From: an uncultured Lachnospiraceae bacterium
GTDB taxonomy: Bacteria > Bacillota > Clostridia > Oscillospirales > CAG-272
Assembly (NCBI GenBank): GCA_964638675.1
Contig: CAZXAU010000010.1
Coordinates: forward strand, 8,272-72,271
DNA length: 64,000 nt
Direction: 5' to 3'
Shown: piece by piece, positions 1 to 64,000 of the stretch
How the letters are laid out: each line of letters starts with the position of its first letter
Numbering within the stretch: the first letter of the stretch is position 1
The notes under the pieces: generated by a model
Told to the model about the DNA's origin: nothing
Seen by the model: only the letters and a program-made list of their open reading frames with translations
Database searches by the model: none
Position numbers and translations under genes: made by a program

Positions 1-700
1 TCAACATTGAGTTCGTAAAAGCTTCGGGCGAAACATTCAGAAGAAAAACTATACATACAGTTAATCCGGCACCGAGAATTATCGGGGTGAGTATACGCTC
101 AAAAATTTTGCAAAGCAACCATCCGAAATAAGCCCCGACTATTCCGCCGTATTGGAATCCGTTTTCTCTCTGAGCATAGTTCCATATCGATGCAATACCC
201 ATTGATTCGGGTTCGCCGTTAATTACATATGAAATATAGTAATTGATTGCGGCAAGCAGGATAATAGCACAGAGCGTGCATATTATTTTTCTCTTGGTCG
301 CATATTTTTTATAATCCGAGTTCCAGAAAACTGCAAGGTTGACCAAAAGCACGGGAACTATCCATGCAACAACAGACAACACACCGTATAATACTTTATT
401 CACAATGTAACCGAAGATTCCGCTGTCATCTTTGTTCCAGAAAAGGAATGATACAGTCAGCACCAATGCTATCACAATAAAGAAAAATGGCATCATCCTG
501 AAGAAGAAAGAGGGCTTTCTCTCTTTTGGCTTTTCGCTGCTTGCAGTCTTATCACTCTTTCCTTTTTTTGATTCTTTCTCGTTTTCGGCAGACTTGACTT
601 TGCCGTTCGTTTTTCTTTCTTCGTTATCCGCTGTATCGACAGTATCTTCGTCAATTATGCGGTCATCTGTGCCATCAGCTTCGTATTTTTGATTTTTCAT
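1..700 (-). CDS. FtsK/SpoIIIE-family DNA translocase, N-terminal membrane portion (partial, gene continues past window start)
   Basis: Absent from the ORF track because it runs off the window edge. My own translation starts at ATG 700, with RBS AAAGGAGGAG just upstream. It gives a charged N-tail followed by predicted TM helices with G-rich FtsK_4TM-like patterns (SGIFGYIVNKVLYGVLSVVAW, GGIVGAYFGWLLCKIF). The family call rests on the N-terminal pattern only. Confidence 0.45.
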   Translation of the reverse strand, partial: MKNQKYEADGTDDRIIDEDTVDTADNEERKTNGKVKSAENEKESKKGKSDKTASSEKPKERKPSFFFRMMPFFFIVIALVLTVSFLFWNKDDSGIFGYIVNKVLYGVLSVVAWIVPVLLVNLAVFWNSDYKKYATKRKIICTLCAIILLAAINYYISYVINGEPESMGIASIWNYAQRENGFQYGGIVGAYFGWLLCKIFERILTPIILGAGLTVCIVFLLNVSPEAFTNSML

Positions 701-736
701 TTATACTCCTCCTTTTGCCCATACATCAAATGTTGA

Positions 737-1585
737 TTATCTGAAAATGTCGATAGCTATCAAAGCTATTCCGACAGCAAAGCAATAATAAGCAAAAACT
801 CTGAAATTTGATTTTTTCGATATGTAATTGAGAAGCTTCATCGCCAAAACTCCGACGATTGCGGAAATAGCCGCCCCTGCTATATATACGGCGATCTGTG
901 AAGTACCGGTCTGTTCGGTAAAAAGCTGAGGGAGCTTGAGTATGCAGGCTCCGGCAATTGCAGGAAGCGACATTATAAATGAATACTTGACAGCCTGCTT
1001 TCTGTCAAGACCGCACAAAAGTCCGCCTGTAATGGTTGAACCCGACCTTGAAAGTCCCGGCAACAGTGCAGCGAATGCCTGAAATACTCCGATAAGGACA
1101 GCCTTGAGCGGCGAAAGGGTTGATATATCGTTTTTTCCCCTCGAAATTCTGTCCGAGATCTTATCAGAAAAATAAAGTACAAAACCGTTGAAGACAAGTA
1201 TTGCACCTATTATCGAAAGGTATCCCGAAATAAATGCCAAAGAGTCTTCAAGAAGAACGGCAGGAATAAGAGGCAGCGTCGAAATTATAATTAAAAGAAC
1301 AAAGCGTTCATTGAATGAAAGCAAAGACAGAGAGAATTTACCCTTGAAGAGCTTTCCTATCAGACTGAAAAATGCAGGAACAAGGGCAATGATATCCTTG
1401 AAATAGACAATAAATACGGCAATCAGCGTTCCCAAATGCAAAAGCACATTGAAGGCAGTGAGTGATTCAATATCCTGCACTCCCAAAAGTATCTGCATAA
1501 AAGCCAGATGTCCCGAGCTTGAGATCGGAAGAAATTCGGTAATTCCCTGAATCAGTCCGAAAAAAATTGCTTCTAAAAACGACAT
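737..1585 (-). CDS. uppP: Undecaprenyl-diphosphate phosphatase (BacA/UppP)
   Basis: N-terminus MSFLEAIFFGLIQGITEFLPISSSGHL and the later PGLSRSGSTITGG are UppP hallmarks. The protein is polytopic. The start is moved to M12 of the track ORF. Confidence 0.9.
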   Translation of the reverse strand: MSFLEAIFFGLIQGITEFLPISSSGHLAFMQILLGVQDIESLTAFNVLLHLGTLIAVFIVYFKDIIALVPAFFSLIGKLFKGKFSLSLLSFNERFVLLIIISTLPLIPAVLLEDSLAFISGYLSIIGAILVFNGFVLYFSDKISDRISRGKNDISTLSPLKAVLIGVFQAFAALLPGLSRSGSTITGGLLCGLDRKQAVKYSFIMSLPAIAGACILKLPQLFTEQTGTSQIAVYIAGAAISAIVGVLAMKLLNYISKKSNFRVFAYYCFAVGIALIAIDIFR

Positions 1586-1984
1586 ATTAATTCCCCTTTT
1601 GGTCTTTAACTTATACAAAGCTGTGCAAACCGCCTAAAAAGAAATCTTTCAGCCGTGAAGGCATTATTTCTATCAAATAGAAAGGTTTGCAAAACTTAAC
1701 GATTATATTATATAATAAAATTATCTTAAATACAATACATAATTATAATTTTTTATAATATTTTTTTCTTCACGGCAGTATGTTTTCGACTGCCGACTGC
1801 CGGCAATGAGCAGATATAATATTTTATAGAAACGTGATTGTGAGCAACCTTTCTGTTATACGTCAAAAAGGTGCCGGGGATCATCGGTTATTATGTAAAC
1901 ATTGCTCAGACGTTTTGCAGTTCCTGATATTCGGAATTATTCAAATTCTTCATCTTATAATCCTAAGGTATAAAGCTATTTGAT

Positions 1985-2036
1985 TGAATAAATAAATAAA
2001 TAAATTTTGAGGGCTGAACAACATATGTCAGCCCCC
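1985..2036 (-). terminator. Rho-independent terminator downstream of the ABC-F / small-protein genes
   Basis: On the minus strand, GGGCTGA-N10-TCAGCCC (2011-2034) is followed by the T-rich tract TCAAAATTTATTTATTTATTTATT. Confidence 0.6.
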
Positions 2037-2078
2037 GTCGGTTTACTCATTATTTATTTCGGATTTAATTCAGAACAT

Positions 2079-2291
2079 TCAGATATTGTCTGATATCTGC
2101 TCCATGACATCCGAAAGTGCACTCAATGCCAAAGACACGACCTTCTTTGCAGATGTTTTCTGTTTTGACATTCCGGACTGTAAAAGCATTCCGAGGGCAA
2201 CTCCCGAAGCCATTCCCACTCCGGCTGATATAAGAATTACCGTTCCGTTTTTGCTCATGAATTGTTCTGCATCCTTTATACATTTTTCCAT
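2079..2291 (-). CDS. Small hypothetical protein (70 aa) with a central Gly/Ala-rich hydrophobic segment
   Basis: RBS AAAGGAAG lies 8 nt upstream of the ATG. The ORF sits 45 nt downstream of the ABC-F gene. No family recognised. Confidence 0.5.
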   Translation of the reverse strand: MEKCIKDAEQFMSKNGTVILISAGVGMASGVALGMLLQSGMSKQKTSAKKVVSLALSALSDVMEQISDNI

Positions 2292-2336
2292 AATAACACT
2301 TCCTTTCGGAAATATTATTTGATGAAGGAAGATATT

Positions 2337-4250
2337 TTATGCATCAAACAGCTTTGATAGCTCTTCATATTCTTCATAAAGCTCAAGCAGCTTTTCCTCC
2401 GAACTCTCTTTTTCGGAAAAAAGCTCTGTCAGCTTAATGTGATCGCTTGAATTTTCGGATATTTCATTTTCAATATCCGAAAGTCTGCCCTCCAAAGCCG
2501 CTATTTCCTCGGCACATTTTTCATAGCGTCTCTGCTTTTTACGCATTTGAGCACTGTCTTTCTTATTCTTAAGATACTCTTCCTTTGCCGAGCTTTTCTC
2601 TTTTCCGCTGATGTTTGTACCATTGTTGTTTTCTCCTGACGCTTCAATCACTTCGATGTGATGAAGATATTCGGAGTAATTTCCCTCATAGCTCTCGGGG
2701 ATGGCATCTCCAGAGTGAAAAATTATCATTCTTGTTGAGAGCTTTCGCACGAAGTATCTGTCATGGGATACGGCTATAATGGTACCCTTATACTCTGAAA
2801 GTGCCGTTTCAAGAATTTCTCTCGTATTGATGTCAAGGTGATTTGTCGGCTCATCGAGAATCATAAGATTTGATTTTGAAGTGACGAGCTTTGCAAGAGT
2901 AAGTCTTGCCTTCTCGCCGCCGCTAAGATCGCTGACACGCTTGAATACATCGTCGCCCGTAAAATTGAAAAGCGCAAGAGTGTTCCTGATCTGTGTCATT
3001 CCGAGATCGGAAAAGGCATTCCACAGCTCGTCAAGCACGGTATTTGCAGGATTTAAATTCTGATTCTCCTGATCGTAATATCCTACCTTTACATTATATC
3101 CGAACCAGCTCTCGCCCTTATCGGGGTAGGCATATCCGGTTATGATCTTCAGAAGTGTCGATTTACCGCAACCGTTGTCGCCCGTGATCAGAACTCTGTC
3201 CTTTCTTTTTACAAGGTAGTCAAAGCCCCTGAAAAGTGTCTTATCACCGTATGCCTTTGAAAGCCCCCTTATCGTCAGTACATCATTTCCGCTCTCAGAG
3301 CATTCGGGAAATGATATTCTGACATTCTGCGGAAGGTTTTCGGGACGGTCGATCTTTTCCATTCTGTCTATCATCTTCTGCTTGTTGTCAATGATCTTAT
3401 AGTTTCGCTCCTGACTCCATGTCACCTGCTGAGCTATAATTGCCTCGATTCGGGCAATCTCCTTTTGCTGAAGCTCATAGTGCTTTGACTGAATCTCCCT
3501 GTCCTTTCTCTTCTTATCACAAAAAATAGTATAATTTCCGCTGTAAAGCTTTCCTTTTTTGTTTTCTATATCAAGGATTTTATTTGTCACTCTGTCAAGG
3601 AAATATCGGTCGTGAGAGACAACTATTACTGTTTTTCTGTAATTCGAGAGATGATCCTCAAGCCAACGCAGTGAATTCATGTCAAGATGGTTTGTAGGTT
3701 CATCGAGAATAAGTATATCGGGTGATTTATAAAGTATTCTGCAAAGCGATAGTCTTGTCTTCTGTCCGCCAGAAAGTGAGTTGACATTCATCGATAACTG
3801 CTCGGCGTTGAATCCGAGTGAGACAAGAATCCCCTTTGCCCTCGAACGGAACTCAAGTCCTCCGTCCGCAATAAAGCGTTCAAGCTTTTCACTGTATACG
3901 CCTGCGAGCCTTTCATCTCCGTCCTGCAGACGCTTTCTGATATTTTCAAGCTCGGCTTCTCTTGATATAAGATCAGAGCTTATCTCAAGAACTGCGTCTA
4001 TTAGTGTCGCATCAGAATTAAATGAGACATTCTGATCGAGCATCATAACACTTTTGCCGAGCGATGTATAAACCTTTCCAGATGTCGCTTCGAGCCTTCC
4101 CGTAATTATTTTGAGCAGCGAGCTTTTCCCTGCACCGTTTACTCCCACAATCCCGAGCTTATCTCCCTCATTGATGCTGAAGGAGATATTCTCAAGAATA
4201 GTGTCCACACCGTATGAAAGATTTATGTTTTCTACACTTAATGCAATCAT
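2337..4250 (-). CDS. ABC-F family ATPase (two ABC domains, C-terminal coiled-coil, no TM domain)
   Basis: Two Walker A motifs (GVNGAGKSS, GDNGCGKST), two signature motifs (LSGGQKTR, LSGGEKAR) and two Walker B motifs (ILILDEPTNHLD, LMILDEPTNHLD). The tail is lysine/glutamate-rich. The start is set at MIALSVENI. Confidence 0.9.
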   Translation of the reverse strand: MIALSVENINLSYGVDTILENISFSINEGDKLGIVGVNGAGKSSLLKIITGRLEATSGKVYTSLGKSVMMLDQNVSFNSDATLIDAVLEISSDLISREAELENIRKRLQDGDERLAGVYSEKLERFIADGGLEFRSRAKGILVSLGFNAEQLSMNVNSLSGGQKTRLSLCRILYKSPDILILDEPTNHLDMNSLRWLEDHLSNYRKTVIVVSHDRYFLDRVTNKILDIENKKGKLYSGNYTIFCDKKRKDREIQSKHYELQQKEIARIEAIIAQQVTWSQERNYKIIDNKQKMIDRMEKIDRPENLPQNVRISFPECSESGNDVLTIRGLSKAYGDKTLFRGFDYLVKRKDRVLITGDNGCGKSTLLKIITGYAYPDKGESWFGYNVKVGYYDQENQNLNPANTVLDELWNAFSDLGMTQIRNTLALFNFTGDDVFKRVSDLSGGEKARLTLAKLVTSKSNLMILDEPTNHLDINTREILETALSEYKGTIIAVSHDRYFVRKLSTRMIIFHSGDAIPESYEGNYSEYLHHIEVIEASGENNNGTNISGKEKSSAKEEYLKNKKDSAQMRKKQRRYEKCAEEIAALEGRLSDIENEISENSSDHIKLTELFSEKESSEEKLLELYEEYEELSKLFDA

Positions 4251-4323
4251 TTGTATAAGAACTCCGTTTATAAAATGCTGTTTCATATCACTTCGGGCTT
4301 AAAAATAAATGCCGATATATTTT

Positions 4324-5199
4324 TTATTCACAGATCAGTTCAACAATAACTATTTCAGGTCTGTTATTGAAGCGGATCGGGATAATACTGTTTCCGATAC
4401 CCCTGCTCACGATCATAGTCGTATTTTTGTCGGAGTATTCTCCGGCATCGTATTTCGGAAAAAGACCTTGACTCGGTGCCACCACTCCGCCAATAAGGGG
4501 TAAACGAAACTGTCCGCCATGGGCATGTCCGCTTAACACCAGGTCGATATCTTCAGCCACATACTCACTGAATAATTCCGGTCTGTGTGAGAGTAATATG
4601 CTATATCCGTCAGTCAGATCCATATTGTCGGATCTGATATTCATCATAATTTTATGAACAGATGCCATATATCTGAAGCTGGGATCATCCAAACCGAAGA
4701 GTTGTATAATTTCATTATTTTTTTCGATTTGTTCTGCTTTGTTATGGAGAATAACCGCACCTGCATCAACCAATTTTTTCTCTAATTCCTTATACTGTTC
4801 ACCGAGCCAGCCCTCATGATTACCTGTTATATAGTAGCAAGGAGCAATTTGTGCAAGATCCTCAACAAGCTTCTCTGCAACTTCTATATTGGTTCTGTTT
4901 GAATCGATAAGATCGCCGGTTATGGCAATTATGTCGGGCTTTTCATTTTCAATAAGAGAGATCAGAGTGCCGTTGTTTTTGCCGAACTCGGCATTGTGCA
5001 GATCGGATACAACGGCGATTTTATAATGGTCAAAGGATGACGGAAGTTTGTCACTTACAACTGTATAATGTGTAACTCCGACAGTCAGATTTTCCCAGAC
5101 AGTCCATATTACAATCACGATCAATGTTACCGACAAGATGATCTTTATCGATCTCTTGTTCTTTTTCACTTGCATTTCTTCGCTTTTTTGATTTGTCAT
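4324..5199 (-). CDS. Membrane-anchored calcineurin-like metallophosphoesterase (YkuE-like)
   Basis: Motifs VSDLHN, GDLID, GNHE and GHAHGGQ, plus an N-terminal TM helix. The ATG at 5199 is preferred over the TTG at 5223. Confidence 0.8.
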   Translation of the reverse strand: MTNQKSEEMQVKKNKRSIKIILSVTLIVIVIWTVWENLTVGVTHYTVVSDKLPSSFDHYKIAVVSDLHNAEFGKNNGTLISLIENEKPDIIAITGDLIDSNRTNIEVAEKLVEDLAQIAPCYYITGNHEGWLGEQYKELEKKLVDAGAVILHNKAEQIEKNNEIIQLFGLDDPSFRYMASVHKIMMNIRSDNMDLTDGYSILLSHRPELFSEYVAEDIDLVLSGHAHGGQFRLPLIGGVVAPSQGLFPKYDAGEYSDKNTTMIVSRGIGNSIIPIRFNNRPEIVIVELICE

Positions 5200-5206
5200 A
5201 AGATCT

Positions 5207-6331
5207 CTATTCCTCTTCGGCAAGCAGGATGTCGGATATAATATAATTTGACATGAGCATACCGGGCGGCGTGAGAGAATATCTGTCGCCGTTTTTCAGG
5301 ACATATCCCGATTTTATATATTTCTGCAATATCTCTTTGCTTTGACTTTTTCTGATGAGCGACTCATCCGCTCCCTTACTAAGGCGAAATGCAAGCATAA
5401 GACTTTCCTCACGTCTGTCACTATCGCTCAATTCTTCTTTTTGCTCAATCATGTCGGAAAAATCTTCAGAGCGTATATAGCCTTCAATATCCCTTTTGTA
5501 TGCATATCTGCAAGAGTTATAATATGAATGTGCCGCAGTTCCGAAAGAGAGATACATACCCTGCTCCCAATATCTCATGTTGTGCCTGCACTCATATCCC
5601 TTTTTACAGAAATTGCTTATCTCATAATGCTCATACGATGCACTTGTAAGTATTTCATCAGTGAGCATGTACATATCTGAAACTGTGTTTTCATCCGGAA
5701 ATCTCAGTTTATCCCGATTCCTGTAAAAAGGTGTTCCCTTTTCAAGCGAGAGCATATAAACCGATATATGCTCGGGAGATAGGTCAAGCAAACTGTCAAG
5801 GGTAGCACGCACAGAGGAAATGCTTTGCTCAGGTATACCGATCATAACATCGACATTGATATTATCAAATTTATTTTGACGGGCAAGCATATAGCTTTCC
5901 CTGAAGCCCTCAAAATTATGTATTCGTCCTAAAATTTTAAGCTCACTATCGTTCGCCGACTGCATACCGAAGCTCAATCGATTGATTCCCGATTCTTTAT
6001 ATATTTTCAGCTTGTTTTCATCTATCGTTGAGGGATTGCACTCGATCGATATTTCACAACCGTCAAGCAGTTCAAAACTGCTTGCGATCTGATACAATAT
6101 TTCCGAAATGTATCCGGCATCAATGCATGACGGTGTACCTCCCCCGAAAAATACCGTATCGATCTTAAGCCTGCCGACCTTCCCGGCAGTCAGCTTTATA
6201 TTTCTCTTGATAGCATCTACATATTTCCTGCAAAGTTCAAGCGACGGGAGTGAATAAAAATCGCAGTATCTGCATTTTTGCAGACAAAACGGGATATGTA
6301 TGTATATCCCGTAAGTATTATCAGCTGTCAA
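5207..6331 (-). CDS. hemW: Radical SAM heme chaperone / coproporphyrinogen-oxidase-like HemW
   Basis: Contains [16 protein letters not shown] (CxxxCxxC) and sits in the conserved position after lepA. The TTG start at 6331 is preferred. The track ATG at 6418 would overlap lepA by 98 nt. Confidence 0.85.
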
Positions 6332-8138
6332 ACTTAAGCACCGCCATGAATGCCTCGGGGGAAACTTCGACCGTTCCGAGCTTACGCATTTTTTTCTTTC
6401 CTTCCTTTTGCTTTTCAAGAAGCTTCTTTTTACGTGTTATGTCTCCTCCGTAGCATTTTGCAAGGACATCCTTGCGAAGTGCCTTAACCGTTTCACGTGC
6501 AATTATTCTTCCGCCTGCCGCCGCCTGTATAGGAATTTCAAACAGCTGTCTCGGAATGTTTTCCTTGAGTTTTTCGCATATTTTTCTCGCCCGTTGATAG
6601 GACTTGTCTGCATGAACGATAAATGACAGTGCGTCAACTATATCCCCGTTTAAAAGTATATCAAGCTTTACAAGCTTGCTTTCCTTATATCCTGTAAAAG
6701 AATAATCAAACGAAGCGTATCCCTTTGAACGGCTCTTAAGGGTATCGAAAAAGTCGTATATTATTTCATTCAGCGGAAGCTCGTAATGCAATTCGACCCT
6801 TGTCTTGTCTATATATTTCATGTCAATAAAAATTCCGCGTCTGTCCTGACAAAGATCCATTATCGAACCGACAAAATCGGTTGGTGTAATAACCGAGGCA
6901 GATACAATAGGCTCATATGATTCGAGAATATCATCGGGTTGCGGATAATCGGCAGGATTGTCGATATATACCGTCTCTCCGCCGCGCTTGGTGAGCTTAT
7001 ATATAACGCTCGGAGCTGTCGTAATAAGGTCGAGATTGAACTCTCTTTCAAGTCTTTCCTGAACTATTTCCATGTGGAGAAGTCCGAGGAAGCCGCAACG
7101 GAATCCGAAGCCGAGAGCAACAGACGTCTCGGGCTCAAATGAAAGTGCCGCATCGTTAAGTCTCAGTTTTTCAAGAGCGTCACGAAGATCGCCGTATTTT
7201 GAGCCGTCAGCCGGGAATATTCCAGAATACACCATCGGAACAGCTTCCTTGAAACCGGGGAGACATTCACTGCAGGATCTGTCTGCATGTGTTACCGTAT
7301 CTCCTACCTTTGTATCGGCAACCGTTTTTATACTTGCCGTAATATAACCGACATCACCTGCATACAAAACACCCGATGATTTGAGCCCGAACGGTTCCAT
7401 TGTTCCGACATCAACAACCTCAAATTCAGCCCCTGTGCTGAACAGCTTTATCCTGTCAAAAGTACGTATCGTCCCGTTCACGACCTTTATATAAACTACA
7501 ACACCGAGATAGGGATCGTAATATGAATCGAATATAAGGCATTGTAATGGGGCGTTTTCATCACCCTCAGGTGACGGAATATCATTAACTATAGATTCGA
7601 GAACCTGCTCAATGTTGATACCGTTTTTCGCTGAAATTTCAGGACATCCCATAGCAGGGATCCCTATAACGTCCTCAATCTCTTCCCTGCATGTCTGCGG
7701 ATCACATGCAGGAAGATCAATTTTATTTATAACAGGCAGTATCTCAAGCCCGTTATCAACTGCGAGATATGCATTTGCAAGCGTCTGAGCCTGAATTCCC
7801 TGTGTGCCGTCAACTATAAGAATTGCACCCTCACAAGCGTAAAGTGAACGTGAAACCTCATAGTTAAAATCGACATGCCCGGGGGTATCTATGAGATTGA
7901 GACGGTATGTTTCGCCGTTTTTGGCGTTATATTCGATTTTTACCGCTCTTGCTTTGATAGTAATTCCTCTCTCACGCTCGAGGTCCATATTGTCAAGAAG
8001 CTGTTCTTCCATGTCCCTTTGTGCAACCGTCTGTGTTTTTTCAAGTAATCGGTCGGCAAGGGTGGATTTTCCGTGATCGATATGTGCTACTATGCAAAAA
8101 TTTCTTGTATGTGATCTTCTGTATTCTGCTTCGGTCAT
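6321..8138 (-). CDS. lepA: Translation elongation factor 4 (LepA)
   Basis: Contains [28 protein letters not shown] and NKIDL, and is full length at 605 aa. Confidence 0.97.
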
Positions 8139-8207
8139 ATTCTTTTCCTGTATATTTTTCTTATAAATTGATATATCATTATTCTGATCTGCGCCCTTAT
8201 TTATGAC

Positions 8208-10019
8208 TCAATCACTTGGCACAAACAAAGGCAGATCCTCGGGTGTCGGTACAACTTCGGGGGTAATCTCAGGTGTCGGTGTAGGTGTAGGAATGACAAC
8301 TTTATCGGGATCGACACCTGCACTTATGACAAATGATATAAAACTGCCTCTGGCTGTATACATACCCTTAGGTATACTCTGAGAGATAACACATCCCTGC
8401 GGAATCGAATCGGAATACTCATAGCTGATGCCGTCAAGCCTGTAAAGAAGCTCGACTATCGGGATAAGCTCGGATTCACTCATTCCCCTATAATCGGGTA
8501 CGGTTATCATCTGATACGTACTGCCGGTACTTACATATAATGTCACGCCTGAACCGTACTCAAGATAGCTTCCGTGAGATGGAGATGTTGATATTACACT
8601 GCCGATGTCTATAGTTTTATTCTGCATATACTCAATTGTCACTTTATAACCCATTTTCTCAAGCTCCGACTTCACAACTCTTGAATCTGCAAGAGTATAG
8701 TCGGCAAGACGAAGCATGGGGGCGGGTGCGGCTACGGTCAGGGTGATACTGAGAGAAGTTGCCTTCAAGGTTCTTCCTGCCGCCGGGGTTTGTGATATGA
8801 TCATATTTTCGGGATAGATTTTTGTGATCTCATATTCGATCTCAACATCATATCCGTCTTCGATAAGCTCGTAATAGAGCTGGTCGTTGTACATTGAATA
8901 GATATAATCGTTTATCACGACATCCTCAACTTTCGTGACGTCAAAAACATTGAGTATTGAATCGGGAAAGAGTGTCGTCAATATATAAACTCCGGCAATG
9001 ATCACAACACATGCAAAAGCCGAAAAAATTCCCAGAATAGACGGAGTGATAGAGTAGCTGTCCTCCTTGGCAGGTATGACGATCTGATCCTCGTCTTTTT
9101 TGTTTTTCACCTTTAAATGTTTTTTCACTTGGGAATCGGATCTGTTAATAATGTCCTTCACCGAAACAAATGTAAAATCGGCAAACGGGTCAGTTTCAAG
9201 AACGCAAAGATATTTTTTCATTTCCTCAGCCGATGAAAAACGCTTTGAACGCTCTTTTTCCATTGCCCTGAGGATTATCTGTTCAAGTCCGGTCGGAACT
9301 GTAGGCACATATTCATGAGGAGGCGTAGGCTGTTGATATATCTGTTTACCTGCGATCTCGTCAGCACTTCCTCCGTCGAACGGCAACTGCCCTGTTACCA
9401 TTTCGTACATGACAACACCGAGTGAATAGAAATCGCTTCGTTTGTCAACCTTTTCTCCTCTCGCCTGCTCGGGTGAGATATATCCGGCCGTTCCGATGGC
9501 ATTGTTTTCATCAATGTCTTCAATTCCTTTTCGTGATGCAATGCCGAAATCGGTAAGGACGACAGAACCGTCTTTAAGAAGAATAATATTCTGGGGCTTA
9601 ATATCCCTGTGAATTATTCCGGATTCGTTAGCATGCGAAAGTGCATCAAGCGTTTGCTTTGCTATTGAGATCGTAAATCCGAGGCTTGATTTTCCCCGTT
9701 TTTCCATATACTTTTTTAAAGTTACACCCTGAATTCTCTGCTGAACCATATATCTCGGCTTATTTCTTGTATTTATCTTATAAACCTTGACGATGTTCGG
9801 ATGATTGAGCATAGAGAGCGTCTTTGCCTCGTTTACAAATCTACTGACATATTCCTTGTTATCCTCATACTCCTCACGAAGCATTTTAAGTGCGACGATC
9901 CTATCATTTTTGACATCATATGCCTCAAAAACTACAGCCATACCGCCGACACCGATTATTTTTTTTATCTCGTAATTTCCGTCAAACAATGTATTTAAGT
10001 ATTTATCGTATTTACTCAT
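8208..10019 (-). CDS. prkC: Ser/Thr protein kinase with extracellular PASTA repeats (PrkC/PknB-like)
   Basis: Kinase motifs GVGGMAVV, HRDIKPQN and DFG. There is one TM helix and three PASTA-like repeats (for example ISQTPAAGRTLKATSLSITLTV). The tail is Pro/Thr-rich. Confidence 0.9.
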   Translation of the reverse strand: MSKYDKYLNTLFDGNYEIKKIIGVGGMAVVFEAYDVKNDRIVALKMLREEYEDNKEYVSRFVNEAKTLSMLNHPNIVKVYKINTRNKPRYMVQQRIQGVTLKKYMEKRGKSSLGFTISIAKQTLDALSHANESGIIHRDIKPQNIILLKDGSVVLTDFGIASRKGIEDIDENNAIGTAGYISPEQARGEKVDKRSDFYSLGVVMYEMVTGQLPFDGGSADEIAGKQIYQQPTPPHEYVPTVPTGLEQIILRAMEKERSKRFSSAEEMKKYLCVLETDPFADFTFVSVKDIINRSDSQVKKHLKVKNKKDEDQIVIPAKEDSYSITPSILGIFSAFACVVIIAGVYILTTLFPDSILNVFDVTKVEDVVINDYIYSMYNDQLYYELIEDGYDVEIEYEITKIYPENMIISQTPAAGRTLKATSLSITLTVAAPAPMLRLADYTLADSRVVKSELEKMGYKVTIEYMQNKTIDIGSVISTSPSHGSYLEYGSGVTLYVSTGSTYQMITVPDYRGMSESELIPIVELLYRLDGISYEYSDSIPQGCVISQSIPKGMYTARGSFISFVISAGVDPDKVVIPTPTPTPEITPEVVPTPEDLPLFVPSD

Positions 10020-10116
10020 ATCTTTTTCCTTGCAATCGTATATCTTGCCGCTTCATAAAATCGCTGTATATAGCAACCGTTCATCTGTAAATCAGATCTG
10101 AATTCAGATGCACCGG

Positions 10117-10881
10117 TTAAGAGATATATTTATTTTCCCCGCATTTTACTGCAAGAACCGTTAAATTATCGGAAGGGTCGAGTGAGAGAGCCCTGCGTAA
10201 CAGCTCGTTTGCTATCTGCTCTGCTGAAAGATCAGCGATTCTTGAAACGATATCCGAAATCTCATTTTCTATAGGATTATACAGCCCATCTGAGCAGAGT
10301 ATCAAAATATCATCCTCTTCAAGAGGTGTCACAAAAATATCGGGGTCGGAATTGCTGTGCGCACCGAGAGACCTGGTCAATATATTCTTTCCTTTTCCCG
10401 ATTCACCTTCAGGATCGCCTAAATCAAGCAGCATTCTGTTAAGTGAGTGATCTTTGGTTACGATACTTATATCGCCCTCAGAAAATCTGTACAGCCTGCT
10501 GTCCCCAACATTTACGGCATACATCGTTCCTTCATATAAGGCGCAGGCGACAAGTGTGGTTCCCATTCCCTCAAGTGTCGGATCGGCTGATTCTCTTTCT
10601 GTTATTTTGCCAACTGCAAAGTAAAGCGACTTTTTCAGGAATGAAGTCAACACAAGCGAGAGCGAGGCCGAGGAATTATTGGATATGAATTCCTCACAAA
10701 GTCTTTTGAATTCGGCAGAAAAGAACTCCACGGCAATTTTAGATGCCACGGAACCGCCTGACATTCCGCCCATTCCGTCGCAAACGATAAAAAGTTGTAA
10801 GGATCCGAGATCACAACATGAAAAAACATCCTGATTCTCTTTTCTTACTTTTCCGATATCACTCACTCCGTAGTATTCCAT
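10117..10881 (-). CDS. stp: PP2C-family Ser/Thr phosphatase (Stp/PrpC)
   Basis: Contains GKVRKENQD, CDGMGG and a late CSDGL motif. It is adjacent to prkC. Confidence 0.9.
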   Translation of the reverse strand: MEYYGVSDIGKVRKENQDVFSCCDLGSLQLFIVCDGMGGMSGGSVASKIAVEFFSAEFKRLCEEFISNNSSASLSLVLTSFLKKSLYFAVGKITERESADPTLEGMGTTLVACALYEGTMYAVNVGDSRLYRFSEGDISIVTKDHSLNRMLLDLGDPEGESGKGKNILTRSLGAHSNSDPDIFVTPLEEDDILILCSDGLYNPIENEISDIVSRIADLSAEQIANELLRRALSLDPSDNLTVLAVKCGENKYIS

Positions 10882-10906
10882 AATTACTCTCCATGTATGT
10901 AATATG

Positions 10907-11944
10907 TCATTTATCCGATTGATTTGTCTTCCTTCTGAGCTGACCGCACGATGCGTTTATATCTGCTCCGAGAGTCCGCCTTACCGTAGAATTTATCCCG
11001 TTTTTTATAAGGCAGTCGGCAAACGCCTTCGCTCTTTTTCTGTCGCTCGGCAGGAAATTTCTTTCAAGAACGTTGTTTACCGGGATGAGATTTACATGAA
11101 TCGGCATATTTCCCATATATTTTTTGAGCAGACCGGCAAGACGTATAGCACCGTATTCACTGTCATTGACGCCCGATATCAGTGTATATTCAAAAGAAAT
11201 TCTTCTTCCCGTTTCAGAAAAGTAGTCACGGCAGGCCGTAAGAAGCTTTTCTATATTCCATTTATTGTTTATCGGCATTATCGAAGAACGTGTGCCGTCA
11301 TCATAAGCATGAAGCGATATTGAAAGCGTAATGGGAAAATCAAGCTCGGAAAGTTTGTATATTTTATCGACTATTCCACAAGTTGAAAGCGAAATATGCC
11401 TGCATCCTATATTCAGCCCGTCGGGAGAAGTGACAAGATTCAGGAATTTTACGGTATTATCGAAATTGTCGAGCGGTTCACCGATGCCCATCATAACGAC
11501 ATTTGATATCCTTATCCCGAGGTCCTTCTGCGCGGCGATTATCTGTGAGAGAATTTCCCCGGCAGACAGGTTTCTCGCCTTTCCCGCTATTGTCGATGCA
11601 CAGAATCTGCACCCCATCGCACAACCGCACTGACAGGAAACACAGATGCTGTAACCGTGTTCATACTTCATGACGACAGATTCGACCATCTGACCGTCCT
11701 TCATCTCAAAGAGATATTTAACCGTTCCGTCTATTGCCGAAACAAGCTTTTTTTCGATATGCGGAATGTAGTATAAATCATCCTTTTTTATAAGGGAGAT
11801 AACCGATTCGGGTATGTTCGACATTTCGTGCAGCGGTGTACCCTTCATCATCCATGAATACAACTGCTTGCCTCGATACTTTTTTTCTCCGTTTGCAATA
11901 AGGAGATCTTCAAGCTCGGACAAAGAAAGAGAAAGAATATCCAT
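10907..11944 (-). CDS. rlmN: 23S rRNA/tRNA (adenine-C2)-methyltransferase RlmN (radical SAM)
   Basis: Contains CVSCQCGCAMGCRFCAST and MGIGEPL. It lies upstream of stp-prkC, as is typical in Firmicutes. The start is either ATG 11944 or GTG 11959. Confidence 0.9.
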   Translation of the reverse strand: MDILSLSLSELEDLLIANGEKKYRGKQLYSWMMKGTPLHEMSNIPESVISLIKKDDLYYIPHIEKKLVSAIDGTVKYLFEMKDGQMVESVVMKYEHGYSICVSCQCGCAMGCRFCASTIAGKARNLSAGEILSQIIAAQKDLGIRISNVVMMGIGEPLDNFDNTVKFLNLVTSPDGLNIGCRHISLSTCGIVDKIYKLSELDFPITLSISLHAYDDGTRSSIMPINNKWNIEKLLTACRDYFSETGRRISFEYTLISGVNDSEYGAIRLAGLLKKYMGNMPIHVNLIPVNNVLERNFLPSDRKRAKAFADCLIKNGINSTVRRTLGADINASCGQLRRKTNQSDK

Positions 11945-12173
11945 TTTTACCGCCAGCACTTTCCTTCAGTTTTATTTACTTTTTTATTTGTTTCTTTATT
12001 AACACTTTTCATTGATTCTGATATACTTACAATATAATTTGTACCGTTTATGATCAAGTTAATACTATACATAATTATCATATCATATTTTTCTTAAAAA
12101 ATCAATTATTTTTTTGAAAAATATTCAAATACAGTGTAAATAAACCATATAGAATTATTCGACGCAAATTCAA

Positions 12174-12215
12174 AAGCACAGGGCTGAAATTAAAGCTCCT
12201 GTGCTTGAATTTTTT
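12174..12215 (-). terminator. Hairpin terminator after malQ
   Basis: AAGCACAGG-N15-CCTGTGCTT has T-rich flanks on both strands. Confidence 0.55.
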
Positions 12216-12220
12216 ATATC

Positions 12221-13780
12221 CTACCGAATCAGGCTGTCAGAGCTTGTCCCGTCAGTTGCTTCTTTTTCGGAAACATCTTCCGATAAAGCCGCTCTTCCGT
12301 AGCGTTTTGTGTATTCTGAAAGCTTTTTTGTCAATTTTTTGGTTATAGCACCTTTTTTCATTCTCCATTGCCAATTTCCGAGCGAAGTACCGGGTGTGTT
12401 CATACGGCAATCGGCAGGTAGGCAAAGCAGATCCTGCATTTGAACTATAAAAAGCAGAGACCTTGTTGACATCCCACTCCTTATAAGTCCGAATTGCCAG
12501 CCTTCTTCTTTTGTGATCGAACAGTATTTTTCGGCAAATTCGACATCCTTCTTTTTGCTTGACGTCAGCCACCCCGAAACCGTTTCATTGTCATGTGTCC
12601 CGATATAGCAAACACTGTTATCGATGCAATTGTGCGGCAGATAATCTGAACCGCCTTTGCTGTCAAATGCGAATTCAAGCACCTTCATGCCCGGAAATGC
12701 CGATTTTTCGAGCAGTTCGGATACTTCGTCTGTAATAACTCCGAGATCCTCTGCAATAAAGCTGATATCGGAAAACCATTCGGTGATGACCTTGATAAAG
12801 GGATAGCCCGGACCTTTCACCCATTTTCCGTTCACGGCAGTTTTTTCTCCGTAAGGAACAGACCAATAGCTTTCAAAGCCTCTGAAGTGGTCTAGGCGTA
12901 TGACATCATACATCTTTGCGGCAGAGCCTATACGTCTTATCCACCATCCGTAACCGTCATTTATCATTGCATCCCAATTGTATACAGGATTTCCCCAAAG
13001 CTGACCGTCCTCTGAAAATGCATCTGGCGGAACTCCGGCAACCTCGATAGGCAGATATTTTTCATCAAGCATGAAGAATTGCTGTTCGCTCCATACATCG
13101 GCTGAATCAAGCGGCACATATATCGGTATATCGCCTATAAAACGAATTCCCTTTTCAGCTGCATATGTGCGAAGTTCATTCCACTGCTTGTAGAATAAAT
13201 ACTGAATGAAAATATAGAACTCTATGTCGCACTTAAGTTCACAGCGATATTTTTCAAGCGTTTCAGTTTGCCTCGCCTTCGCCCCCTCATCATCCCACTG
13301 TGTCCAGCACTTCATTGAAAAATGAGATTTGAGTGCCATATAAAGAGCATAATTCTCTATCCATGAAGCATTGTCCAAACGAAACTGCGAAATCTCTTTT
13401 TCAAGCATATTCCATGCTCTTTCGTATCCTTTACGCAACAGATCGAAGCGAGTCAGATAAAGTGTTCCGTAATCGCATTTTTCATCATTCAATATCAAAT
13501 CGGCTTTTTTTATCTCGTTTTTTGTAAGGATTCCTTCCTTTTCAAGAATATCAAGATCAATAAAATATGGATTACCTGCAAATGATGAAAATGATGAATA
13601 GGGACTGTCTCCGAATCCGGTAGGTCCCAGCGGAAGAAGCTGCCAATAGCTCTGCGAGCTTTCTGACAAAAAGTCGATAAATTTGTAGGCTTCTGCGCCT
13701 AGTGTGCCTATACCGTGGCGTGACGGCAATGCCGAAACAGGCATAAGTATACCGGATGAACGCCTGATTTTATTTTTCAT
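12221..13780 (-). CDS. malQ: 4-alpha-glucanotransferase (amylomaltase, GH77)
   Basis: N-terminus RSSGILMPVSALPSRHGIGTLG, and also DHFRGF and GTHDN. Confidence 0.92.
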   Translation of the reverse strand: MKNKIRRSSGILMPVSALPSRHGIGTLGAEAYKFIDFLSESSQSYWQLLPLGPTGFGDSPYSSFSSFAGNPYFIDLDILEKEGILTKNEIKKADLILNDEKCDYGTLYLTRFDLLRKGYERAWNMLEKEISQFRLDNASWIENYALYMALKSHFSMKCWTQWDDEGAKARQTETLEKYRCELKCDIEFYIFIQYLFYKQWNELRTYAAEKGIRFIGDIPIYVPLDSADVWSEQQFFMLDEKYLPIEVAGVPPDAFSEDGQLWGNPVYNWDAMINDGYGWWIRRIGSAAKMYDVIRLDHFRGFESYWSVPYGEKTAVNGKWVKGPGYPFIKVITEWFSDISFIAEDLGVITDEVSELLEKSAFPGMKVLEFAFDSKGGSDYLPHNCIDNSVCYIGTHDNETVSGWLTSSKKKDVEFAEKYCSITKEEGWQFGLIRSGMSTRSLLFIVQMQDLLCLPADCRMNTPGTSLGNWQWRMKKGAITKKLTKKLSEYTKRYGRAALSEDVSEKEATDGTSSDSLIR

Positions 13781-13819
13781 ATGATCTCCCCTTAAACAGC
13801 CGATTAATAGTGTTCATCA

Positions 13820-13866
13820 AAAAATTAAAAACGGTATGCAGCCTTATTTGACGAATACCGTTTTTA
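13820..13866 (-). terminator. Rho-independent terminator after pnp
   Basis: On the minus strand, AAAACGGTAT-N18-ATACCGTTTT is followed by TTTTAATTTTTTG. Confidence 0.7.
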
Positions 13867-13903
13867 TTTCTGAATTTTTAGCGAATACCTGTCTTATCAG
13901 ATA

Positions 13904-16285
13904 TCAGTTCTTTTTAAAGATTGAAAAGAAGGACTTTTTCTCTTCCTGCGTTGCCTTTTCAGCAGGTTCGGAATCAGCTGTATCGTCAGTCTTTTCAACA
14001 GCCTGCAACTGTTCGGTCTGTGCTTTTACTTCTGTGTCAGCAGACTTTTCATATTTGTTTTCTCTCGGAGCGTTTCCGCCGCGGTTGTCTCTCTGAGGAC
14101 GGCGTGAATCCTTTCCTCCACGGGGGGAACCCTGACGTGATCCCGAAGGTCTGCGTTCGGTCGAACCGTCTTCTCCTGTGAGTGCCGCCTTGCGTGAAAG
14201 ATTGAGTCTTCCCTTTTCGTCTACTCCGAGGAACTTGACTACTAAAGTATCGCCGACATTGCATATATCCTCGACATTTTCAACGAATTTTGTATCAAGG
14301 TCTTTTATGTGTACCATTCCCTCTTTACCGGGAGCAAATTCGACAAATGCACCGATCGGAATGATTCTCGTTACAGTACCGGTATAAATTGCACCGACTT
14401 CGGGTTCAAAGCATATACCCTCAATTATCTTCTGTGCTGCAAGACCCGAATCACGGTTTTCAGCAGCAATATAAATTGTTCCGTCCTCTTCGATATCGAT
14501 CTTTGCACCTGTATCGGCAACTATCTTCTGAATGACTTCTCCGCCCTTACCGATAACTTCACGGATCTTTTCGGTCTTGATGTGCATTGTTATCATCTTG
14601 GGAGCTGTCTCACAAACCTCTGCACGGGGTTCGGGAATTGCTTTGAGAATATATTCGTCTATGATATAATCTCTTCCCTCGTGAGTTCTCTGGAATGCTG
14701 AACGGATGATCTCGGGTGTAAGTCCGTCAATTTTAAGGTCCATCTGAATTGATGTAATACCCTTTTTGGTTCCTGCAACCTTGAAGTCCATATCTCCGTA
14801 GAAATCTTCAAGTCCCTGAATATCTGTCATCGTATCCCATGAACCGTCCTCAGCGGTGATAAGACCGCATGAAATACCGGCAACAGGAGCTTTGATCGGA
14901 ACGCCTGCCGCCATAAGTGCAAGTGTCGAGCCGCAAACAGATGCCTGCGATGTCGAACCGTTCGATGAAATAACTTCGGAAACAACTCTTATAGCATACG
15001 GGAATTCTTCAACAGAAGGAAGAACGGGGATAAGCGAACGCTCTGCAAGTGCACCGTGTCCTATTTCTCTGCGTCCGGGAGATCTTATTGCCTTTGCTTC
15101 ACCTGTAGAGAAGCCAGGCATATTGTAATGGTGCATATATCTCTTGGATTTCTCTTCATCAACCGTATCAAGCTCCTGAGCATCGTTTAATGTTCCGAGT
15201 GTACAGATTGAGAGAACCTGAGTTTGTCCTCTTGTGAACATACCCGAACCGTGCACTCTCGGAAGAAGGTCAACTTCTGCGTCAAGCGGTCTGATCTGGT
15301 CCATCTTTCTTCCGTCAACACGCTTCTTATCGTTGAGAAGCCAACGGCGAACGATCTTCTTCTGTATCTTATAAATAAGCTCTGGAAGCTGAACTGTAAG
15401 ATCAGGGTATTCTTCGCCGAATGTTGCGAGAATATCGTCCTGGATAGGCTGCATTTTTGCATCACGTACTGTCTTGTCATCTGTGTCGAGAGCTTCCATT
15501 ACTCTTTCCTCACAGTAAGCGAAGATCTTATCGAACATATCGTGATCGAGCTCGCATGAAGGATAATCAAATTTCGGTTTTCCTACCGTTGCAACGATAT
15601 CATCGATGAACGAGCAGAGCTTCTTTATCTCTTCGTGTGCTTCCATAATGGCATTGAACATAGTGTCATCGTCAACTTCGTTTGCACCTGCTTCGATCAT
15701 GACAACCTTGTTTTTAGAACCTGCAACTGTGAGCTGAAGATCGCTTACAGATCTCTGCTCGCTTGTCGGGTTGATAACGGTCTTGCCGTCAACAAGTCCT
15801 ACAAATACACCTGCAATAGGTCCGTTCCACGGGATATCGGATATCGACAGAGCGATAGAAGCACCTATCATAGCGGTGATCTCGGGCGAGCAGTCATAAT
15901 CAACTGCCATAAGAGTGAGCGTAAGTGCTACGTCATTACGGAGATCCTTCGGGAAAAGCGGACGGATAGGTCTGTCTATAACTCTTGCGGTGAGTATAGC
16001 CTTCTCGGAGGGCTTGCCTTCTCTGCGGAGATATCCACCCGGGATTCTGCCGACAGCGTAGAGCTTTTCATCAAAATCAACCGACAGCGGGAGAAAATCT
16101 ATGCCGTCTCTCGGTTTCGCCGACGCAGTTGCAGTGCAAAGCAGGGTCGTCTTTCCGTATGTTATAAGGCAGGCGCCGTTTGCAAGTCCTGCCATCTTGC
16201 CCGTTTCAACCTTGAGTGTTCTGCCGGCAAGCTCTGTTTCAAAAACATGATAGTTTTTGAATTCCATTCTTTCTGATGGAGTCAT
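13904..16285 (-). CDS. pnp: Polyribonucleotide nucleotidyltransferase (PNPase) with a 91-aa C-terminal extension
   Basis: Two RNase PH domains, a KH domain (GKGGEVIQKI) and an S1 domain. Strong RBS AAGAGGT before ATG 16285. At 793 aa it is longer than the roughly 700 aa I expect from memory. Confidence 0.97.
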   Translation of the reverse strand: MTPSERMEFKNYHVFETELAGRTLKVETGKMAGLANGACLITYGKTTLLCTATASAKPRDGIDFLPLSVDFDEKLYAVGRIPGGYLRREGKPSEKAILTARVIDRPIRPLFPKDLRNDVALTLTLMAVDYDCSPEITAMIGASIALSISDIPWNGPIAGVFVGLVDGKTVINPTSEQRSVSDLQLTVAGSKNKVVMIEAGANEVDDDTMFNAIMEAHEEIKKLCSFIDDIVATVGKPKFDYPSCELDHDMFDKIFAYCEERVMEALDTDDKTVRDAKMQPIQDDILATFGEEYPDLTVQLPELIYKIQKKIVRRWLLNDKKRVDGRKMDQIRPLDAEVDLLPRVHGSGMFTRGQTQVLSICTLGTLNDAQELDTVDEEKSKRYMHHYNMPGFSTGEAKAIRSPGRREIGHGALAERSLIPVLPSVEEFPYAIRVVSEVISSNGSTSQASVCGSTLALMAAGVPIKAPVAGISCGLITAEDGSWDTMTDIQGLEDFYGDMDFKVAGTKKGITSIQMDLKIDGLTPEIIRSAFQRTHEGRDYIIDEYILKAIPEPRAEVCETAPKMITMHIKTEKIREVIGKGGEVIQKIVADTGAKIDIEEDGTIYIAAENRDSGLAAQKIIEGICFEPEVGAIYTGTVTRIIPIGAFVEFAPGKEGMVHIKDLDTKFVENVEDICNVGDTLVVKFLGVDEKGRLNLSRKAALTGEDGSTERRPSGSRQGSPRGGKDSRRPQRDNRGGNAPRENKYEKSADTEVKAQTEQLQAVEKTDDTADSEPAEKATQEEKKSFFSIFKKN

Positions 16286-16316
16286 GAATATACCTCTTTC
16301 TTTCCTTGACCGACCG

Positions 16317-16371
16317 TTTTAGCACTTACCGAACACTGGGAGCAGCTCTCACTGTTCGGTAACTGCTAAAA
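16317..16371 (-). promoter_or_regulatory. Long imperfect hairpin (about 23 bp) in the pnp 5' leader
   Basis: TTTTAGCA..TACCGAACA..loop..TGTTCGGTA..TGCTAAAA lies about 30 nt upstream of the pnp RBS. By position it is analogous to the RNase III-processed pnp leader hairpin of E. coli. Confidence 0.5.
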
Positions 16372-16430
16372 ACCTGCCGGTTCAATTATTCTATATTATT
16401 TTTTTGTCAGTTATTTTTATTATTCATCTT

Positions 16431-16460
16431 ACTTACCTTCTACTTACCTATTACTTGCCT
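16431..16460 (-). repeat. Three 11-nt-spaced AGGYAAGU repeats in the rpsO-pnp intergenic RNA
   Basis: The plus strand reads ACTTACCT tct ACTTACCT att ACTTGCCT. The minus strand reads AGGCAAGT, AGGTAAGT, AGGTAAGT. Confidence 0.7.
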
Positions 16461-16489
16461 CAGGTAAATTTCCGGCTTTTTACGAGAAC

Positions 16490-16512
16490 AAGGAGTGTCA
16501 TCGACACTCCTT
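16490..16512 (-). terminator. rpsO-distal hairpin (10 bp, 3-nt loop) without a U-tract; partial terminator or processing site
   Basis: AAGGAGTGTC-atc-GACACTCCTT lies 14 nt after the rpsO stop. There is no T-run on the minus strand. Confidence 0.4.
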
Positions 16513-16525
16513 CATTCAAAGGCTA

Positions 16526-16792
16526 TTACTTTCTCAGGTTAAGCTTGTCGATGAGCGCTCTGTAACGTTCAATATCCTTCTTCATAAGATATCCGAGAAG
16601 GTTTTTACGCTTTCCGACCATTTTGAGAAGACCTCTACGGCTGTGGTGATCCTTCGGGTTTGCCTTGAGATGCTCTGTAAGCTGATTGATTCTTGTTGTA
16701 AGAATGGCAATCTGAACCTCAGGAGAACCTGTGTCGCCTTCGTGAGTAGCATAAGCTTCCATAACCTGTTGTTTTTCTTCTTTGAGTAACAT
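16526..16792 (-). CDS. rpsO: 30S ribosomal protein S15
   Basis: The 88-aa sequence [69 protein letters not shown] is classic S15. Confidence 0.97.
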
Positions 16793-16884
16793 TTCTTTCA
16801 CCTCATAAATATAATCTATTCCGTAACACAAAGCAAGGGTGGGTGAATACTTTATCCAAAGCCGTGTGCCCGCAACTGAAAGTG

Positions 16885-16913
16885 ATTATACCACAAATCA
16901 ATTTGTTTGTCTA
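16885..16913 (-). promoter_or_regulatory. Putative sigma-A promoter of rpsO
   Basis: On the minus strand, TAGACA-17 nt-TATAAT with a TG extension (TGGTATAAT). Confidence 0.5.
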
Positions 16914-17098
16914 TAGCTTTTTACAATTTAATATTTTTTTTACAATTTAAAAATTAATAACCAAACCGTATGCTCAAAGCTGCGAAAAAGCCGGCATCTT
17001 TAGCATCATTTTTTGTTTTGCATTATTTTTTCGTTTGCTTCATTTGAAACGTTTTATAAGTTTGACCGATCGGATATCTGCGTTAAATTATTATAAGT

Positions 17099-18454
17099 TC
17101 AATTATCACCGTCTGAAGGCTTTCCGTCAGGACTGTCATCAGTCTTTTCCGAAGGCTCATCTTTTTTCTCGAAATCGATAACCTCTTCAAGATCATCCGG
17201 GATCTGGGCTATAAGATCGGAAATTATCTTTTTTTCCAATGAAAGCTCTTCATCCTCGATAGCTTCATTGCTTACCTGTGCTTCCTCCTGATCATCTGGA
17301 AGATCGTCTGCTACTCCTTCAGCCGCTTCATAGGCCTGAATATCAAACTCACCTACATTATTCGCACTGAATTCCGGTTCATCATTCTTCACGTTATCAT
17401 CAATATCGTTTTCATCATCCAAAAATCCGTCGTCTGTGAGGATATTGACATTGTAGGAAGAAAAATATGAGCTCATCCCTTCGCCGGGGTCATTTTCGGT
17501 ATCATCGCCCTCCGAATCATCTCTTTCATATTCGTTATCACCGCCGCACAGATCGCCGTCTGCCTCATGATCCTCATCTTCAATAAGAATGTATTCACTG
17601 CAAGGATTTTCCGAAAACGCATCAACAGTCAAATAATGGCAAAGGCGTGAATAGGCATATATACCTGCAAACAATTCAAAGCAGGAGAAAAAGGCTGTTG
17701 CATCCAACGAGAATCCGTTCATTTTCATTACACAAAGATAAATTTTGGGCAATGAATCGGAAATTGAAAACAAAGTTGCAAGAAATCCCGCTGCAAAATA
17801 GAGTCTTCTCGATGCTCTTCCGATATAGAATCTCAGCTCTGAAAGTATAAAGAGCAGTATTGACAATGCCGCCATAATTGCACCGATACGGACAGGAGAA
17901 TTGACAAGTATATTATCGATTCTGTACAGCTCAAAAAAAATATATCCGATCAGGAATATGACAAGGCTCAGTCCGCTCAGAACTACAGGAGTTTTATTCG
18001 CACCCACACTGAATGCCTGAATAAAGTAATAAAGTGCACCTGCAATCAGCAGAACCGCCATTATCAGAGATCTGTAATCGTTCAACGACCCGATCTTCGC
18101 AAGATAATGCTGCATGCAAAAGATGATCAAGAGCAGACCGCAGAAGCATTCGATAATTACAAAGAAGCCTCCCGACTGCACAGTCGACTCAGTGGCTTTA
18201 CCGAAGGACTTAATAAAAAGTGTGATCAAAGCAATGAGGAGAGCTGCACCGGCAATATAATATGCAGCCTTGCTCAATGCGTTATTCTCAAAGAGCTTCA
18301 GAGCCGAATCATAGAAGTTGTTGTAAAGTATAAAATTCAGTGCAGTTGCCGCAAGAGCTAAAATAGTATACAGTGAAAAAAACACAGAAAAGACTATCTT
18401 TGCCCTTTTCTCTTTTTCAATAGATTCAACAGAATTGTTTTGTTTATAATTCAT
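17099..18454 (-). CDS. Polytopic membrane protein with a highly acidic C-terminal tail of about 165 aa, unknown function
   Basis: The start is set at MNYKQ (RBS GAGGG). There are about 8-9 hydrophobic helices. The tail is rich in D/E (EDEDHEADGD..., DDENDIDDN...). Confidence 0.6.
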   Translation of the reverse strand: MNYKQNNSVESIEKEKRAKIVFSVFFSLYTILALAATALNFILYNNFYDSALKLFENNALSKAAYYIAGAALLIALITLFIKSFGKATESTVQSGGFFVIIECFCGLLLIIFCMQHYLAKIGSLNDYRSLIMAVLLIAGALYYFIQAFSVGANKTPVVLSGLSLVIFLIGYIFFELYRIDNILVNSPVRIGAIMAALSILLFILSELRFYIGRASRRLYFAAGFLATLFSISDSLPKIYLCVMKMNGFSLDATAFFSCFELFAGIYAYSRLCHYLTVDAFSENPCSEYILIEDEDHEADGDLCGGDNEYERDDSEGDDTENDPGEGMSSYFSSYNVNILTDDGFLDDENDIDDNVKNDEPEFSANNVGEFDIQAYEAAEGVADDLPDDQEEAQVSNEAIEDEELSLEKKIISDLIAQIPDDLEEVIDFEKKDEPSEKTDDSPDGKPSDGDN

Positions 18455-18830
18455 CTTTGCCCTCATAAAATATTTTATAAATATTGTATCACTGTAGGAT
18501 GCATTCCACATTATACCGCATAACATGCATCGAAAACAGAGATATAAAAATAAAATATTTCCCATAACCGTGAAAAATAATCTGCCGATCTCTTACACCG
18601 CAAGGCATAGGAATCAACTTCAAATTATTATACAACAGTTTTCCGCGAAATTCAATAGCTAAAAAAAAAATATTGTATTAATTTTACTTCCGAATTGCTC
18701 CGATAGATTCTCAAAGGTCTGTTGCGCAGTGCAAAACCGTTAATTTGACCACATAAAGATATGATTTATACCGTCCAAACAGTCAATTTTAAAAAAAATT
18801 GATTTTTTTTTATTTTTTTTAAAAAAGGGC

Positions 18831-18859
18831 TTGACAAACTGAATCATTTGTGATAGTAT
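18831..18859 (+). promoter_or_regulatory. Sigma-A promoter of the tRNA pair with an A/T-rich UP-like region
   Basis: TTGACA (18831-18836), a 17-nt spacer, then TAGTAT (18854-18859) preceded by TGA. A/T runs lie upstream. Confidence 0.6.
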
Positions 18860-18895
18860 ATACAAGCACTCAAGCGAAGCCGATAAATGTTGAAC

Positions 18896-18972
18896 GGCGG
18901 AATAGCTCAGTTGGCTAGAGCAATCGGTTCATACCCGATAGGTCGTAGGTTCAAGTCCGACTTCCGCTACCA
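18896..18972 (+). tRNA. tRNA-Met (anticodon CAU; the elongator-type anticodon stem cannot fully exclude Ile2-lysidine)
   Basis: 77-nt cloverleaf with D-arm AGCTCAGTTGGCTAGAGC, anticodon loop TTCATAC, T-loop GGTTCAAGTCC and an encoded CCA. Confidence 0.9.
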
Positions 18973-18977
18973 TATTT

Positions 18978-19052
18978 GGCCCGTTGGTCAAGCGGTTAAG
19001 ACACCGCCCTTTCACGGCAGTAACATGGGTTCGATTCCCGTACGGGTCACCA
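18978..19052 (+). tRNA. tRNA-Glu (anticodon UUC)
   Basis: GGCCCGTTGGTCAAGCGGTTAAGACACCGCCCTTTCACGG...GGTTCGATTCCCGTACGGGTCACCA is near-identical to Firmicute tRNA-Glu as I remember it. Confidence 0.95.
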
Positions 19053-19082
19053 AAAAAACCTCGTCATTGACGAGGTTTTTTT
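19053..19082 (+). terminator. Rho-independent terminator after the tRNAs
   Basis: CCTCGTC-att-GACGAGG followed by T7. Confidence 0.85.
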
Positions 19083-19170
19083 AATGATTTTATAATGTAA
19101 AGATTTAGTTTTTGAATACCGATCAAATTACAGGAATAATAAAAATAACAGAAAATAAAGGAAACATTTT

Positions 19171-19866
19171 ATGATAAAAGCTGTGTTTATTGACATTGAC
19201 AATACAATTCTGAGTTTTGATGACTACGTTAAAACGGCAATGAGAGAAGGGTTTGAAAAATTCTCTGTAGCCGAATATACCGACGATATGTTCGATACTT
19301 TTACAAGGGTAAACAACAGTCTGTGGCAGGCACTTGAAAGAAAAGAGCTTAGCTTCACCGAGCTAAAAGAAAGACGCTGGAATGATATTTTTTCATCGCT
19401 CGGCATAAATTATGACGGGCAGAAATTTGAAGATTTCTTCAGAGAAAGCATATACAGCAGTGCAATAGAAATTCCCGGGGCGTTCGACCTCGTGCATTAT
19501 CTGTCCGAAAAATACATACTGTGTGCGGCAAGCAACGGACCGTATGAACAACAAAAGCATAGACTCGCTATTGCCGGGATCATCGATTGCTTTGACCATA
19601 TCTTCATATCTGAAGATATCGGAGCATCAAAGCCTGACAAAAAATTTTTCTCGGCAACCTTTGAAAGGCTGAACAGATCAGCAAATGAAAGAATAGAGCC
19701 CTGCGATTGCGTAATGATAGGCGACTCACTCACATCCGACATGGAAGGAGGAATTGCATACGGAATGAAAACAGTTTTCTTCAATCTTCATTCAAAAGAT
19801 ACTTCGGGAATAAAGGGAATAGATCATTCAGTAAATAAGCTCGAAGATATCAAAAAAATACTCTGA
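19171..19866 (+). CDS. HAD-IA family hydrolase (YjjG-like nucleotidase/phosphatase)
   Basis: Motif I FIDIDNT, motif II AASNG, and motif IV GDSLTSDMEGG. Confidence 0.85.
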   Translation: MIKAVFIDIDNTILSFDDYVKTAMREGFEKFSVAEYTDDMFDTFTRVNNSLWQALERKELSFTELKERRWNDIFSSLGINYDGQKFEDFFRESIYSSAIEIPGAFDLVHYLSEKYILCAASNGPYEQQKHRLAIAGIIDCFDHIFISEDIGASKPDKKFFSATFERLNRSANERIEPCDCVMIGDSLTSDMEGGIAYGMKTVFFNLHSKDTSGIKGIDHSVNKLEDIKKIL

Positions 19867-19871
19867 CAGAA

Positions 19872-20420
19872 TTATTTTTTCTTTTGCCATTCTTCCCTGC
19901 TGATCGAACAGATGTTGTAACAGATCCCGCGCATTTGTTCACAGGATTCGAGCATCATACCGTTCTTTAATGCCACACGGTATGATGCAACATTTTTCTC
20001 ATTCATTATAGAGTACAGTTTATTGAAAGGTGTATTCAGAAACGCCCATTCTTTGCATGCGGCAGCCGCCTTGGTGGCAATTCCCTTTCCCCAATACTCT
20101 GGCTTAAGGTGATATCCTATCTCGGGAACGAATTTGTTTCCGGCAATCTGTATTGATATTCCGCAATCGCCTATATATTGACCGTTCTCTTTCAGAATAA
20201 CCGCCCAAAGACCGAATCCGAAATCCGAATAAGACTGAATACACCAATCTATCCAATGGCGGACACCGTCGTCATCATACGGTTTTGCAAAATATTTCAT
20301 TACATCTGGATCGCTTATTATCTTCCTGAGCTCATAAAAATCGTTATGTGTATATTCACGAAAGATAAGCTCCTGTGTTTCGTTTATTATATTCATAGTT
20401 AAAATAAAATTCTCCTGCAT
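19872..20420 (-). CDS. GNAT family N-acetyltransferase (RimJ/RimL-like)
   Basis: Contains the acetyl-CoA pocket YWGKGIATKA and is of typical GNAT length. Confidence 0.8.
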   Translation of the reverse strand: MQENFILTMNIINETQELIFREYTHNDFYELRKIISDPDVMKYFAKPYDDDGVRHWIDWCIQSYSDFGFGLWAVILKENGQYIGDCGISIQIAGNKFVPEIGYHLKPEYWGKGIATKAAAACKEWAFLNTPFNKLYSIMNEKNVASYRVALKNGMMLESCEQMRGICYNICSISREEWQKKK

Positions 20421-20466
20421 AAGTAATACAGAAACTTCACTGCAACTGTATTTCGTCTGTATTATG

Positions 20467-20500
20467 ACAACACCCGGACTGAGCCCGGGTGTTGTTTTTT
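20467..20500. terminator. 11-bp GC-rich hairpin with a T-tract on the plus strand only
   Basis: ACAACACCCGG-N7-CCGGGTGTTGT followed by TTTTT. It lies between two minus-strand genes. Confidence 0.5.
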
Positions 20501-20518
20501 ATAGTAATTGTATAAATA

Positions 20519-22072
20519 TTACTTTTCTTCTGTTTCGGGAGTTTCGGCAGGCTTTTTGAAAGCAATCTCCATAACTTCCATTTCCCTGGGGTTGTTCTCG
20601 TAAAGCGATGCTTCTATATCAACGCCAGGCTTATCCGAGAATTCGGAAAGTTTTGCGAGGAAGAGCTCAAATCTTGCCCATGTCTGATCGCCTGAGGGAA
20701 CATTTTTTGCTTCCTTGCTCTGATACCAGTGGAATGTCTTATAAAGTGCATCCCAACCCACTTCTTCGCTCTGGAAATATTCGACAAGAATTTCTGCAAA
20801 TCTGTAAATGCTGTATCCGCTCTTGTCGGGTGTATTCGGATTATACGACATTTTTCCGCCGGAAAGTCCTTTGAATCCGGCACTTCCTATATCATCATGG
20901 AAGCACTTATTCTGAGGATATTCAGCAGGGGCAGCATATCCGTTTTCAGTATGTGTGACAAGGTAAGCAGCTTTAAGGTCTGCCTGACATTCCGATTCAA
21001 ATGTCCAGCCTCTGTTCCAGTCAAACATATGACCCATTTCATGAAGTACCATGAAGTTATAGTCATCACGTCCCATTATTTCTGAACGGTACTGCATCTT
21101 GCTCAGGTCCGAATAGAACCATTCACCAGGTCCGCAGTTGACATAAACATTGTTATTGTTTCCGACTACTCCTGCCATGACGCCCTGATAATTATAGGCG
21201 TGTACGAAAATGATATTATAAGGTCTGAATGCAGTAAGATCTACGTATGTATCATATACATACTGTGTACGGTCAGCGTATGCCTGAAGTGTTTCTTCGG
21301 TAGGAACAAATTTCTTGGGGAACTTACCTTCTACACTGTATGAATCATAGTTCTTTGCTTCATAAACGTCAATCGGTAATCTTACAACAACATTACCCTT
21401 TTCGCTTACAAACTCCTTGAAAAGAACATTTTCTTCATTTGACACTTTTTCAAATACAAATTTGCCTTCACCTGTCGTTCCTGCTTCCTCAAGACTTGCA
21501 AGAATAAAGCTTCCGTCCTTCCAACTAAGGCAGGTACTCTTCTTCAGACGGGGAATAATTGTAAATGTTCCGTCGTCATTCTTAACTAATCTCCATATTG
21601 CATCGTTGTTGCTTGTAAGTCCGGATTCCTTGCTTATTATGGGATCGCCCGGGTTGATCTTCTTGACGCCGAGAGATTTTACAACCTCAACATTGTCATA
21701 TATAACTTTGGTGTCGTTGTGCTTTTTCTGCTCGATTCCGAACAAGGAGATCCTGTAGAACTGCTCATTTGAATTTGAGACCCATTCAACGGATACATAA
21801 TCATATATTCCTTCGGAATCAAGGTTTCCCCTTCTATCGGATTTAACCACAGTGCCGCTCTTTACATGCTTTAAGCGGTATGTTCCGGGTTTGACAGGAG
21901 TTTCAAAGCTTTCCAGCGGATCCGTCTCTGTCTTTTTGCTTTCAGTTGAAGCGGTCTCGCTTCCTGTTGTCTGCGGAGTCTGTGTCGCTTCCTCTGTTTC
22001 GTCTGCTTTCTGGCATCCGACAAAAGGAATCATCATGGCAACTACAAGAAGCAGTGCAATAATTTTTTTCAT
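20519..22072 (-). CDS. Lipoprotein with an HExxH zinc-metallopeptidase-like motif, unknown family
   Basis: Signal peptide and lipobox MKKIIALLLVVAMMIPFVGC. Contains VLHEMGHMFD...E. Strong RBS AAGGAG. Confidence 0.6.
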   Translation of the reverse strand: MKKIIALLLVVAMMIPFVGCQKADETEEATQTPQTTGSETASTESKKTETDPLESFETPVKPGTYRLKHVKSGTVVKSDRRGNLDSEGIYDYVSVEWVSNSNEQFYRISLFGIEQKKHNDTKVIYDNVEVVKSLGVKKINPGDPIISKESGLTSNNDAIWRLVKNDDGTFTIIPRLKKSTCLSWKDGSFILASLEEAGTTGEGKFVFEKVSNEENVLFKEFVSEKGNVVVRLPIDVYEAKNYDSYSVEGKFPKKFVPTEETLQAYADRTQYVYDTYVDLTAFRPYNIIFVHAYNYQGVMAGVVGNNNNVYVNCGPGEWFYSDLSKMQYRSEIMGRDDYNFMVLHEMGHMFDWNRGWTFESECQADLKAAYLVTHTENGYAAPAEYPQNKCFHDDIGSAGFKGLSGGKMSYNPNTPDKSGYSIYRFAEILVEYFQSEEVGWDALYKTFHWYQSKEAKNVPSGDQTWARFELFLAKLSEFSDKPGVDIEASLYENNPREMEVMEIAFKKPAETPETEEK

Positions 22073-22118
22073 TGTTTTCTCCTTAAATTTATATTTATTT
22101 ATTATTTTACAGAATAAT

Positions 22119-24059
22119 TCACTTGACTTCTTTGAATACTGTCAGACGAACCTTACCTGCGGCATAGGGAACGAGAGTGATCGTTTCAACATCACCTGTA
22201 CCATGTTTTTCGATAAAGCTGTCTGTCGGGAGCTTCGGAGTAAATGTAAAATCGCCCTTCTTCTCTTCCCTCTTCCAGGGTCTTGTGTAAAGATTATATA
22301 CCGGCTTTATAACATTATGGTGGTCCAGTTTCCAGTCCTTTATTTCCTTGACCTTTACATTGAATCTGATCGGTGCAGTATCTATGGTAAAGGGATGATC
22401 TGACATTTCGCGTCTGATAAACTCAATCGATGAGCAATTCTGACCGGCAAGCAGTCCGTAATTCCACTTCTGATCGGGATATATATTGTATGCCGGGAAT
22501 TCCTTCGACTGATTGCCCTCTTTTTCATCGATCTGTCTGTCACCTTTCATACCGTAAGTATAAACCAAGCATCCTTTTTCAAAATAAACGCCGCCGTGGT
22601 TTTCCTTTAAAACAAGCTCAGAAGGAAGCACAAGCTTTATTGTATCGCCATCCGAAAATTCTCTGTCTATTACAGCAAAGCCCTTTACATTTTTGATTTC
22701 AGACTTTTCTCCGTTTATGTAGAGTTCGGGTGAAACAGCCCATGCCGGAATGCGGACATTGAATCTGAGCTTTCTGTTTTTCTTCATCGAGAAGGTATAC
22801 GATATATCATCAGCAAAAGGATAATCTGTCGTCTGTTTTATAACGACCTTACCGCTGCCCGATCCGTGTGTATACTCGCTCGCACCGAAGAGAACCGAGA
22901 AGATCGAATTTCTGCCCTTTGTCATCCACATGGAAGCGCAGTAGTTCGGGAAAAATCTGTTGACATTTCCGGCACAGCACTCTGTTCCGGGATTAGGTCT
23001 GTATGACATCCATTTGTCTCCCTGAAGGAAGTCGCAATGGTTGGATGTTCTGTCAAGAACGAGCTGATTCGCTCCCGAGAGATACTGAAGTGCCTTGAAA
23101 TTTTCTTCAACGGCACCGATACCGGCATTGAATACGCACTTCTCGATCTTATCGGCATACTCAGCCTTACCGGTCGCCATGAGTACATAATAAAGTGCCC
23201 ATGTATAGTCGGTTACATCGCATGTTTCATGTGCCTGATAATAATTATCGTCAAGGAGAAATTCGTTCGAACAGTGACATCCGTCAGGAAGCATCTGGAA
23301 ACGATCGATCTTTTTATATGCCTTGACTACAGGTGCGAGATATGCTTTCTTACCCGTGCAGATATAAAGAAGTGCACCGAGCTTTGAATATTCATTGTAT
23401 GTAACACCGTGTGCATATGCCTTGGAATTTGACATCTGTGCCTTTACGCAGTTATCGTCGTTGCACTGTGCATTGTAATCGGCAAACGATTTCTCTGCAA
23501 GTTCAAGCAGACGCTCATCTCTGCATTCGAGATATACAAGAAGCATAATCTCGACATTTATAACATCTCTTCCTGTGCCGTATGTCTGGCTTCCGTCAAG
23601 ATAGTGACGGCGGAGAGCCTCGATTATCGACTTATCACCGGTTGCAGAATACTTGGCAAGAAGTGCACGGAAGAAAACAACGTGAGGCCAACGGTCCCAG
23701 CCTGTAGAATTCTTCAGAAGCTTCGGTCCGAGATATCCGTCGGGGTCGGAATTTTCAAGAGTGTAATCAAAGCTTTTTGCAACCTTTTTAAGGAGCTTTC
23801 TGTCTCTCATCAGCTCTGCAGCTCTCTCCATACCGTCAACCATGTATCCCGTCTGTTCATATGCCCACCATCCGGGATTTTCATTGCTCTTTGTTGTGTC
23901 AACGTCGAATCTGTCCCATCCTACTCTGTCAAAGGGATATCCCGCAACCTCAAGATTACCTGTAAGGCCGCTTATCTGATCGCTTAAAAAAGCTCGGAGC
24001 CAGCCTTCGGGAGTAATCTTTCTTATGCCGACTCTTTCCATTTTTGAATAATTTTTCAT
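22119..24059 (-). CDS. GH127-like glycoside hydrolase (DUF1680, beta-L-arabinofuranosidase family)
   Basis: AHETCDV and GTECCAGN match my memory of the Glu-x-Cys and Cys-Cys zinc/nucleophile motifs of HypBA1-type GH127. There is no signal peptide. Confidence 0.75.
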   Translation of the reverse strand: MKNYSKMERVGIRKITPEGWLRAFLSDQISGLTGNLEVAGYPFDRVGWDRFDVDTTKSNENPGWWAYEQTGYMVDGMERAAELMRDRKLLKKVAKSFDYTLENSDPDGYLGPKLLKNSTGWDRWPHVVFFRALLAKYSATGDKSIIEALRRHYLDGSQTYGTGRDVINVEIMLLVYLECRDERLLELAEKSFADYNAQCNDDNCVKAQMSNSKAYAHGVTYNEYSKLGALLYICTGKKAYLAPVVKAYKKIDRFQMLPDGCHCSNEFLLDDNYYQAHETCDVTDYTWALYYVLMATGKAEYADKIEKCVFNAGIGAVEENFKALQYLSGANQLVLDRTSNHCDFLQGDKWMSYRPNPGTECCAGNVNRFFPNYCASMWMTKGRNSIFSVLFGASEYTHGSGSGKVVIKQTTDYPFADDISYTFSMKKNRKLRFNVRIPAWAVSPELYINGEKSEIKNVKGFAVIDREFSDGDTIKLVLPSELVLKENHGGVYFEKGCLVYTYGMKGDRQIDEKEGNQSKEFPAYNIYPDQKWNYGLLAGQNCSSIEFIRREMSDHPFTIDTAPIRFNVKVKEIKDWKLDHHNVIKPVYNLYTRPWKREEKKGDFTFTPKLPTDSFIEKHGTGDVETITLVPYAAGKVRLTVFKEVK

Positions 24060-24196
24060 AGAATTTCACCTGATTTAAATTGCTAAATCTTTTCCTATCA
24101 GAATATTTTCATGTTGAGTGTACCACAAAAATACACTGTTGTCAATAAAAAAAACAAAATATTGTTGAACGACATGTTAAAATATATTAAATAAGG

Positions 24197-24225
24197 TTGA
24201 CAAATAAAAAAATAAGTGTTATTAT
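24197..24225 (+). promoter_or_regulatory. Putative sigma-A promoter of the large surface protein gene
   Basis: TTGACA-17 nt-TATTAT with an upstream TGT (extended -10). Confidence 0.55.
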
Positions 24226-24320
24226 CTATTTGGGTATTTGTATTTACTCTCTGTCACAACAGCAATTGCCTGCCGAAAAATACCCGATAAAATAACGATA
24301 GTTCAACGAAAGGTGTCAGT

Positions 24321-27300
24321 ATGCCGGAAAATACCAAAAAAAGCGATAAGCCGGAAAATAACAATGCCGTAAAGAACGATCAGGTCAGGAAACGTAAGCC
24401 CTCTGCTGAAAACAAAAGACAAGCAGCAGTGCAAACTGATCGCATCGAATTGAAAGCTCCCGGGGGTAAACATATAAAAGCAAGTCATAACGGGTATGGG
24501 CGGTCGTCACATACGGTGGCAAAAAACAAGAAAAAAAAGATGTCGACATCATCTTTGGTTCTTATTACAGCCCTGGTCGTCATATCACTGGCAATCGTAG
24601 CAATGGCAATATATTATATCGTCAATACATCCGGAACACCGTCAGGCGTACTCTACAGCTATACCTGCGAGGCAGGCGAGCATGTTTCAGCTTCGGTATA
24701 CGCTCTGTCATCCGAGCACACTGCCAGATTCCCCGATGATCTTGACATTGATTCACTCACACATAAAGTCGGTAATCACAAAATTTCGGTTATTATAGAC
24801 GAGATAACATATGATGTGACCCTGACCGTCAAGGATACGAAAGCTCCGACCGGAAAAGCCCACAATCTTGTATGCATGCTTGGTTCCTCAATCAAAGCAG
24901 GCGAAATGGTAAGTGATATCGATGATGAAACACAGGTCAGTATCTCCTTTAAAAATCCTCCGAACCTTTCGGTTGAGGGACGGCAGAGTGTAAGAATAAA
25001 ACTTACAGATGAGGGTGGAAACACAACATATATCGACGATTGCTTTGTTTTCGTTGCGAGCAGTATGAAGGTCAAATCATGGGAAATGGGAACACCATTC
25101 CCCTCCCCCACCGATCTGTGCAACGGAAAAGCGGATATCATATTCCAAAACGTGAACGATCTTGCCGATATAAAAGTTCCCGGAACATACAGCATTCCGA
25201 TGAGAATTACAGTGTCGGGCGTGTCGGACACATATTATCTGCCGCTTGCATTTGTCGATACAATTGCCCCAAAGGTTACGGTAAAAGAAGGTAATGTATA
25301 CGATATCTCCGATCCGTTCCCTGCTGCTTCAAACTGGATATCAGCGTGCGATGATGCGACAGATGTGAAATTCTACTACGCTTACGATTACTCAATTACA
25401 TCAGCTGATGTTTATTATCTTGATATTATAGCCGAAGACGCCGCAGGAAACAAGACGCCGGTAAGAGTAAAAATCACGGCACTTGACGGAAAAGTTGATA
25501 ATTTTGCGCCGATCATCAACGTTAAAAACGAGATCATTATAAATGTCGGAAGTGAGCTTGTACTTGAAAACTACGTAACAATATACGATGATAAGGACGG
25601 AGACATTCCCCTCAGTGACAGTGAGAGGGTTAAGATAGAATATCCTGCCGATCTCAATCTCTATCTTCCCGGAGAATATACGATAATTATAACTGCAACC
25701 GATTCGAGCAACAGATCGTCTGTCACTCCGGTAACAGTCAAGGTCGTACACAAAGATATATCAAAAGAAACATCGGATGCACTTGCAGATGAGATCATTT
25801 CGTCAGTTATAAAACTGAATATGACGACTGAGCAGAAGATTCAGGCGATATTTGACCGTATCGCAAGAAATGAAAACATGGACTTCACCGGAAAATCGGA
25901 TAAGAGCAATGAAGTATGGCGTGAATTCTACAGCGGATTCACACTTTCTTACGGAGATTCATATACTACTGCCTGCATGATGAAAACACTTCTCGATAAG
26001 CTTGGAATCGACAGCATAATCATCCACAACCTCACTTCAACAACCTATTGGACTCTTGTTGATTACGGTGACGGCTGGTATCATGTCGATCCATTTCTGC
26101 ACAGTTCACCCTGGCTGGTTGACGGTTCATACAAGGACACGTTAAAGCTTACAGATCTTCAGATGTCCCAGTTCAATGAATTCAACAACGAAGCACATCC
26201 GGGAAGCAACAGTTATCTCTTCAATAGCTCCATCTATCCTGCAACCCCGATATATTCCGAAGAAACCGGAGAGTTTATATATCTTCCCTACAGAGTTATC
26301 TATCTGTGTACCGACGGAGGATATATCGAAGGTGAGACCGATCAGAAGGTCAGCCATATGCAAAACTGCTCAACTGTAATTGCACAGCCTCGTTCGGGTT
26401 ACAGATTTGTTTCATGGAGCGACGGTGTAACAACTCCAGAAAGGACCGACATCATCAAATCGAATCTGACTGTGACTGCTCAGTTTGTTGAATCGCAAGG
26501 ACTGTTTAAAACATATGTACTGACATATGAGGCTGGATCAGGTGGAAAAATAAGCGGCGAAGCCTTCCAGACAGTCGATGCCGGATATTACGGAAGCGAA
26601 ATAGTCGCAATTGCTGACAACGGTTATAAGTTTATCGGCTGGAGTGATGGCATAATGACACCGGCAAGAAAAGACCTTGCAAAGAAGGATATGACCTATA
26701 CCGCAAACTTCGCTCCTCTTTCCGGAAATATATATACACTTGAATACAGAGTAACAGACGGCGGACATATAGAAGGTGAAAACTTCCAGGTACTCGATCT
26801 CGGAAAGGGCGGCACTTCGGTCACAGCTGTTCCGGATGAAGGATATGTGTTCAACATGTGGAGCGACGGACTGATGACCCCGACAAGAAAAGATCCTTAC
26901 GGAAGCGATCTTACAGTAACGGCACGCTTTGTAAAGGAAGATTCTGAGCTTCTCGAATTGCAATATAAAGCACAGGAAGGCGGAACGATCGAGGGTCTGT
27001 CCTACCAGAGGATCGAAAGCGGCAGTTACGGAGATACGGTAAGAGCTGTTGCGTCAAGAGGATATTATTTCGTTGCATGGAGTGACGGACTTGCCGAGGT
27101 CGAAAGACGTGACCTTCCGAGCGAAAGCAAAGAGATCTCCGCTATCTTCGCAAAGCTTAATGAATACAGAATTCTGTACATGATTTCGGGAAATGGCGGA
27201 TATATTAACGGAGATTCAACGCAATACATTTATGACGGAGAGTCTACAAGTGAAGTTACCGCTGTTCCGCTCTTCGGATTCATCTTCAAAGGATGGAGTG

Positions 27301-28031
27301 ACGGAGTAGAATCCGCAACAAGAAGCGATTGCCCAACAAATGATTTTGAAGTAACAGCAATATTTGAAGAGCTTCCGAAATACACTATCACATATAAGGC
27401 AACACAGGGCGGCTCAATAAGCGGAAAGACAACGCAGACTGTATACACCGAAAACAAAGGCTCATCTGTCAAAGCTGTACCGGCATCCGGATACAAATTC
27501 GTGTCATGGAGTGACGGTGAGACATCATCCGAAAGATCAGACCTTGTGACAGATGAAGATATCACATTAACGGCGATTTTTGAAAAACTGAATGTATATA
27601 CAGCAAACTACTCAGCCGGCGAACACGGAAAAGTAAGCGGCACACTTAAACAGACGGCTTATGAAGGCGGAACGTTTAAGACCGTAACGGCAATTGCAGA
27701 TGACGGCTTTGAATTTGCATCATGGAGCGACGGAGTCACAACGGCCGAGAGAACAGATGAGGCAAACAGCGATATAAACGTTGAAGCGATATTCGTTGCT
27801 AAAAAGGTATGTACTCTTTATTACAGTGCTTCCACAGGCGGAAAGATCATCGGAAAGAGCACGCAGAACATTCTGATAGGAAACTCTTCAGAGGAGGTTA
27901 CTGCGGTGGCAGAAGAGGGATATGTATTCGCAAGATGGAGCGACGGAGTCACAACACCGACAAGAAGCGATGTTGCAAAGCAGGACACAGTTTTCTATGT
28001 AGCTATTTTTGAGCTCGCTGAGACAAAGTAA
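24321..28031 (+). CDS. Large membrane-anchored surface protein: basic N-tail, one TM helix, Ig-like (DUF5011-type) domains, a transglutaminase-like Cys-protease core, and 8 Listeria-Bacteroides repeats
   Basis: TM helix LVLITALVVISLAIVAMAIYYIV. Motifs DTKAPTG, DTIAPKV and DNFAPII. Core C...H...D pattern (TTACMMKTL...WTLVDYGDGWYHVDPF). Repeats carry GY.F..WSDG. Confidence 0.85.
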   Translation: MPENTKKSDKPENNNAVKNDQVRKRKPSAENKRQAAVQTDRIELKAPGGKHIKASHNGYGRSSHTVAKNKKKKMSTSSLVLITALVVISLAIVAMAIYYIVNTSGTPSGVLYSYTCEAGEHVSASVYALSSEHTARFPDDLDIDSLTHKVGNHKISVIIDEITYDVTLTVKDTKAPTGKAHNLVCMLGSSIKAGEMVSDIDDETQVSISFKNPPNLSVEGRQSVRIKLTDEGGNTTYIDDCFVFVASSMKVKSWEMGTPFPSPTDLCNGKADIIFQNVNDLADIKVPGTYSIPMRITVSGVSDTYYLPLAFVDTIAPKVTVKEGNVYDISDPFPAASNWISACDDATDVKFYYAYDYSITSADVYYLDIIAEDAAGNKTPVRVKITALDGKVDNFAPIINVKNEIIINVGSELVLENYVTIYDDKDGDIPLSDSERVKIEYPADLNLYLPGEYTIIITATDSSNRSSVTPVTVKVVHKDISKETSDALADEIISSVIKLNMTTEQKIQAIFDRIARNENMDFTGKSDKSNEVWREFYSGFTLSYGDSYTTACMMKTLLDKLGIDSIIIHNLTSTTYWTLVDYGDGWYHVDPFLHSSPWLVDGSYKDTLKLTDLQMSQFNEFNNEAHPGSNSYLFNSSIYPATPIYSEETGEFIYLPYRVIYLCTDGGYIEGETDQKVSHMQNCSTVIAQPRSGYRFVSWSDGVTTPERTDIIKSNLTVTAQFVESQGLFKTYVLTYEAGSGGKISGEAFQTVDAGYYGSEIVAIADNGYKFIGWSDGIMTPARKDLAKKDMTYTANFAPLSGNIYTLEYRVTDGGHIEGENFQVLDLGKGGTSVTAVPDEGYVFNMWSDGLMTPTRKDPYGSDLTVTARFVKEDSELLELQYKAQEGGTIEGLSYQRIESGSYGDTVRAVASRGYYFVAWSDGLAEVERRDLPSESKEISAIFAKLNEYRILYMISGNGGYINGDSTQYIYDGESTSEVTAVPLFGFIFKGWSDGVESATRSDCPTNDFEVTAIFEELPKYTITYKATQGGSISGKTTQTVYTENKGSSVKAVPASGYKFVSWSDGETSSERSDLVTDEDITLTAIFEKLNVYTANYSAGEHGKVSGTLKQTAYEGGTFKTVTAIADDGFEFASWSDGVTTAERTDEANSDINVEAIFVAKKVCTLYYSASTGGKIIGKSTQNILIGNSSEEVTAVAEEGYVFARWSDGVTTPTRSDVAKQDTVFYVAIFELAETK
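26289..28028 (+). repeat. Eight tandem coding repeats of about 72 aa (Flg_new / Listeria-Bacteroides repeat type)
   Basis: Each unit follows Y.(I/L).Y...(G)G.I.G...Q.V..G....V.A.P..GY.F..WSDG.....R.D......(L/I).V.A.F. Confidence 0.85.
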
Positions 28032-28044
28032 ATTCTATTTAAAA

Positions 28045-28091
28045 ATAAAAAAAGGACTTCCCCAACGAAAGAATTGTCGGAAGTCCTTTTT
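28045..28091. terminator. Bidirectional rho-independent terminator (surface protein gene / nrdR)
   Basis: AAGGACTTCC-N17-GGAAGTCCTT is flanked by an A-run upstream and a T-run downstream. Confidence 0.75.
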
Positions 28092-28146
28092 TAAATATTA
28101 CCTGAGATAATTCTCAATTATACAAAGAGCAAAACGGTATGTGAAC

Positions 28147-28611
28147 TCATTCGTTTGTTTTATCGCCTTTGAGCAGGCTGTTGATCTCACTGAGAAATGT
28201 TTCTACATCCTTAAACTCACGATATACCGAAGCAAATCTGACATAGGACACTTCATCGATACGGCGGAGTCTTTCCATTACCATAATTCCTATATCATCG
28301 GTTGTAACCTCATTGGACATACTGTTTGAAAGCTCATTTTCAATTTCATTTGCAATATTTATAATATCATCCTTTGAAACAGGACGTTTGTAGCAGGATT
28401 TCATCAGACCGGAGATGATCTTATTTTTGTCAAACAATTCTGTGGTTTTCCCCTTTTTTATGACAATTATAGGCTCGGTTTGTATGGTTTCATATGTAGT
28501 GAATCTCTTTGAACATGAAAGACACTCACGGCGGCGGCGTATCGTCGAGTTTTCACTCGGTCTTGAATCAATGACTTTGCTTTCACTGTATCCGCAGTTT
28601 GGACACTTCAT
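28147..28611 (-). CDS. nrdR: Transcriptional repressor NrdR
   Basis: MKCPNCGYSESKVIDSRPSE...RRRRECLSCSKRFTTYE is the zinc ribbon, followed by an ATP-cone. Confidence 0.95.
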   Translation of the reverse strand: MKCPNCGYSESKVIDSRPSENSTIRRRRECLSCSKRFTTYETIQTEPIIVIKKGKTTELFDKNKIISGLMKSCYKRPVSKDDIINIANEIENELSNSMSNEVTTDDIGIMVMERLRRIDEVSYVRFASVYREFKDVETFLSEINSLLKGDKTNE

Positions 28612-28893
28612 AATTGTATTATTCTCCTTTTTCTCTGTAATGCATTTATAAAGAATCTGAATACCTGATCAATAACTTACGGGTATTAATTCAAATATGA
28701 CATGTATTCCAGCATGTCAAAGCAATCTCTTCTTAATTATAACACAAATTTCCGGCTCAGTAAATAGAAGAATAAAAAAACCTCATTATATTTTTAAATA
28801 TTTTTAAAAAAACGCATAAATAAGAAATGCAGTGATACATAATCCTTTAGAAACAGTTGAATCCGAATACTTATACAATATGGAGGAAAAGCA

Positions 28894-31524
28894 ATGACAA
28901 CAAAAAAATTCGTCTACCTGTTTTCGGAGGGAAACGGAAACATGAGAGAGCTGCTCGGAGGCAAAGGTGCAAATCTCGCCGAAATGACAAAGCTCTCACT
29001 TCCCGTTCCGCCCGGATTCACGATCACCACAGATGCATGCAATGATTTTTATGAAAACGGTCAGCAAATACGCAAAGAGATCATTGGCGAGATCTTTGAC
29101 AAACTGCGCACTCTCGAGCAAATTACCGAAAAGAAATTCGGGGATAAACAAAACCCGTTACTCGTATCTGTTCGTTCGGGTGCAAGAGCATCCATGCCCG
29201 GAATGATGGATACAATACTCAATCTCGGAATAAACGATGAGGTCGTGCAGACTCTCATTTCAATAACAGGAAACGATCGCTGGGCATGGGATTGCTATAG
29301 AAGATTCATTCAAATGTACTCAGATGTAGTTATGCAAATGCCGAAAGAAAAGCTTGAGCGACTGATCGATGAAATAAAAAAAGAAAAGAACGCAGAGCTT
29401 GATACAGATCTTAAAGCCGAAGATCTGAAGGAGCTTACTGTCCGGTTTAAAGAGCACTATAAAAAAGAGATCGGCGAAGAATTCCCAGCAGATCCAAAGG
29501 ATCAGCTTATTGGTGCCGTAAAGGCGGTATTCCGTTCATGGAACAATGACAGAGCGATATATTACAGAAGAATGAATGACATACCGGCTTCATGGGGTAC
29601 AGCGGTCAACATTCAGTCAATGGTATTCGGAAATTCGGGTGACACATCAGGAACAGGTGTTGCATTCACGAGAGATCCGTCAAGCGGCGAAAAGAAACTT
29701 GTGGGAGAATATCTTATAAATGCACAGGGAGAGGATGTTGTTGCAGGCATAAGAACACCTGAACCGATTTCAAAACTCAGGTCTGAAATGCCTGAGATAT
29801 ATGCACAATTTGAGAAAATTTGCGAAATTCTTGAGGAGCATTATAAAGATATGCAGGATATGGAATTCACCATAGAAAAGGGCAAACTCTTTATGTTGCA
29901 AACGAGAAACGGCAAAAGAACGGCAACTGCAGCTTTAAAAATCGCATGCGATCTTATAGACGAAGGCAAGAGAAGCGAAACTCAGGCCCTGCTGATGCTC
30001 GATCCGAAAACACTCGATTCATTGCTTCACGGACAGTTTGACAGCAAAATAATTTCAAAGAAAGAACCGATAGGCGAAGGACTTGCCGCATCTCCGGGTG
30101 CCGCATGCGGAAAGATAGTATTTTCTGCCGCTGATGCAGTAAAAGCCAAAGAATCGGGCATAAATACTATACTTGTCAGACTTGAAACATCTCCTGAAGA
30201 TATAGAAGGCATGCACGCCTCACAGGGAGTTCTAACGGTTCGGGGCGGAATGACATCGCATGCGGCAGTAGTTGCACGTGGAATGGGTAGATGCTGTGTA
30301 TCCGGATGCTCTGAAATCAGCATTAATGAAGAGGAAAAATTTTTCACACTCGGTTCAAAGAAATTCTGCGAATACGATGTAATATCGATAGACGGAAGCA
30401 CAGGCAAAATATATGACGGATCTATTCCCATGAGCGAACCCAAACTCTCGCCCGATTTTGAGAGAATAATGGAGCTTGCAGATAAATACAAATCTCTTAA
30501 AATAAGAACAAACGCTGATACCCCAAACGATGTAATTCAGGCTGTAAAATTTGGAGCACAGGGGGTGGGACTGTGCAGAACAGAGCATATGTTTTTTGAA
30601 AAAGACAGAATAAGCACAATACGAAGAATGATCTGCGCAAGTACAAGTGAGGACAGAAAAGCCGCACTTGAAGAGCTTGAACCAATGCAACAATCAGATT
30701 TTGAAAAAATGTATACAGCACTCGGCGGCAGACCTATGACCGTACGTTTTCTCGATCCCCCGCTCCATGAGTTTCTCCCTAAAGAGGATGATGAGATCAA
30801 TGAGCTTGCCAATACAATGGGCAAGAGCAAAAAAGAGATTTCGGATATAATTGCTTCTTTGCATGAATTCAATCCGATGATGGGGCACAGAGGATGCAGA
30901 TTGCTCGTAACATATCCCGAAATTACAATAATGCAGACAAAAGCTGTCATACGTGCGGCGATCAAGGTAAAAGAAGCCAATCCCAAATATGATATTTTAC
31001 CAGAAATTATGATTCCGCTTATAGGAGATTCAAAAGAATTTGCCTTTATAAAGAAAACCGTAAAGGAAACGGCAGACAGCGAAATAAAAAATGCAAACAG
31101 CAGTATAAAATACAAAATAGGAACAATGATAGAAGTTCCACGTGCCGCACTGTGCGCCGATGAGATAGCAAAAGAAGCAGAATTTTTCTCATTCGGAACA
31201 AACGACCTGACACAGATGACCTTCGGATTTTCAAGAGATGATGCCGGAAAATTCCTAAAATCATATTATGACAATTCACTGTATGAATTTGACCCCTTTG
31301 CAAGGATTGACGAAAGCGGCGTCGGAAAGCTTATCTCGATCGCCGCACAGCTCGGCAGGAAAGCCAATAGTGATCTGAAGATTGGTATATGCGGAGAACA
31401 GGGCGGCGACCCGGCATCGGTAGAATTCTGCCATAAAACAGGACTTGATTATGTTTCGGTATCACCGTTCAGAGTACCGATAGCACGCCTCGCCGCAGCT
31501 CAGGCAGCTATCAAAAACAGTTGA
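28894..31524 (+). CDS. ppdK: Pyruvate, phosphate dikinase
   Basis: Contains GGKGANLAEM, the phosphohistidine region GGMTSHAAVVARG, and the C-terminal PEP-utilising TIM barrel. Length 876 aa. Confidence 0.97.
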   Translation: MTTKKFVYLFSEGNGNMRELLGGKGANLAEMTKLSLPVPPGFTITTDACNDFYENGQQIRKEIIGEIFDKLRTLEQITEKKFGDKQNPLLVSVRSGARASMPGMMDTILNLGINDEVVQTLISITGNDRWAWDCYRRFIQMYSDVVMQMPKEKLERLIDEIKKEKNAELDTDLKAEDLKELTVRFKEHYKKEIGEEFPADPKDQLIGAVKAVFRSWNNDRAIYYRRMNDIPASWGTAVNIQSMVFGNSGDTSGTGVAFTRDPSSGEKKLVGEYLINAQGEDVVAGIRTPEPISKLRSEMPEIYAQFEKICEILEEHYKDMQDMEFTIEKGKLFMLQTRNGKRTATAALKIACDLIDEGKRSETQALLMLDPKTLDSLLHGQFDSKIISKKEPIGEGLAASPGAACGKIVFSAADAVKAKESGINTILVRLETSPEDIEGMHASQGVLTVRGGMTSHAAVVARGMGRCCVSGCSEISINEEEKFFTLGSKKFCEYDVISIDGSTGKIYDGSIPMSEPKLSPDFERIMELADKYKSLKIRTNADTPNDVIQAVKFGAQGVGLCRTEHMFFEKDRISTIRRMICASTSEDRKAALEELEPMQQSDFEKMYTALGGRPMTVRFLDPPLHEFLPKEDDEINELANTMGKSKKEISDIIASLHEFNPMMGHRGCRLLVTYPEITIMQTKAVIRAAIKVKEANPKYDILPEIMIPLIGDSKEFAFIKKTVKETADSEIKNANSSIKYKIGTMIEVPRAALCADEIAKEAEFFSFGTNDLTQMTFGFSRDDAGKFLKSYYDNSLYEFDPFARIDESGVGKLISIAAQLGRKANSDLKIGICGEQGGDPASVEFCHKTGLDYVSVSPFRVPIARLAAAQAAIKNS

Positions 31525-31590
31525 TCTGTATTGTCTTTCTGTTTTTGGTAACCTGAATCAGTAAAACCAAAGACAAAACAAATATAGAAA

Positions 31591-31640
31591 ATGACCTTTC
31601 GGAAAATTTTCAGAAAAAATCCGAAGGGTCATTTGTTATT
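31591..31640 (+). terminator. Terminator after ppdK
   Basis: ATGACCTTTCGG-N18-CCGAAGGGTCAT followed by TTGTTATTT. Confidence 0.7.
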
Positions 31641-31889
31641 TAAATAATTGTAAAATAAAAGATCCCCCCACAACATTCAACAGTGCAATCGCCTGTGTTG
31701 AAATCACATGCATCATTTTAAAAAAATCGAGTTCCACTCTTTCATTGTTCCGCCATAGACTATTCTTGTAAAACCTCTGCAATTGTCTCACCGCAAACCC
31801 AACAGATGATTCCATCAGTGGCTCCGTCTTCGGTGCATGTTGCTTCCCTTCCCGGTATTATCTGCTGAGTATGTAACCTTGAATATACA

Positions 31890-32156
31890 TTAATCATTTC
31901 CATAACACAATTGACCGATTATTCTCGATGCAAATGTTGTCGGCGATACAGCTGTCTTCGTAAATGTCATTTCTGTATCTGTGCTCTCATTTTTTTGAAT
32001 AACCGTATCTTTTCCGATAGACGTTACACTCTTCTTATTTTCATACACCGGATCAGAATTCCGGATTTCATTAAGAGAGTTACTGGCTATCAAACAAATT
32101 ACAATTACAAAAATTGAAAGAGTAATTACAAAATAAGAAGCTGTTTTTCCTTTCAT
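31890..32156 (-). CDS. Small N-terminally anchored hypothetical protein (88 aa)
   Basis: RBS GAGGTGA lies 9 nt upstream. There is one TM helix (YFVITLSIFVIVICLIA). No family recognised. Confidence 0.45.
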   Translation of the reverse strand: MKGKTASYFVITLSIFVIVICLIASNSLNEIRNSDPVYENKKSVTSIGKDTVIQKNESTDTEMTFTKTAVSPTTFASRIIGQLCYGND

Positions 32157-32547
32157 TTACAATTCACCTCAACTTATACTTTAAATTAGCCGGAAACATC
32201 ACCCCGAAGAATAAAACATATTGATTATCAATATGTATAACATCATTTGAGCTGATTTTCGCATGAATTATTATTTTATCGGGAATTATGCTTTACAAGA
32301 CACCTACTGAATATTCAATACATAATCGGTATTATGTTGCTTATATTGCAACGGCAAAAGAAATTCTACAAGACTGACAGAAAAATATACAATTTTTTTA
32401 TTGTGTATCAATTTCGTTTTTTCTGACTTTCAATAGTATATTATAAAGTTGTTCTTTATCGCAAATCTCTCCCTAAATGAGAATAAAAAGGTTGACTGTT
32501 GACTATTATATAAATTGGAGAAAGATGCATTACGGGGGTAATTGCGT

Positions 32548-33606
32548 ATGAACAATACGAGAAAGAAAAACTTTCTGATAAATTTTGCATACTGTTTTTC
32601 TATCGTATTACTCATATATTTCATCGTTAAATTCATTTTTCCGCTTTTTTCACCTTTCATCATCGGTCTTGCCCTATCTCTGATTTTTTATCCTCTCACA
32701 ATGAAGCTTTTTACGCTGAAATGCGGCAGAACCACAGCTGCACTTATCATTACATCGGCAATATTTATAGGTGCAGGAAGTGCCGTTTTCTTTATTGCAA
32801 AAGGAATTTTTACTGAGCTTTATGAATTTGCCGAAAAAATTATTGATGATCCAAATATAATTTTATCGCCTATCGTCTCGTTTATTGACGGCATCAATTC
32901 AAAGCATCCGGCTTTTTCGCAAATAATTGATATTTCGTCAGTTTATTCCTTTCTGTCCGACAGACTCAAGCTTATAGCAGGAAGCGTACTTGAATCGGGT
33001 GCAAATATTGCTATATCGATTCCTGATTATATATTTTTCCTCTTTACATTGATTTCGTCAACATTTTATCTCGTAAAATATTCGGGCGGCTATTCGGCAT
33101 TTCTTTGCGAAATACTTTCAAAAGATAAGATGAAAATGCTCCGACAAATGAAAAAGCACTTTTCGGATTATTCAAAAAACTATCTCATTTTAACATTGCT
33201 TCTGCTTGGTACGACATTCATTCAGCTTCTTATCGGTTTTCTTATTCTTGGAATAAATTATGCAATTGTGCTTTCCCTTATCATAGCACTGATCGATATG
33301 CTGCCCGTTTTCGGAGTCGGGACCGTTCTTATACCATGGTGCCTTATTGAGGCGTTGGGCGGAAATACAACGAGATGCATCGGACTTTTGATCATTTATC
33401 TCATTGTAACAATTTTCAGATCTGTAGTCGAACACAAAATGCTCAGCAAACGCTTTGATATGCCGCCTCTCCTTACGCTCATTTCTATCTTCTGCGGATA
33501 TAAACTGCTCGGATTTTTGGGACTCATCATATCTCCATTTATCTCGTCACTTCTCTTTGTTCTGCTTAAGCAAAAAATCGAGAATGAATCAAATTCCGAA
33601 TCTTAA
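32548..33606 (+). CDS. AI-2E family transporter / sporulation integral membrane protein YtvI-like
   Basis: Polytopic protein with the conserved late segment LIDMLPVFGVGTVLIPW typical of PerM/YtvI. The start ATG 32548 follows GGGGG. Confidence 0.8.
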   Translation: MNNTRKKNFLINFAYCFSIVLLIYFIVKFIFPLFSPFIIGLALSLIFYPLTMKLFTLKCGRTTAALIITSAIFIGAGSAVFFIAKGIFTELYEFAEKIIDDPNIILSPIVSFIDGINSKHPAFSQIIDISSVYSFLSDRLKLIAGSVLESGANIAISIPDYIFFLFTLISSTFYLVKYSGGYSAFLCEILSKDKMKMLRQMKKHFSDYSKNYLILTLLLLGTTFIQLLIGFLILGINYAIVLSLIIALIDMLPVFGVGTVLIPWCLIEALGGNTTRCIGLLIIYLIVTIFRSVVEHKMLSKRFDMPPLLTLISIFCGYKLLGFLGLIISPFISSLLFVLLKQKIENESNSES

Positions 33607-33628
33607 TCCAAACAAAAAATAAACCAAA

Positions 33629-33668
33629 ACAGCCCGAAAACATTATTTGCAATCGGACTGTTTTATAT
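33629..33668. terminator. Shared terminator between the convergent ytvI-like and ClpC-like genes
   Basis: ACAGCCCGA-N15-TCGGACTGT (one mismatch) has T-rich tracts on both strands. Confidence 0.6.
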
Positions 33669-35786
33669 TTATTTATTCTCGCTGTATTCCTTTTTTCTAA
33701 TCTCATCAAGTGCTCTGTCAGTGCTTGTAATTAAAGAAGCCGCTTTATCAAGTCCCTCAAAGTCGATCGATTCAATGATTTTTTCTTTTGTCGCTTCATC
33801 TAAGTTGATCTTCTTTTTATCGGCGATCCTCGCTATTTCACGCTCTGCAATTTTTATTTTTGCTTCATCCGACAGCGGTATGAATTCAATCAGGCTCTGG
33901 ACTGATGAATATATCGCGTTAGGTACTTTATCCCTGATTTTTTCGTTTGCTCTGTTTCCCGTGAACTCATCGTACCCGAAAAAACCAATCGTTTTTTTAT
34001 TCTTGTCTTCAATATCTATTGTAAAAATAACAGCCGCATTCCCGAAATCCACTCTTTTTCCGCTCGAATCATTCAAGAAGCCGTTGCTCAGCATTGATGA
34101 TATAAGTCCGCACACGTCGCCGTGTGCCATACTTATATTTTTTATCAGAATTAGTGTTTTGGGAACAGACTTCAGCTTTTTTGTCAGTATTCCGCCTTCG
34201 TTGTGTCCTATATATCCCGGCGCACTTCCTATCAGCTTTGATATCGAGCTGCTTTCCGTATATTCAGACATATCAAGAATAAGCATTGAATTTGCATACA
34301 TAACCCGTGACAAGATTTCTGCAAGATAACTTTTTCCGCTTCCGGAGGGACCGAAAAAAATAAGGCTTTTCGGAGCGTTTTCAGCGCTGCTATCGTCTGT
34401 CAGGATTTCTATTGTCTTGGATACTGCTTCATCCTGACCGAAAATATCCTTTTTAATTTCAAATTCTTCTCTTTCTCTTCTGCTCTCATCGCTCTCAAGC
34501 ATGATTCCGGTCATCAGGAAAAGTGTTTGTCTGATATCGCTTTCATCTATACTGCTCTTACCCTTGATTACCGCACCAGATGATGCTTCGTCAAGCAAAT
34601 CGATAGCCTTATCAGGCAGAAATCTCCCGTTTATATATCTTGAAGAGAGCAATGCTGCACTTTTTATTGCATCGTCGCCTATTGTTATCCGGTGGTACTC
34701 TTCATATTTTTTTCTGAGTCCCTCAAGTATCGTTACCGTTTCGCTCTCACTCGGCTCTCTTATATCCACCTTCTGAAATCTTCGCTCAAGTGCCGCATCC
34801 TTTTCTATATGCTTCATATACTCATCGTATGTCGTAGCACCTATAAGACGGATCTTTCCCCTTGCCAGCATGGGTTTGATAATGTTTGCGGCATCCATTG
34901 CCCCCTCAGCACTGCCGGCTCCGATAATCGTATGAATTTCGTCTATAAAAAGTATGATATCGCTGTCTTTCTCTGCTTCCTCAAGTGCTTTTTTCAAACG
35001 TTCCTCAAACTCACCGCGATATTTCGCCCCTGCGATCATCAGTGACAGATCCAACGCATATATTCGTTTATTACTCAGATTCTCGGGAACATTCCCGTTT
35101 TTGATCTCTAGTGCAAGCCCTTCTGCAATAGCTGTTTTTCCGACTCCCGGTTCTCCTACGAGACATGGATTGTTTTTTATTCTCCTGCACAGTATCCTTA
35201 CGACCCTCTCTATTTCCCTTTCTCTGCCGATTACCGGGTCTATTGATCCGTTCCCGGCAAGCAGTGAAAGATCTCTTCCGTATTTTGCAAGTATATCCGC
35301 TCTTTTTGTCTGTTTCTCATTTATTTTATCGTTTTTATCAAAATATGATATATCGCCGGAAAACAGTGATATCTTCAGATTTGATACACTGCATTCCGAT
35401 TTTTCGATGATTTTTGCCGCCACGCAGTTTTCGCAATTCAGCAGAGAATATGCAAGGTGCTCACTCCCGATCTTTTTGTGCCCCATCTGTCGCGATATAA
35501 CCGATGCATTTTTAATTATCTCTTTAAGCTTCATCGAAATCTCGGTCGGATATGCAATGATCACATTCTCCCTTTTTTCAAATTTTTCGACGATCTCTTT
35601 AACCGTCCTATAAGATATACCCGACCTTTCAAACACCTTTTTAGTATGAGTTCCATCTGTTTTAAGAAGTCCCAGGAGCAAATGCTCGCTTCCTATATAT
35701 GACGATTGACACTCGTCTGCCTCTGTTTGTGCCTCCATCAGCACCTGTTTTGCTTTGTCAGTAAGGTTTTCGACCGATTTATCCAT
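33669..35786 (-). CDS. ClpC/ClpB-like AAA+ ATPase paralog (705 aa) lacking the M-domain, with a degenerate D2 Walker B
   Basis: Two Clp_N repeats. D1 is intact (GEPGVGKTAIAEGLA, ILFIDEIHT). D2 has Walker A GPSGSGKS, but the position of LLDEIEKAH reads LIKNISMAH. An IGF-like loop (KKTIGFFG) is retained. Confidence 0.85.
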   Translation of the reverse strand: MDKSVENLTDKAKQVLMEAQTEADECQSSYIGSEHLLLGLLKTDGTHTKKVFERSGISYRTVKEIVEKFEKRENVIIAYPTEISMKLKEIIKNASVISRQMGHKKIGSEHLAYSLLNCENCVAAKIIEKSECSVSNLKISLFSGDISYFDKNDKINEKQTKRADILAKYGRDLSLLAGNGSIDPVIGREREIERVVRILCRRIKNNPCLVGEPGVGKTAIAEGLALEIKNGNVPENLSNKRIYALDLSLMIAGAKYRGEFEERLKKALEEAEKDSDIILFIDEIHTIIGAGSAEGAMDAANIIKPMLARGKIRLIGATTYDEYMKHIEKDAALERRFQKVDIREPSESETVTILEGLRKKYEEYHRITIGDDAIKSAALLSSRYINGRFLPDKAIDLLDEASSGAVIKGKSSIDESDIRQTLFLMTGIMLESDESRREREEFEIKKDIFGQDEAVSKTIEILTDDSSAENAPKSLIFFGPSGSGKSYLAEILSRVMYANSMLILDMSEYTESSSISKLIGSAPGYIGHNEGGILTKKLKSVPKTLILIKNISMAHGDVCGLISSMLSNGFLNDSSGKRVDFGNAAVIFTIDIEDKNKKTIGFFGYDEFTGNRANEKIRDKVPNAIYSSVQSLIEFIPLSDEAKIKIAEREIARIADKKKINLDEATKEKIIESIDFEGLDKAASLITSTDRALDEIRKKEYSENK

Positions 35787-35945
35787 ATCTTTAACTATGG
35801 CTTTCGCATTGCGAAAGCTTCCTTTCTTGCGGAATTGGGGTTGGTTTTGCGGAGCAAGATCGAGCCGATTCTACTCAAATCGGCTCGTTTCAGTGGCGAA
35901 AGCCACAAAACTCTGTTTGAAAGATTTATCTTTCAAACTTATCCA
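35787..35945 (-). promoter_or_regulatory. Conserved structured 5' leader element, copy 1 of 3 (unclassified)
   Basis: Shares the 24-nt palindrome (35915-35938) and both flanking blocks with the copies at 46829-46971 and 49067-49208. It ends at ATG 35786. Confidence 0.6.
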
Positions 35946-35985
35946 CTTGCCTTATTATTCTCGTATAATTATCTCTTGTGATATT

Positions 35986-36013
35986 ATTATAATAATTTGC
36001 ATGAATAAATCAA
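35986..36013 (-). promoter_or_regulatory. Possible sigma-A promoter for the ClpC-paralog leader
   Basis: On the minus strand, TTGATT-16 nt-TATAAT. The -35 overlaps the T-tail of the upstream terminator. Confidence 0.4.
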
Positions 36014-36052
36014 AAACCGGAGAACTTTCTTTGAATTCTCCGGTTTTTTTTT
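36011..36052 (-). terminator. Rho-independent terminator after the SleC-like cluster
   Basis: CCGGAGAA-N11-TTCTCCGG has A/T runs on both sides and abuts the stop codon at 36051. Confidence 0.8.
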
Positions 36053-36587
36053 ACTGTTTATTGACCTGACCGTTATATATTCTTGCAAGTGCATTCCATG
36101 TTATCTTATCAACATCACCCGTTACAGGCAGGCCGCTCGCCTCCTGAAATCTTATAACATTTCGTTTAGTTACATCATCGTATTCGCCTGTTATGTCCTG
36201 ATCTTCAAAATCGAATACAATAGACAGTGTTTCAAGTATTGCCTGCAAAATATAAACAATATTGCTCTTGTCTCCGGGGGATATCGTATCCAGAAGTTTA
36301 TTCTCTTCAAAGGGATTGATTCCCTCACTCATTCCCGATTTTTCAGTAGCGATCAGATATTCTTCATACAGTATCTCCCATGTCACAAGGTCAACAACGC
36401 CCGTCACAGGTATTCCTGTATCTCTCTGAAATGTTCTGACGGCATCTCTTGTTCTATTTCCGTATACTCCGTCAATAATCAGATTCGGTATATCTATCGT
36501 TCCGAAATTTGAAAGCACACGCAGATAGCGTTGTACTTCTTTTATACTCAGGCTTTCATCTCTCTTATCAATGCTTCCGAATGTCAT
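36051..36587 (-). CDS. Protein with two PG_binding_1 (peptidoglycan-binding) domains
   Basis: Two repeats of the type DG.(Y/F)G..T..AV..FQ...G(I/L)PVTG.VD..TW. Its ATG overlaps the upstream stop (ATGA). Confidence 0.75.
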   Translation of the reverse strand: MTFGSIDKRDESLSIKEVQRYLRVLSNFGTIDIPNLIIDGVYGNRTRDAVRTFQRDTGIPVTGVVDLVTWEILYEEYLIATEKSGMSEGINPFEENKLLDTISPGDKSNIVYILQAILETLSIVFDFEDQDITGEYDDVTKRNVIRFQEASGLPVTGDVDKITWNALARIYNGQVNKQ

Positions 36588-37993
36588 TGCTCTCCCCCCA
36601 AATCATATCCCGGATACTGTCCTTCACTTCTCAGATTTCCGCTTACTACATCATCGTATGCATCGGCTATTGCCGCCCACGTAAGTGCTGAAACAACTCC
36701 GTCGACCGTAAGGTCAAACAGACTTTGTATAGCGTATATATTATCGAGCGTTTCCTGACCGAATATTCCGTCCTCCTCGATCGTTGCAATTTCATCAAAA
36801 TTCTCTGCAAGCACGTTTATATAGCTTTGCAACAGCTTGACATCATCTCCCCTTGATCCGAGTGAAAGAACTGTTCCCGGAAATGGCCTTGCAATTCCGT
36901 CAAACGCCGAATCGGGCATTGTATTGATTATTCCGAGATACTGATCGTACAGTGCCACTCCGGTTTCATCATCTACAATTCCGGTTTGTTCTATGCCCTT
37001 AGTCTCCTGAAAAGCTTTAACTGCATTTTCTGTAGCCTCATCAAATACTCCCGTGATCTCTATATCTGTAAGTCTTGAATCAAACGCCGATACAAAATTC
37101 AGATAGTACTGCAAAACGCTGATATACAGTCCCCGATCTCCCGGCTTCAATACCTCAGGGAATTCAAGCAGTACGTCCTCTATCGTCAGTCCCTCGGATA
37201 TCAGCTCGTTCAGCTTCTTTACGGCATTATAGACCGACAACACCTTATACCATGTCGCTCTTCCGACTATTCCGTCAACCTCAAGTGAAAAAATTCTCTG
37301 AAAAGCCTTGACTGCATCCTCTGTATCATTCGCAAATATTCCGTTTGTCAATTTTATCTTAGGAATCGACGGATAATTCGTCGATACTCTGTTGAGCCTC
37401 AGCTGTAAAAGCCGAACGTCATTTCCCACGCTTCCGACTCGCAAAGGTCTCTGCGGTACGCTCTCTCCTCCCGATACTATTGGTACATCCTCCACGATCT
37501 CTATATCATCTCCGTAATAATACTGCAATATTTCAAAGGCTGAAAGCCCGTTCTGTGCTAACGAAAGAGATCCCCACTGCGACAGCCCGTCACAGGTCGT
37601 GTTTATCCCGTCACAGTAGCTCGCATAAAGCGGTTCTATATACCCCTTCCGTCTTATATATGAATCAAATACCTCGTTGACAAGCAAAGATATGTTTTCA
37701 AATACTACCCCTCCCGGTGTATATCTCTGGTCATATGCAGGAAGTGATGTTATATCAAAATCATATCCTCTAGCTCTGTAATACTCGGTATATACTCTGT
37801 TTAATGCAAAGCTTATCTGTGCCAATATATTGGCTATTATCGCACTTGAAAGCCATGTGGGGTAAATTTCGCTCGATGCAACATTCGATATGTAATCGAT
37901 AAAATCGACTGTGACATTCTGTGCCGGTTCATTGGGTGCACCGAGATGCACAACTATTTGCCCAGGTATTGTCGGCAATAAAAGTTCATTCAA
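36584..37993 (-). CDS. SleC-like spore cortex-lytic enzyme catalytic region plus four PG_binding_1 domains
   Basis: NVASSEIYPTWLSSAIIANILAQISFALNRVYTEYYRARGYDFDITSLPAYD...ASYCDG closely resembles the C. difficile / C. perfringens SleC core as I remember it. The TTG start at 37993 lies 8 nt after a perfect SD, GGAGGTGA. Confidence 0.7.
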   Translation of the reverse strand: MNELLLPTIPGQIVVHLGAPNEPAQNVTVDFIDYISNVASSEIYPTWLSSAIIANILAQISFALNRVYTEYYRARGYDFDITSLPAYDQRYTPGGVVFENISLLVNEVFDSYIRRKGYIEPLYASYCDGINTTCDGLSQWGSLSLAQNGLSAFEILQYYYGDDIEIVEDVPIVSGGESVPQRPLRVGSVGNDVRLLQLRLNRVSTNYPSIPKIKLTNGIFANDTEDAVKAFQRIFSLEVDGIVGRATWYKVLSVYNAVKKLNELISEGLTIEDVLLEFPEVLKPGDRGLYISVLQYYLNFVSAFDSRLTDIEITGVFDEATENAVKAFQETKGIEQTGIVDDETGVALYDQYLGIINTMPDSAFDGIARPFPGTVLSLGSRGDDVKLLQSYINVLAENFDEIATIEEDGIFGQETLDNIYAIQSLFDLTVDGVVSALTWAAIADAYDDVVSGNLRSEGQYPGYDLGGEQ

Positions 37994-37994
37994 A

Positions 37995-38417
37995 CTATCT
38001 CTCACCTCCAAAAAATCCGCTGTCTGAGGTCGTCGAATATATTGTATCGTCGAAGTTTATCGTTATCTTTCCTTCATCATCAGGCTTCGGAAGCATTGTT
38101 ACGATCTCCTGCGATACTATATTCGGAAATATCGGTATGTTCTCCTTTACCCTCTTATAATATCCGTCCGCATCGACCTCTATTATATACCTCTTTATAG
38201 GCTTCTCACCTTTCGACGGGTCGTTATAATCCTCATCGTAAGAGGCAAGCTTGAACGGCCCCGCAAGTCCTGCATTGTTCGATACATCACTTTCTATAAG
38301 ATATGTCGAGTCCCCCCTTTGCCCATACACATTTACTATCGCATCCTTTATCGGTGATATTACTAAACCACTGAGAATCGTTACATTAAGATATCCGTAA
38401 TTCTTTTCATTGTCCAT
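37995..38417 (-). CDS. SleC N-terminal prepeptide-like protein (carboxypeptidase-regulatory-like fold), encoded as a separate ORF
   Basis: GYLNVTILSGLVISPIKDAIVNVYG...YIIEVDADGYYKRV parallels the SleC N-terminus (GFLTVSIID...NAVVNIY...YIVEAIADGYE) as I remember it. RBS GAGAGG precedes the start. Confidence 0.65.
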   Translation of the reverse strand: MDNEKNYGYLNVTILSGLVISPIKDAIVNVYGQRGDSTYLIESDVSNNAGLAGPFKLASYDEDYNDPSKGEKPIKRYIIEVDADGYYKRVKENIPIFPNIVSQEIVTMLPKPDDEGKITINFDDTIYSTTSDSGFFGGER

Positions 38418-38452
38418 ATGTTCGCCTCTCTTTTTTCTATGCTATCTCTACC

Positions 38453-38481
38453 ATTATATGCTACCATATCGCAATTGACAC
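38453..38481 (-). promoter_or_regulatory. Putative promoter of the SleC-like cluster
   Basis: On the minus strand, GTGTCA-17 nt-TATAAT within GCATATAATG. The CATA-type -10 would also be compatible with mother-cell sigma factors. Confidence 0.4.
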
Positions 38482-38553
38482 CTTCTTCTTTGAAAATGAA
38501 GAAATCTTCCTCTTTGAAAATGAGGAAATCTTCTTCTTTAAAAAGAAGAAGCG
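38482..38553 (-). repeat. Three tandem 24-nt hairpin-forming units
   Basis: The three units are CTTCTTCTTTGAAAATGAAGAAAT, CTTCCTCTTTGAAAATGAGGAAAT and CTTCTTCTTTAAAAAGAAGAAGCG. Confidence 0.85.
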
Positions 38554-38611
38554 ATAAACTTTCCTTAAATGGCTGAACTGAATAGGTAGTCATCCAACTT
38601 TTAGCTACGCT

Positions 38612-38679
38612 GAAAAACAACCAAAAAGCGAACGCCGACGCAGATGAATGCAATCACTCATCGTACGTCGGCGTTCGCT
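38612..38679 (-). terminator. Rho-independent terminator of the MoxR/vWA operon
   Basis: A 14-bp perfect stem, AGCGAACGCCGACG...CGTCGGCGTTCGCT, is followed on the minus strand by TTTTTGGTTGTTTTT. Confidence 0.8.
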
Positions 38680-38689
38680 CTTCGGTTAT

Positions 38690-38717
38690 TTTTTTCAAAC
38701 ATATATGTTTGAAAAAA
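38690..38717. repeat. 28-nt perfect A/T-rich palindrome
   Basis: TTTTTTCAAACATA|TATGTTTGAAAAAA. Confidence 0.8.
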
Positions 38718-38821
38718 TCGTATGACGGGAATATCAGTATAGCTATCCGTCTTGTCCGAAAATAAAGCTTTTGCCGAGGCTTTTCCCGAAAAGCCGGAAA
38801 AAACCATTAGATAAAGTAATA

Positions 38822-41419
38822 TTATCGGATATTAAAAAACTGTTTAATATCACGCAACGAAAGCTTGCGCAGACCGATATCGATAAGCACGAGCAAACCA
38901 ATAATAATACCTAAAGGAATCAGGAGATCACGTGAATAATCGAAGGTTTTAGGCAGCAGAGACGATACGACATTTATATCGTCATTTGGCAGAAAGAGCT
39001 GTCCTGTTCCGTATGAGGTAAGACGGGACATAAGGGTCAGTCCATCTGATGAAAAGAGGTTATACTCTTTTTTGTAGTCGACTATCAGGTCATGTGATAT
39101 GAAATCGATTTCTGAGCCATCGTCAAAAAGAGTGATCTTAAGATTGTAAACACCAACATTCGAGGTATCGATAAAGCCCGAATATATACCGGCGGCAATA
39201 TTTGTTAGAGAAAGCTCGGTCAGTTTTGAATCGCAGGTTATCTGGCATACAACTTCGCCGCTGTACTCATTTCCGGGAGTCTCTACGGTAATCTGAGTCT
39301 GATTACCGATATCCGAAAACAGGAGATTAAGCGAAGATGAAGTCGGAATCTTGCTGAGTGTGGTGCTGACAAGACGTTTGGTAATCTCCTTTCCGTCATC
39401 AGTGTAATACCATTCACCAGAGCAGAAGCCGTAAGTATCAGACATAAAGGAAGCAACGATTCCATCGCCACGATTTATGCAGGCAAATATAGGATCACCA
39501 TCAGTCGAAGTGAGATATGCAGTGGCACCGTCCTTGAGTTTACTGCCGATATAACCGTTGAGAACAGGAATTGTTTCATCAACAAATCCTGAGGAGATCG
39601 GGTGGAGCTTGTTGATCACAGGCTTTGTTGTTTCACGAATAAACGGGTTGACAGTAACAAGCTTGGCATCACTGAGCATAATATCAGGGAGATCGACAGC
39701 GTAGGAAACATAATAGAACGAACCGCCGCCGAGAGCCGACATTTCCTCAAGAATGTAAGAATTGTAGGAAAGACCGATTGTAGAAACGGTAATTCCCTCA
39801 CTGTACATCTTAGACACAATATCGTAGTATCCGCTGTCAAAAGGTTCACCGTCAGACAGGAAAATGACATGACGGGCTGTGGCGTCAGACTTTGAAAGCT
39901 CTTCATAAGCAAGCGCAAGCGGCGGAGAGTACGACGTTCCCGAACCTGCCTCAAGTTCGGATATACGGCGTTTGATAATATCCTTATTGGCATCGGTCGC
40001 AGGAAGCAATTCGCTTGTGAGGGTGGCAGTAGAACAAAAGGAGATCACACCGACGTAATCGGTGGAATTAAGCGAATCGGTACACATTATAGCTCCCTCT
40101 TTAGCCAGAGGAAGGTTCATCTGATTGAGAACCATACTTCGTGAACGGTCGATAACTAGCATAAGCGCAACCGAAGATTCCTCATCCGGCTTTTCGTATT
40201 CAAGATCAACGGGGAGAAGCTCCTCATAACCATTGCCTTTCATATTTCCGAAAGAATAGGTAGAAGTTCCGCCGATAGTCAGAAGTGTTCTGCCGTATTT
40301 TGATACATAAGTGTCGAGGATCTTATCATAACCATCGGGAAAATTTGCGGCGTCAACATTGACGAGGACGACTTCATCATATTGACAAAGCTCGCTGAAA
40401 GTCTTTGGAGCATTGCGAGGAGTCAGAAGAGTAACCGAATAATCGTCACGAAGCAACTGCCTGAGATTTGAAGCATCCGAAAAAGAATCGGCAATCAGAA
40501 GGACAGAAGGCTTGCCCTTGACATTCACACTGACAGAAGCGGTGTTGTTGATTGGGGATCTATCCTCACCTCCGAAAAGAGTCAAGGTGAAAACACGGTT
40601 TCCGCCCTCAGTGGGGGCAATATCAAACTCAAATAAATTGCTTCCCTCTTCGAGATCGCAGGAAAAGGTGCCGGAATATTTTCCGTTCTCACGCAAAATC
40701 ATAGTGGAAACGGCGGGGTAAGAACTGTCGATCTGTGCAATAAAATGAATATCTTCGCCGTAATATACACCGTCAGATGCAGAAAGTGAGGTAAGCTGAA
40801 TTTCCTTTCCGATATTCGCAGACGAATCAAAGTATACGGCATCAAGACGAATGCCCTGAGAGGCGAGATACCTTGCACTTTCAGCGGCATCGTTGTCAGT
40901 TTGCAGACCGTCAGTTAAAAGAATTATTCGCTTTCCACGGTCATCCGGCATAAGAGAAGCGGCATATTCTATGGCGGACGATATATCGCTCGCATCAGTG
41001 ATAAGTGTGTCTGAGTTACCGCCATTTCCGTTTTTTTCTCCGACGAGCGATAGATCGGACGAAACAAAAGAATTTGAAGCAAACGCTACAGTTTTGACCT
41101 CAGTGCCGTTGGAACTTACAGAGTCGGCAAGTTCTGCGGCATAGCTTATCATATCGGCTTGCAGATCTTTTGTGCTATCGGACAGATCGACAAGTATAAC
41201 AACACTGTACATATCCGAACGGCTGACAATACTCATGCCGGCAATGACAAAGCAGAGCAGGGTGAGAGCAATTGAGCGGATAACTGCAGCGGCAGTGCGG
41301 CGGAATGTAAATCTGCTCGTGCAGGAGATAACAAAAAACGGGATAAGTGTAATGGCAAGAGATGGTATGATCAGAAATAAAAACTGAGGATGAGTGAATA
41401 TGATATCAATATTGTTCAT
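38822..41419 (-). CDS. Membrane protein with two von Willebrand factor A domains (BatB-like)
   Basis: N-terminal TM helices, MIDAS motifs VDLSDST and IDRSRSM, and a C-terminal TM helix. The start is set at MNNIDIIF. Confidence 0.8.
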   Translation of the reverse strand: MNNIDIIFTHPQFLFLIIPSLAITLIPFFVISCTSRFTFRRTAAAVIRSIALTLLCFVIAGMSIVSRSDMYSVVILVDLSDSTKDLQADMISYAAELADSVSSNGTEVKTVAFASNSFVSSDLSLVGEKNGNGGNSDTLITDASDISSAIEYAASLMPDDRGKRIILLTDGLQTDNDAAESARYLASQGIRLDAVYFDSSANIGKEIQLTSLSASDGVYYGEDIHFIAQIDSSYPAVSTMILRENGKYSGTFSCDLEEGSNLFEFDIAPTEGGNRVFTLTLFGGEDRSPINNTASVSVNVKGKPSVLLIADSFSDASNLRQLLRDDYSVTLLTPRNAPKTFSELCQYDEVVLVNVDAANFPDGYDKILDTYVSKYGRTLLTIGGTSTYSFGNMKGNGYEELLPVDLEYEKPDEESSVALMLVIDRSRSMVLNQMNLPLAKEGAIMCTDSLNSTDYVGVISFCSTATLTSELLPATDANKDIIKRRISELEAGSGTSYSPPLALAYEELSKSDATARHVIFLSDGEPFDSGYYDIVSKMYSEGITVSTIGLSYNSYILEEMSALGGGSFYYVSYAVDLPDIMLSDAKLVTVNPFIRETTKPVINKLHPISSGFVDETIPVLNGYIGSKLKDGATAYLTSTDGDPIFACINRGDGIVASFMSDTYGFCSGEWYYTDDGKEITKRLVSTTLSKIPTSSSLNLLFSDIGNQTQITVETPGNEYSGEVVCQITCDSKLTELSLTNIAAGIYSGFIDTSNVGVYNLKITLFDDGSEIDFISHDLIVDYKKEYNLFSSDGLTLMSRLTSYGTGQLFLPNDDINVVSSLLPKTFDYSRDLLIPLGIIIGLLVLIDIGLRKLSLRDIKQFFNIR

Positions 41420-43262
41420 AACAGTACACCCCCCATTCAATAAGTAATGCGACAAGCAGAGCAACAGCAACGAAGAACGAGATCTCGCTCAATGCTCCGA
41501 CCGAACTTGCGTTTCCGCTCAAGTCTTCCATATCATAAGGAATAACAGGAAGTGATTGCAGGTCGGGCAAAGAGAATTCACCAACCGGAATGTGTGAGTA
41601 AAACTCTGCCGCTTCGCCCTGCTCTTCACCGATAAGACCTACACAGCTGTAAATTCCCACCTTATCGGGAACATATTCCAGAGATCTCGGATTGTGATCA
41701 AGTATGTATTTTTCTCCGTCAGGATCTGTAATATTCAGCGAAATGCAACCTGCAGGCCTTGATACAGTCAGCGGATAACCGAGCGAAACATCTCTTGATG
41801 AGACAAATTCGGGTGAGGAAAATGATATTATCTCGTTAAGAAGCGGAATAAAATAAGGCTTGAGTGCAATATTGCTGTCGTGAAGGTCAAAGGCAAAAAC
41901 GGTGTGAGTGTAGCCCGATTGATAAGACTTGACGGCAAGAACCGGGTTTTCGTCAGCATACAGCAGAACATCCCAGCTTGCATTGGCAAGTAGCTTTTTG
42001 TATTCTATAAGCATTGTCGAATCATAAACAAAGCGCGAGCCGATACCGCTTGAGCAATCGCTGTTGTATTTAACCTCGATTTGTTCTGAGAGCTGCTGCG
42101 CAAATGTTATTCCGTTTGGCAGTTTCTCACAGCCCAAAAATATGGACGATCCGTCAGACGGAATTATTTTCGGATTGACACCGTCAAATATATAGATATC
42201 ATATCCTTCAAGCGGTTCAGCCTCCTCGTCATCGGGCAATGACGAAAGTCGTGTTACACTGCAATTCCCTATGACCGAAAGTGCATTGTCAAGATAAAAC
42301 GTCGAGCTTCCGACAAGAAGAATTGTCTTGTTGCGGCTTTCATAATTCAGAAGAATATAACTGTTATCCTCTGCAATGGCATCCTCCTGCTCGATAAATA
42401 TCTCAGCCTTGCCGAAGGAGGTCAGCTCTTCTTTGAAAACAGCCTCGTAAGTTTCGCTGCTGTCATTCAGTTCGACCTTGACAGCATCGACAACCTTATC
42501 ATCGATACGCAGACCGACAACAATACTGCCTTCCACAAAAGTGCTTGAGAGCGTTCCGTGGAATTCACAAATGCCCGACTTATCTGAATAGTATGTAAGA
42601 GATTCGAGTGAAATATTGCCGACATCAGAAGAGGAAGAGAGATTAACAAGTCTGACCCTGTCTGCCGAATTCCCTTCTACGCAATCAATATCGGTATAAA
42701 TATAAACCTCGGGACTTTTTGAATTCATGGAAAGCTCGCCTGCAAGCTCAAATGACTTTTCAAAGTCACAGCTGCCAATAGTGCATGAGAGATTTTTTAT
42801 CGCAAGGTCGATCTCACCACGGGAAGACGATTTTTTGAGAACGCAGATCGGATCTGACGATGCCGATATAATGCTGACAGTATGTCCGTAGTTGACCTCT
42901 CCCGACATATTTTCAAGCTCTTTTATAGCTTTTTCAAACCGGGTAGTCCCGTCTTTATCAGGCGTCATCATGCTTGCCGAAGAGTCAACGATCAGGATAT
43001 AATCCTTATTGGGAAAATCGGTCAGAGCAGGACGTGAAACAAGAAACGCCCCGAGACAGATTGCAAGAAGACGCAGCAAAAAAAGCAGTATTTTATTAAA
43101 TCTGCTTATGGGAAGCCTTTTTTTATTGAATTTTTCACTGAGCTTCCAGATGTAAGTTGAAGATACTTTCTTATCCTCACGGTGTGCCTTAATAAGATAT
43201 ATAATAACCAATACAGGCAAACAGAGAATCAGAAGCATTCCCCATGGATTTAAAAAATTCAT
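41406..43262 (-). CDS. BatA-like protein: N-terminal double-TM domain plus a vWA domain
   Basis: Contains MNFLNPWGMLLILCLPVLVIIYLIK, MIDAS VDSSASM and a C-terminal TM helix. Confidence 0.75.
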   Translation of the reverse strand: MNFLNPWGMLLILCLPVLVIIYLIKAHREDKKVSSTYIWKLSEKFNKKRLPISRFNKILLFLLRLLAICLGAFLVSRPALTDFPNKDYILIVDSSASMMTPDKDGTTRFEKAIKELENMSGEVNYGHTVSIISASSDPICVLKKSSSRGEIDLAIKNLSCTIGSCDFEKSFELAGELSMNSKSPEVYIYTDIDCVEGNSADRVRLVNLSSSSDVGNISLESLTYYSDKSGICEFHGTLSSTFVEGSIVVGLRIDDKVVDAVKVELNDSSETYEAVFKEELTSFGKAEIFIEQEDAIAEDNSYILLNYESRNKTILLVGSSTFYLDNALSVIGNCSVTRLSSLPDDEEAEPLEGYDIYIFDGVNPKIIPSDGSSIFLGCEKLPNGITFAQQLSEQIEVKYNSDCSSGIGSRFVYDSTMLIEYKKLLANASWDVLLYADENPVLAVKSYQSGYTHTVFAFDLHDSNIALKPYFIPLLNEIISFSSPEFVSSRDVSLGYPLTVSRPAGCISLNITDPDGEKYILDHNPRSLEYVPDKVGIYSCVGLIGEEQGEAAEFYSHIPVGEFSLPDLQSLPVIPYDMEDLSGNASSVGALSEISFFVAVALLVALLIEWGVYCYEQY

Positions 43263-44155
43263 TTTATCAGTCCTTCGTTTACAGCACTTGTGAAGAGAAT
43301 TTTCTCTACAGACTCATCCGAGCAAAGCGAAATAAACCTGATTTTTCGTGATGAACAAAATGATTTGATATCATTCAAATACCAGGCAAGTGCCTTTTCA
43401 TATGCTTTGAGTGATGAACGGGTAATATCGGCACGGTAATTTCTTGTATCATCTTCAACGATCGATTCACTGTCAAGCATATTGAGCTTACCCGAAAGAG
43501 CAGGGGTAATTTCATCGCGTGAAAGGATCTGAATAAGGCAGACTTCCCTTTTGTTGTACAAAAGCCTATCAGCTGCACCTTTCCAATCACAATCGGTCAG
43601 AAAATCGGAAATAATGAAAGAAATTCCGTCGCCGTAACCGAGCTTTTCACAGCTTTCGATTGCCGATAGAATATCGGTCTGCCCCTGAAATTTAACACCG
43701 TTCAATTTATCTGCAGCAGAATAAAAGGAATCTCTGCCCGTGAAAGGTCGGCAAAGCTCCTCGCATTTGTCCCCCTGCATGAGATTCAGTGATACCCTGT
43801 CGGACGACAGAACGGCAAGATAAGCAAGTGCGGCACAAAGTCGAAGGGCGGTATATCCCTTGTTCACTTTTCCCCAGTTCATAGATGCAGAGCCGTCAAT
43901 ATATATCTTATGGTGTAGCTGTCTTTCATCGACAAACAGCTTGATAAAAAGTTTGTCGAATCTGGCATAAAGATTCGTATCGATATCCCTAAGATCATCC
44001 CCGGGAATATATTCACGGTATTCGGCGAATTCCATAGAATGACCGTACGCATTCGATTGTCTGTTTCCTCCGAACAGACCGCCCAATGCTTTTTCGACAC
44101 AAAGGTCATGACCTTCAAGCATAGAGAGAAAATCGCCGTCTATAATAGCTTTCAT
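43259..44155 (-). CDS. DUF58 domain protein (MoxR-associated, vWA-like fold)
   Basis: Contains GHSMEFAEYREYIPGDDLRDID. Its stop overlaps the downstream start (ATGA). Confidence 0.85.
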   Translation of the reverse strand: MKAIIDGDFLSMLEGHDLCVEKALGGLFGGNRQSNAYGHSMEFAEYREYIPGDDLRDIDTNLYARFDKLFIKLFVDERQLHHKIYIDGSASMNWGKVNKGYTALRLCAALAYLAVLSSDRVSLNLMQGDKCEELCRPFTGRDSFYSAADKLNGVKFQGQTDILSAIESCEKLGYGDGISFIISDFLTDCDWKGAADRLLYNKREVCLIQILSRDEITPALSGKLNMLDSESIVEDDTRNYRADITRSSLKAYEKALAWYLNDIKSFCSSRKIRFISLCSDESVEKILFTSAVNEGLIK

Positions 44156-44205
44156 ATGTTTAACTCACATTACAGATCAAAAATTGTTATCCGTTATCGC
44201 CGATC

Positions 44206-45246
44206 TTATTTTTTCTTTTTACCTTCGGTAAATTTACCATCGGTAAATGACGAAAAAACACTCTTTTTTGTACCGACAGCCGCAATAAGCTTTTCTATTA
44301 TATCATCGGGGCTGAGTCTTTCGCTGATTGCAGTAAAACTCAGCTTGATACGGTGACGAAGCACCGGCAGAGCAAGAGAATTGATATCATCGAACGAAAG
44401 ATTATACCGTCCGTCCATCAGTGCACGAACTTTTCCTGCGGTAATAAGTGCCTGTGCGGCACGGGGGCTTGCTCCGAATCTTATATAATTTTTTGTAACA
44501 TCGGGAGAGGAAGAAAGCTCGGGATGGGTAGCTGAAACCAATCTTACGACATAATCGAGTACATCATCCATAACAAGTATTTCTTTGGCAGATTCACGCA
44601 TACGCAACAGATCTTCTCCGGAAAGAATTGCCTGTGCAGTTTCCTGCATAGTTTTCTGCGTCATATTGACTATCGCCTTAAGCTCGTTATTGCCGGGGAA
44701 TGTAACAATAAGCTTGAACATAAAACGGTCGGTCTGTGCCTCGGGCAGTGAATATGTACCGTCCTGCTCAATTGGGTTCTGTGTTGCAAGGACAAAAAAG
44801 GGTTCTTCAAGTCTGTATGTGGCACCGCTTGCCGTCACTGTATGCTCCTGCATCGCCTCAAGAAGTGCCGACTGTGTTTTCGGAGTTGCTCTGTTGATCT
44901 CATCGGCGAGAATAATGTTGCTGAAGATAGGACCTTTGCGGAAAAATATCTTATTTCCCCCGTTTATATCCTTCTCTATGACATTTGTACCTGTGACATC
45001 GGCAGGCATCAGGTCGGGCGTAAACTGTATACGTGAGAACGGAAGCTCAAATACCCTCCCGAGAGAGCGTACAAGTCTTGTTTTTCCGACACCGGGAACG
45101 CCTTCCAAAAGCACATTTCCCCCCGCAATCAGGGCAATCACCGTATTTTTTACAGTCTCCTCCTGACCTACGACATCCTTCGCTATTTCATTAATTATCA
45201 AATCGCATTTTTCACTGAAAAAAGCTATATCCTTTTCGTTAACCAT
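44206..45246 (-). CDS. MoxR-family AAA+ ATPase
   Basis: Contains LLEGVPGVGKTRL (Walker A), ILADEINR (Walker B) and the C-terminal lid. Family-typical length, plus a Lys-rich tail. Confidence 0.92.
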   Translation of the reverse strand: MVNEKDIAFFSEKCDLIINEIAKDVVGQEETVKNTVIALIAGGNVLLEGVPGVGKTRLVRSLGRVFELPFSRIQFTPDLMPADVTGTNVIEKDINGGNKIFFRKGPIFSNIILADEINRATPKTQSALLEAMQEHTVTASGATYRLEEPFFVLATQNPIEQDGTYSLPEAQTDRFMFKLIVTFPGNNELKAIVNMTQKTMQETAQAILSGEDLLRMRESAKEILVMDDVLDYVVRLVSATHPELSSSPDVTKNYIRFGASPRAAQALITAGKVRALMDGRYNLSFDDINSLALPVLRHRIKLSFTAISERLSPDDIIEKLIAAVGTKKSVFSSFTDGKFTEGKKKK

Positions 45247-45319
45247 TTCTTATACTAAACCTGCTGACTTTTTGAAGTGCAGTATTTCCCTTAAATTATT
45301 TATAAAACATTTTTATATT

Positions 45320-46828
45320 TCAATATTTCAATATTGCTTCAAAATATGCATCCATAAGCTGTCTGTCGGCGTCTGAAAGAAGTCCGTTTTTCAATGCTCT
45401 GCAATATTCATCATAATAAAGTGAAATGACATCGCCGTATTTTACGCTTCCCGAGATCGGGTCATATATCTGTTCGAGCATTTTTCCGGGAATAAGCTCG
45501 CCGCCATCACCGCCGCCGGCAGTATCATCGCCGCCTTCTCCAGGTTTATCTCCCTCACCTTCGCCGGGTTTGTCGCCTTCGCCTTCTCCGGGTTTATCTC
45601 CTTCACCGTCTCCCGGCTTTTCGCCTTCACCTTCACCCTCGCCTGTCTGATTGGCACCGCCAGGCTCCTTCTCGCCGTCCTCGCCCTCCTGGGGCTCACC
45701 TTCGCCTTCTCCCGGCTCGGGCTTTTTTTCGCCTTCGAGCAGTTCATCTTTTGCATCGGAAAGAAGTTTATCAAGCTTTTTCGCTTCATCTTCAAGCTTT
45801 TTCTGATCGTCAAGTGCCTTGTTTATATCTTCTTCGGCTTTATCAAGTGCTTCGTCTGACGGCACTTTATCAAGCTTCTCGGCAAGGTATGCGAGAGCAT
45901 CGTGCAGTTCGTCACCTTCTTTGGTTTCGGACTCGGCAAGCGAATCTCTGATATTGTCTGCAAGCTCCTTTTTCAGATCCGGATCTTCACCCAGCTTGTT
46001 TTTCAGGTCATCTATAGCTTCGCTTACCTTGTTTTTATCGCCTTTACTTATCGCTTCCCCGAGCTTTGAAGTGAGCTCGTGATTCTGAAGCGATTGACCG
46101 ATCTCATCCTTTGTTATGGCATCGTCCATGATCTTATCGATCTCATTCCGTGTATGAGAAATGCTTGATATATTATCGAGCTTTGAATCTGATTTTTTAA
46201 GTTCGCTCTCAAGCTTATCGATCTGATCGTTCAGCTTTTTGTCAAGCTCCTCTTTATTATCAGATTTTTCTACCTCCTTGCGGAGGTCTTCTATAAGATC
46301 TTTTATAACCTCCTGCCTGAAAATTTCTTCTTCTCTGTCTTCGGCATTTGACGGTACATCAAACAGATCATACGGAATGAAAAGAGTGCCGAGTGCAAGT
46401 ATTACGCAAAGCATACAAGAAAGTATTTCTTTTGTTTTTATATGGCTGACAAGAGACCTTCCGGAAAGCTCCTTCATCCGCTTCAGTGTGTCATTTCTCT
46501 GTATGTCTGCCATCTGTGAGGTATCATCCTTATATTCGTACATCGTACCGACACGTTCCTGCATTCCAAGCTCATCGATCCGCCTTGCTATACGTTTTTT
46601 TGTCGGGTAAAAAGCAAGTGCAAACACGACGATCGATGATATGACAAATACAGCTGAACAAAGCAGTACCGTAATCACAGCCGGCAATTCATTACCAACC
46701 AAATGATAAACAAGCGAAAATAATAAAAGAAAGAGAAACGCTGACGAAATTCCGAAAAGAAAGGCACGTATAACTCCTTCTGCTGTCAATCTTATCTTAA
46801 ATTTACGAAATAATTTGCTGTAATCCAT
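45320..46828 (-). CDS. Membrane protein with a long coiled-coil and an acidic GEGEGDKP-repeat region, unknown function
   Basis: Three N-terminal TM helices, a K/E/D-rich coiled-coil region and tandem octapeptide repeats. It is the first gene of the MoxR operon. The start is ATG 46828 (or 46840). Confidence 0.6.
   Translation of the reverse strand: MDYSKLFRKFKIRLTAEGVIRAFLFGISSAFLFLLLFSLVYHLVGNELPAVITVLLCSAVFVISSIVVFALAFYPTKKRIARRIDELGMQERVGTMYEYKDDTSQMADIQRNDTLKRMKELSGRSLVSHIKTKEILSCMLCVILALGTLFIPYDLFDVPSNAEDREEEIFRQEVIKDLIEDLRKEVEKSDNKEELDKKLNDQIDKLESELKKSDSKLDNISSISHTRNEIDKIMDDAITKDEIGQSLQNHELTSKLGEAISKGDKNKVSEAIDDLKNKLGEDPDLKKELADNIRDSLAESETKEGDELHDALAYLAEKLDKVPSDEALDKAEEDINKALDDQKKLEDEAKKLDKLLSDAKDELLEGEKKPEPGEGEGEPQEGEDGEKEPGGANQTGEGEGEGEKPGDGEGDKPGEGEGDKPGEGEGDKPGEGGDDTAGGGDGGELIPGKMLEQIYDPISGSVKYGDVISLYYDEYCRALKNGLLSDADRQLMDAYFEAILKY
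45540..45643 (-). repeat. Imperfect 24-nt tandem repeat, about 4.3 units (coding, GEGEGDKP)
   Basis: Plus-strand units CCRGGYTTDTCBCCYTCRCCKTCK occur at 45540, 45564, 45588 and 45612. Confidence 0.8.
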
Positions 46829-46971
46829 TTTTATAACCATAGCTTTCGCTTTACGAAAGCTTCCTTTCTTTCGGAATTGGGGCTGGTTTTGCGAGGCAAA
46901 ATCGCCGCCGCGACGGTGACGAAAGCCACAAAACGCCGTTTGAAAGATTTATCTTTCAAACTTATCTCCTT
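46829..46971 (-). promoter_or_regulatory. Conserved structured 5' leader element, copy 2 of 3 (unclassified)
   Basis: The palindrome is at 46938-46961. A 55-nt block (46830-46884) is identical to copy 3. Confidence 0.6.
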
Positions 46972-47108
46972 GAATCAGGTGATTTTGTTTTTGTTATGTA
47001 CCCGATATGATTGCTTTTGCATTGCATGTAGAAATGATGCCGTCAAGTAATAAAATGATATTTCTCAAATGTGATATAATTCTTAAAGTAACAAACCACT
47101 ACTATATT

Positions 47109-47137
47109 ATTATACCGTAAAATCAACTATTTGTCAA
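47109..47137 (-). promoter_or_regulatory. Consensus sigma-A promoter of the MoxR/vWA operon
   Basis: On the minus strand, TTGACA-17 nt-TATAAT, an exact consensus match. Confidence 0.7.
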
Positions 47138-47202
47138 GCAAATTTGTAAAAAAACACAATGATGCAAAAAGAATACAGAACAAAAAAACTACATTTAAAC
47201 GC

Positions 47203-47240
47203 AAAAATCCCCCTCAAGTCATTGACTGAGAGAGATTTTT
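47203..47240 (-). terminator. Imperfect hairpin terminator after the pilin gene
   Basis: ATCCCCCTCAAGTC-att-GACTGAGAGAGAT contains bulges and is flanked by A5 and T5. Confidence 0.45.
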
Positions 47241-47273
47241 GTAATTATAAGATGTAAGAAAGTGAACTAATTA

Positions 47274-47639
47274 TTATTCCTTTACAACTTTTCCACTTTC
47301 ATTAACAGTGTAACCTGCAGGAACCTTAACGGCTTCTTTAACAGCAGATGATGTACTACCGGATTTAATTTCGTTGCCGTCAGCATCCTTCAAAGTAACA
47401 GTAACTGTTCCGTCTTCACCAACAGCATATTCAACAGTCTCAACCGTCTTAGCCGGATTTTCAACTATAGCATCAAGCTGAAGAGAATGAGCAAGTTCAG
47501 CAACCTGTGACTCAGCTACGCCGGCATTAGCCGTTTCAATATATCCCGAATATACCGGGATTGCTACTGCTGCGATAACAGCCATGATCGCAATAACAAC
47601 GATCAATTCAATAAGTGAAAAACCTTTGTTTGACTTCAT
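47274..47639 (-). CDS. Type IV pilin / pseudopilin (prepilin-type N-terminal cleavage/methylation domain)
   Basis: MKSNKG|FSLIELIVVIAIMAVIAAVAIP has Gly at -1, Phe at +1 and Glu at +5. RBS GAAGGAGA. Length 121 aa. Confidence 0.85.
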   Translation of the reverse strand: MKSNKGFSLIELIVVIAIMAVIAAVAIPVYSGYIETANAGVAESQVAELAHSLQLDAIVENPAKTVETVEYAVGEDGTVTVTLKDADGNEIKSGSTSSAVKEAVKVPAGYTVNESGKVVKE

Positions 47640-47777
47640 TTTTGAAATCTCCTTCATTTTTAATAAATTTATCCCAAGGCACAAGCCACAGAGAACATCC
47701 TTTATCACACTTTGATCTTCAATACTCTCCGGAATCGCAGATATCCCACGTAAAACAAATCAAAATACGATATGGTT

Positions 47778-47806
47778 AATATAACACAAAGGCATTAAAA
47801 AGTCAA
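47778..47806 (-). promoter_or_regulatory. Putative sigma-A promoter of the pilin gene
   Basis: On the minus strand, TTGACT-17 nt-TATATT with a TGT extension. This predicts a 5' UTR of about 130 nt. Confidence 0.6.
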
Positions 47807-47896
47807 TATCAAATTTCATCAATTGTAATTTTTTTTTCACGAATAAAATGCTTTACGATACACTGCGTAAACGAATTATCAGAAAGCTTTTACGGT

Positions 47897-49066
47897 TCAT
47901 TCCCCTAGCGACGGTTTAATTATATTATCAATAATAAACTCTGCGGTGGAGTCGATCTCGTTGAACGCTACTGTTTTCGGAAGCGTGACAAAAAATGCAC
48001 TTTTTGTCTTTTCTATAAGCTTATCGGTATATACAATACAGCCGTCCCGGATATCCTCAATTCCGTCCAGAGCTATCGATTCCCTGTTTTTCGCCGACAT
48101 TTGCTCAAGCGTGAAATGGCTTTCATCAATATAAGCCGACATTTTTTCTCCGTCTATTATGACCGGGTATCCGCCTATATTTCCGAATACACCCGGTGAG
48201 TGGATAAGCTCCCTGCTTTCATTATCAAGCGCAGAGAGTATACTCATGATAATATTAAAATTACTCGATGCATTCATCATGTTCCGTTTCTGATCGCTCG
48301 GCATTGCAATAGAGCAGAGACTGAATATCCTTTCCTGATCTATTTGGAGCGTCTTACCGCTATATGATAGATATAAAAGCTGACTTACGCCCTCAGTATG
48401 ACCTTCCTTACTTATCACAACATCATGAAAATGTGAGCTTGCAAGGCTGACCGAGACATTCCAATAATCGGATATGCCGATCTCCTTAGCCACAGCCATT
48501 TTTATACGTGGGATCAAATGATTCAAGTTTCCGCTTCCGAAATCGGGACATGTAAGACCGGCAGATTTTAACCACGGAAGTGTTGCATCCGAATATGATG
48601 TATTTATTACGATAGCATTGCATCCAGATTTTTCGTATGCAAGCATGATATTTCTGATATACCTGACAGACAACGGTGTCCATATTCCGTATGCACGCAG
48701 ATTCTTCCATGATATCGAACCGTATTTCAGTCCTGCATATACACGACTTGTGTTCACAATGATATCGGGCGAGCACCTCTCAAGCAGATCACTGATCGAC
48801 TCAACGCTTTCAAGGTCTGTATTTCCTTCAACAATGACACGGCTGCGGCAGATTCCTCTTATTGTTGCGGCAACAGTTGCGATATTTACATCCTGTTGCA
48901 TCTTTTCGGTATTTCTGCCTGCAACAGTAATTTCAATACGCTCATCACCTACACTCAGCAGATAATCAAGAAGATAATTACCTACACTACCGAGCCCGAG
49001 TATCATTATTTTAATTTTGCCGCACTTCAATTTTTCTTTTATTGCTTTCAGTTTATTCTCAAGCAT
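47897..49066 (-). CDS. NAD(P)-binding Rossmann-fold protein, possibly saccharopine-dehydrogenase-like, unknown function
   Basis: N-terminal KIMILGLGSVGNYLLDYL (GxGxxG). No further family motif recognised. The start is ATG 49066 (or 49078). Confidence 0.55.
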   Translation of the reverse strand: MLENKLKAIKEKLKCGKIKIMILGLGSVGNYLLDYLLSVGDERIEITVAGRNTEKMQQDVNIATVAATIRGICRSRVIVEGNTDLESVESISDLLERCSPDIIVNTSRVYAGLKYGSISWKNLRAYGIWTPLSVRYIRNIMLAYEKSGCNAIVINTSYSDATLPWLKSAGLTCPDFGSGNLNHLIPRIKMAVAKEIGISDYWNVSVSLASSHFHDVVISKEGHTEGVSQLLYLSYSGKTLQIDQERIFSLCSIAMPSDQKRNMMNASSNFNIIMSILSALDNESRELIHSPGVFGNIGGYPVIIDGEKMSAYIDESHFTLEQMSAKNRESIALDGIEDIRDGCIVYTDKLIEKTKSAFFVTLPKTVAFNEIDSTAEFIIDNIIKPSLGE

Positions 49067-49208
49067 GTTTATAACCATAGCTTTCGCTTTACGAAAGCTT
49101 CCTTTCTTTCGGAATTGGGGCTCGATTCTCCTCGAATCGGCTCTTTTCGGTGACGAAAGCCACAAAACGCCGTTTGAAAGATTTATCTTTCAAACTTTAT
49201 CTCCCTCA
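49067..49208 (-). promoter_or_regulatory. Conserved structured leader element, copy 3 of 3 (intra-operonic, unclassified)
   Basis: The palindrome is at 49172-49195. The element begins at the TGA stop (49206-49208) of the upstream gene. Confidence 0.6.
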
Positions 49209-49955
49209 GAATTCAGCTCTCCTGAAATCGGCAAGCGTATTGCAGTTTATCCATTCCTTCATGAATACAAAATTTATATTCCCTTTACGCTTCTGACTGC
49301 CGAAATAGCTGTTTATCAGCACAAGATTTGTTCTCTGGCTTCCTGTGTCACCAAGCTCATCCGACAACTCGAGCAAAAGACCGCAATCGGAAAACTTCCA
49401 TATCTGTGCCGAGTTATATATCGCCTTGAAGGGTGTTTTTATCTCAAGACAGCCGTGCAGAACGTCATATATATAATTTATCCTGTTGCTTTCATCAATA
49501 TAAAATGCAACCGATCTGTCAGCTGAGATCGTTTCAGAGTTTACACTGACAACATCTCCGTCAATCGATTTTATTTTCAAAAAGCTCTCGCTGTCAAAAA
49601 AGAGATCACCTTCGGCGAAGAGAATTTCATCGTATTTATTGCCGTCATTCAATGCCGAAAGCCCGACATATAAACTGTAGCCCGAACCGTATTCACGGTA
49701 GAACTTATTTTCAACAAGAATAATTTTGGCACGAAGCTCATCGGAGACAGTACTCTCAATATATCTTTTGAGCCTATCGAACATAAAACCGCCAACAACC
49801 ACTAGTCTGTCATAGTCACCTGCAAGAGTCAGGAGTCTGTAGAGCAATGTTTTATGTGGATCTCCGTCATTGTATATACATTTGACCTGCGGCTGATCAA
49901 AATCCTTTGAAAACCTTGACGCCACGCCGGCAACAGTTGTTATAAAAGCCTTCAT
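49206..49955 (-). CDS. Nucleotidyltransferase (LicC/MobA-like NTP-transferase fold)
   Basis: N-terminal TTVAGVASRF (a GxGxR-like variant), then VVVGGF...ILVENKFYREYGSGYSL, then EGDLFF. Confidence 0.65.
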   Translation of the reverse strand: MKAFITTVAGVASRFSKDFDQPQVKCIYNDGDPHKTLLYRLLTLAGDYDRLVVVGGFMFDRLKRYIESTVSDELRAKIILVENKFYREYGSGYSLYVGLSALNDGNKYDEILFAEGDLFFDSESFLKIKSIDGDVVSVNSETISADRSVAFYIDESNRINYIYDVLHGCLEIKTPFKAIYNSAQIWKFSDCGLLLELSDELGDTGSQRTNLVLINSYFGSQKRKGNINFVFMKEWINCNTLADFRRAEF

Positions 49956-50959
49956 TAGTTGTCTACATTCTCCTTCCTGCAGGCAACTATCATTTCAATC
50001 CCCTCACTCAGCGAGATCTGCGGACGCCATGACGTTCTGCTGCGTATCTTTTCTGTGTTCAGAACACGCCTTTCTGGGTCGGATGCACGATAACCTTCAA
50101 AAACTATTTTCGGCTCTTCGATTCCGAGCTTTTCCGAGCAGAGATATACAAGATCGATGATTGAGATCTCCTCATCTGTCGCAACATTGTATACCGTTCC
50201 GTCAAGAGCATCGGGCGAATCTATGAGTGCAAGAACAGATGCACAGCTGTCTATATTGTGCAGAAAAGTCCTCTTGTTCTTTCTCGAATTCTCAAGCAGT
50301 GTAACCCCCTTGTCCTTTATCAGTCCGTTTATTATATGCGGAAGAATATGCTTTGCAAAGCGTTCGTTCTTGCTGTATACATTTGCAAAGCGGATAGAGC
50401 ATCCCTTGATCTTCTTGTTGTCAACAGCGTCCTTCATAAAGAATTCTGTCATGAGCTTGCCGACGGCATAGCTTGTACGCTGACTGTGTTCGGCGTTGGC
50501 AAGCATCAGATAGTCGCTCTCGCAGACGCCGCCTTCCTTGAAGGATTGCATTGAGTATACTTCGGATGTCGAACAGTTTATGAATGTATCGGCATTGTTC
50601 TCTATTGCCTGATCGAGAAAGCTTTTCATGCCAAGAACATTCGTTTCAAAGGTACTGTTTACCTGATAGAAATACTCGGTATGCACGACAGCGGCACAGT
50701 TTATATAGATCAGGGAGTCATACTTTTCCTTCTTAACCTTTACAAGTAATGAGATCTTATTCATATGCTCGGCATTATTCAGGTCATATTCAAAGAAATT
50801 CATCATCGGATGGTCTGCAATATCGGCGATCGTATCTATTCCCGAGCAAAAGAAATTGTCAAAGCCGATGATCTCCCCCTTTTCCTGCCTGATTATCTGT
50901 CTTGCAAGCTCGTTCCCGGTCATTCCGGTCACACCACTTATCACATATAAGTTTTTCAT
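49955..50959 (-). CDS. NAD-dependent epimerase/dehydratase (extended SDR)
   Basis: Contains SGVTGMTGNEL (GxxGxxG) and YAVGK (YxxxK). Confidence 0.85.
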   Translation of the reverse strand: MKNLYVISGVTGMTGNELARQIIRQEKGEIIGFDNFFCSGIDTIADIADHPMMNFFEYDLNNAEHMNKISLLVKVKKEKYDSLIYINCAAVVHTEYFYQVNSTFETNVLGMKSFLDQAIENNADTFINCSTSEVYSMQSFKEGGVCESDYLMLANAEHSQRTSYAVGKLMTEFFMKDAVDNKKIKGCSIRFANVYSKNERFAKHILPHIINGLIKDKGVTLLENSRKNKRTFLHNIDSCASVLALIDSPDALDGTVYNVATDEEISIIDLVYLCSEKLGIEEPKIVFEGYRASDPERRVLNTEKIRSRTSWRPQISLSEGIEMIVACRKENVDN

Positions 50960-50978
50960 ATTAAATCACTTTCTTTTT

Positions 50979-51713
50979 TTATATTCCGTATTTGAGTCTG
51001 ATACGATAAAAGTCGTCGATCTTATCGTTGTACAGGCTCATTTCATATTCTATATCATAGCTGACACGGTTCAGAGAAATGCCGTTCTCAAAATCAAGAA
51101 TTGCATACCCTGCCTTTGGGTCATGATTTCTCGGCTGTCCGACAGAACCGGGATTGATGAATGTTGTTTTCTTTTTGTTCCGCATGATCGGATCGTCACA
51201 GCCGTAAAAAATATCGAATGCGTGAGGTATATGGCTGTGACCCGATAAAACATAGTCATATTCCGAATACGCCTTTTTTTCCGTCAGGTCGGATGCAGGA
51301 GATATCGATTTCCAATAACAGTCGTCAATCGAACCGTGAATAGCCAGAATTTTTTTACCGTCAAGTGTAAATTCAGCCTTCCCGCTTTTGCTTTCAAATG
51401 ACATGAGGGTGTCTATCGTTTCCTTCGTCAGGCATGAGCGTGTATATCCGGCAGACTGAACCCCACGTGCCGATGAAAATCTGCTGAAATTGCCATTGAA
51501 AATCGCATCCTCATGATTTCCCCAGAGTCGGCAGACATACGGCAGCTCAAGCGAGCTAATGAGACCGACGACCTCGTTCGACCTCATGCCGTAATCTATG
51601 CAATCGCCCAGAAGTGCAACGGCATCCGGTTTATATTTTTCGTTTGCATCAGCAAAAACCGCCTCAAGTGCACTCAGATTTCCGTGTATATCGGATATGA
51701 TCAATAATTTCAT
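50979..51713 (-). CDS. Metallophosphoesterase (YfcE/MJ0936-like)
   Basis: Contains ISDIHGN, GDCIDYG, GNHE and GHSHIPH. Confidence 0.8.
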   Translation of the reverse strand: MKLLIISDIHGNLSALEAVFADANEKYKPDAVALLGDCIDYGMRSNEVVGLISSLELPYVCRLWGNHEDAIFNGNFSRFSSARGVQSAGYTRSCLTKETIDTLMSFESKSGKAEFTLDGKKILAIHGSIDDCYWKSISPASDLTEKKAYSEYDYVLSGHSHIPHAFDIFYGCDDPIMRNKKKTTFINPGSVGQPRNHDPKAGYAILDFENGISLNRVSYDIEYEMSLYNDKIDDFYRIRLKYGI

Positions 51714-51786
51714 CTTTTTATTTTTCCCGATATCCCGTAGATTTTACGGTTTCCTTTACATAATCAACTTTATAATTCTGCCGGAT

Positions 51787-51815
51787 ATTATAGCAGATTT
51801 TATTTACTTTGTCAA
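51787..51815 (-). promoter_or_regulatory. Consensus sigma-A promoter of the phosphoesterase-epimerase-nucleotidyltransferase operon
   Basis: On the minus strand, TTGACA-17 nt-TATAAT, an exact consensus match. Confidence 0.7.
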
Positions 51816-51941
51816 GCGTATCATATCATCTCTTTCGGCAATAAATTATCATATCCTTTCATTTGATGGTATATGAAATTACATATTGATGATAGCCCAA
51901 AACAAAAGATTTTGCAAGAGCTTTTTCGTATAACAGAATAC

Positions 51942-51970
51942 TTGACATTTAGATTGAATTGTGATATTAT
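51942..51970 (+). promoter_or_regulatory. Putative sigma-A promoter of the nfnAB-like genes
   Basis: TTGACA-17 nt-TATTAT preceded by TGA. Confidence 0.6.
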
Positions 51971-52047
51971 ATTATGTCGATTGATATTAATTTACATAAA
52001 GATGATTTACGCATATCCTGTATTGATTGAAAGGAATCCTTAATGTC

Positions 52048-52890
52048 ATGTTTGAAATAGTCAAAAAGGAAATACTTAACCCCACTGTGACGAAAATAGT
52101 TGTTTCGGCACCTTTTGTTGCAAAGAAAGCCAAAGCAGGGCAGTTTGTCATAGTAAGACCGAATGCAGATTCTGAAAGAATTCCGCTTACTGTTGCCGAT
52201 TACGACCGTGAAGGCGGTACTGTATCGGTTATATATCAGATAGTCGGAGGAACGACTCTTGAACTGAATATGAAAAACGAGGGTGAGTGTCTGGCAGATT
52301 TTGTGGGGCCTCTCGGAAATCCCACATCTACCGAAGGATTCAGAAAGGTTGCCGTTGTCGGCGGAGGAGTCGGAACTGCAATTGCCCTTCCGGTTGCCAA
52401 GGCACTTCACGAAGCAGGCACGCAGGTGCATTCGATAGTCGGTTTCCGCAATGCTGACCTTGTCATTCTCCGTGATGAATTTGAGAATATCAGCGATAAA
52501 TATATATTGATGAGCGATGACGGAAGTGTCGGCGAAAAGGGACTTGTCACCGATGCACTGAAAAAGCTTATTGAATCGGGCGAAGAATATGACGAGGTCA
52601 TAGCCATAGGTCCTGTTATAATGATGAAATTCGTCTGTAAGCTCACTAAGGAATACAACATAAAAACAGTAGTTTCAATGAATCCGATCATGATAGACGG
52701 CACGGGTATGTGCGGCGGATGCCGTTTGAGCGTCGGCGGAAAGACCCGCTTTGCCTGTATTGACGGTCCTGAATTTGACGGGCACGAGATCGATTTTGAC
52801 GAAGCCATGAAGCGTGGCGGACAGTACCGTGATTGGGAAAGACACAAGTACAGCGAAAACTGTAATCTCTTCAAAAAGGAGGGCGAATGA
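52048..52890 (+). CDS. Ferredoxin-NADP+ reductase-like FAD/NAD-binding subunit with a C-terminal 2Fe-2S motif (NfnA / GltD-partner type)
   Basis: Contains RPFTVADY-like RIPLTVADYD, GGGVGTAIALP, and the Cys cluster GMCGGCRLSVGGKTRFACIDGPEF. Confidence 0.85.
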   Translation: MFEIVKKEILNPTVTKIVVSAPFVAKKAKAGQFVIVRPNADSERIPLTVADYDREGGTVSVIYQIVGGTTLELNMKNEGECLADFVGPLGNPTSTEGFRKVAVVGGGVGTAIALPVAKALHEAGTQVHSIVGFRNADLVILRDEFENISDKYILMSDDGSVGEKGLVTDALKKLIESGEEYDEVIAIGPVIMMKFVCKLTKEYNIKTVVSMNPIMIDGTGMCGGCRLSVGGKTRFACIDGPEFDGHEIDFDEAMKRGGQYRDWERHKYSENCNLFKKEGE

Positions 52891-52891
52891 T

Positions 52892-54292
52892 ATGCCGAAT
52901 ATGTCGACGCCGAACTTGTCGGCGAAAAAAAATGAAATGCCGACACAGCCGGCTGAAATAAGGAAGAATAATTTTGACGAGGTTGCACTTGGATATAGCG
53001 AGGAGGCCGCACTTGACGAAGCAGCAAGATGTCTTAACTGCAAAAACGCCGCCTGCATGAAAGGGTGCCCTGTAAAGGTTGATATTCCCGGATTTATAGC
53101 GAAAATTCGTGAAAAGGATTATGAAGCTGCATATAATGTAATTTCGCTCTCATCTTCCCTTCCTGCCGTTTGCGGAAGAGTCTGTCCGCAGGAGACACAG
53201 TGCGAGGCTCAATGCGTTCGTGGCATAAAGGGTGAAGCTGTCGGAATCGGACGGCTTGAGCGATTTGTCGCCGATCATCATAACGGTTCAGAAAAAAACA
53301 CGGTTCAAATTGAAAAAAATAAAAACGGTATAAAAGTAGCCGTGATCGGCAGTGGGCCTTCAGGTCTTGCCTGTGCCGGCGATCTTGCAAAGAAAGGTTA
53401 CGATGTCACAATTTTTGAGGCGCTTCATGTTGCCGGCGGTGTTCTTGTTTACGGCATTCCCGAATTCCGTCTGCCCAAATCGATCGTCAGCAAAGAAATT
53501 GACAACTTACGGTCGCTCGGTGTCAAGATTGAGCTTGACATGGTAGTAGGAAAGACCTTATCGATTGAAGAACTGATCGGCGATTACGGTTTTAAGGCTG
53601 TCTTTATAGGCAGTGGTGCCGGTCTTCCGAAATTCATGGGAATCCCTGGTGAAAACCTTTGCGGTGTTTTCTCGGCAAACGAATTCCTCACACGAATCAA
53701 CCTCATGAAAGCATATGAGGAAGGTTCGTCTACACCTATAACGAGAGGGAAAAAAGTAGCTGTCGTAGGCGGCGGTAATGTCGCAATGGATGCGGCAAGG
53801 TCGGCTCTGCGACTCGGCAGTGAGGTACACATAATATACCGGCGTACCCGGGCTGAGCTCCCTGCAAGAGAGGAAGAAATCGATCATGCCATAGAAGAAG
53901 GCGTAATATTTGATTATCTTACAAACCCTGTCAGGATCAATTCAAACGATAACGGCAGAGTATCGTCAATTACCTGCATCAGAATGGAACTCTCCGAACC
54001 CGATTCTTCGGGCAGAAGAAAGCCTGTTCCTGTCGAAGGAAGCGAATTCGACATCGAAGCCGATGTGGTTATCATGGCACTCGGAACAAGTCCGAATCCG
54101 CTCATTAAAAACAGTACAGCCGGACTTGAGATAAATTCCCGTGGCGGAATCGTAACAAGCGAATCAGGAGAGACCTCAATAGAATATATATACGCCGGCG
54201 GCGACGCCGTAACCGGTGCGGCAACCGTAATCCTTGCAATGGGAGCAGGCAAAACAGCCGCCGAGGCTATAGATATAAAGCTTTCTGAATAA
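52892..54292 (+). CDS. NADPH-dependent glutamate-synthase small-chain-like oxidoreductase (NfnB/GltD family)
   Basis: Contains CLNCKNAACMKGCPV, CGRVCPQETQCE and VAVIGSGPSGLACAGDLAKKG. Confidence 0.88.
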   Translation: MPNMSTPNLSAKKNEMPTQPAEIRKNNFDEVALGYSEEAALDEAARCLNCKNAACMKGCPVKVDIPGFIAKIREKDYEAAYNVISLSSSLPAVCGRVCPQETQCEAQCVRGIKGEAVGIGRLERFVADHHNGSEKNTVQIEKNKNGIKVAVIGSGPSGLACAGDLAKKGYDVTIFEALHVAGGVLVYGIPEFRLPKSIVSKEIDNLRSLGVKIELDMVVGKTLSIEELIGDYGFKAVFIGSGAGLPKFMGIPGENLCGVFSANEFLTRINLMKAYEEGSSTPITRGKKVAVVGGGNVAMDAARSALRLGSEVHIIYRRTRAELPAREEEIDHAIEEGVIFDYLTNPVRINSNDNGRVSSITCIRMELSEPDSSGRRKPVPVEGSEFDIEADVVIMALGTSPNPLIKNSTAGLEINSRGGIVTSESGETSIEYIYAGGDAVTGAATVILAMGAGKTAAEAIDIKLSE

Positions 54293-54301
54293 AAAAATAT
54301 G

Positions 54302-54331
54302 TGGGGGACCTTTCTGTAGAAAGGTCCCCCA
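54302..54331. terminator. 12-bp GC-rich hairpin terminator after the nfnB-like gene
   Basis: TGGGGGACCTTT-N6-AAAGGTCCCCCA. The T-tract is better on the minus strand. Confidence 0.7.
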
Positions 54332-54510
54332 GTTACATTTTCGACAGAAAATGTCATCTTCCCCCTTCAAAGACTTTATTAAAAGGGGTGTATATAAGGG
54401 CTTCGCTCAAATTTTGCTGAATTAGCAATTGCTTGAACTGTAGCCGGCATGGGGCCCCTGCCCCACAAGGTTTATAGGAATGGTGTTAAAAAGGATAATT
54501 TAGATATTAT

Positions 54511-55713
54511 TTATTGAGCATTACTGTTCAAAAAATCAGAATCTATCTTTCTGTAACCGCCGAAGCTTGACGGGCAGGCGTAAATTTCTTCTGCAAGCTC
54601 TTTGCCGAGGAACAGATCTGTAATTGAATTCAGCTTTGCAGTGATATCGATATCCGAAAAACTGTCTGGATATACTGTTTTTGCTATAAACCATGCATTT
54701 GCAAGTGCGATCTCATAGTTTGTATAGTATGAATTATACGCCATCTGAAGATATACATTGCCATTGTTCCATGCCTTTGAGCAATCAAAAAGTGCGTGAT
54801 CTTCGGCAAAAAGAGGTTTGATATTTTTTATAGCGGCGGCATCGATAAACATTATATCTGTTTTCTCGCCAAGCGAAACAAACTTTTCAGCTTCAATAGC
54901 ACCGATGCCCTTCATTCCAAGATCTGAAAGAACATTTTTTACAGATGTAACAGTAAATGTCGAATAGTTCTCACATGTAAAAAGATGATTTGTCGTTCCC
55001 CAGTTGCCGAGGCCGCCTATATAGACATAGGGTTTATCCTCGTCTTTTATACTGCCGGTTCTTCTTGCAATTTCGGCTGATTCGCTCTCAACAAATGACA
55101 CGATCTCCTCTGCTCTTTCGTTTTTACCGAATATCTCTCCGAGCAATTTCATACTTCCATTGAATTCATCGCCGAAAACGCCTGACGGCCCCGAACGAAG
55201 AGTGATGACAGGAACACCGAGCTGATTCTGAAGCGAGTCTTCCTTATCTGCGTCCTCGTATTCCGATATGACAATATCGGGATCACATGAGAGTATCTTT
55301 TCAGGCTCTGCCGTCTGTGCGTTAGGCCCTCCGACACCGCATGATGGCAGCTTTGAAAAGCTGTCGCCGAACGCCATTACATATGGACGAGGCGAAGAGT
55401 CGAACATCTTCGGTCTTTGGGAGAGCGTGAGATTGTCGATATCCTCTACTCCGCAGAGCAGTGAGATATCACCGACATATGAATACATACGCAGGGCTCC
55501 TGCACCTATACATACTACCCTTTTGTAGCTGCCGGGTGTCACTTCAACTTCCCTGCCTATCATGTCTTTAACCACGATACTCTGCCTGCCGCTGTCGGTC
55601 AGCGCCGCCGAAGTGTCGGGCGTTTTTGTGTTATCGGCATCATTGCAGAAAACGAGTGACAAGGACATACACAAAAGCAGAAACAAGGCCGTTATTTTTC
55701 TGATTGATTTCAT
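54511..55713 (-). CDS. ABC transporter substrate-binding lipoprotein (iron-siderophore/cobalamin type, PBP class III)
   Basis: Lipobox LSLVFC. It follows a FecCD permease and ATPase in the same operon. Confidence 0.85.
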   Translation of the reverse strand: MKSIRKITALFLLLCMSLSLVFCNDADNTKTPDTSAALTDSGRQSIVVKDMIGREVEVTPGSYKRVVCIGAGALRMYSYVGDISLLCGVEDIDNLTLSQRPKMFDSSPRPYVMAFGDSFSKLPSCGVGGPNAQTAEPEKILSCDPDIVISEYEDADKEDSLQNQLGVPVITLRSGPSGVFGDEFNGSMKLLGEIFGKNERAEEIVSFVESESAEIARRTGSIKDEDKPYVYIGGLGNWGTTNHLFTCENYSTFTVTSVKNVLSDLGMKGIGAIEAEKFVSLGEKTDIMFIDAAAIKNIKPLFAEDHALFDCSKAWNNGNVYLQMAYNSYYTNYEIALANAWFIAKTVYPDSFSDIDITAKLNSITDLFLGKELAEEIYACPSSFGGYRKIDSDFLNSNAQ

Positions 55714-55744
55714 TGTTTCATTCCTTCCTGATATATAAAATAGA

Positions 55745-56506
55745 TTACTTTATTGCGAGGATTCTCCCTTTGACTTCGACAAGCTTTATATCTACGCCGT
55801 ATATATCTCTGAGTACATCCTCACTTATACACATCGGGGCGAGATCGTATGCAATTTTTCCGTCCTTCATAAAGAAAAATCTGTTTCCGAGGGAGAGAGC
55901 TGTATTGAGATCGTGCAGGGATATCAGAATTGATATCTTCTTTTTTTCTGCAAGATGCCGCACAATGTCCGAAAGCATAAATTCATTTGCAATATCGAGA
56001 TTGCCTGTCGGCTCGTCAAAAACTATAAGCTCAGGCTCGCCTACAAGCGCACGTGCTATGGCAACCTTTTGCTTTTCACCGCCCGAGAGACTGTCGGCAA
56101 ACCGTCCTGACAGCCCTGAAAGTCCTGTTTCCTCAATTATTTCATTCGTTTTATCTATATCGCACTTACTCGGGTAAAGTCCGAAATACGGCATTCTTCC
56201 GAGCAGAACGCTGTCAAAAACAGTCAGCTCACCGAAATTTATATTTTGCGGAACATATCCTATCAGCCTTGCTCTCTGTTTGCGCGGCATTTTCAATATG
56301 TCCTTGCCGTTAAAGCATATACTCCCCTTTGAAGGATTCAGAATTCCGAGAATATTTGAAAATAGTGTAGTCTTTCCGCTTCCGTTTTTTCCGAGCAGAA
56401 TTCCGATCTCGCCCATGCCCAGGGAAAGATCAACTCCCTGCAGAACCTCGGGTGAGCTTTTATGATTTGTTTTATATGAAAAGTGAAGATCCTTTATATC
56501 AAGCAT
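55745..56506 (-). CDS. ABC transporter ATP-binding protein (FecE/BtuD-like)
   Basis: Contains GKNGSGKTT, LSGGEKQK and LIVFDEPT. The start is set at MLDIKDL behind GGGGAAAGG. Confidence 0.9.
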   Translation of the reverse strand: MLDIKDLHFSYKTNHKSSPEVLQGVDLSLGMGEIGILLGKNGSGKTTLFSNILGILNPSKGSICFNGKDILKMPRKQRARLIGYVPQNINFGELTVFDSVLLGRMPYFGLYPSKCDIDKTNEIIEETGLSGLSGRFADSLSGGEKQKVAIARALVGEPELIVFDEPTGNLDIANEFMLSDIVRHLAEKKKISILISLHDLNTALSLGNRFFFMKDGKIAYDLAPMCISEDVLRDIYGVDIKLVEVKGRILAIK

Positions 56507-57548
56507 TGCCTTTCCCCCTCTTTCCCAATATAAGTGCGATAAAGAAAGGTGCACCGAGCAGTGACGTAACAGCTCCGACAGGAAGAGCAGAACCGCCGCC
56601 GACAGTTCTTGACAGTGAATCGGCGACAAGGAGAAGCAGACTTCCGAGAAGAGCCGATGATATAATTGTATACCTGTGATCCTGCGAGAGCAGTTTTTTT
56701 GCAATATGCGGACATATTATTCCGACAAATCCGATCGTGCCGAGAAACGAGACGCATACGGCGGTCAACGCAGATGTCAAAAGGAGTGAAAAAAATCTGA
56801 AACGGGAAAGATCGATTCCGAGTGACAGGGCGCTTGCATCACCAGATAAAAGAGCGTTGTATTTCCATGAACCAAGCGCAAAGCAGACAATACAGAAAAC
56901 CAAAACAGCAAGCATTATGAGATCGGTCTTATAGCTTGCACGTGAAAGATCTCCGAAATTCCAGACAACAGCGGCAGAAAGTCCGACGTCTGTTGCATAA
57001 AACTGCAATATACTTGTAAGCGCCGACCAAACACTACCGAGTGCAATTCCCGACAGAACAAGTACGCCAGGGGAAAATGAGCGTTTTTTGCAGAGTCCGA
57101 GAATTACGAGAGTTGACAAAAGCGAAAAGATAAACGCCGCTAAACTTGTCGAAAATGGATTCACCCCCGATATAGCATACGATAGGTTTTTTCCCGTTTC
57201 AAGAAAACCGCCTGCAAATACGATAATAGATAAATTAGCGCCGAAAACCGCCGAATTTGTGATGCCGAGAGTTGAAGGAGACGCCATCGTGTTGCCAAGA
57301 ACCGTCTGCATTATCAGCCCCGAGAGCGAAAGTCCTGCCCCTGCAATTATCGCCGCAAGCACACGCGGAATTCTGATATTGCGGATTATCCTTATATTGC
57401 TCTCGCTTCCCTTCCCGAACAGCGCCGATATTCCGTCACTCAGCGTCATTCCGGATGAGCCGACAAAAAGGCAGACAAACGACATGATCAGAAGTGAAAT
57501 CGAGAGAATGCATATAATCAGAATATTTTTTCTTTTATTTTTTTTCAT
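56499..57548 (-). CDS. FecCD-family ABC permease
   Basis: Polytopic protein with typical FecCD segments (RIPRVLAAIIAGAGLSLSG, GTIGFVGLI-like GTIGFVGIICPHIAK). Confidence 0.9.
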   Translation of the reverse strand: MKKNKRKNILIICILSISLLIMSFVCLFVGSSGMTLSDGISALFGKGSESNIRIIRNIRIPRVLAAIIAGAGLSLSGLIMQTVLGNTMASPSTLGITNSAVFGANLSIIVFAGGFLETGKNLSYAISGVNPFSTSLAAFIFSLLSTLVILGLCKKRSFSPGVLVLSGIALGSVWSALTSILQFYATDVGLSAAVVWNFGDLSRASYKTDLIMLAVLVFCIVCFALGSWKYNALLSGDASALSLGIDLSRFRFFSLLLTSALTAVCVSFLGTIGFVGIICPHIAKKLLSQDHRYTIISSALLGSLLLLVADSLSRTVGGGSALPVGAVTSLLGAPFFIALILGKRGKGNA

Positions 57549-57759
57549 ATGCCATCCCCTTCAGACAAAATAAAGCTGTCGATCTTCACTTCTGTGAAAA
57601 AACGACAGCTTCAACTATCAATTCATAGGTCAAAATATTATGTAATGCTCTCATCATCTTTGCTGATATTGCTTCAGCAATATTTCAAATCAGCTTCTGC
57701 CGATACATAGGTGCAAAGAATAAACGAAATTCATAAGATATCATATCATATTTTTTCTC

Positions 57760-58167
57760 TTATTTCAAGAGCTTTTTTATTTTTTCTATACAATCATTTA
57801 TAAGCAGTGTTGTATTGACATCCGACAGCCCGGCAATATAGTTATCGCAAAGGTTCATGGGTATGAGTATACGAACCGCATTGCTCTGTGAAATTGCAAG
57901 CGCCATTTTTGGGGTGATCTCACCGTACAGCGAATCTGCTATCACTATGCCCACAGGGCCTGTGATAATGTCAGCGCTCCTGCATGAGACAATGACCGCA
58001 TTTTCGCCTGTTGCGGCGTGATCTGCTCCCGATTTCAGCATTGCCTGCGTTGCAAGTGCGTTTGTTCCTACGGCAATCAGATCAATCTCGGGAATTTCTT
58101 TTTTTATTCTCTCGATAATACGGCATCCGACACCGCCGCCCTGACCGTCAACTACAAGTATTTTCAT
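57760..58167 (-). CDS. DUF3842-like small protein
   Basis: MKILVVDGQGGGVGCRIIERIK matches my memory of the DUF3842 N-terminus. Function unknown. Confidence 0.55.
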   Translation of the reverse strand: MKILVVDGQGGGVGCRIIERIKKEIPEIDLIAVGTNALATQAMLKSGADHAATGENAVIVSCRSADIITGPVGIVIADSLYGEITPKMALAISQSNAVRILIPMNLCDNYIAGLSDVNTTLLINDCIEKIKKLLK

Positions 58168-58199
58168 ATTTAACTGTACCTTTCACGATAAATCGCTGT

Positions 58200-58961
58200 T
58201 TATAAATAGTCAGCCATGACATCTTCAAAACCAAATAGTATATTTTCTTTTGAATGGCTGTCGCTTGACAATATGAATTTTGCGCCCTTGCTCTTTAAAT
58301 AATCGTAGATATTTCTTGCAGGGTAAGGAGTGGTGCGGTACCCTCTCGATATAGCACCTGTGTTGATCTCAAACGGTATTGAATAAGCAAGCAGTGCATC
58401 TGCCGCCTTTTTTGCGGCTATTTTATACCGTTCACAACTTGTATCAAACAAAGGTTCTTTCTCAATGAATTTTGTTATAAGATCAAAATGCCCTATGACG
58501 GTAGGAGATATGCGTTCCGGGATAGCGGCGACATTTTCATAATACTTTTCAACAAGAGAGTACATATCACCCGAAAAATATCTTTCTGCTACAAATTTCA
58601 GTATATCGGGAGATTCATCTACTGCAAAATATTCATTTCCCACATTTATATAGTGTGCCGAACCTATGACAAAATCGAAATCATCTGTCGGCTCGTTTGA
58701 AAAGAGATCCTGCTCTATTCCGCACAAAATGTTTATCTTTCCGTTGTACTTTGCTTTAAGTGAATTTATGCATTCTTTGTATTCTGCAATCCGCTCTTTG
58801 GCAATACAATAGCTTTCATCAAACTGCGTATAGGAATGATCGGAAAAGCCTATAGTATCCATTCCCTTTTCTATCGCCGAGAGAACCACCCGCTCGGGAT
58901 CATCCCTGCCGTCACTGAATGTCGTATGGACATGAATATCCTTTTTTAGCAATGACGTCAT
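58200..58961 (-). CDS. hisK: Histidinol-phosphatase, PHP family
   Basis: Contains [11 protein letters not shown] and other PHP His/Asp motifs. It is the last gene of the his operon. Confidence 0.85.
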
Positions 58962-59608
58962 GAAGTCATTTTCTCCTGTTTGACCTTCTTGTCTATAACG
59001 TGGCGTGAAGCAAGCTCCTTATGGATATCCTCAAGCGTAATTCCGCTCTGCACCATAAGAACCATCACATGATAAGCAAGATCGGCGATCTCGTATATTG
59101 TTTCCTTCTTATCCTCAGCCTTAGCCGCAATTATGACCTCGGTCGATTCCTCGCCAACCTTTTTCAGTATTTTATCAAGTCCTTTTTCAAAGAGATATGT
59201 CGTATAAGAACCCTCTTTTTTCTCTGCTTTTCTGCCTTTAAGCAGTTCAAAAAGACCTTCATAAGAAAATTCATGTCTTTCATCACTCTCAAAAAGTGTA
59301 TTTGTAAAGCAAGAGTATGAGCCTGTATGGCATGCAGGGCCGTCGGGTTCGACCATTACAACAAGTGCATCCTTATCGCAGTCTGCTGTTATTGAAACAA
59401 TATGCTGATAGTTTCCGCTCGTTTCGCCTTTAAGCCAGAGCTCCTGTCTTGAACGGCTGTAAAAGCATGTAAGTCCTTTTTCTATCGAGATCGCAAGCGA
59501 TTCTCTGTTCATGTATGCAAGTGTTAAAACCTTTTTGGTAATAGCATCAACAACTATAGCGGGAATAAGACCGTTCCCGTCAAACTTCAATTCTTCTGTA
59601 TTCAACAT
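58958..59608 (-). CDS. hisIE: Bifunctional phosphoribosyl-AMP cyclohydrolase / phosphoribosyl-ATP pyrophosphatase
   Basis: Contains [23 protein letters not shown] and CHTG (HisI), then YTTYLFEKG (HisE). Confidence 0.93.
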
Positions 59609-59646
59609 TTTCTGATATCTTCCTTTCGCATCTTTCGTTTCTTTAA

Positions 59647-60405
59647 TCAGATTCTGACGGGTATACCGTGTTTTTTCATTTCGTTTTTAAGATCGGGTAT
59701 TTTAACTTCACCGAAATGGAATATAGACGCCGCAAGTCCGGCATCAACTCCGGGAAGCTTATTGAACAGCTCGATAAAATCATCGATCTTTCCTGCTCCG
59801 CCCGATGCTATGACCGGAACGCTGACAGCCTCACATACCTTTTCAAGCAATTCCAGATCAAAGCCCTGCTTCACGCCGTCGGTGTCTATCGAATTTACGA
59901 CAATTTCACCGGCTCCCGAGTTTACGCCTCTTTTTATCCACTCGATAGCTTCAATACCTGTGTTCTCTCTGCCGCCCTTGACAAAAACTCTGAAAATTCC
60001 GTCAACACGCTTTACATCGACCGATAGGACAACACACTGATCTCCGTACAGCTTTGCCGCTTTTTCTATAAGAGACGGGTCTTTTACCGCACCCGAATTT
60101 ACACTGACCTTATCCGCACCGCATTTCAGTACACGGTCAAAATCGTCAAGCGTATTTATGCCGCCGCCTACTGTCAGAGGAATAAATATATTTCTTGCAG
60201 TTTCGCACAGAATATCGGTGAAAAGCTTTCTACCGTCACTTGAAGCCGTAATATCGTAGAACACAAGCTCATCCGCTCCGCATTCACTGTAGTGCTTTGC
60301 AAACTCGACAGGAGACGCAATATCACGCAGACCGTCAAAATTGACACCCTTAACTACCTTGCCGTTTCTCACATCAAGGCATGGTATAATTCTTTTTGTT
60401 ATCAT
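59647..60405 (-). CDS. hisF: Imidazole glycerol phosphate synthase cyclase subunit
   Basis: Contains [18 protein letters not shown] and ASGGAG. Confidence 0.95.
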
Positions 60406-60406
60406 A

Positions 60407-61120
60407 TTATATTGACACCTCAATTGCCTTTCTCAGATCGATAGCGCCGGTATAGTATGCTTTGCCTATGATAGCACCGTATATACCGAGTGAGCGCAAT
60501 GCCACGACATCGTCAAGTGATGAGACGCCGCCCGATGCGGTTATATCAATTGAAAAACGCTTCGACAGCTCAGAGTAAAGTTCTCTGTTCGTTCCGATCA
60601 TCGCACCGTCTTTGGATATATCGGTGCATATGATATTCCTGACACCCATTTTCTCCATTTTATCACAAAATACAAATGCATCGATTCCCGATTTCTCTGT
60701 CCATCCCTTTACGGCAACCTCGCCATCCTTTATATCGATTCCGACAGCTATTTTATCTTTGTATTCTTTGATCGCCTGTCTTAAAAAATCTTCGTTTTCA
60801 ACAGCCGCAGTTCCGAGAATTACTCTGTCAAGACCGCTTATCAGATATTTCTCTGCAGTATCAAGACTCCTGATACCCCCGCCGATCTCACAGAAAAGTC
60901 CTGTCTCTTTTTTTATCGAGCATACGATATCAAAATTCGGCGTCTCTCCGCTTTTCGCTCCTTCAAGATCGACCAAATGTATTGCAGAACATCCGCAAGC
61001 CTTGAAATCGTAAGCTACTGACAGCGGGTTTTCATTATATACCGTTTTATTGGCATAGTCACCTTTATATAGTCTGACTGCCTGACCCTCATATAGATCT
61101 ATCGCAGGAAAAATCAGCAT
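60407..61120 (-). CDS. hisA: ProFAR isomerase
   Basis: Contains MLIFPAIDL..G..VRL and ASGGVSS. Confidence 0.93.
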   Translation of the reverse strand: MLIFPAIDLYEGQAVRLYKGDYANKTVYNENPLSVAYDFKACGCSAIHLVDLEGAKSGETPNFDIVCSIKKETGLFCEIGGGIRSLDTAEKYLISGLDRVILGTAAVENEDFLRQAIKEYKDKIAVGIDIKDGEVAVKGWTEKSGIDAFVFCDKMEKMGVRNIICTDISKDGAMIGTNRELYSELSKRFSIDITASGGVSSLDDVVALRSLGIYGAIIGKAYYTGAIDLRKAIEVSI

Positions 61121-61740
61121 ATCGCACCTTCTTTCATTTCACAGAACGCCCGAAGTATCTCAAGTCCTGTCTTTCCGCTCTTTTCGGGATGGAACTGACA
61201 GCCCATTATATTATCCTTTGCTACAGCCGCAGTTATCGGGCAACCGTATTCGCTCGTCGCTATAATGCTCTGCTCGCAGTCAACACCGCAATATGAGTGA
61301 ACAAAATATACATGCTCACCCTCGTTTACATATTTGAAAAGAGAATGTTTTTTTTCGCCGAAATGAAGCGAATTCCAACCCATATGCGGAATTTTGAGCG
61401 TCCCAACTTTATCCGATATCGGGACGACATTCCCCTTTATCAAGTCAAGTCCTTCATATTCTCCGTATTCAAAGCTCTTTGTAAAGAGCAGCTGCATTCC
61501 TAGGCATATCCCGAGAATCGGTTTTCCTTTTTGTGCCTCAGACAGAAATTCATCAAGAATTCCCGATGTTCTGAGCTTATTTGCGGCATCGCAAAATGCA
61601 CCGACACCCGGAAGAACGATCCTGTCAGCCTTTTTCAGCATCGAAGGATCTGACGATATGACAACCTGCTCGCCTATCATAGCAAACGAGGAAACGAGCG
61701 AAAAAAGATTGCCTACACCGTAATCTACAATTACCGTCAT
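61114..61740 (-). CDS. hisH: Imidazole glycerol phosphate synthase glutamine amidotransferase subunit
   Basis: Contains LPGVGAF, GICLGMQLL and QFHPEKS. Confidence 0.93.
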   Translation of the reverse strand: MTVIVDYGVGNLFSLVSSFAMIGEQVVISSDPSMLKKADRIVLPGVGAFCDAANKLRTSGILDEFLSEAQKGKPILGICLGMQLLFTKSFEYGEYEGLDLIKGNVVPISDKVGTLKIPHMGWNSLHFGEKKHSLFKYVNEGEHVYFVHSYCGVDCEQSIIATSEYGCPITAAVAKDNIMGCQFHPEKSGKTGLEILRAFCEMKEGAIC

Positions 61741-61752
61741 ATATTGAACTCC

Positions 61753-62340
61753 TTATAATACACCTTTGGTTGACGGCACTTCGTTTTTGAACCGCTCATC
61801 AACAGCGACAGCCTCACGAAGTGATCTTGCAACCGATTTATACGCACCCTCTATAATATGGTGCGAATTCTTTCCTGCAAGAGAGCGGATATGAAGGGCG
61901 CATGAAGCATTGCGGACAAATCCGAGCCAGAATTCCTCGACAAGCTCTGTGTCAAAATCTCCTACTTTTTCTGTAGGGATCGTCATCATATATCCGAGAC
62001 AGGCTCTTCCCGAGAAATCAACAGACGAGAGAATAAGTGCTTCATCCATCGCAAGTATCTTGTCTCCGTATCTGTGAATTCCCTTTTTATCGCCGAGTGC
62101 CTGTGTGAAAGCCATTCCAAGTGCTATGCCGATATCCTCAACACTGTGATGATAATCGACATATGTGTCGCCCTTACAGCTTACATCAAGATCAAACCTG
62201 CCGTGCGATGCAAAGAGGGTCAGCATATGGTCGAGGAATCCGCAACCTGTATCGATTCTGCTCTTTCCGCTACCGTCAAGCTCAAGTGACAGCTTTATAT
62301 CGGTCTCGGCAGTCTTTCTTTCTATGTATGCGCTTCTCAT
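61753..62340 (-). CDS. hisB: Imidazoleglycerol-phosphate dehydratase
   Basis: Contains RKTAETDI, GFLDHML, HHSVEDIGIALG and GKNSHHIIEA. Confidence 0.95.
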   Translation of the reverse strand: MRSAYIERKTAETDIKLSLELDGSGKSRIDTGCGFLDHMLTLFASHGRFDLDVSCKGDTYVDYHHSVEDIGIALGMAFTQALGDKKGIHRYGDKILAMDEALILSSVDFSGRACLGYMMTIPTEKVGDFDTELVEEFWLGFVRNASCALHIRSLAGKNSHHIIEGAYKSVARSLREAVAVDERFKNEVPSTKGVL

Positions 62341-63404
62341 TCTGCTTTCTCCGTAATTTCTTTCAGTGCTTTTATAAGCTCCTGCATCTGCTCATCGCTT
62401 CCGACAGTAATCCTGTTATAATCGCAAAGAAGTTCGGTGTCAAAATGTCTCACAAGAATTCCCATATCCTTAAGTTTCAGATATATCTCTTTTCCGGATA
62501 TCAAAGGATACTTTGCAAAAATGAAATTCGTCTTTGATTGGGTGACCGTAAATCCGAGCTTTTCAAGCTCTGCTATAGTCCACTGCCTTGTTTTTATAAT
62601 TTTTTCTACATTGCACTTAAAATATTCTTCATCGGCAAGCGCACCTATTCCCGCCGCCATTGTCATACGGTTGATATTATAGGGATTCGTCGAGTATTTT
62701 ATGGTGCGAAGGTCGTTTATAAGCTCCTTGCAGGCAACGCCGAAGCCAAGCCTTCCCCCGGCAAGCGAGCGTGATTTTGAGAATGTCTGACATACAATAA
62801 GGTTATTGTATTTTTTGATAAGCTCTATACAGCTTTCACCGCCGAAATCGACATAAGCTTCATCGATAACAACTATATTATCCGGATTCGATGCAACAAT
62901 TCGCTCGATATCGCCCTTTCCGAGCGACAGACCTGTGGGTGCATTCGGATTGGCAATAAAAATATTCTTTCCGATCGATATATAATCATCGGGGTTTATC
63001 GAAAAATCACTGCGGAGCGGAATCTGATAATACGGAACGCCGTTCAAGTTGGCAAAGACGGGATAAAATCCGTATGTTATATTCGGAAAAACAGCAGGGT
63101 GCGTATCGTCGCAAAACGCCATAAAACAGAAATTCAGAATTTCATCCGAACCGTTTGTGAAAAGAATCTCATCATCGTTTACGCCCAATTTCTCGGAAGC
63201 GATCTTTACAAGATCTCTGCATTCGGGATCGGAATAGAGCTGAAGGTCGCCTGCCGCTTCCCTTGCAAGCCTTTGTGCATATGGTGACGGCGGAAACGGT
63301 GATTCGTTTGTGTTAAGCTTGATATATTTTCGGTTTTGTGGCTGTTCTCCCGGTGTATAAGGCGTGAGAGCCGAAAATTTATTACTGAAAAAGCGTGTAC
63401 TCAT
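62337..63404 (-). CDS. hisC: Histidinol-phosphate aminotransferase
   Basis: Contains LNTNESPFPPSP, DEAYVDF and TFSKSRSLAGGRLG (PLP lysine). Confidence 0.93.
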   Translation of the reverse strand: MSTRFFSNKFSALTPYTPGEQPQNRKYIKLNTNESPFPPSPYAQRLAREAAGDLQLYSDPECRDLVKIASEKLGVNDDEILFTNGSDEILNFCFMAFCDDTHPAVFPNITYGFYPVFANLNGVPYYQIPLRSDFSINPDDYISIGKNIFIANPNAPTGLSLGKGDIERIVASNPDNIVVIDEAYVDFGGESCIELIKKYNNLIVCQTFSKSRSLAGGRLGFGVACKELINDLRTIKYSTNPYNINRMTMAAGIGALADEEYFKCNVEKIIKTRQWTIAELEKLGFTVTQSKTNFIFAKYPLISGKEIYLKLKDMGILVRHFDTELLCDYNRITVGSDEQMQELIKALKEITEKAE

Positions 63405-64000
63405 TTATCTCCTTCCTTTCCTTCCTCTTTGCGTATAATGGCGCTTTTTGCGTGTGCAGTAAGTCCCTCTTTTGTTGCGAATGCCGCAACATCGTCTGCA
63501 ACTCTGTCAAGAGCATCTTTTGTATAATATGTATATTGTGTTTTCTTTACGAATGTATCGACAGACAGCGGACTTGAAAACTTTGCGCTTCCGCTCGTCG
63601 GGAGCGTGTGGTTCGGTCCTGCAAAATAATCCCCGAGTGCCTCGGGACAGTTTCTACCCATAAATACAGAACCTGCATGGCGTATCGAATCAAGATAATC
63701 AAAGGGTGAATCGACACACAGCTCAAGATGCTCGGGTGCAATTTCGTTTGCAAGCTCAATTGCCTTTTTCAGATCGTCTGTTATGATGATCTTTCCGTTA
63801 TTGTCAATAGATGCCCTTGCGATTTCGGCACGCTCAAGAAGCGGGATCTGTTTTTCAAGTTCCTCGCTTACCCTCTGCCCAAAATCGGCAGAATCGGTTA
63901 TCAGAACAGCCGATGCCATTTTGTCATGCTCAGCCTGTGAAAGCAGATCTGCCGCCGCAAAGCGTGGGTTGGTCTTACCGTCCGAAACTATCATAATTTC
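63401..64000 (-). CDS. hisD: Histidinol dehydrogenase (C-terminal part, gene continues past window end)
   Basis: Contains QAEHD, APEHLEL and NHTLPTSGSAKFSSPLSV. Confidence 0.9.
   Translation of the reverse strand, partial: EIMIVSDGKTNPRFAAADLLSQAEHDKMASAVLITDSADFGQRVSEELEKQIPLLERAEIARASIDNNGKIIITDDLKKAIELANEIAPEHLELCVDSPFDYLDSIRHAGSVFMGRNCPEALGDYFAGPNHTLPTSGSAKFSSPLSVDTFVKKTQYTYYTKDALDRVADDVAAFATKEGLTAHAKSAIIRKEEGKEGDK

What the first reader, a model, noticed from the sequence alone, without database searches (positions are those of the whole stretch)
35787..35945. Unclassified structured leader element present in three copies (family description, anchored on copy 1 upstream of the ClpC paralog)
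Seen directly: the same non-coding element occurs three times, always on the minus strand, and always ends 0-15 nt before the ATG of a minus-strand gene. The copies are at 35787-35945 (ClpC paralog), 46829-46971 (first gene of the MoxR/DUF58/vWA operon) and 49067-49208 (Rossmann-fold gene). Read 5'-3' as minus-strand RNA, every copy has the same order of parts. First comes an SD-like GGAGAUAA (GUGGAUAA in copy 1). Next is a 24-nt perfect palindrome, GUUUGAAAGAUAAAUCUUUCAAAC, which is 100 percent identical in all three copies (plus coordinates 35915-35938, 46938-46961, 49172-49195). Then come NNNG-UUUU, a small hairpin GUGGC-UUUC-GYCAC, and a variable centre. Last is CCCCAAUUCCGMAAGAAAGGAAGCUUUCGYAAWGCGAAAGCY (a hairpin of about 8 bp, GCUUUCGY/RCGAAAGC) and the start codon. 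Copies 2 and 3 are identical over a 55-nt 3' block and differ by a single 1-nt indel over the roughly 55-nt 5' block, yet their centres are unrelated. Copy 1 is about 90 percent identical in both blocks. Its centre carries both modules: GAGCCGAUU-N7-AAUCGGCUC, shared in degraded form with copy 3, and UUGCUCCGCAAAAC, related to UUUUGCCUCGCAAAAC in copy 2. GUUUUG...CAAAAC could close a multi-helix junction in copies 1 and 2. Two inter-copy substitutions convert G.U pairs to G-C pairs only if the RNA is read in gene orientation (GUGGC/GUCAC versus GUGGC/GCCAC, and the hairpin-closing U.G versus C-G). On the opposite strand both would be A.C mismatches. Three CUUUCG and three GAAAG tracts allow mutually exclusive helices around the only SD-like sequence near the AUG (AAAGGAAG), which resembles an expression platform. 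Inference: this is an unclassified cis-regulatory leader that ties three transcription units together. It could be a ligand- or protein-responsive RNA, or a protein operator plus leader. I do not recognise it as any riboswitch, T-box, ribosomal-protein leader or REP/MITE family I know.
Basis: partly seen in the sequence, partly recalled or inferred. Interest (0 to 1): 0.85.

Follow-up and report, generated by a model that had tools for sequence, protein, structure and literature searches.

The report
Mobile structured repeat at gene starts
The three look-alike leaders are copies of a folded repeat, common in gut and digester Clostridia and their phages, that sits between a gene's old ribosome-binding site and its start codon, supplies its own ribosome-binding site, and is present or absent between near-identical strains, so it looks like a mobile leader cassette and not a switch dedicated to these three operons.

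Summary
Three minus-strand copies (35787-35945, 46829-46971, 49067-49208) share identical blocks and end at a start codon.

The interpretation as a private cis-regulator of three operons is only partly right. The hairpin alone retrieves 105 further copies from 50 Clostridia assemblies (mostly Oscillospiraceae-like) and 8 phage contigs.

- **Position:** every copy has the same orientation. Nearly all lie directly 5' of the start codon of unrelated genes (uvrC, tig, ald, plsX, cysS, ileS, dnaB, ispG and others).
- **Anatomy:** fuzzy native SD, AAG, P1 hairpin (G-UUUGAAAGAU-AA-AUCUUUCAAA-C), an optional P2 multi-helix domain, the element's own SD GAAAGGA, an optional P4 hairpin, AUGGUCAUA-NNN, then AUG.
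- **Structure:** P1 and P2 show compensatory changes.
- **Known families:** no Rfam family matches.
- **Polymorphism:** at two orthologous sites relatives lack the element. One pair of genomes shares 97.7% identical ispG DNA. Empty sites show an ordinary SD 5-8 nt from the ATG.

Best reading: an orientation-locked, probably mobile leader/RBS cassette, functionally like mycobacterial MIRUs but built differently. The mobility mechanism and any regulatory role are unknown. New variant of a known kind; interest about 0.68.

The parts
35787..35946 (-). Copy 1: whole element with residual native SD-like GUGGAUAA, in the 5' UTR of the ClpC-paralog gene (start ATG 35786-35784)
   Evidence: (CM hit 35807-35949, E 2.6e-10). 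Promoter-like TTGATT-16-TATAAT at 36013-35986 and an upstream terminator at 36048-36012.
35915..35938 (-). Copy 1, P1 hairpin G-UUUGAAAGAU-AA-AUCUUUCAAA-C
35902..35911 (-). Copy 1, P2 5' strand GUUUUGUGGC
35862..35886 (-). Copy 1, centre hairpin GAGCCGAUU-N7-AAUCGGCUC (variable module, shared in degraded form with copy 3)
35831..35841 (-). Copy 1, P2 3' strand ACCCCAAUUCC
35819..35827 (-). Copy 1, element-borne Shine-Dalgarno AGAAAGGAA
35800..35818 (-). Copy 1, P4 hairpin GCUUUCGC-AAU-GCGAAAGC between SD and spacer
35787..35799 (-). Copy 1, conserved spacer CAUAGUUAAAGAU (family consensus AUGGUCAUA-NNN; the first AUG is mutated to AUA here)
46829..46971 (-). Copy 2: whole element with native SD AAGGAG, upstream of the first gene of the MoxR/DUF58/BatA/vWA operon (likely start ATG 46828-46826)
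   Evidence: (E 6.8e-14). Perfect TTGACA-17-TATAAT at 47137-47109.
46938..46961 (-). Copy 2, P1 hairpin
46925..46934 (-). Copy 2, P2 5' strand GUUUUGUGGC
46886..46921 (-). Copy 2, internal hairpins hpA (CGUCACCG..CGGCGGCG, imperfect) and hpB (AUUUUGC-CUC-GCAAAAC)
46873..46883 (-). Copy 2, P2 3' strand GCCCCAAUUCC
46829..46869 (-). Copy 2, SD AGAAAGGAA (46861-46869), P4 hairpin (46842-46860) and spacer UAUGGUUAUAAAA (46829-46841)
49067..49205 (-). Copy 3: whole element with native SD GGGAG. It lies inside an operon, between the stop of the DUF6564 gene (49208-49206) and the saccharopine-dehydrogenase-like gene (start ATG 49066-49064).
   Evidence: (E 5.5e-13)
49172..49195 (-). Copy 3, P1 hairpin
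49111..49168 (-). Copy 3, P2 5' strand (49159-49168), degraded centre hairpin (49120-49143) and P2 3' strand (49111-49121)
49067..49107 (-). Copy 3, SD (49099-49107), P4 hairpin (49080-49098) and spacer UAUGGUUAUAAAC (49067-49079)

Best explanation
The three copies belong to a dispersed, orientation-locked repeat family of Oscillospiraceae-like Clostridia and their phages. It behaves as a mobile leader/RBS cassette.

At the DNA level (shown by comparison): a copy sits between a gene's original Shine-Dalgarno sequence and its start codon. It usually ends 3 nt before the ATG.

At the RNA level (inferred): it is co-transcribed with the gene. The stable P1 hairpin starts right after the orphaned native SD and buries the UUG that sits at start-codon distance, which should prevent spurious initiation. 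An optional P2 multi-helix domain folds on itself. The element's own SD (GAAAGGA) is complementary to the 3' tail UCCUUUC of Firmicutes 16S rRNA (from my own knowledge). It lies 12-13 nt from the AUG, or 33-35 nt when the 19-21-nt P4 hairpin bridges the gap. This SD drives translation, so the insertion is tolerated in front of essential genes.

How the element moves, and whether the near-invariant P1 hairpin is also bound by a host factor that gives global control, is not known.
For: Family size and position:
- The P1 pattern alone gave 108 family copies: 3 in the window and 105 in 101 loci from 50 species-representative assemblies.
- 8 of 9 hits in viral contigs are also family members.
- Every copy can be oriented the same way relative to a downstream gene. 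At least 94 of 102 assessable copies have an ORF start within 10-329 nt of P1, median 98 nt.
- A covariance model finds 114 hits at E<1e-5 in 778 kb. About 15 of them lack the exact P1 sequence. The window holds only the three known copies.
- Downstream proteins are unrelated to each other.

Insertion and polymorphism:
- At the DUF6564 to Sacchrp_dh junction, six relatives (59-69% aa identity) have 11-86-nt spacers without the element. An example is 'TAA GGGAGGAACTGAA ATG CTT GAA', against the window's 'TGA GGGAGATAAAG[element]ATG CTT GAG'.
- At ispG, L033 carries the element. L131 and L132, with 97.7% identical ispG DNA, read '...aagaaaaagaggaaaaacATG' with no element. The 74% and 64% relatives have short canonical RBSs. 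The 82% relative keeps only a decayed 3' part.

Repeat behaviour:
- Copies within a genome are more alike than copies between genomes (0.63 vs 0.51 identity, p=3e-10).
- Tandem or nested copies occur.
- Several contigs end inside the element.

Structure:
- P2 was tested on a sequence-anchored pseudo-alignment: 68.6% paired vs 34-50% for slid partners, covariation 0.167 vs 0.079 shuffled, 0/500.
- On the CM alignment: 93.7% paired vs 32-56% slid, and 14 of 19 pairs show double changes.
- P1 variants carry 1-3 compensatory pairs, including three different P1 stems in one assembly, two of them in tandem on one contig.

Own RBS:
- GAAAGGA and AUGGUCAUA-NNN-AUG are conserved.
- SD-to-AUG distance is bimodal, 12-13 vs 33-35 nt.

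Known analogue: MIRUs 'insert themselves at start codons' with little impact on expression (PMC12548453).
Against: - No transposase, recombinase or reverse transcriptase has been linked to the element.
- No terminal inverted repeats were noticed on reading the two ends (not formally tested). No target-site duplication was found; matches equal the shuffled expectation. The mobility mechanism is therefore unexplained.
- Only two orthologous sites could be compared. For ispG the 5' junction of the filled allele is missing because the contig ends in P1. Precise deletion, as opposed to insertion, cannot be excluded there.
- P1 is nearly invariant across 50 assemblies, and P1 and P2 keep pairing through compensatory changes. 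This suggests selection on individual copies, which a purely selfish decaying repeat would not show.
- Predicted accessibility of the SD is only moderately higher than that of the element body (0.57 vs 0.37).
- There are no transcript, 5'-end or ribosome-profiling data.
Confidence: 0.62

Rival explanations
1. Host-selected global post-transcriptional leader. The invariant P1 hairpin, or a competition between P2 and an anti-SD:SD pairing, is read by a trans-acting protein, sRNA or physical signal. All element-bearing genes would then form one translational regulon. The element spread by recombination because it is useful, and mobility is secondary.
For: - P1 sequence is almost invariant across 50 assemblies, and its rare variants keep pairing.
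- The P2 and P4 helices covary.
- The position relative to the start codon is fixed.
- RNAalifold proposes CCUUU (just 3' of the P2 5' strand) pairing with the SD AAAGG. That pairing would compete with P2.
- Stand-alone P1+P2 modules without a downstream gene occur in tandem next to tmRNA-end repeats (L084, L087). These could be decoy or sponge RNAs.
- Phage genes also carry the element.
Against: - Target genes have no common theme and hardly recur between genomes.
- The element is gained or lost between genomes with 97.7% identical flanking DNA.
- The P2 domain is dispensable. Short forms are P1 followed directly by the SD.
- The CCUUU:AAAGG pairing comes from a MAFFT alignment that mixes SD and P4 arms, and it is absent in lineages with other junction sequences.
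- No candidate factor has been identified.
Confidence: 0.25
2. Metabolite-binding riboswitch whose aptamer is the P2 three-way junction, with an SD-sequestering expression platform.
For: A three-way junction with conserved junction nucleotides and covarying stems lies upstream of an SD.
Against: - No Rfam family matches, even at permissive E-values.
- The number of helices inside P2 ranges from 0 to 3, and the whole domain is missing in short forms.
- Downstream genes are functionally unrelated.
- The element is polymorphic between near-identical genomes.
- Copies show genome-specific homogenisation.
Confidence: 0.04
3. Double-stranded DNA operator. The 11-2-11 palindrome is the binding site of a dimeric transcription factor that represses by roadblock.
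For: The symmetric arms are highly conserved. An unrelated occurrence of the same 22-mer is conserved in Yersinia/Rahnella and in Runella intergenic DNA.
Against: - The asymmetric centre is AA in gene orientation in 83 of 108 copies, and the orientation relative to the gene is fixed.
- The site always lies between an SD and a start codon, often inside operons a few nt after a stop codon and far from promoters.
- Different compensated P1 variants coexist in one genome.
- G.U pairs occur.
- The flanking AAG, GUUUUGUG and 3' motifs are conserved in cis.
Confidence: 0.04
4. Small upstream ORF or leader peptide (MKDKSFK...) starting at the UUG in P1 and translationally coupled to the downstream gene, as in MIRUs or bicistronic designs.
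For: - The native SD lies 6-7 nt upstream of the UUG.
- Only that frame is open through P1.
- In 14 copies the ORF ends at UAA two nt before the main AUG.
Against: - The frame of the UUG ORF relative to the main AUG is spread over all three frames, by my reading of the table.
- Linker lengths differ by non-multiples of 3.
- In the window, the ORF ends after 21, 42 and 34 codons in copies 1, 2 and 3, at -84, -2 and -22 nt relative to the main AUG.
- No peptide is conserved beyond the hairpin-encoded residues.
- The UUG is buried in a 10-11-bp stem.
Confidence: 0.05

Closest known systems
Mycobacterial interspersed repetitive units (MIRUs; Supply et al. 1997, as summarised in PMC12548453)
   Same: Short dispersed intergenic repeats in the same orientation as the flanking genes. 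They appear mobile, lie at start codons, and are built so that expression of the downstream gene survives the insertion. Tandem copies occur in both.
   Different: MIRUs work through a small internal ORF coupled to the gene with a -4 overlap. Here the reading frame is not conserved. The element instead carries its own SD at a fixed distance, plus conserved hairpins with covariation. There is no sequence similarity. The hosts are Clostridia and their phages, not mycobacteria.
Pneumococcal BOX elements and other small interspersed repeats (BOX, RUP, SPRITE; PMC3049150)
   Same: Modular, mosaic intergenic repeats able to fold, found in many copies per genome near genes. The mosaic centres of the window copies resemble the variable number of boxB modules (the BOX anatomy is from my own knowledge).
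   Different: As far as I know, BOX and RUP elements are not locked to the SD-start codon spacer or to one orientation. RUP has terminal inverted repeats. No homology.
REP/BIME/REPIN elements mobilised by RAYT transposases (from my own knowledge)
   Same: A short conserved palindromic hairpin is the recognisable core of a genome-wide repeat. No classical TIR or TSD.
   Different: REPs are mostly found downstream of genes or between convergent genes, in both orientations. They do not carry an RBS. Association with a RAYT gene was not testable here.
Split ribosome-binding sites bridged by a hairpin (phage T4 genes 38 and 25; from my own knowledge)
   Same: In P4-type copies, including all three in the window, the SD and AUG are 33-35 nt apart. 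A 19-21-nt hairpin restores the 12-13-nt spacing seen in P4-less copies.
   Different: The T4 cases are single-gene features, not a dispersed repeat. Function of the P4 bridge is inferred here from geometry only.
Synthetic bicistronic design / RBS insulators (cited in PMC12548453, ref. 78)
   Same: An upstream SD followed by a standard cassette that carries a second SD and delivers ribosomes to any downstream gene regardless of context.
   Different: The natural element does not keep the leader ORF in frame. It relies on folded RNA rather than on coupled translation.
TAACTGA direct-repeat arrays of marine Beggiatoaceae (PMC4679880)
   Same: An abundant intergenic repeat family proposed, from genome sequence alone, to be a post-transcriptional regulatory network (abstract seen).
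   Different: Those are heptamer direct repeats without the hairpin and multi-helix anatomy. Unrelated sequence and hosts.

Membership tests
Any Rfam 15 family (riboswitches, T-box, r-protein leaders, sRNAs, ribozymes) | Score at or above the family's gathering threshold | tested here: not met
   Whole window: only two tRNAs. Copy 1 region at E<=10: best hits are unrelated sRNAs at 18-24 bits against thresholds of 50-120. 15 loci with typical variants: only a tmRNA.
Riboswitch (generic) | One conserved aptamer architecture in all members | tested here: not met
   The P2 domain has 0-3 internal hairpins and is absent in short forms.
Riboswitch (generic) | Association with functionally coherent genes | tested here: not met
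   92 downstream proteins show almost no mutual similarity beyond ABC ATPase paralogs.
MIRU-like start-codon repeats | Intergenic, co-oriented with the flanking genes, located at the start codon | tested here: met
   64 of 108 copies have a co-directional ORF ending within 150 nt upstream.
MIRU-like start-codon repeats | Presence/absence polymorphism indicating mobility | tested here: met
   Two orthologous sites.
MIRU-like start-codon repeats | Internal ORF overlapping the stop/start codons of neighbours (-4 coupling) | tested here: not met
   ORF frames are spread over all three phases. Only 14 copies end at UAA 2 nt before the AUG.
MIRU-like start-codon repeats | Sequence homology to mycobacterial MIRUs | not tested
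   No MIRU sequence was compared. Hosts and anatomy differ.
Classical MITE | Terminal inverted repeats | not tested
   No inverted-repeat scan of the two ends was run. On reading the consensus, the 5' end (AAG-GUUUGAAAG...) and the 3' end (...GGAAUGGUCAUA) are not inverted copies of each other. P1 is an internal palindrome.
Classical MITE | Target-site duplication | tested here: not met
   3- and 4-mer matches between the flanks equal the shuffled expectation.
IS200/IS605-derived palindrome-associated elements | Subterminal hairpins at both ends, a conserved short target 5' of the left end, no TIR or TSD | tested here: inconclusive
   A 5' hairpin with conserved AAG immediately upstream and no TSD fit. 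A 3' hairpin (P4) exists only in some lineages, and the two hairpins are unlike each other.
IS200/IS605-derived palindrome-associated elements | A cognate Y1 (HUH) transposase in the genome | not testable with these tools
   Whole genomes of carriers could not be scanned.
REP/REPIN | Both orientations, mostly 3' of genes, RAYT-associated | tested here: not met
   Single orientation, 5' of genes. RAYT association was not tested.
Transcription-factor operator | Symmetric site positioned relative to a promoter, orientation-independent | tested here: not met
   Asymmetric AA centre in gene orientation in 83 of 108 copies. Operon-internal copies lie 1-40 nt after stop codons. Copy 2 is about 140 nt downstream of its promoter.
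Hairpin-bridged split RBS (T4 gene 38 type) | SD and AUG too far apart in sequence, with the gap filled by a stable hairpin | tested here: met
   SD-to-AUG distance is 33-35 nt with the P4 hairpin and 12-13 nt without it. P4 stems covary. Function was not tested.

The most novel reading that the evidence does not exclude
[quoted passage not shown] That mechanism could be an enzyme that recognises the P1 hairpin, or copy-paste recombination guided by the element's RBS-like ends. At the same time, its invariant P1 hairpin would make all carrier genes, host and phage, answer to one trans-acting factor. The result would be a transposon-built translational regulon.
Probability: 0.2. Interest if true: 0.9.

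Novelty: new variant of a known kind. Interest (0 to 1): 0.68.

Why it matters
If correct, this is a second, independently evolved solution to the problem MIRUs solve: inserting a repeat at a start codon without killing the gene. Here the solution is a folded RNA module with its own ribosome-binding site, not a coupled mini-ORF.

It affects gene-start and 5'-UTR annotation in a large, poorly cultured group of gut, rumen and digester Clostridia:
- false N-terminal extensions such as the 422-aa TTG ORF in the window and the MVIK/MVIN start;
- assembly breaks inside the element.

It raises a concrete mechanistic question: how does a DNA element land within about 3 nt of start codons in one orientation?

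It also offers a natural, portable RBS insulator. A cultured carrier exists (Acetanaerobacterium elongatum CGMCC 1.5012), so the question is testable.

Tried and rejected
- **Longest-helix test for P2.** A naive test allowing G.U pairs was uninformative (mean 8.6 vs 7.6 bp in shuffles), because the U/G-rich strand pairs with many things. I replaced it with a sequence-anchored test and a CM alignment.
- **RNAalifold on a MAFFT alignment.** It recovered P1 but not P2, and proposed CCUUU:AAAGG instead. The alignment has register shifts, so I treat that pairing as unresolved.
- **Coding hypotheses.** A small protein or an N-terminal extension was rejected on frame inconsistency.
- **Target-site duplication.** ATAA(A) appears at both ends of window copies 2 and 3, but this is not general.
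- **tRNA-like reading of the L084 array.** ARAGORN found nothing. The T-arm-like piece is a duplicated tmRNA 3' end.
- **Orthologue tests for copies 1 and 2.** These were impossible. The ClpC paralog's next best hit is 41% identical. The 506-aa gene has one distant relative in metagenomes.
- **Source record.** The window's own record could not be retrieved.
- **Literature.** Searches by sequence and by concept found no description of this family.
Full report
**1. What is in the window**

Reading the minus strand at the three sites confirms the description.
- The 24-mer GTTTGAAAGATAAATCTTTCAAAC and the 29-nt block CCCCAATTCCGMAAGAAAGGAAGCTTTCG each occur exactly three times, with none expected in shuffles.
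- The repeat finder recovers the copies as families D4/D5.
- The alignment shows copies 2 and 3 identical over the 3' block and differing by one A in the 5' block, with unrelated centres. Copy 1 carries both centre modules.
- The 'perfect palindrome' is really 11-nt arms around an asymmetric AA.
- Pfam confirms the gene calls: a ClpC-like AAA+ protein; a MoxR/DUF58/BatA/vWA operon led by a 506-aa protein without Pfam hits; and a DUF6564 gene followed by a saccharopine-dehydrogenase-like gene.
- Copy 1 lies about 40 nt downstream of a promoter-like TTGATT-16-TATAAT that follows a terminator.
- Copy 2 lies about 140 nt downstream of a perfect TTGACA-17-TATAAT.
- Copy 3 begins 11 nt after the stop codon of the upstream gene.

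**2. It is not private to these three operons**

- Eight hits are unrelated (Runella, Yersinia, Rahnella, Flagellimonas).
- The other 101 loci come from 50 assemblies. Almost all are uncultured Clostridia labelled Oscillospiraceae, Ruminococcus, Acutalibacteraceae, Flemingiibacterium or simply Clostridia. The cultured Acetanaerobacterium elongatum is among them.
- Sources are ruminant, horse, termite and human guts, digesters and groundwater.
- Several assemblies gave 5-7 hits before the limit.
- Eight of nine hits in viral contigs are the same element in front of phage genes.
- Rfam 15 has no matching family at gathering thresholds in the window or in 15 loci, nor at E<=10 around copy 1.
- Full-text searches by sequence and by concept found no description.

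**3. Anatomy of the family**

Read in gene orientation, the parts are as follows.
- A fuzzy G-rich SD-like stretch peaks at -11 to -6.
- A conserved AAG occupies -3 to -1 (93, 89 and 95 of 107 copies).
- P1 is G-UUUGAAAGAU-AA-AUCUUUCAAA-C. The centre is AA in 83 of 108 copies.
- A 2-6-nt linker follows.
- The P2 5' strand (G)GUUUUGUGSC comes next, followed by UUU.
- Zero to three variable hairpins follow.
- The P2 3' strand is GSCACAAUUCC (or ...AAAACUUCC).
- The element's SD is GAAAGGA.
- Some lineages, including the window's, have a P4 hairpin here.
- The element ends with AUGGUCAUA, three variable nucleotides and the start AUG.
- Short forms consist of P1 followed almost directly by GAAAGGAAUGGUCAUAnnnAUG.

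The gene's real start is the second AUG.
- Ald and trigger factor begin at their canonical N-termini there.
- Relatives of the copy-3 gene start MLEEKL, matching MLENKL from 49066.

GAAAGGA is complementary to the 3' tail UCCUUUC of Firmicutes 16S rRNA (my own knowledge).

SD-to-AUG distance is bimodal: 12-13 nt without P4 and 33-35 nt with the 19-21-nt P4 hairpin. When P4 folds, it restores the same geometry.

**4. Structure**

Single-sequence folds of about 60 copies repeatedly give P1 plus a long-range P2 closing a three-way junction.
- Because U/G-rich strands pair promiscuously, a naive helix search was uninformative.
- I therefore anchored both P2 strands on sequence motifs only (UUUUG and CAAWW) and counted pairs. 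This gave 68.6% paired against 34-50% for slid partners, and a covariation score of 0.167 against 0.079 in shuffles (0 of 500). The column with most variation reads CG17, GC12, UG4, UA3.
- A covariance model built from 14 copies found 114 hits at E<1e-5.
- On that alignment 93.7% of cells pair, against 32-56% slid, and 14 of 19 pairs show double changes. This alignment is fitted to the structure, so it leans towards it.
- P1 variants found through the flanking motifs keep pairing through one to three compensatory changes. Examples are GUCUGAAAAU/AUUUUCAGAC, GUUAGGAACAU/AUGUUCCUAAC, ACCUGAAAAAC/GUUUUUCAGGU and AUUGGAAAAUUU/AAAUUUUCCAAU. Several coexist with canonical P1 in one genome.
- P4 occurs with different stems in different lineages.

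**5. It is not coding**

The UUG inside P1 sits at start-codon distance from the upstream SD and opens the only frame free of stops through P1.
- The linker after P1 varies by non-multiples of three.
- The frame relative to the main AUG is spread over all three phases, by my reading.
- In the window the ORF ends after 21, 42 and 34 codons in copies 1, 2 and 3.

**6. Gene association**

- Every one of the 108 copies can be oriented the same way relative to a downstream gene.
- At least 94 of 102 assessable copies have an ORF start 10-329 nt after P1.
- Most of the eight copies my filter missed are gene-adjacent on inspection. The clear exception is the L084 array.
- 64 of 108 copies have a co-directional ORF ending within 150 nt upstream, so many are operon-internal.
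- The 92 downstream proteins share almost nothing with each other. They include UvrC, trigger factor, Ald, PlsX, CysS, IleS, DnaB, IspG, Fba, AccD-like, MiaA, RlmH, ABC transporters and regulators (names assigned by me from N-terminal sequences).

**7. Presence/absence at orthologous sites**

*The copy-3 site.* The DUF6564 to Sacchrp_dh gene pair is syntenic in relatives of 59-69% identity.
- In six of them the spacer is 11-86 nt and has no element.
- L112 reads 'TAA GGGAGGAACTGAA ATG CTT GAA'. The window reads 'TGA GGGAGATAAAG[127-nt element]ATG CTT GAG'.
- So the SD-like sequence 5' of P1 is the gene's own SD, and the element sits between it and the start codon.

*The ispG site.* L033 carries a window-type element in front of ispG.
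- In L131 and L132, whose ispG DNA is 97.7% identical and whose downstream spacer is conserved, the upstream sequence is '...aagaaaaagaggaaaaacATGagcgca' with no element.
- Relatives at 74% and 64% identity have 10-13-nt canonical RBSs.
- The 82% relative retains only a decayed 3' part, GGAAAGGAAGCTTTCGCTCTGCGGGAG....
- The 5' junction of the filled ispG allele is missing, because the contig ends in P1.

**8. Other repeat-like behaviour**

- The variable region is more similar within genomes than between them (0.63 vs 0.51 identity, p=3e-10).
- Tandem or nested copies occur upstream of single genes (L040, L057, L120).
- Some centres contain internal mini-repeats (L101, L048).
- Several contigs end inside or next to the element (L030, L033, L080, L085, L017, L037).
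- In about 700 kb of flanks around anchored copies, the model finds some 15 further copies. Tens of copies per genome is a reasonable but rough estimate.
- No target-site duplication is detectable, and the two ends do not look like inverted repeats of each other.

**9. Explanation and rivals**

The best-supported reading is a dispersed, orientation-locked, probably mobile leader/RBS cassette.
- *Shown:* family membership, position, structure, own SD geometry and polymorphism.
- *Inferred:* co-transcription; use of the element's SD; P1 acting to neutralise the orphaned native SD and UUG; P4 acting as a bridge.
- *Unknown:* the mobility mechanism.

The main rival is a host-selected global translational leader read through P1, or through a P2/anti-SD competition. 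It is supported by the near-invariance of P1, by compensatory evolution, and by stand-alone P1+P2 modules in tandem near tmRNA-end repeats. It cannot be excluded and could coexist with mobility.

A ligand riboswitch, a DNA operator and a leader peptide are each contradicted by specific tests (sections 3, 5, 6 and 7).

**10. Comparison with known systems**

The closest functional analogue is the mycobacterial MIRU. A 2025 review states that MIRUs appear mobile and insert at start codons, so that an internal ORF couples to the gene with minimal impact on expression (PMC12548453).
- The present family shares the niche and the logic.
- It fails the MIRU-defining coupled-ORF feature. It uses a structured RNA with its own SD instead.
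- It also recalls modular BOX elements, hairpin-centred REPs and the hairpin-bridged split RBS of T4 gene 38, without being a member of any of them.

I rate it a new variant of a known kind. It is a real and widespread feature, more ordinary than a new riboswitch class. It is still unusual in its precision of placement, and it can be tested in a cultured host.

Noticed in passing
L084 7342-7834 and L087 about 6150-6440 (uncultured Ruminococcus MAG CAZPYK01): P1+P2 modules without a downstream SD or gene sit inside about 235-nt tandem units. Each unit begins with a duplicated tmRNA 3'-end fragment (att-like) and ends with a bidirectional terminator-like hairpin. In L087 the array abuts a bona fide tmRNA gene (6440-6807, minus strand).
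   Followed up: partly
L028, L076, L091, L098 (Rahnella, Yersinia) and L013, L041, L060 (Runella): The same 22-nt palindrome occurs in conserved but unrelated intergenic contexts in Enterobacterales and in Runella, without the other parts of the element. It may be an operator there.
   Followed up: no
window 26400-27980 (+): Six to seven diverged direct repeats of about 213-219 nt, each with a conserved TGGAGYGAYGG core. They probably encode a repeat-domain surface protein.
   Followed up: no
window 47897-49165 (-) and 45320-46840 (-): Mechanical ORF calls extend the two genes into the element (TTG at 49165; ATG at 46840 giving MVIKM...). Such false N-terminal extensions are likely in annotations of carrier genomes. 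P0003, a 426-aa homologue, is over-extended upstream for a different reason, because no element is present there.
   Followed up: partly
L040 (minus strand, about 2480-2760 of the reverse complement): Two full elements lie in tandem upstream of an lgt-like gene. Their P1 stems differ from each other by compensatory pairs. The second element starts right after the first one's ...GGUCAUAAA.
   Followed up: partly
L057 4470-4761 (-): A tandem array of about 131-nt units whose boundaries fall inside P1. Partial P1 halves (AGATAAATCTTTCAAAT) are repeated. The origin is unclear.
   Followed up: no
L101 about 100-230 and L048 about 2950-3150: The centres of some elements are expanded by internal mini-repeats: a cgattccgctgcgcggaaaaa-like unit repeated about 5 times, and gattccag repeated 3 times.
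   Followed up: no
L127 2271-2609: The 337-nt ispG-polC spacer contains a run of GAAAACCGK-type short tandem repeats. It is unrelated to the element.
   Followed up: no
L005 (labelled Paludibacteraceae) and L015/L126 (labelled Desulfobulbaceae; the same sequence is an IMG/VR viral contig): Typical family copies occur on contigs binned into non-Clostridia MAGs. These are probably mis-binned Clostridia or phage contigs. L015/L126 has the element in front of a serine-recombinase-like gene.
   Followed up: no
window 35915-35938, 46938-46961, 49172-49195 (-): The simple scan flags P1 plus the following GUUUUGU as terminator-like. The stem has only 3 G-C pairs and the U-run starts 4-5 nt after it, so termination seems unlikely, but this was not tested.
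   Followed up: no

What the first reader, a model, noticed from the sequence alone, without database searches (positions are those of the whole stretch)
49067..49208. Copy 3 of the leader is intra-operonic and begins at the stop codon of the upstream gene
Seen: the element starts at the TGA of the nucleotidyltransferase gene (tGAGGGAGAUAAAGUUUG...), which leaves no room for a promoter. It must therefore be transcribed from the consensus promoter at 51787-51815 as part of a four-gene mRNA. So the element can act inside a transcript and not only at a 5' end. The invariant palindrome hairpin (11 bp, A/U-rich) followed by GGCGUUUUG resembles a weak intrinsic terminator or attenuator placed before the last gene. 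Inference: possible roles are conditional read-through, an RNase processing or stability site that uncouples expression of the distal gene, or a processive-antitermination signal. By position it is analogous to the EAR element inside Bacillales eps operons.
Basis: partly seen in the sequence, partly recalled or inferred. Interest (0 to 1): 0.6.

Follow-up and report, generated by a model that had tools for sequence, protein, structure and literature searches.

The report
Repeat inserted at an operon junction
The "leader" between these two genes is one of about 92 copies of a folded, apparently mobile ~135-base repeat that sits between a gene's old ribosome-binding site and its start codon and carries a replacement site, so it is probably not a switch or terminator specific to this operon.

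Summary
On the minus strand the element fills 49195-49067. It starts 10 nt after the TGA (49208-49206) of the DUF6564 gene and ends at the true ATG (49066) of the saccharopine-dehydrogenase-like gene, leaving no room for a promoter.

This position is not special. The genome (2.33 Mb) holds 92 copies, and 35 abut an upstream co-directional gene. Examples are fabZ-accC-accD, tmk and rsmD.

Homologous operons elsewhere have the same gene order with a plain 13-24 nt junction (stop, SD, ATG). Two congeneric genomes have no copy, and 8 of 8 orthologues there have ordinary SD-ATG sites. Other genera carry near-identical copies at different genes, and copies also occur in phage contigs.

So copy 3 is an insertion between the ancestral SD (GGGAG, 49205-49201) and the ATG. 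It brings its own SD (AGAAAGGA) followed by a hairpin.

The hairpins show compensatory changes. The "U-tract" after the first hairpin is one strand of a covarying long-range helix, not a terminator tail. There is no Rfam match, conserved ORF, target duplication or link to Y1 transposases.

The attenuator and EAR-like readings are not supported.

The parts
49206..49955 (-). Upstream gene (DUF6564 family, 249 aa). Its stop TGA is 49208-49206.
   Evidence: Pfam PF20202, E 4e-81; sequence. The exact protein lies in the same context in two other assemblies.
49201..49207 (-). Ancestral Shine-Dalgarno GAGGGAG of the downstream gene. It overlaps the stop codon and is now 135 nt from the ATG.
   Evidence: Homologous operons have stop + GGAGG + 6-7 nt + ATG at this junction. 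SD-like flanks precede nearly all copies. Orthologues in congeners keep SD + 6-9 nt + ATG without the element.
49172..49195 (-). P1: a 10-bp A/U-rich hairpin with loop UAAA (GUUUGAAAGAUAAAUCUUUCAAAC), the 5' module of the repeat.
   Evidence: -9.3 kcal/mol. All 8 scored pairs show compensatory changes across genera. Exact matches in at least 108 stretches of other genomes and 8 viral contigs.
49159..49165 (-). 5' strand of long-range helix P2 (UUGUGGC). It includes the U-run that was read as a terminator tail.
   Evidence: Pairs with 49121-49115. Cross-taxon partner test: 6.36 bp versus 5.63 +/- 0.11 with shuffled partners.
49122..49140 (-). Variable internal hairpin module (CGAUUC GAGGA GAAUCG). 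In copy 3 it replaces the UUUUGC...GCAAAA hairpin seen in most copies.
   Evidence: Alignments; fold.
49115..49121 (-). 3' strand of helix P2 (GCCCCAA).
49100..49107 (-). The element's own Shine-Dalgarno, AGAAAGGA. Its GGAA can pair with UUCC at 49114-49111 (weak helix P3).
   Evidence: Conserved in all copies. In variants without P4 it lies 11-12 nt before the ATG. Complementarity to the 16S rRNA 3' end is from general knowledge of Firmicutes; no 16S 3' end is in the assembly.
49079..49099 (-). P4: an 8-9 bp hairpin inserted between the element's SD and the AUGGU tail.
   Evidence: -10.3 kcal/mol. Compensatory changes within and across genomes. Absent in 5 copies here and in most copies in other taxa.
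49067..49078 (-). Conserved 3' tail AUGGUUAUAAAC (consensus AUGGUCAUAAAU), which ends at the gene's start codon.
47897..49066 (-). Downstream gene: saccharopine-dehydrogenase-like NAD(P)-binding protein, 389 aa. True start ATG is 49066-49064.
   Evidence: Pfam PF03435. Homologues 60-69% identical start at the same Met.
49955..51713 (-). The two upstream operon genes: metallophosphoesterase (50979-51713) and NAD-dependent epimerase/dehydratase (49955-50959).
   Evidence: Same order in L150, L151, L152/153 and L232.
51787..51815 (-). Consensus sigma-70-type promoter (TTGACA-17-TATAAT with TG), the likely start of the four-gene transcript.
   Evidence: 12/12 match; sequence. Its activity is inferred.
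46826..46974 (-). Copy 2 of the same repeat. It lies inside a long 5' leader about 130 nt downstream of a 12/12 promoter (47137-47109).
35784..35951 (-). Copy 1 of the same repeat, before a ClpC-like ATPase gene.

Best explanation
Copy 3 is an insertion of a multi-copy, horizontally spreading, non-coding structured repeat into a previously tight operon junction.

The ancestral junction read: stop, SD, 6-9 nt, ATG. The ~130-nt element now lies between that old SD (GGGAG) and the ATG. It consists of:
- a 5' hairpin, P1;
- a long-range helix, P2, enclosing exchangeable small hairpins;
- its own Shine-Dalgarno, AGAAAGGA;
- in this lineage an extra hairpin, P4;
- a conserved AUGGUYAUAAAU tail that ends at the host start codon.

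The element has no promoter, so it is transcribed as part of the operon mRNA, most simply from the promoter at 51815-51787.

Translation of the distal gene is then most likely started from the element's own SD. P4 would be looped out, giving a split SD-hairpin-AUG initiation region. In this way the insertion is tolerated in front of essential genes.

Shown here: the anatomy, copy number, register with start codons, empty sites in homologous operons and in congeners, patchy distribution across genera, and covariation of the hairpins.

Inferred: co-transcription, use of the internal SD, and mobility as a process. The mechanism of insertion is unknown.
For: Copy number and register:
- 92 copies in the 2.33-Mb genome.
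- For 83 of 92, an ATG or GTG within ~40 nt after the element opens an ORF of 60 aa or more; most lie 8 nt past the conserved GGT, in the same orientation.
- In 35 of 92 the upstream co-directional stop lies within 20 nt of P1 or inside it.
- The downstream genes are unrelated housekeeping genes.

Empty sites:
- Three homologous operons (Metallophos-Epimerase-DUF6564-SDH-like) have a 13-24 nt junction with GGAGG and no element.
- Model R1 finds 0 copies in the two same-genus genomes.
- 8 of 8 orthologues there (atpD, pyk, dnaJ, cysS, ddl, parB, rsmD and one more) have SD + 6-9 nt + ATG. For rsmD the flank GGAGAAUAAA is shared.

Distribution:
- 38 of 121 genomes of the family, in 34 of 97 genera, have a match. 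Near-identical copies occur in other genera.
- 6 of 7 element-bearing genes of G070 and G128 have element-free orthologues here.
- Copies occur in IMG/VR contigs in front of genes.
- Across other genomes, P1 in the sense direction is followed by an RBS module plus ORF in 88 of 105 cases, against 26 of 107 in the antisense control.

Structure:
- 95% of cells are paired, and 13 pairs show double changes against 5.7 +/- 1.2 in shuffles.
- Across genera, 23 of 31 pairs show double changes against 10.6 +/- 1.8.

No promoter-like site lies in the element. Variants without P4 place AAGGA 11-12 nt from the ATG.
Against: - Co-transcription and the absence of processing are therefore inferred.
- No insertion machinery was found. 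There are no target-site duplications, no autonomous parent or solo P1 in this genome, and no association with Y1 transposases (12 genomes overlap against 11.3 expected).
- No presence/absence difference between near-identical strains was seen for copy 3. The two other assemblies of the same strain also carry it.
- The nearest element-free operons are only 66-69% identical at the protein level.
- The old SD is still recognisable at nearly all copies. This could mean it is still used.
- Strong sequence conservation of P1 and of the 3' module across genera could reflect a host function rather than recent spread.
- The cross-genus alignment was fitted to the model, which favours its structure.
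Confidence: 0.72

Rival explanations
1. An RNA processing or stability punctuation site. P1, or the whole folded block, would be cut by or would block an RNase. The distal cistron would then acquire its own 5' end and half-life and be uncoupled from the upstream genes. This could be a side effect of the inserted repeat rather than an alternative to insertion.
For: Stable conserved hairpins lie exactly between cistrons. 35 of 92 copies sit at operon junctions. Other interspersed repeats such as REP and Correia elements are known to affect mRNA decay (own knowledge).
Against: No transcript ends could be examined. Operons with the same gene order function without the element. Many copies lie in 5' leaders with no upstream cistron.
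Confidence: 0.15
2. A global cis-regulatory leader. A shared RNA structure would respond to one signal, such as a protein, a small molecule or temperature, and control translation of about 90 genes by hiding or freeing the SD through the UUCC:GGAA helix P3 or the alternative helices GUUUUG / GAUUUUGC : GCAAAAC.
For: The structure is conserved and covaries. The SD is partly paired in predicted folds. Two mutually exclusive helices share the CAAAAC strand. Conservation extends across genera.
Against: - The regulon would be an arbitrary set of housekeeping genes.
- That set differs between genomes.
- Congeners lack the element altogether.
- The middle modules are freely inserted, swapped or deleted, down to P1 plus the SD module alone. 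This does not fit a ligand pocket.
- No Rfam match.
Confidence: 0.1
3. A weak intrinsic terminator or attenuator before the last gene: P1 followed by GGCGUUUUG would stop part of the transcription.
For: The simple scan lists P1 plus its tail as terminator-like. P1 is a 10-bp hairpin of -9.3 kcal/mol.
Against: - Four non-U bases separate the stem from a run of only four U.
- The U-run pairs with a downstream strand that covaries with it.
- The U-run is absent in minimal elements.
- The same hairpin precedes essential genes that have no promoter of their own, such as accC, accD, tmk and rsmD.
- The stem is A/U-rich with 3 G-C pairs.
Confidence: 0.05
4. A MIRU-like bridging ORF. The old SD would drive initiation at the UUG/CUG in P1, and a short ORF would run through the element and stop next to the gene's ATG, so the distal gene is translated by termination-reinitiation.
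For: In consensus-length copies a 42-49 codon frame runs from the UUG in P1 to a UAA 2 nt before the ATG. The old SD lies 6-8 nt before that UUG.
Against: - Only 30 of 75 copies keep this arrangement, close to the one third expected from frame alone.
- 32 of 75 copies have CUG instead of UUG.
- 13 copies lack the stop.
- The peptide sequence shifts frame between copies.
- In copy 3 the frame ends in the P4 loop, 21 nt before the ATG.
- The UUG is buried in P1.
Confidence: 0.04
5. A DNA-level site: the perfect palindrome P1 would be an operator for a dimeric DNA-binding protein or a recombinase site, acting on double-stranded DNA.
For: P1 is a 24-nt near-perfect palindrome, identical in many genera.
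Against: Both arms change together to keep pairing: GUUUG/CAAAC, GUCUG/CAGAC, GCGUG/CACGC, GAUUG/CAAUC. All 8 scored pairs show compensatory changes. This is what a hairpin in a single strand would give, not a fixed half-site. It always comes with the oriented 3' module next to a start codon. A hairpin in single-stranded DNA used during insertion remains possible.
Confidence: 0.04

Closest known systems
Mycobacterial interspersed repetitive units (MIRUs), as summarised in PMC12548453
   Same: A short interspersed repeat that appears mobile and lies at start codons, often between genes of an operon. [quoted passage not shown]
   Different: MIRUs keep expression through an internal ORF coupled to the gene with a -4 nt overlap. 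Here no ORF is conserved, and the element carries its own SD plus covarying hairpins. The host clade is different (Oscillospirales and their phages), there are no tandem arrays, and there is no sequence similarity.
Split translation-initiation regions of phage T4 genes 38 and 25 (SD and AUG separated by a hairpin; own knowledge)
   Same: The SD (AGAAAGGA) is separated from the start codon by a stable hairpin (P4). If looped out, it leaves about the same spacing as in copies without P4.
   Different: Those are single, fixed phage genes, not a repeated and spreading cassette. The function of P4 here is untested.
Start-associated sequences (SAS/ESAS) of Cluster K mycobacteriophages (PMC3203893)
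   Same: A repeated asymmetric motif containing an SD core, in one orientation a few bases before the start codons of many unrelated genes. It is sometimes extended by an inverted repeat, and its function is unknown.
   Different: SAS is 13 bp and replaces the RBS rather than being added downstream of an older one. For ESAS the authors found little support for RNA hairpins, whereas here the hairpins covary. The clade and sequence differ.
BOX, REP/BIME, ERIC and Correia-type bacterial interspersed repeats / MITEs (BOX and RUP: PMC3049150; the rest from own knowledge)
   Same: Tens to hundreds of non-coding, hairpin-rich, modular intergenic copies that are co-transcribed with neighbouring genes. 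Their distribution between related genomes is patchy.
   Different: Those repeats are not in fixed register with start codons, occur in both orientations and often lie after genes. MITEs have terminal inverted repeats and target duplications; neither is found here. No link to Y1/RAYT transposases.
EAR (eps-associated RNA) of Bacillales eps operons
   Same: Only the position: a structured element between genes inside an operon.
   Different: EAR is a single-copy element confined to eps operons that promotes processive antitermination. This element has 92 copies before unrelated genes, matches no Rfam model, and is absent from homologous operons.

Membership tests
EAR / epsC RNA (Rfam family; name recalled from memory) | Match to the family covariance model | tested here: not met
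   cmscan of the window at gathering thresholds found only two tRNAs. A scan of 48900-49350 at E <= 10 gave only chance-level hits to unrelated families.
EAR / epsC RNA | Confined to exopolysaccharide (eps) operons, one copy per operon | tested here: not met
   92 copies lie before cysS, pyk, dnaJ, atpD, tmk, fab/acc genes and others.
Intrinsic (Rho-independent) terminator | G+C-rich stem directly followed by a U-tract that is free to form the RNA:DNA hybrid | tested here: not met
   The stem has 3 G-C pairs of 10. Four non-U bases come before a run of 4 U. The U-run is one strand of the covarying helix P2 and is absent in minimal elements.
Intrinsic (Rho-independent) terminator | 3' ends of transcripts at the site | not testable with these tools
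MIRU-type start-codon-associated repeat | Interspersed repeat located at start codons / intercistronic, in one orientation | tested here: met
   For 83 of 92, an ATG or GTG within ~40 nt after the element opens an ORF of 60 aa or more; 35 of 92 are at operon junctions; the orientation is specific.
MIRU-type start-codon-associated repeat | Internal ORF translationally coupled (-4 overlap) to the downstream gene | tested here: not met
   Frames shift between copies. Only 30 of 75 have a P1-initiated frame ending near the ATG, and none has the ATGA-type overlap as a rule.
MITE (miniature inverted-repeat transposable element) | Terminal inverted repeats and target-site duplication | tested here: not met
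   The two ends differ (P1 against the SD module). The flanks show no copy-specific repeat beyond base composition.
REP/RAYT or IS200/IS605-derived palindromic element | Co-occurrence with a Y1 (PF01797) transposase | tested here: not met
   Among 121 genomes, 38 carry the element and 36 have a PF01797 match. 12 have both, against 11.3 expected. The high-copy genomes G070, G088, G101 and G113 have none, and the own genome has only a fragment with a stop.
Riboswitch / dedicated cis-regulatory leader | Conserved ligand-binding core, and a functionally coherent set of regulated genes conserved between relatives | tested here: not met
   The core modules are exchangeable or deletable. The downstream genes are unrelated and differ between genomes. 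Congeners lack the element.
Structured RNA (or single-stranded DNA) element in general | Base pairs maintained by compensatory changes | tested here: met
   95% paired; 13 pairs with double changes against 5.7 +/- 1.2; 23 of 31 pairs against 10.6 +/- 1.8. Caveat: the copies are related to one another, and alignment A3 was fitted to the model.

The most novel reading that the evidence does not exclude
The element belongs to an undescribed class of non-autonomous mobile DNA that specifically targets the few bases between a Shine-Dalgarno sequence and its start codon. It would keep translation going by design, because it carries a replacement SD. It would spread horizontally among Oscillospirales, partly on phages, using an integration mechanism that is still unknown. 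That mechanism might read the P1 hairpin in single-stranded nucleic acid, or use the RBS-like sequences at both ends as microhomology.
Probability: 0.45. Interest if true: 0.8.

Novelty: new variant of a known kind. Interest (0 to 1): 0.62.

Why it matters
If this reading is right, about 4% of the genes of this bacterium, including essential genes inside conserved operons, are translated from a ribosome-binding site supplied by a spreading repeat rather than from their own.

That has three consequences:
- It would be a second, mechanistically different example, after MIRUs, of a repeat that occupies start codons without silencing genes.
- It gives a natural, portable "SD plus hairpin" cassette that could be tested as an insulator for translation initiation.
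- It raises a concrete open question: what recognises the SD-to-ATG spacer as a target?

In practice, the element misleads gene callers, which start these genes at the ATG inside the repeat and so add MVIN to the N-terminus. It breaks assemblies exactly at P1. It can also be mistaken for a riboswitch, a leader or a terminator when only a few copies are seen.

Tried and rejected
1. Known RNA family: there was no Rfam match at gathering thresholds, nor at E <= 10 on the locus.

2. Leader peptide or uORF: the consensus is open in two to three frames, but the frames shift between copies and 13 copies lack the stop. The bridging ORF from the UUG in P1 is kept in only 30 of 75 copies, and not in copy 3.

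3. Target-site duplication: the bases before P1 and those after GGUCA are no more alike within a copy than between copies.

4. Autonomous parent: there is no P1 outside the 92 copies in this genome.

5. Y1 transposase (PF01797) as driver: no association.

6. Alternative pairing of GUGGCUUUCG with the 3' half of P4: complementary on paper, but P4 variants covary within P4 and not with the 5' segment, and position 142 varies freely.

7. Promoter inside the element: none at 9/12 or better.

9. Strain polymorphism of copy 3: the two other assemblies holding the exact DUF6564 protein are the same strain and also carry the element. The FabZ look-up found nothing.

10. The copy-3 operon in relatives by whole-genome search: absent from 25 related genomes. 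Homologous operons were therefore taken from metagenome contigs.

11. Literature search for the P1 sequence: no paper. A keyword search found no description of such an element in Clostridia.

Full report
**What is at the coordinates**

All features lie on the minus strand.
- The DUF6564-family gene (49955-49206; Pfam E 4e-81) ends with TGA at 49208-49206.
- GGGAG follows at 49205-49201, then AUAAA.
- Next comes a 10-bp hairpin with loop UAAA, here called P1 (49195-49172).
- A block of further hairpins follows, then AGAAAGGA (49107-49100).
- A second strong hairpin, P4, lies at 49099-49079, followed by the tail AUGGUUAUAAAC (49078-49067).
- The ATG at 49066-49064 follows directly.

Homologues of the downstream saccharopine-dehydrogenase-like protein start MLE(E/D)KL at exactly this ATG. 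So this is the true start, not the in-frame ATG at 49078 that a gene caller used for the 393-aa version.

The P1 sequence occurs three times in the window, against none in 100 shuffles. The three copies align over about 135 nt. The copy-3 region folds better than all 200 shuffles (z = -3.7). None of the 28 promoter-like matches in 45000-52500 falls inside the element. A 12/12 promoter sits at 51815-51787.

- P1 is 10 bp, not 11.
- It is invariant only among the three window copies.
- The GGGAG after the stop codon is flank, not repeat.
- An 11/12 promoter-like match lies inside the upstream gene (49597-49568), so an internal promoter further upstream cannot be excluded.

**The element is one of 92 copies**

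A search of the window's own genome (2.33 Mb, 32 contigs, 41.7% G+C) gave 92 copies by iterated nhmmer, nearly all full length. For 83 of 92, an ATG or GTG within ~40 nt after the element opens an ORF of 60 aa or more. Most copies end in ...AAGGAAGCUUUCGCAAUGCGAAAGCCAUGGUCAUAAAU followed directly by that ATG or GTG.

In 74 of 91 copies the upstream neighbour is co-directional. In 35 of 92 a long upstream frame stops within 20 nt before P1, or at the UGA inside P1.

Named examples:
- fabZ to accC: 1 nt between the stop and P1.
- accC to accD: 2 nt.
- The gene before tmk: 0 nt.
- The gene before rsmD: 1 nt.
- Other downstream genes are cysS, pyk, dnaJ, atpD and parB/noc.

So the intra-operon position that made copy 3 look special is the commonest single arrangement. 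The genes served have nothing in common.

**Copy 3 is an insertion into a tight operon junction**

The four-gene unit is metallophosphoesterase, epimerase/dehydratase, DUF6564 and SDH-like. It is absent from 25 related genomes. It recurs in the same order in metagenome contigs whose SDH-like proteins are 66-69% identical.

In those contigs the DUF6564/SDH junction is short. One reads UAA-UGGAGGAACGGAA-AUG (13 nt). Another reads UAA...GAAGGAGGGCCUGCC-AUG (24 nt). Neither has an element. In the window the same layout is interrupted: UGA-GGGAG-AUAAA-[element]-AUG.

The same holds genome-wide.
- A covariance model built from 42 copies finds no copy in the two same-genus genomes.
- A chimeric query made of N-termini retrieved 8 orthologues there (atpD, pyk, dnaJ, cysS, ddl, parB, rsmD and one unnamed gene). 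All 8 have SD + 6-9 nt + ATG.
- For rsmD the congeners read AAGGAGAAUAAAAA-AUG and this genome reads GGGAGAAUAAA-[element]-AUG. This places the insertion within about 2 nt of the start codon.

Purine-rich SD-like flanks precede nearly all copies here and in other genomes. Across other genomes the figure is 81 of 105 in the sense direction, against 50 of 107 in the antisense control.

**Distribution points to horizontal spread**

- In a sample of 121 genomes of the family, 38 genomes (34 of 97 genera) have matches. Several reach the 25-match scoring cap.
- Genomes of other genera (G070, G128) carry copies scoring almost as high as this genome's own. Yet their orthologous proteins are only 35-63% identical, and 6 of 7 of their element-bearing genes have element-free orthologues here.
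- The exact P1 sequence is found in at least 108 stretches of species-representative genomes. These are mostly uncultured Oscillospirales ("Clostridia", "Ruminococcus", "Oscillospiraceae" MAGs), but also Acetanaerobacterium elongatum and Harryflintia acetispora.
- It also occurs in 8 IMG/VR viral contigs, again in front of genes.
- In those genomes the element is modular. The smallest form is P1 plus AGAAAGGAAUGGUCAUAUAU plus AUG. Most forms lack P4. The middle carries variable hairpins.
- P1 in the sense orientation is followed by an RBS module and an ORF in 88 of 105 cases, against 26 of 107 in the antisense control.

**Structure**

On 42 copies from this genome, six helices were scored: P1, the long-range helix P2, P2a, P2b, P3 and P4.
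- 95% of cells form standard pairs, against 36-51% when the partners are slid.
- 13 pairs have changes on both sides, against 5.7 +/- 1.2 in shuffles (0 of 500 shuffles reach this).

On a cross-genus alignment, 23 of 31 pairs have double changes against 10.6 +/- 1.8, and all 8 scored pairs of P1 do. That alignment was fitted to the model, which favours it.

The sequence after P1, including the U-run, is the 5' strand of P2. In 84 distinct elements from other taxa, the 16 nt after P1 pair with the 19 nt before the SD module better than with those of other elements: 6.36 against 5.63 +/- 0.11 bp, with no shuffle reaching the observed value. Examples are GGAAGUUU/AAACUUCC and GAGUUUUGAG/CUCAAAAC.

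Two helices compete for the CAAAAC strand. Whether this has a function is unknown.

**How it most likely works**

The element has no promoter and often no room for one. It must therefore be transcribed from upstream, for copy 3 most simply from 51815-51787. This is inferred.

Its AGAAAGGA matches the 3' end of Firmicute 16S rRNA. That rests on general knowledge, because the assembly has no 16S 3' end. In copies without P4 it lies 11-12 nt before the ATG. With P4 (-10.3 kcal/mol) looped out, the spacing is about the same. This resembles the split initiation regions of T4 genes 38 and 25 (own knowledge).

I therefore read the element as a replacement ribosome-binding cassette that makes the insertion harmless, even in front of essential genes. 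How it is inserted is not known.

**Readings tested and not supported**

- Terminator or attenuator: four non-U bases and only four U follow an A/U-rich stem. The U-run is base-paired. Essential promoter-less genes lie behind the same hairpin.
- EAR-like antitermination: no model match, and the element is not confined to one operon type.
- Leader peptide or MIRU-like coupled ORF: frames are not conserved.
- MITE: no terminal inverted repeats or target duplications.
- Y1 transposase partner: no association.
- Double-stranded operator: the arms of P1 change together.

A processing or stability effect remains open.

Two other public assemblies contain the same strain (100% identity over 3284 nt). 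Both contigs stop at the last base of P1, as expected where an assembler meets a repeat. They show that copy 3 is present there too.

**Comparison with known systems**

The nearest described things are:
- MIRUs: apparently mobile, inserted at start codons, with expression kept by a coupled internal ORF (PMC12548453).
- The start-associated sequences of Cluster K mycobacteriophages (PMC3203893).
- Modular interspersed repeats such as BOX (PMC3049150).

None shares sequence, structure or the "own SD behind the old SD" layout. No paper holds the P1 sequence.

Earlier notes of this scan on other copies in the same genome reach the same general reading. I had stated my own reading before seeing them. 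I tested its main points independently here, except the claim that strains differ in presence or absence.

**Verdict**

The proposed operon-specific regulatory roles are not supported.

Copy 3 is a well-documented filled site of an undescribed, widespread repeat that sits at start codons and carries its own ribosome-binding site.

Noticed in passing
window 49079-49110 and 46841-46872, plus strand (antisense to the element): On the antisense strand, P4 is followed by UCCUUUCUUU (the complement of the SD), and the scan lists it as terminator-like. Each copy might therefore stop antisense transcription running into the upstream gene.
   Followed up: no
own genome C2:164512-164580 (before dnaJ): The 3' arm and loop of P1 are repeated three times in tandem (ATTTGAAAGATAAATCTTTCAAAC AAAAGATAAATCTTTCAAAC GAAAGATAAATCTTTCAAAC) at the 5' end of one copy. 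This suggests slippage or repeated partial insertion at P1.
   Followed up: no
L232 and L233 (Logan assemblies of SRR9335148 and SRR13282568): Contigs of the same strain end exactly at the last base of P1, so the repeat breaks short-read assemblies. Copy numbers in fragmented MAGs are therefore probably underestimates.
   Followed up: partly
window 49064-49078; protein P0001: The gene caller behind the protein collection starts the downstream gene at the ATG inside the repeat, giving MVINMLEN... (393 aa). The consensus tail AUG GUC AUA AAU AUG is in frame, so many genes with this element probably carry a false MVIN N-terminal extension in databases.
   Followed up: partly
L150-L153 compared with window 47897-51713: In homologous clusters the four genes are preceded by a fused cytidylyltransferase/PEP-mutase gene and followed by glycerophosphotransferase and TPP-enzyme genes. 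That looks like a phosphonate-decorated glycopolymer pathway. In this window the four genes stand alone behind their own promoter, next to a glutamate-synthase-like gene on the other strand.
   Followed up: no
window 26400-27980: Six to seven tandem repeats of about 213-219 nt lie within a coding region. They share a ...WSDG... motif and appear to be repeated protein domains of a large surface-type protein.
   Followed up: no
window 12076-12115, 51819-51858, 57739-57778 (plus strand): A shared TATCATATCAT... motif lies next to promoters, including just upstream of the -35 box of the operon promoter at 51815. It could be a common upstream promoter element or an operator.
   Followed up: no
L196 (G128:C4) compared with own genome C1:226319-226452: This is the only case among 7 where an element-bearing gene of another genus has an element-bearing orthologue here. 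The two copies belong to different P1 subtypes (GUGUG... and GUUUG...), so the gene was either hit twice independently or carries an old insertion.
   Followed up: partly
L222 (IMG/VR contig), about 830-1000: In one viral copy a second P1-like hairpin occupies the place of P4, between AAGGA and AUGGU. That junction seems to be a hot spot for acquiring hairpins.
   Followed up: no
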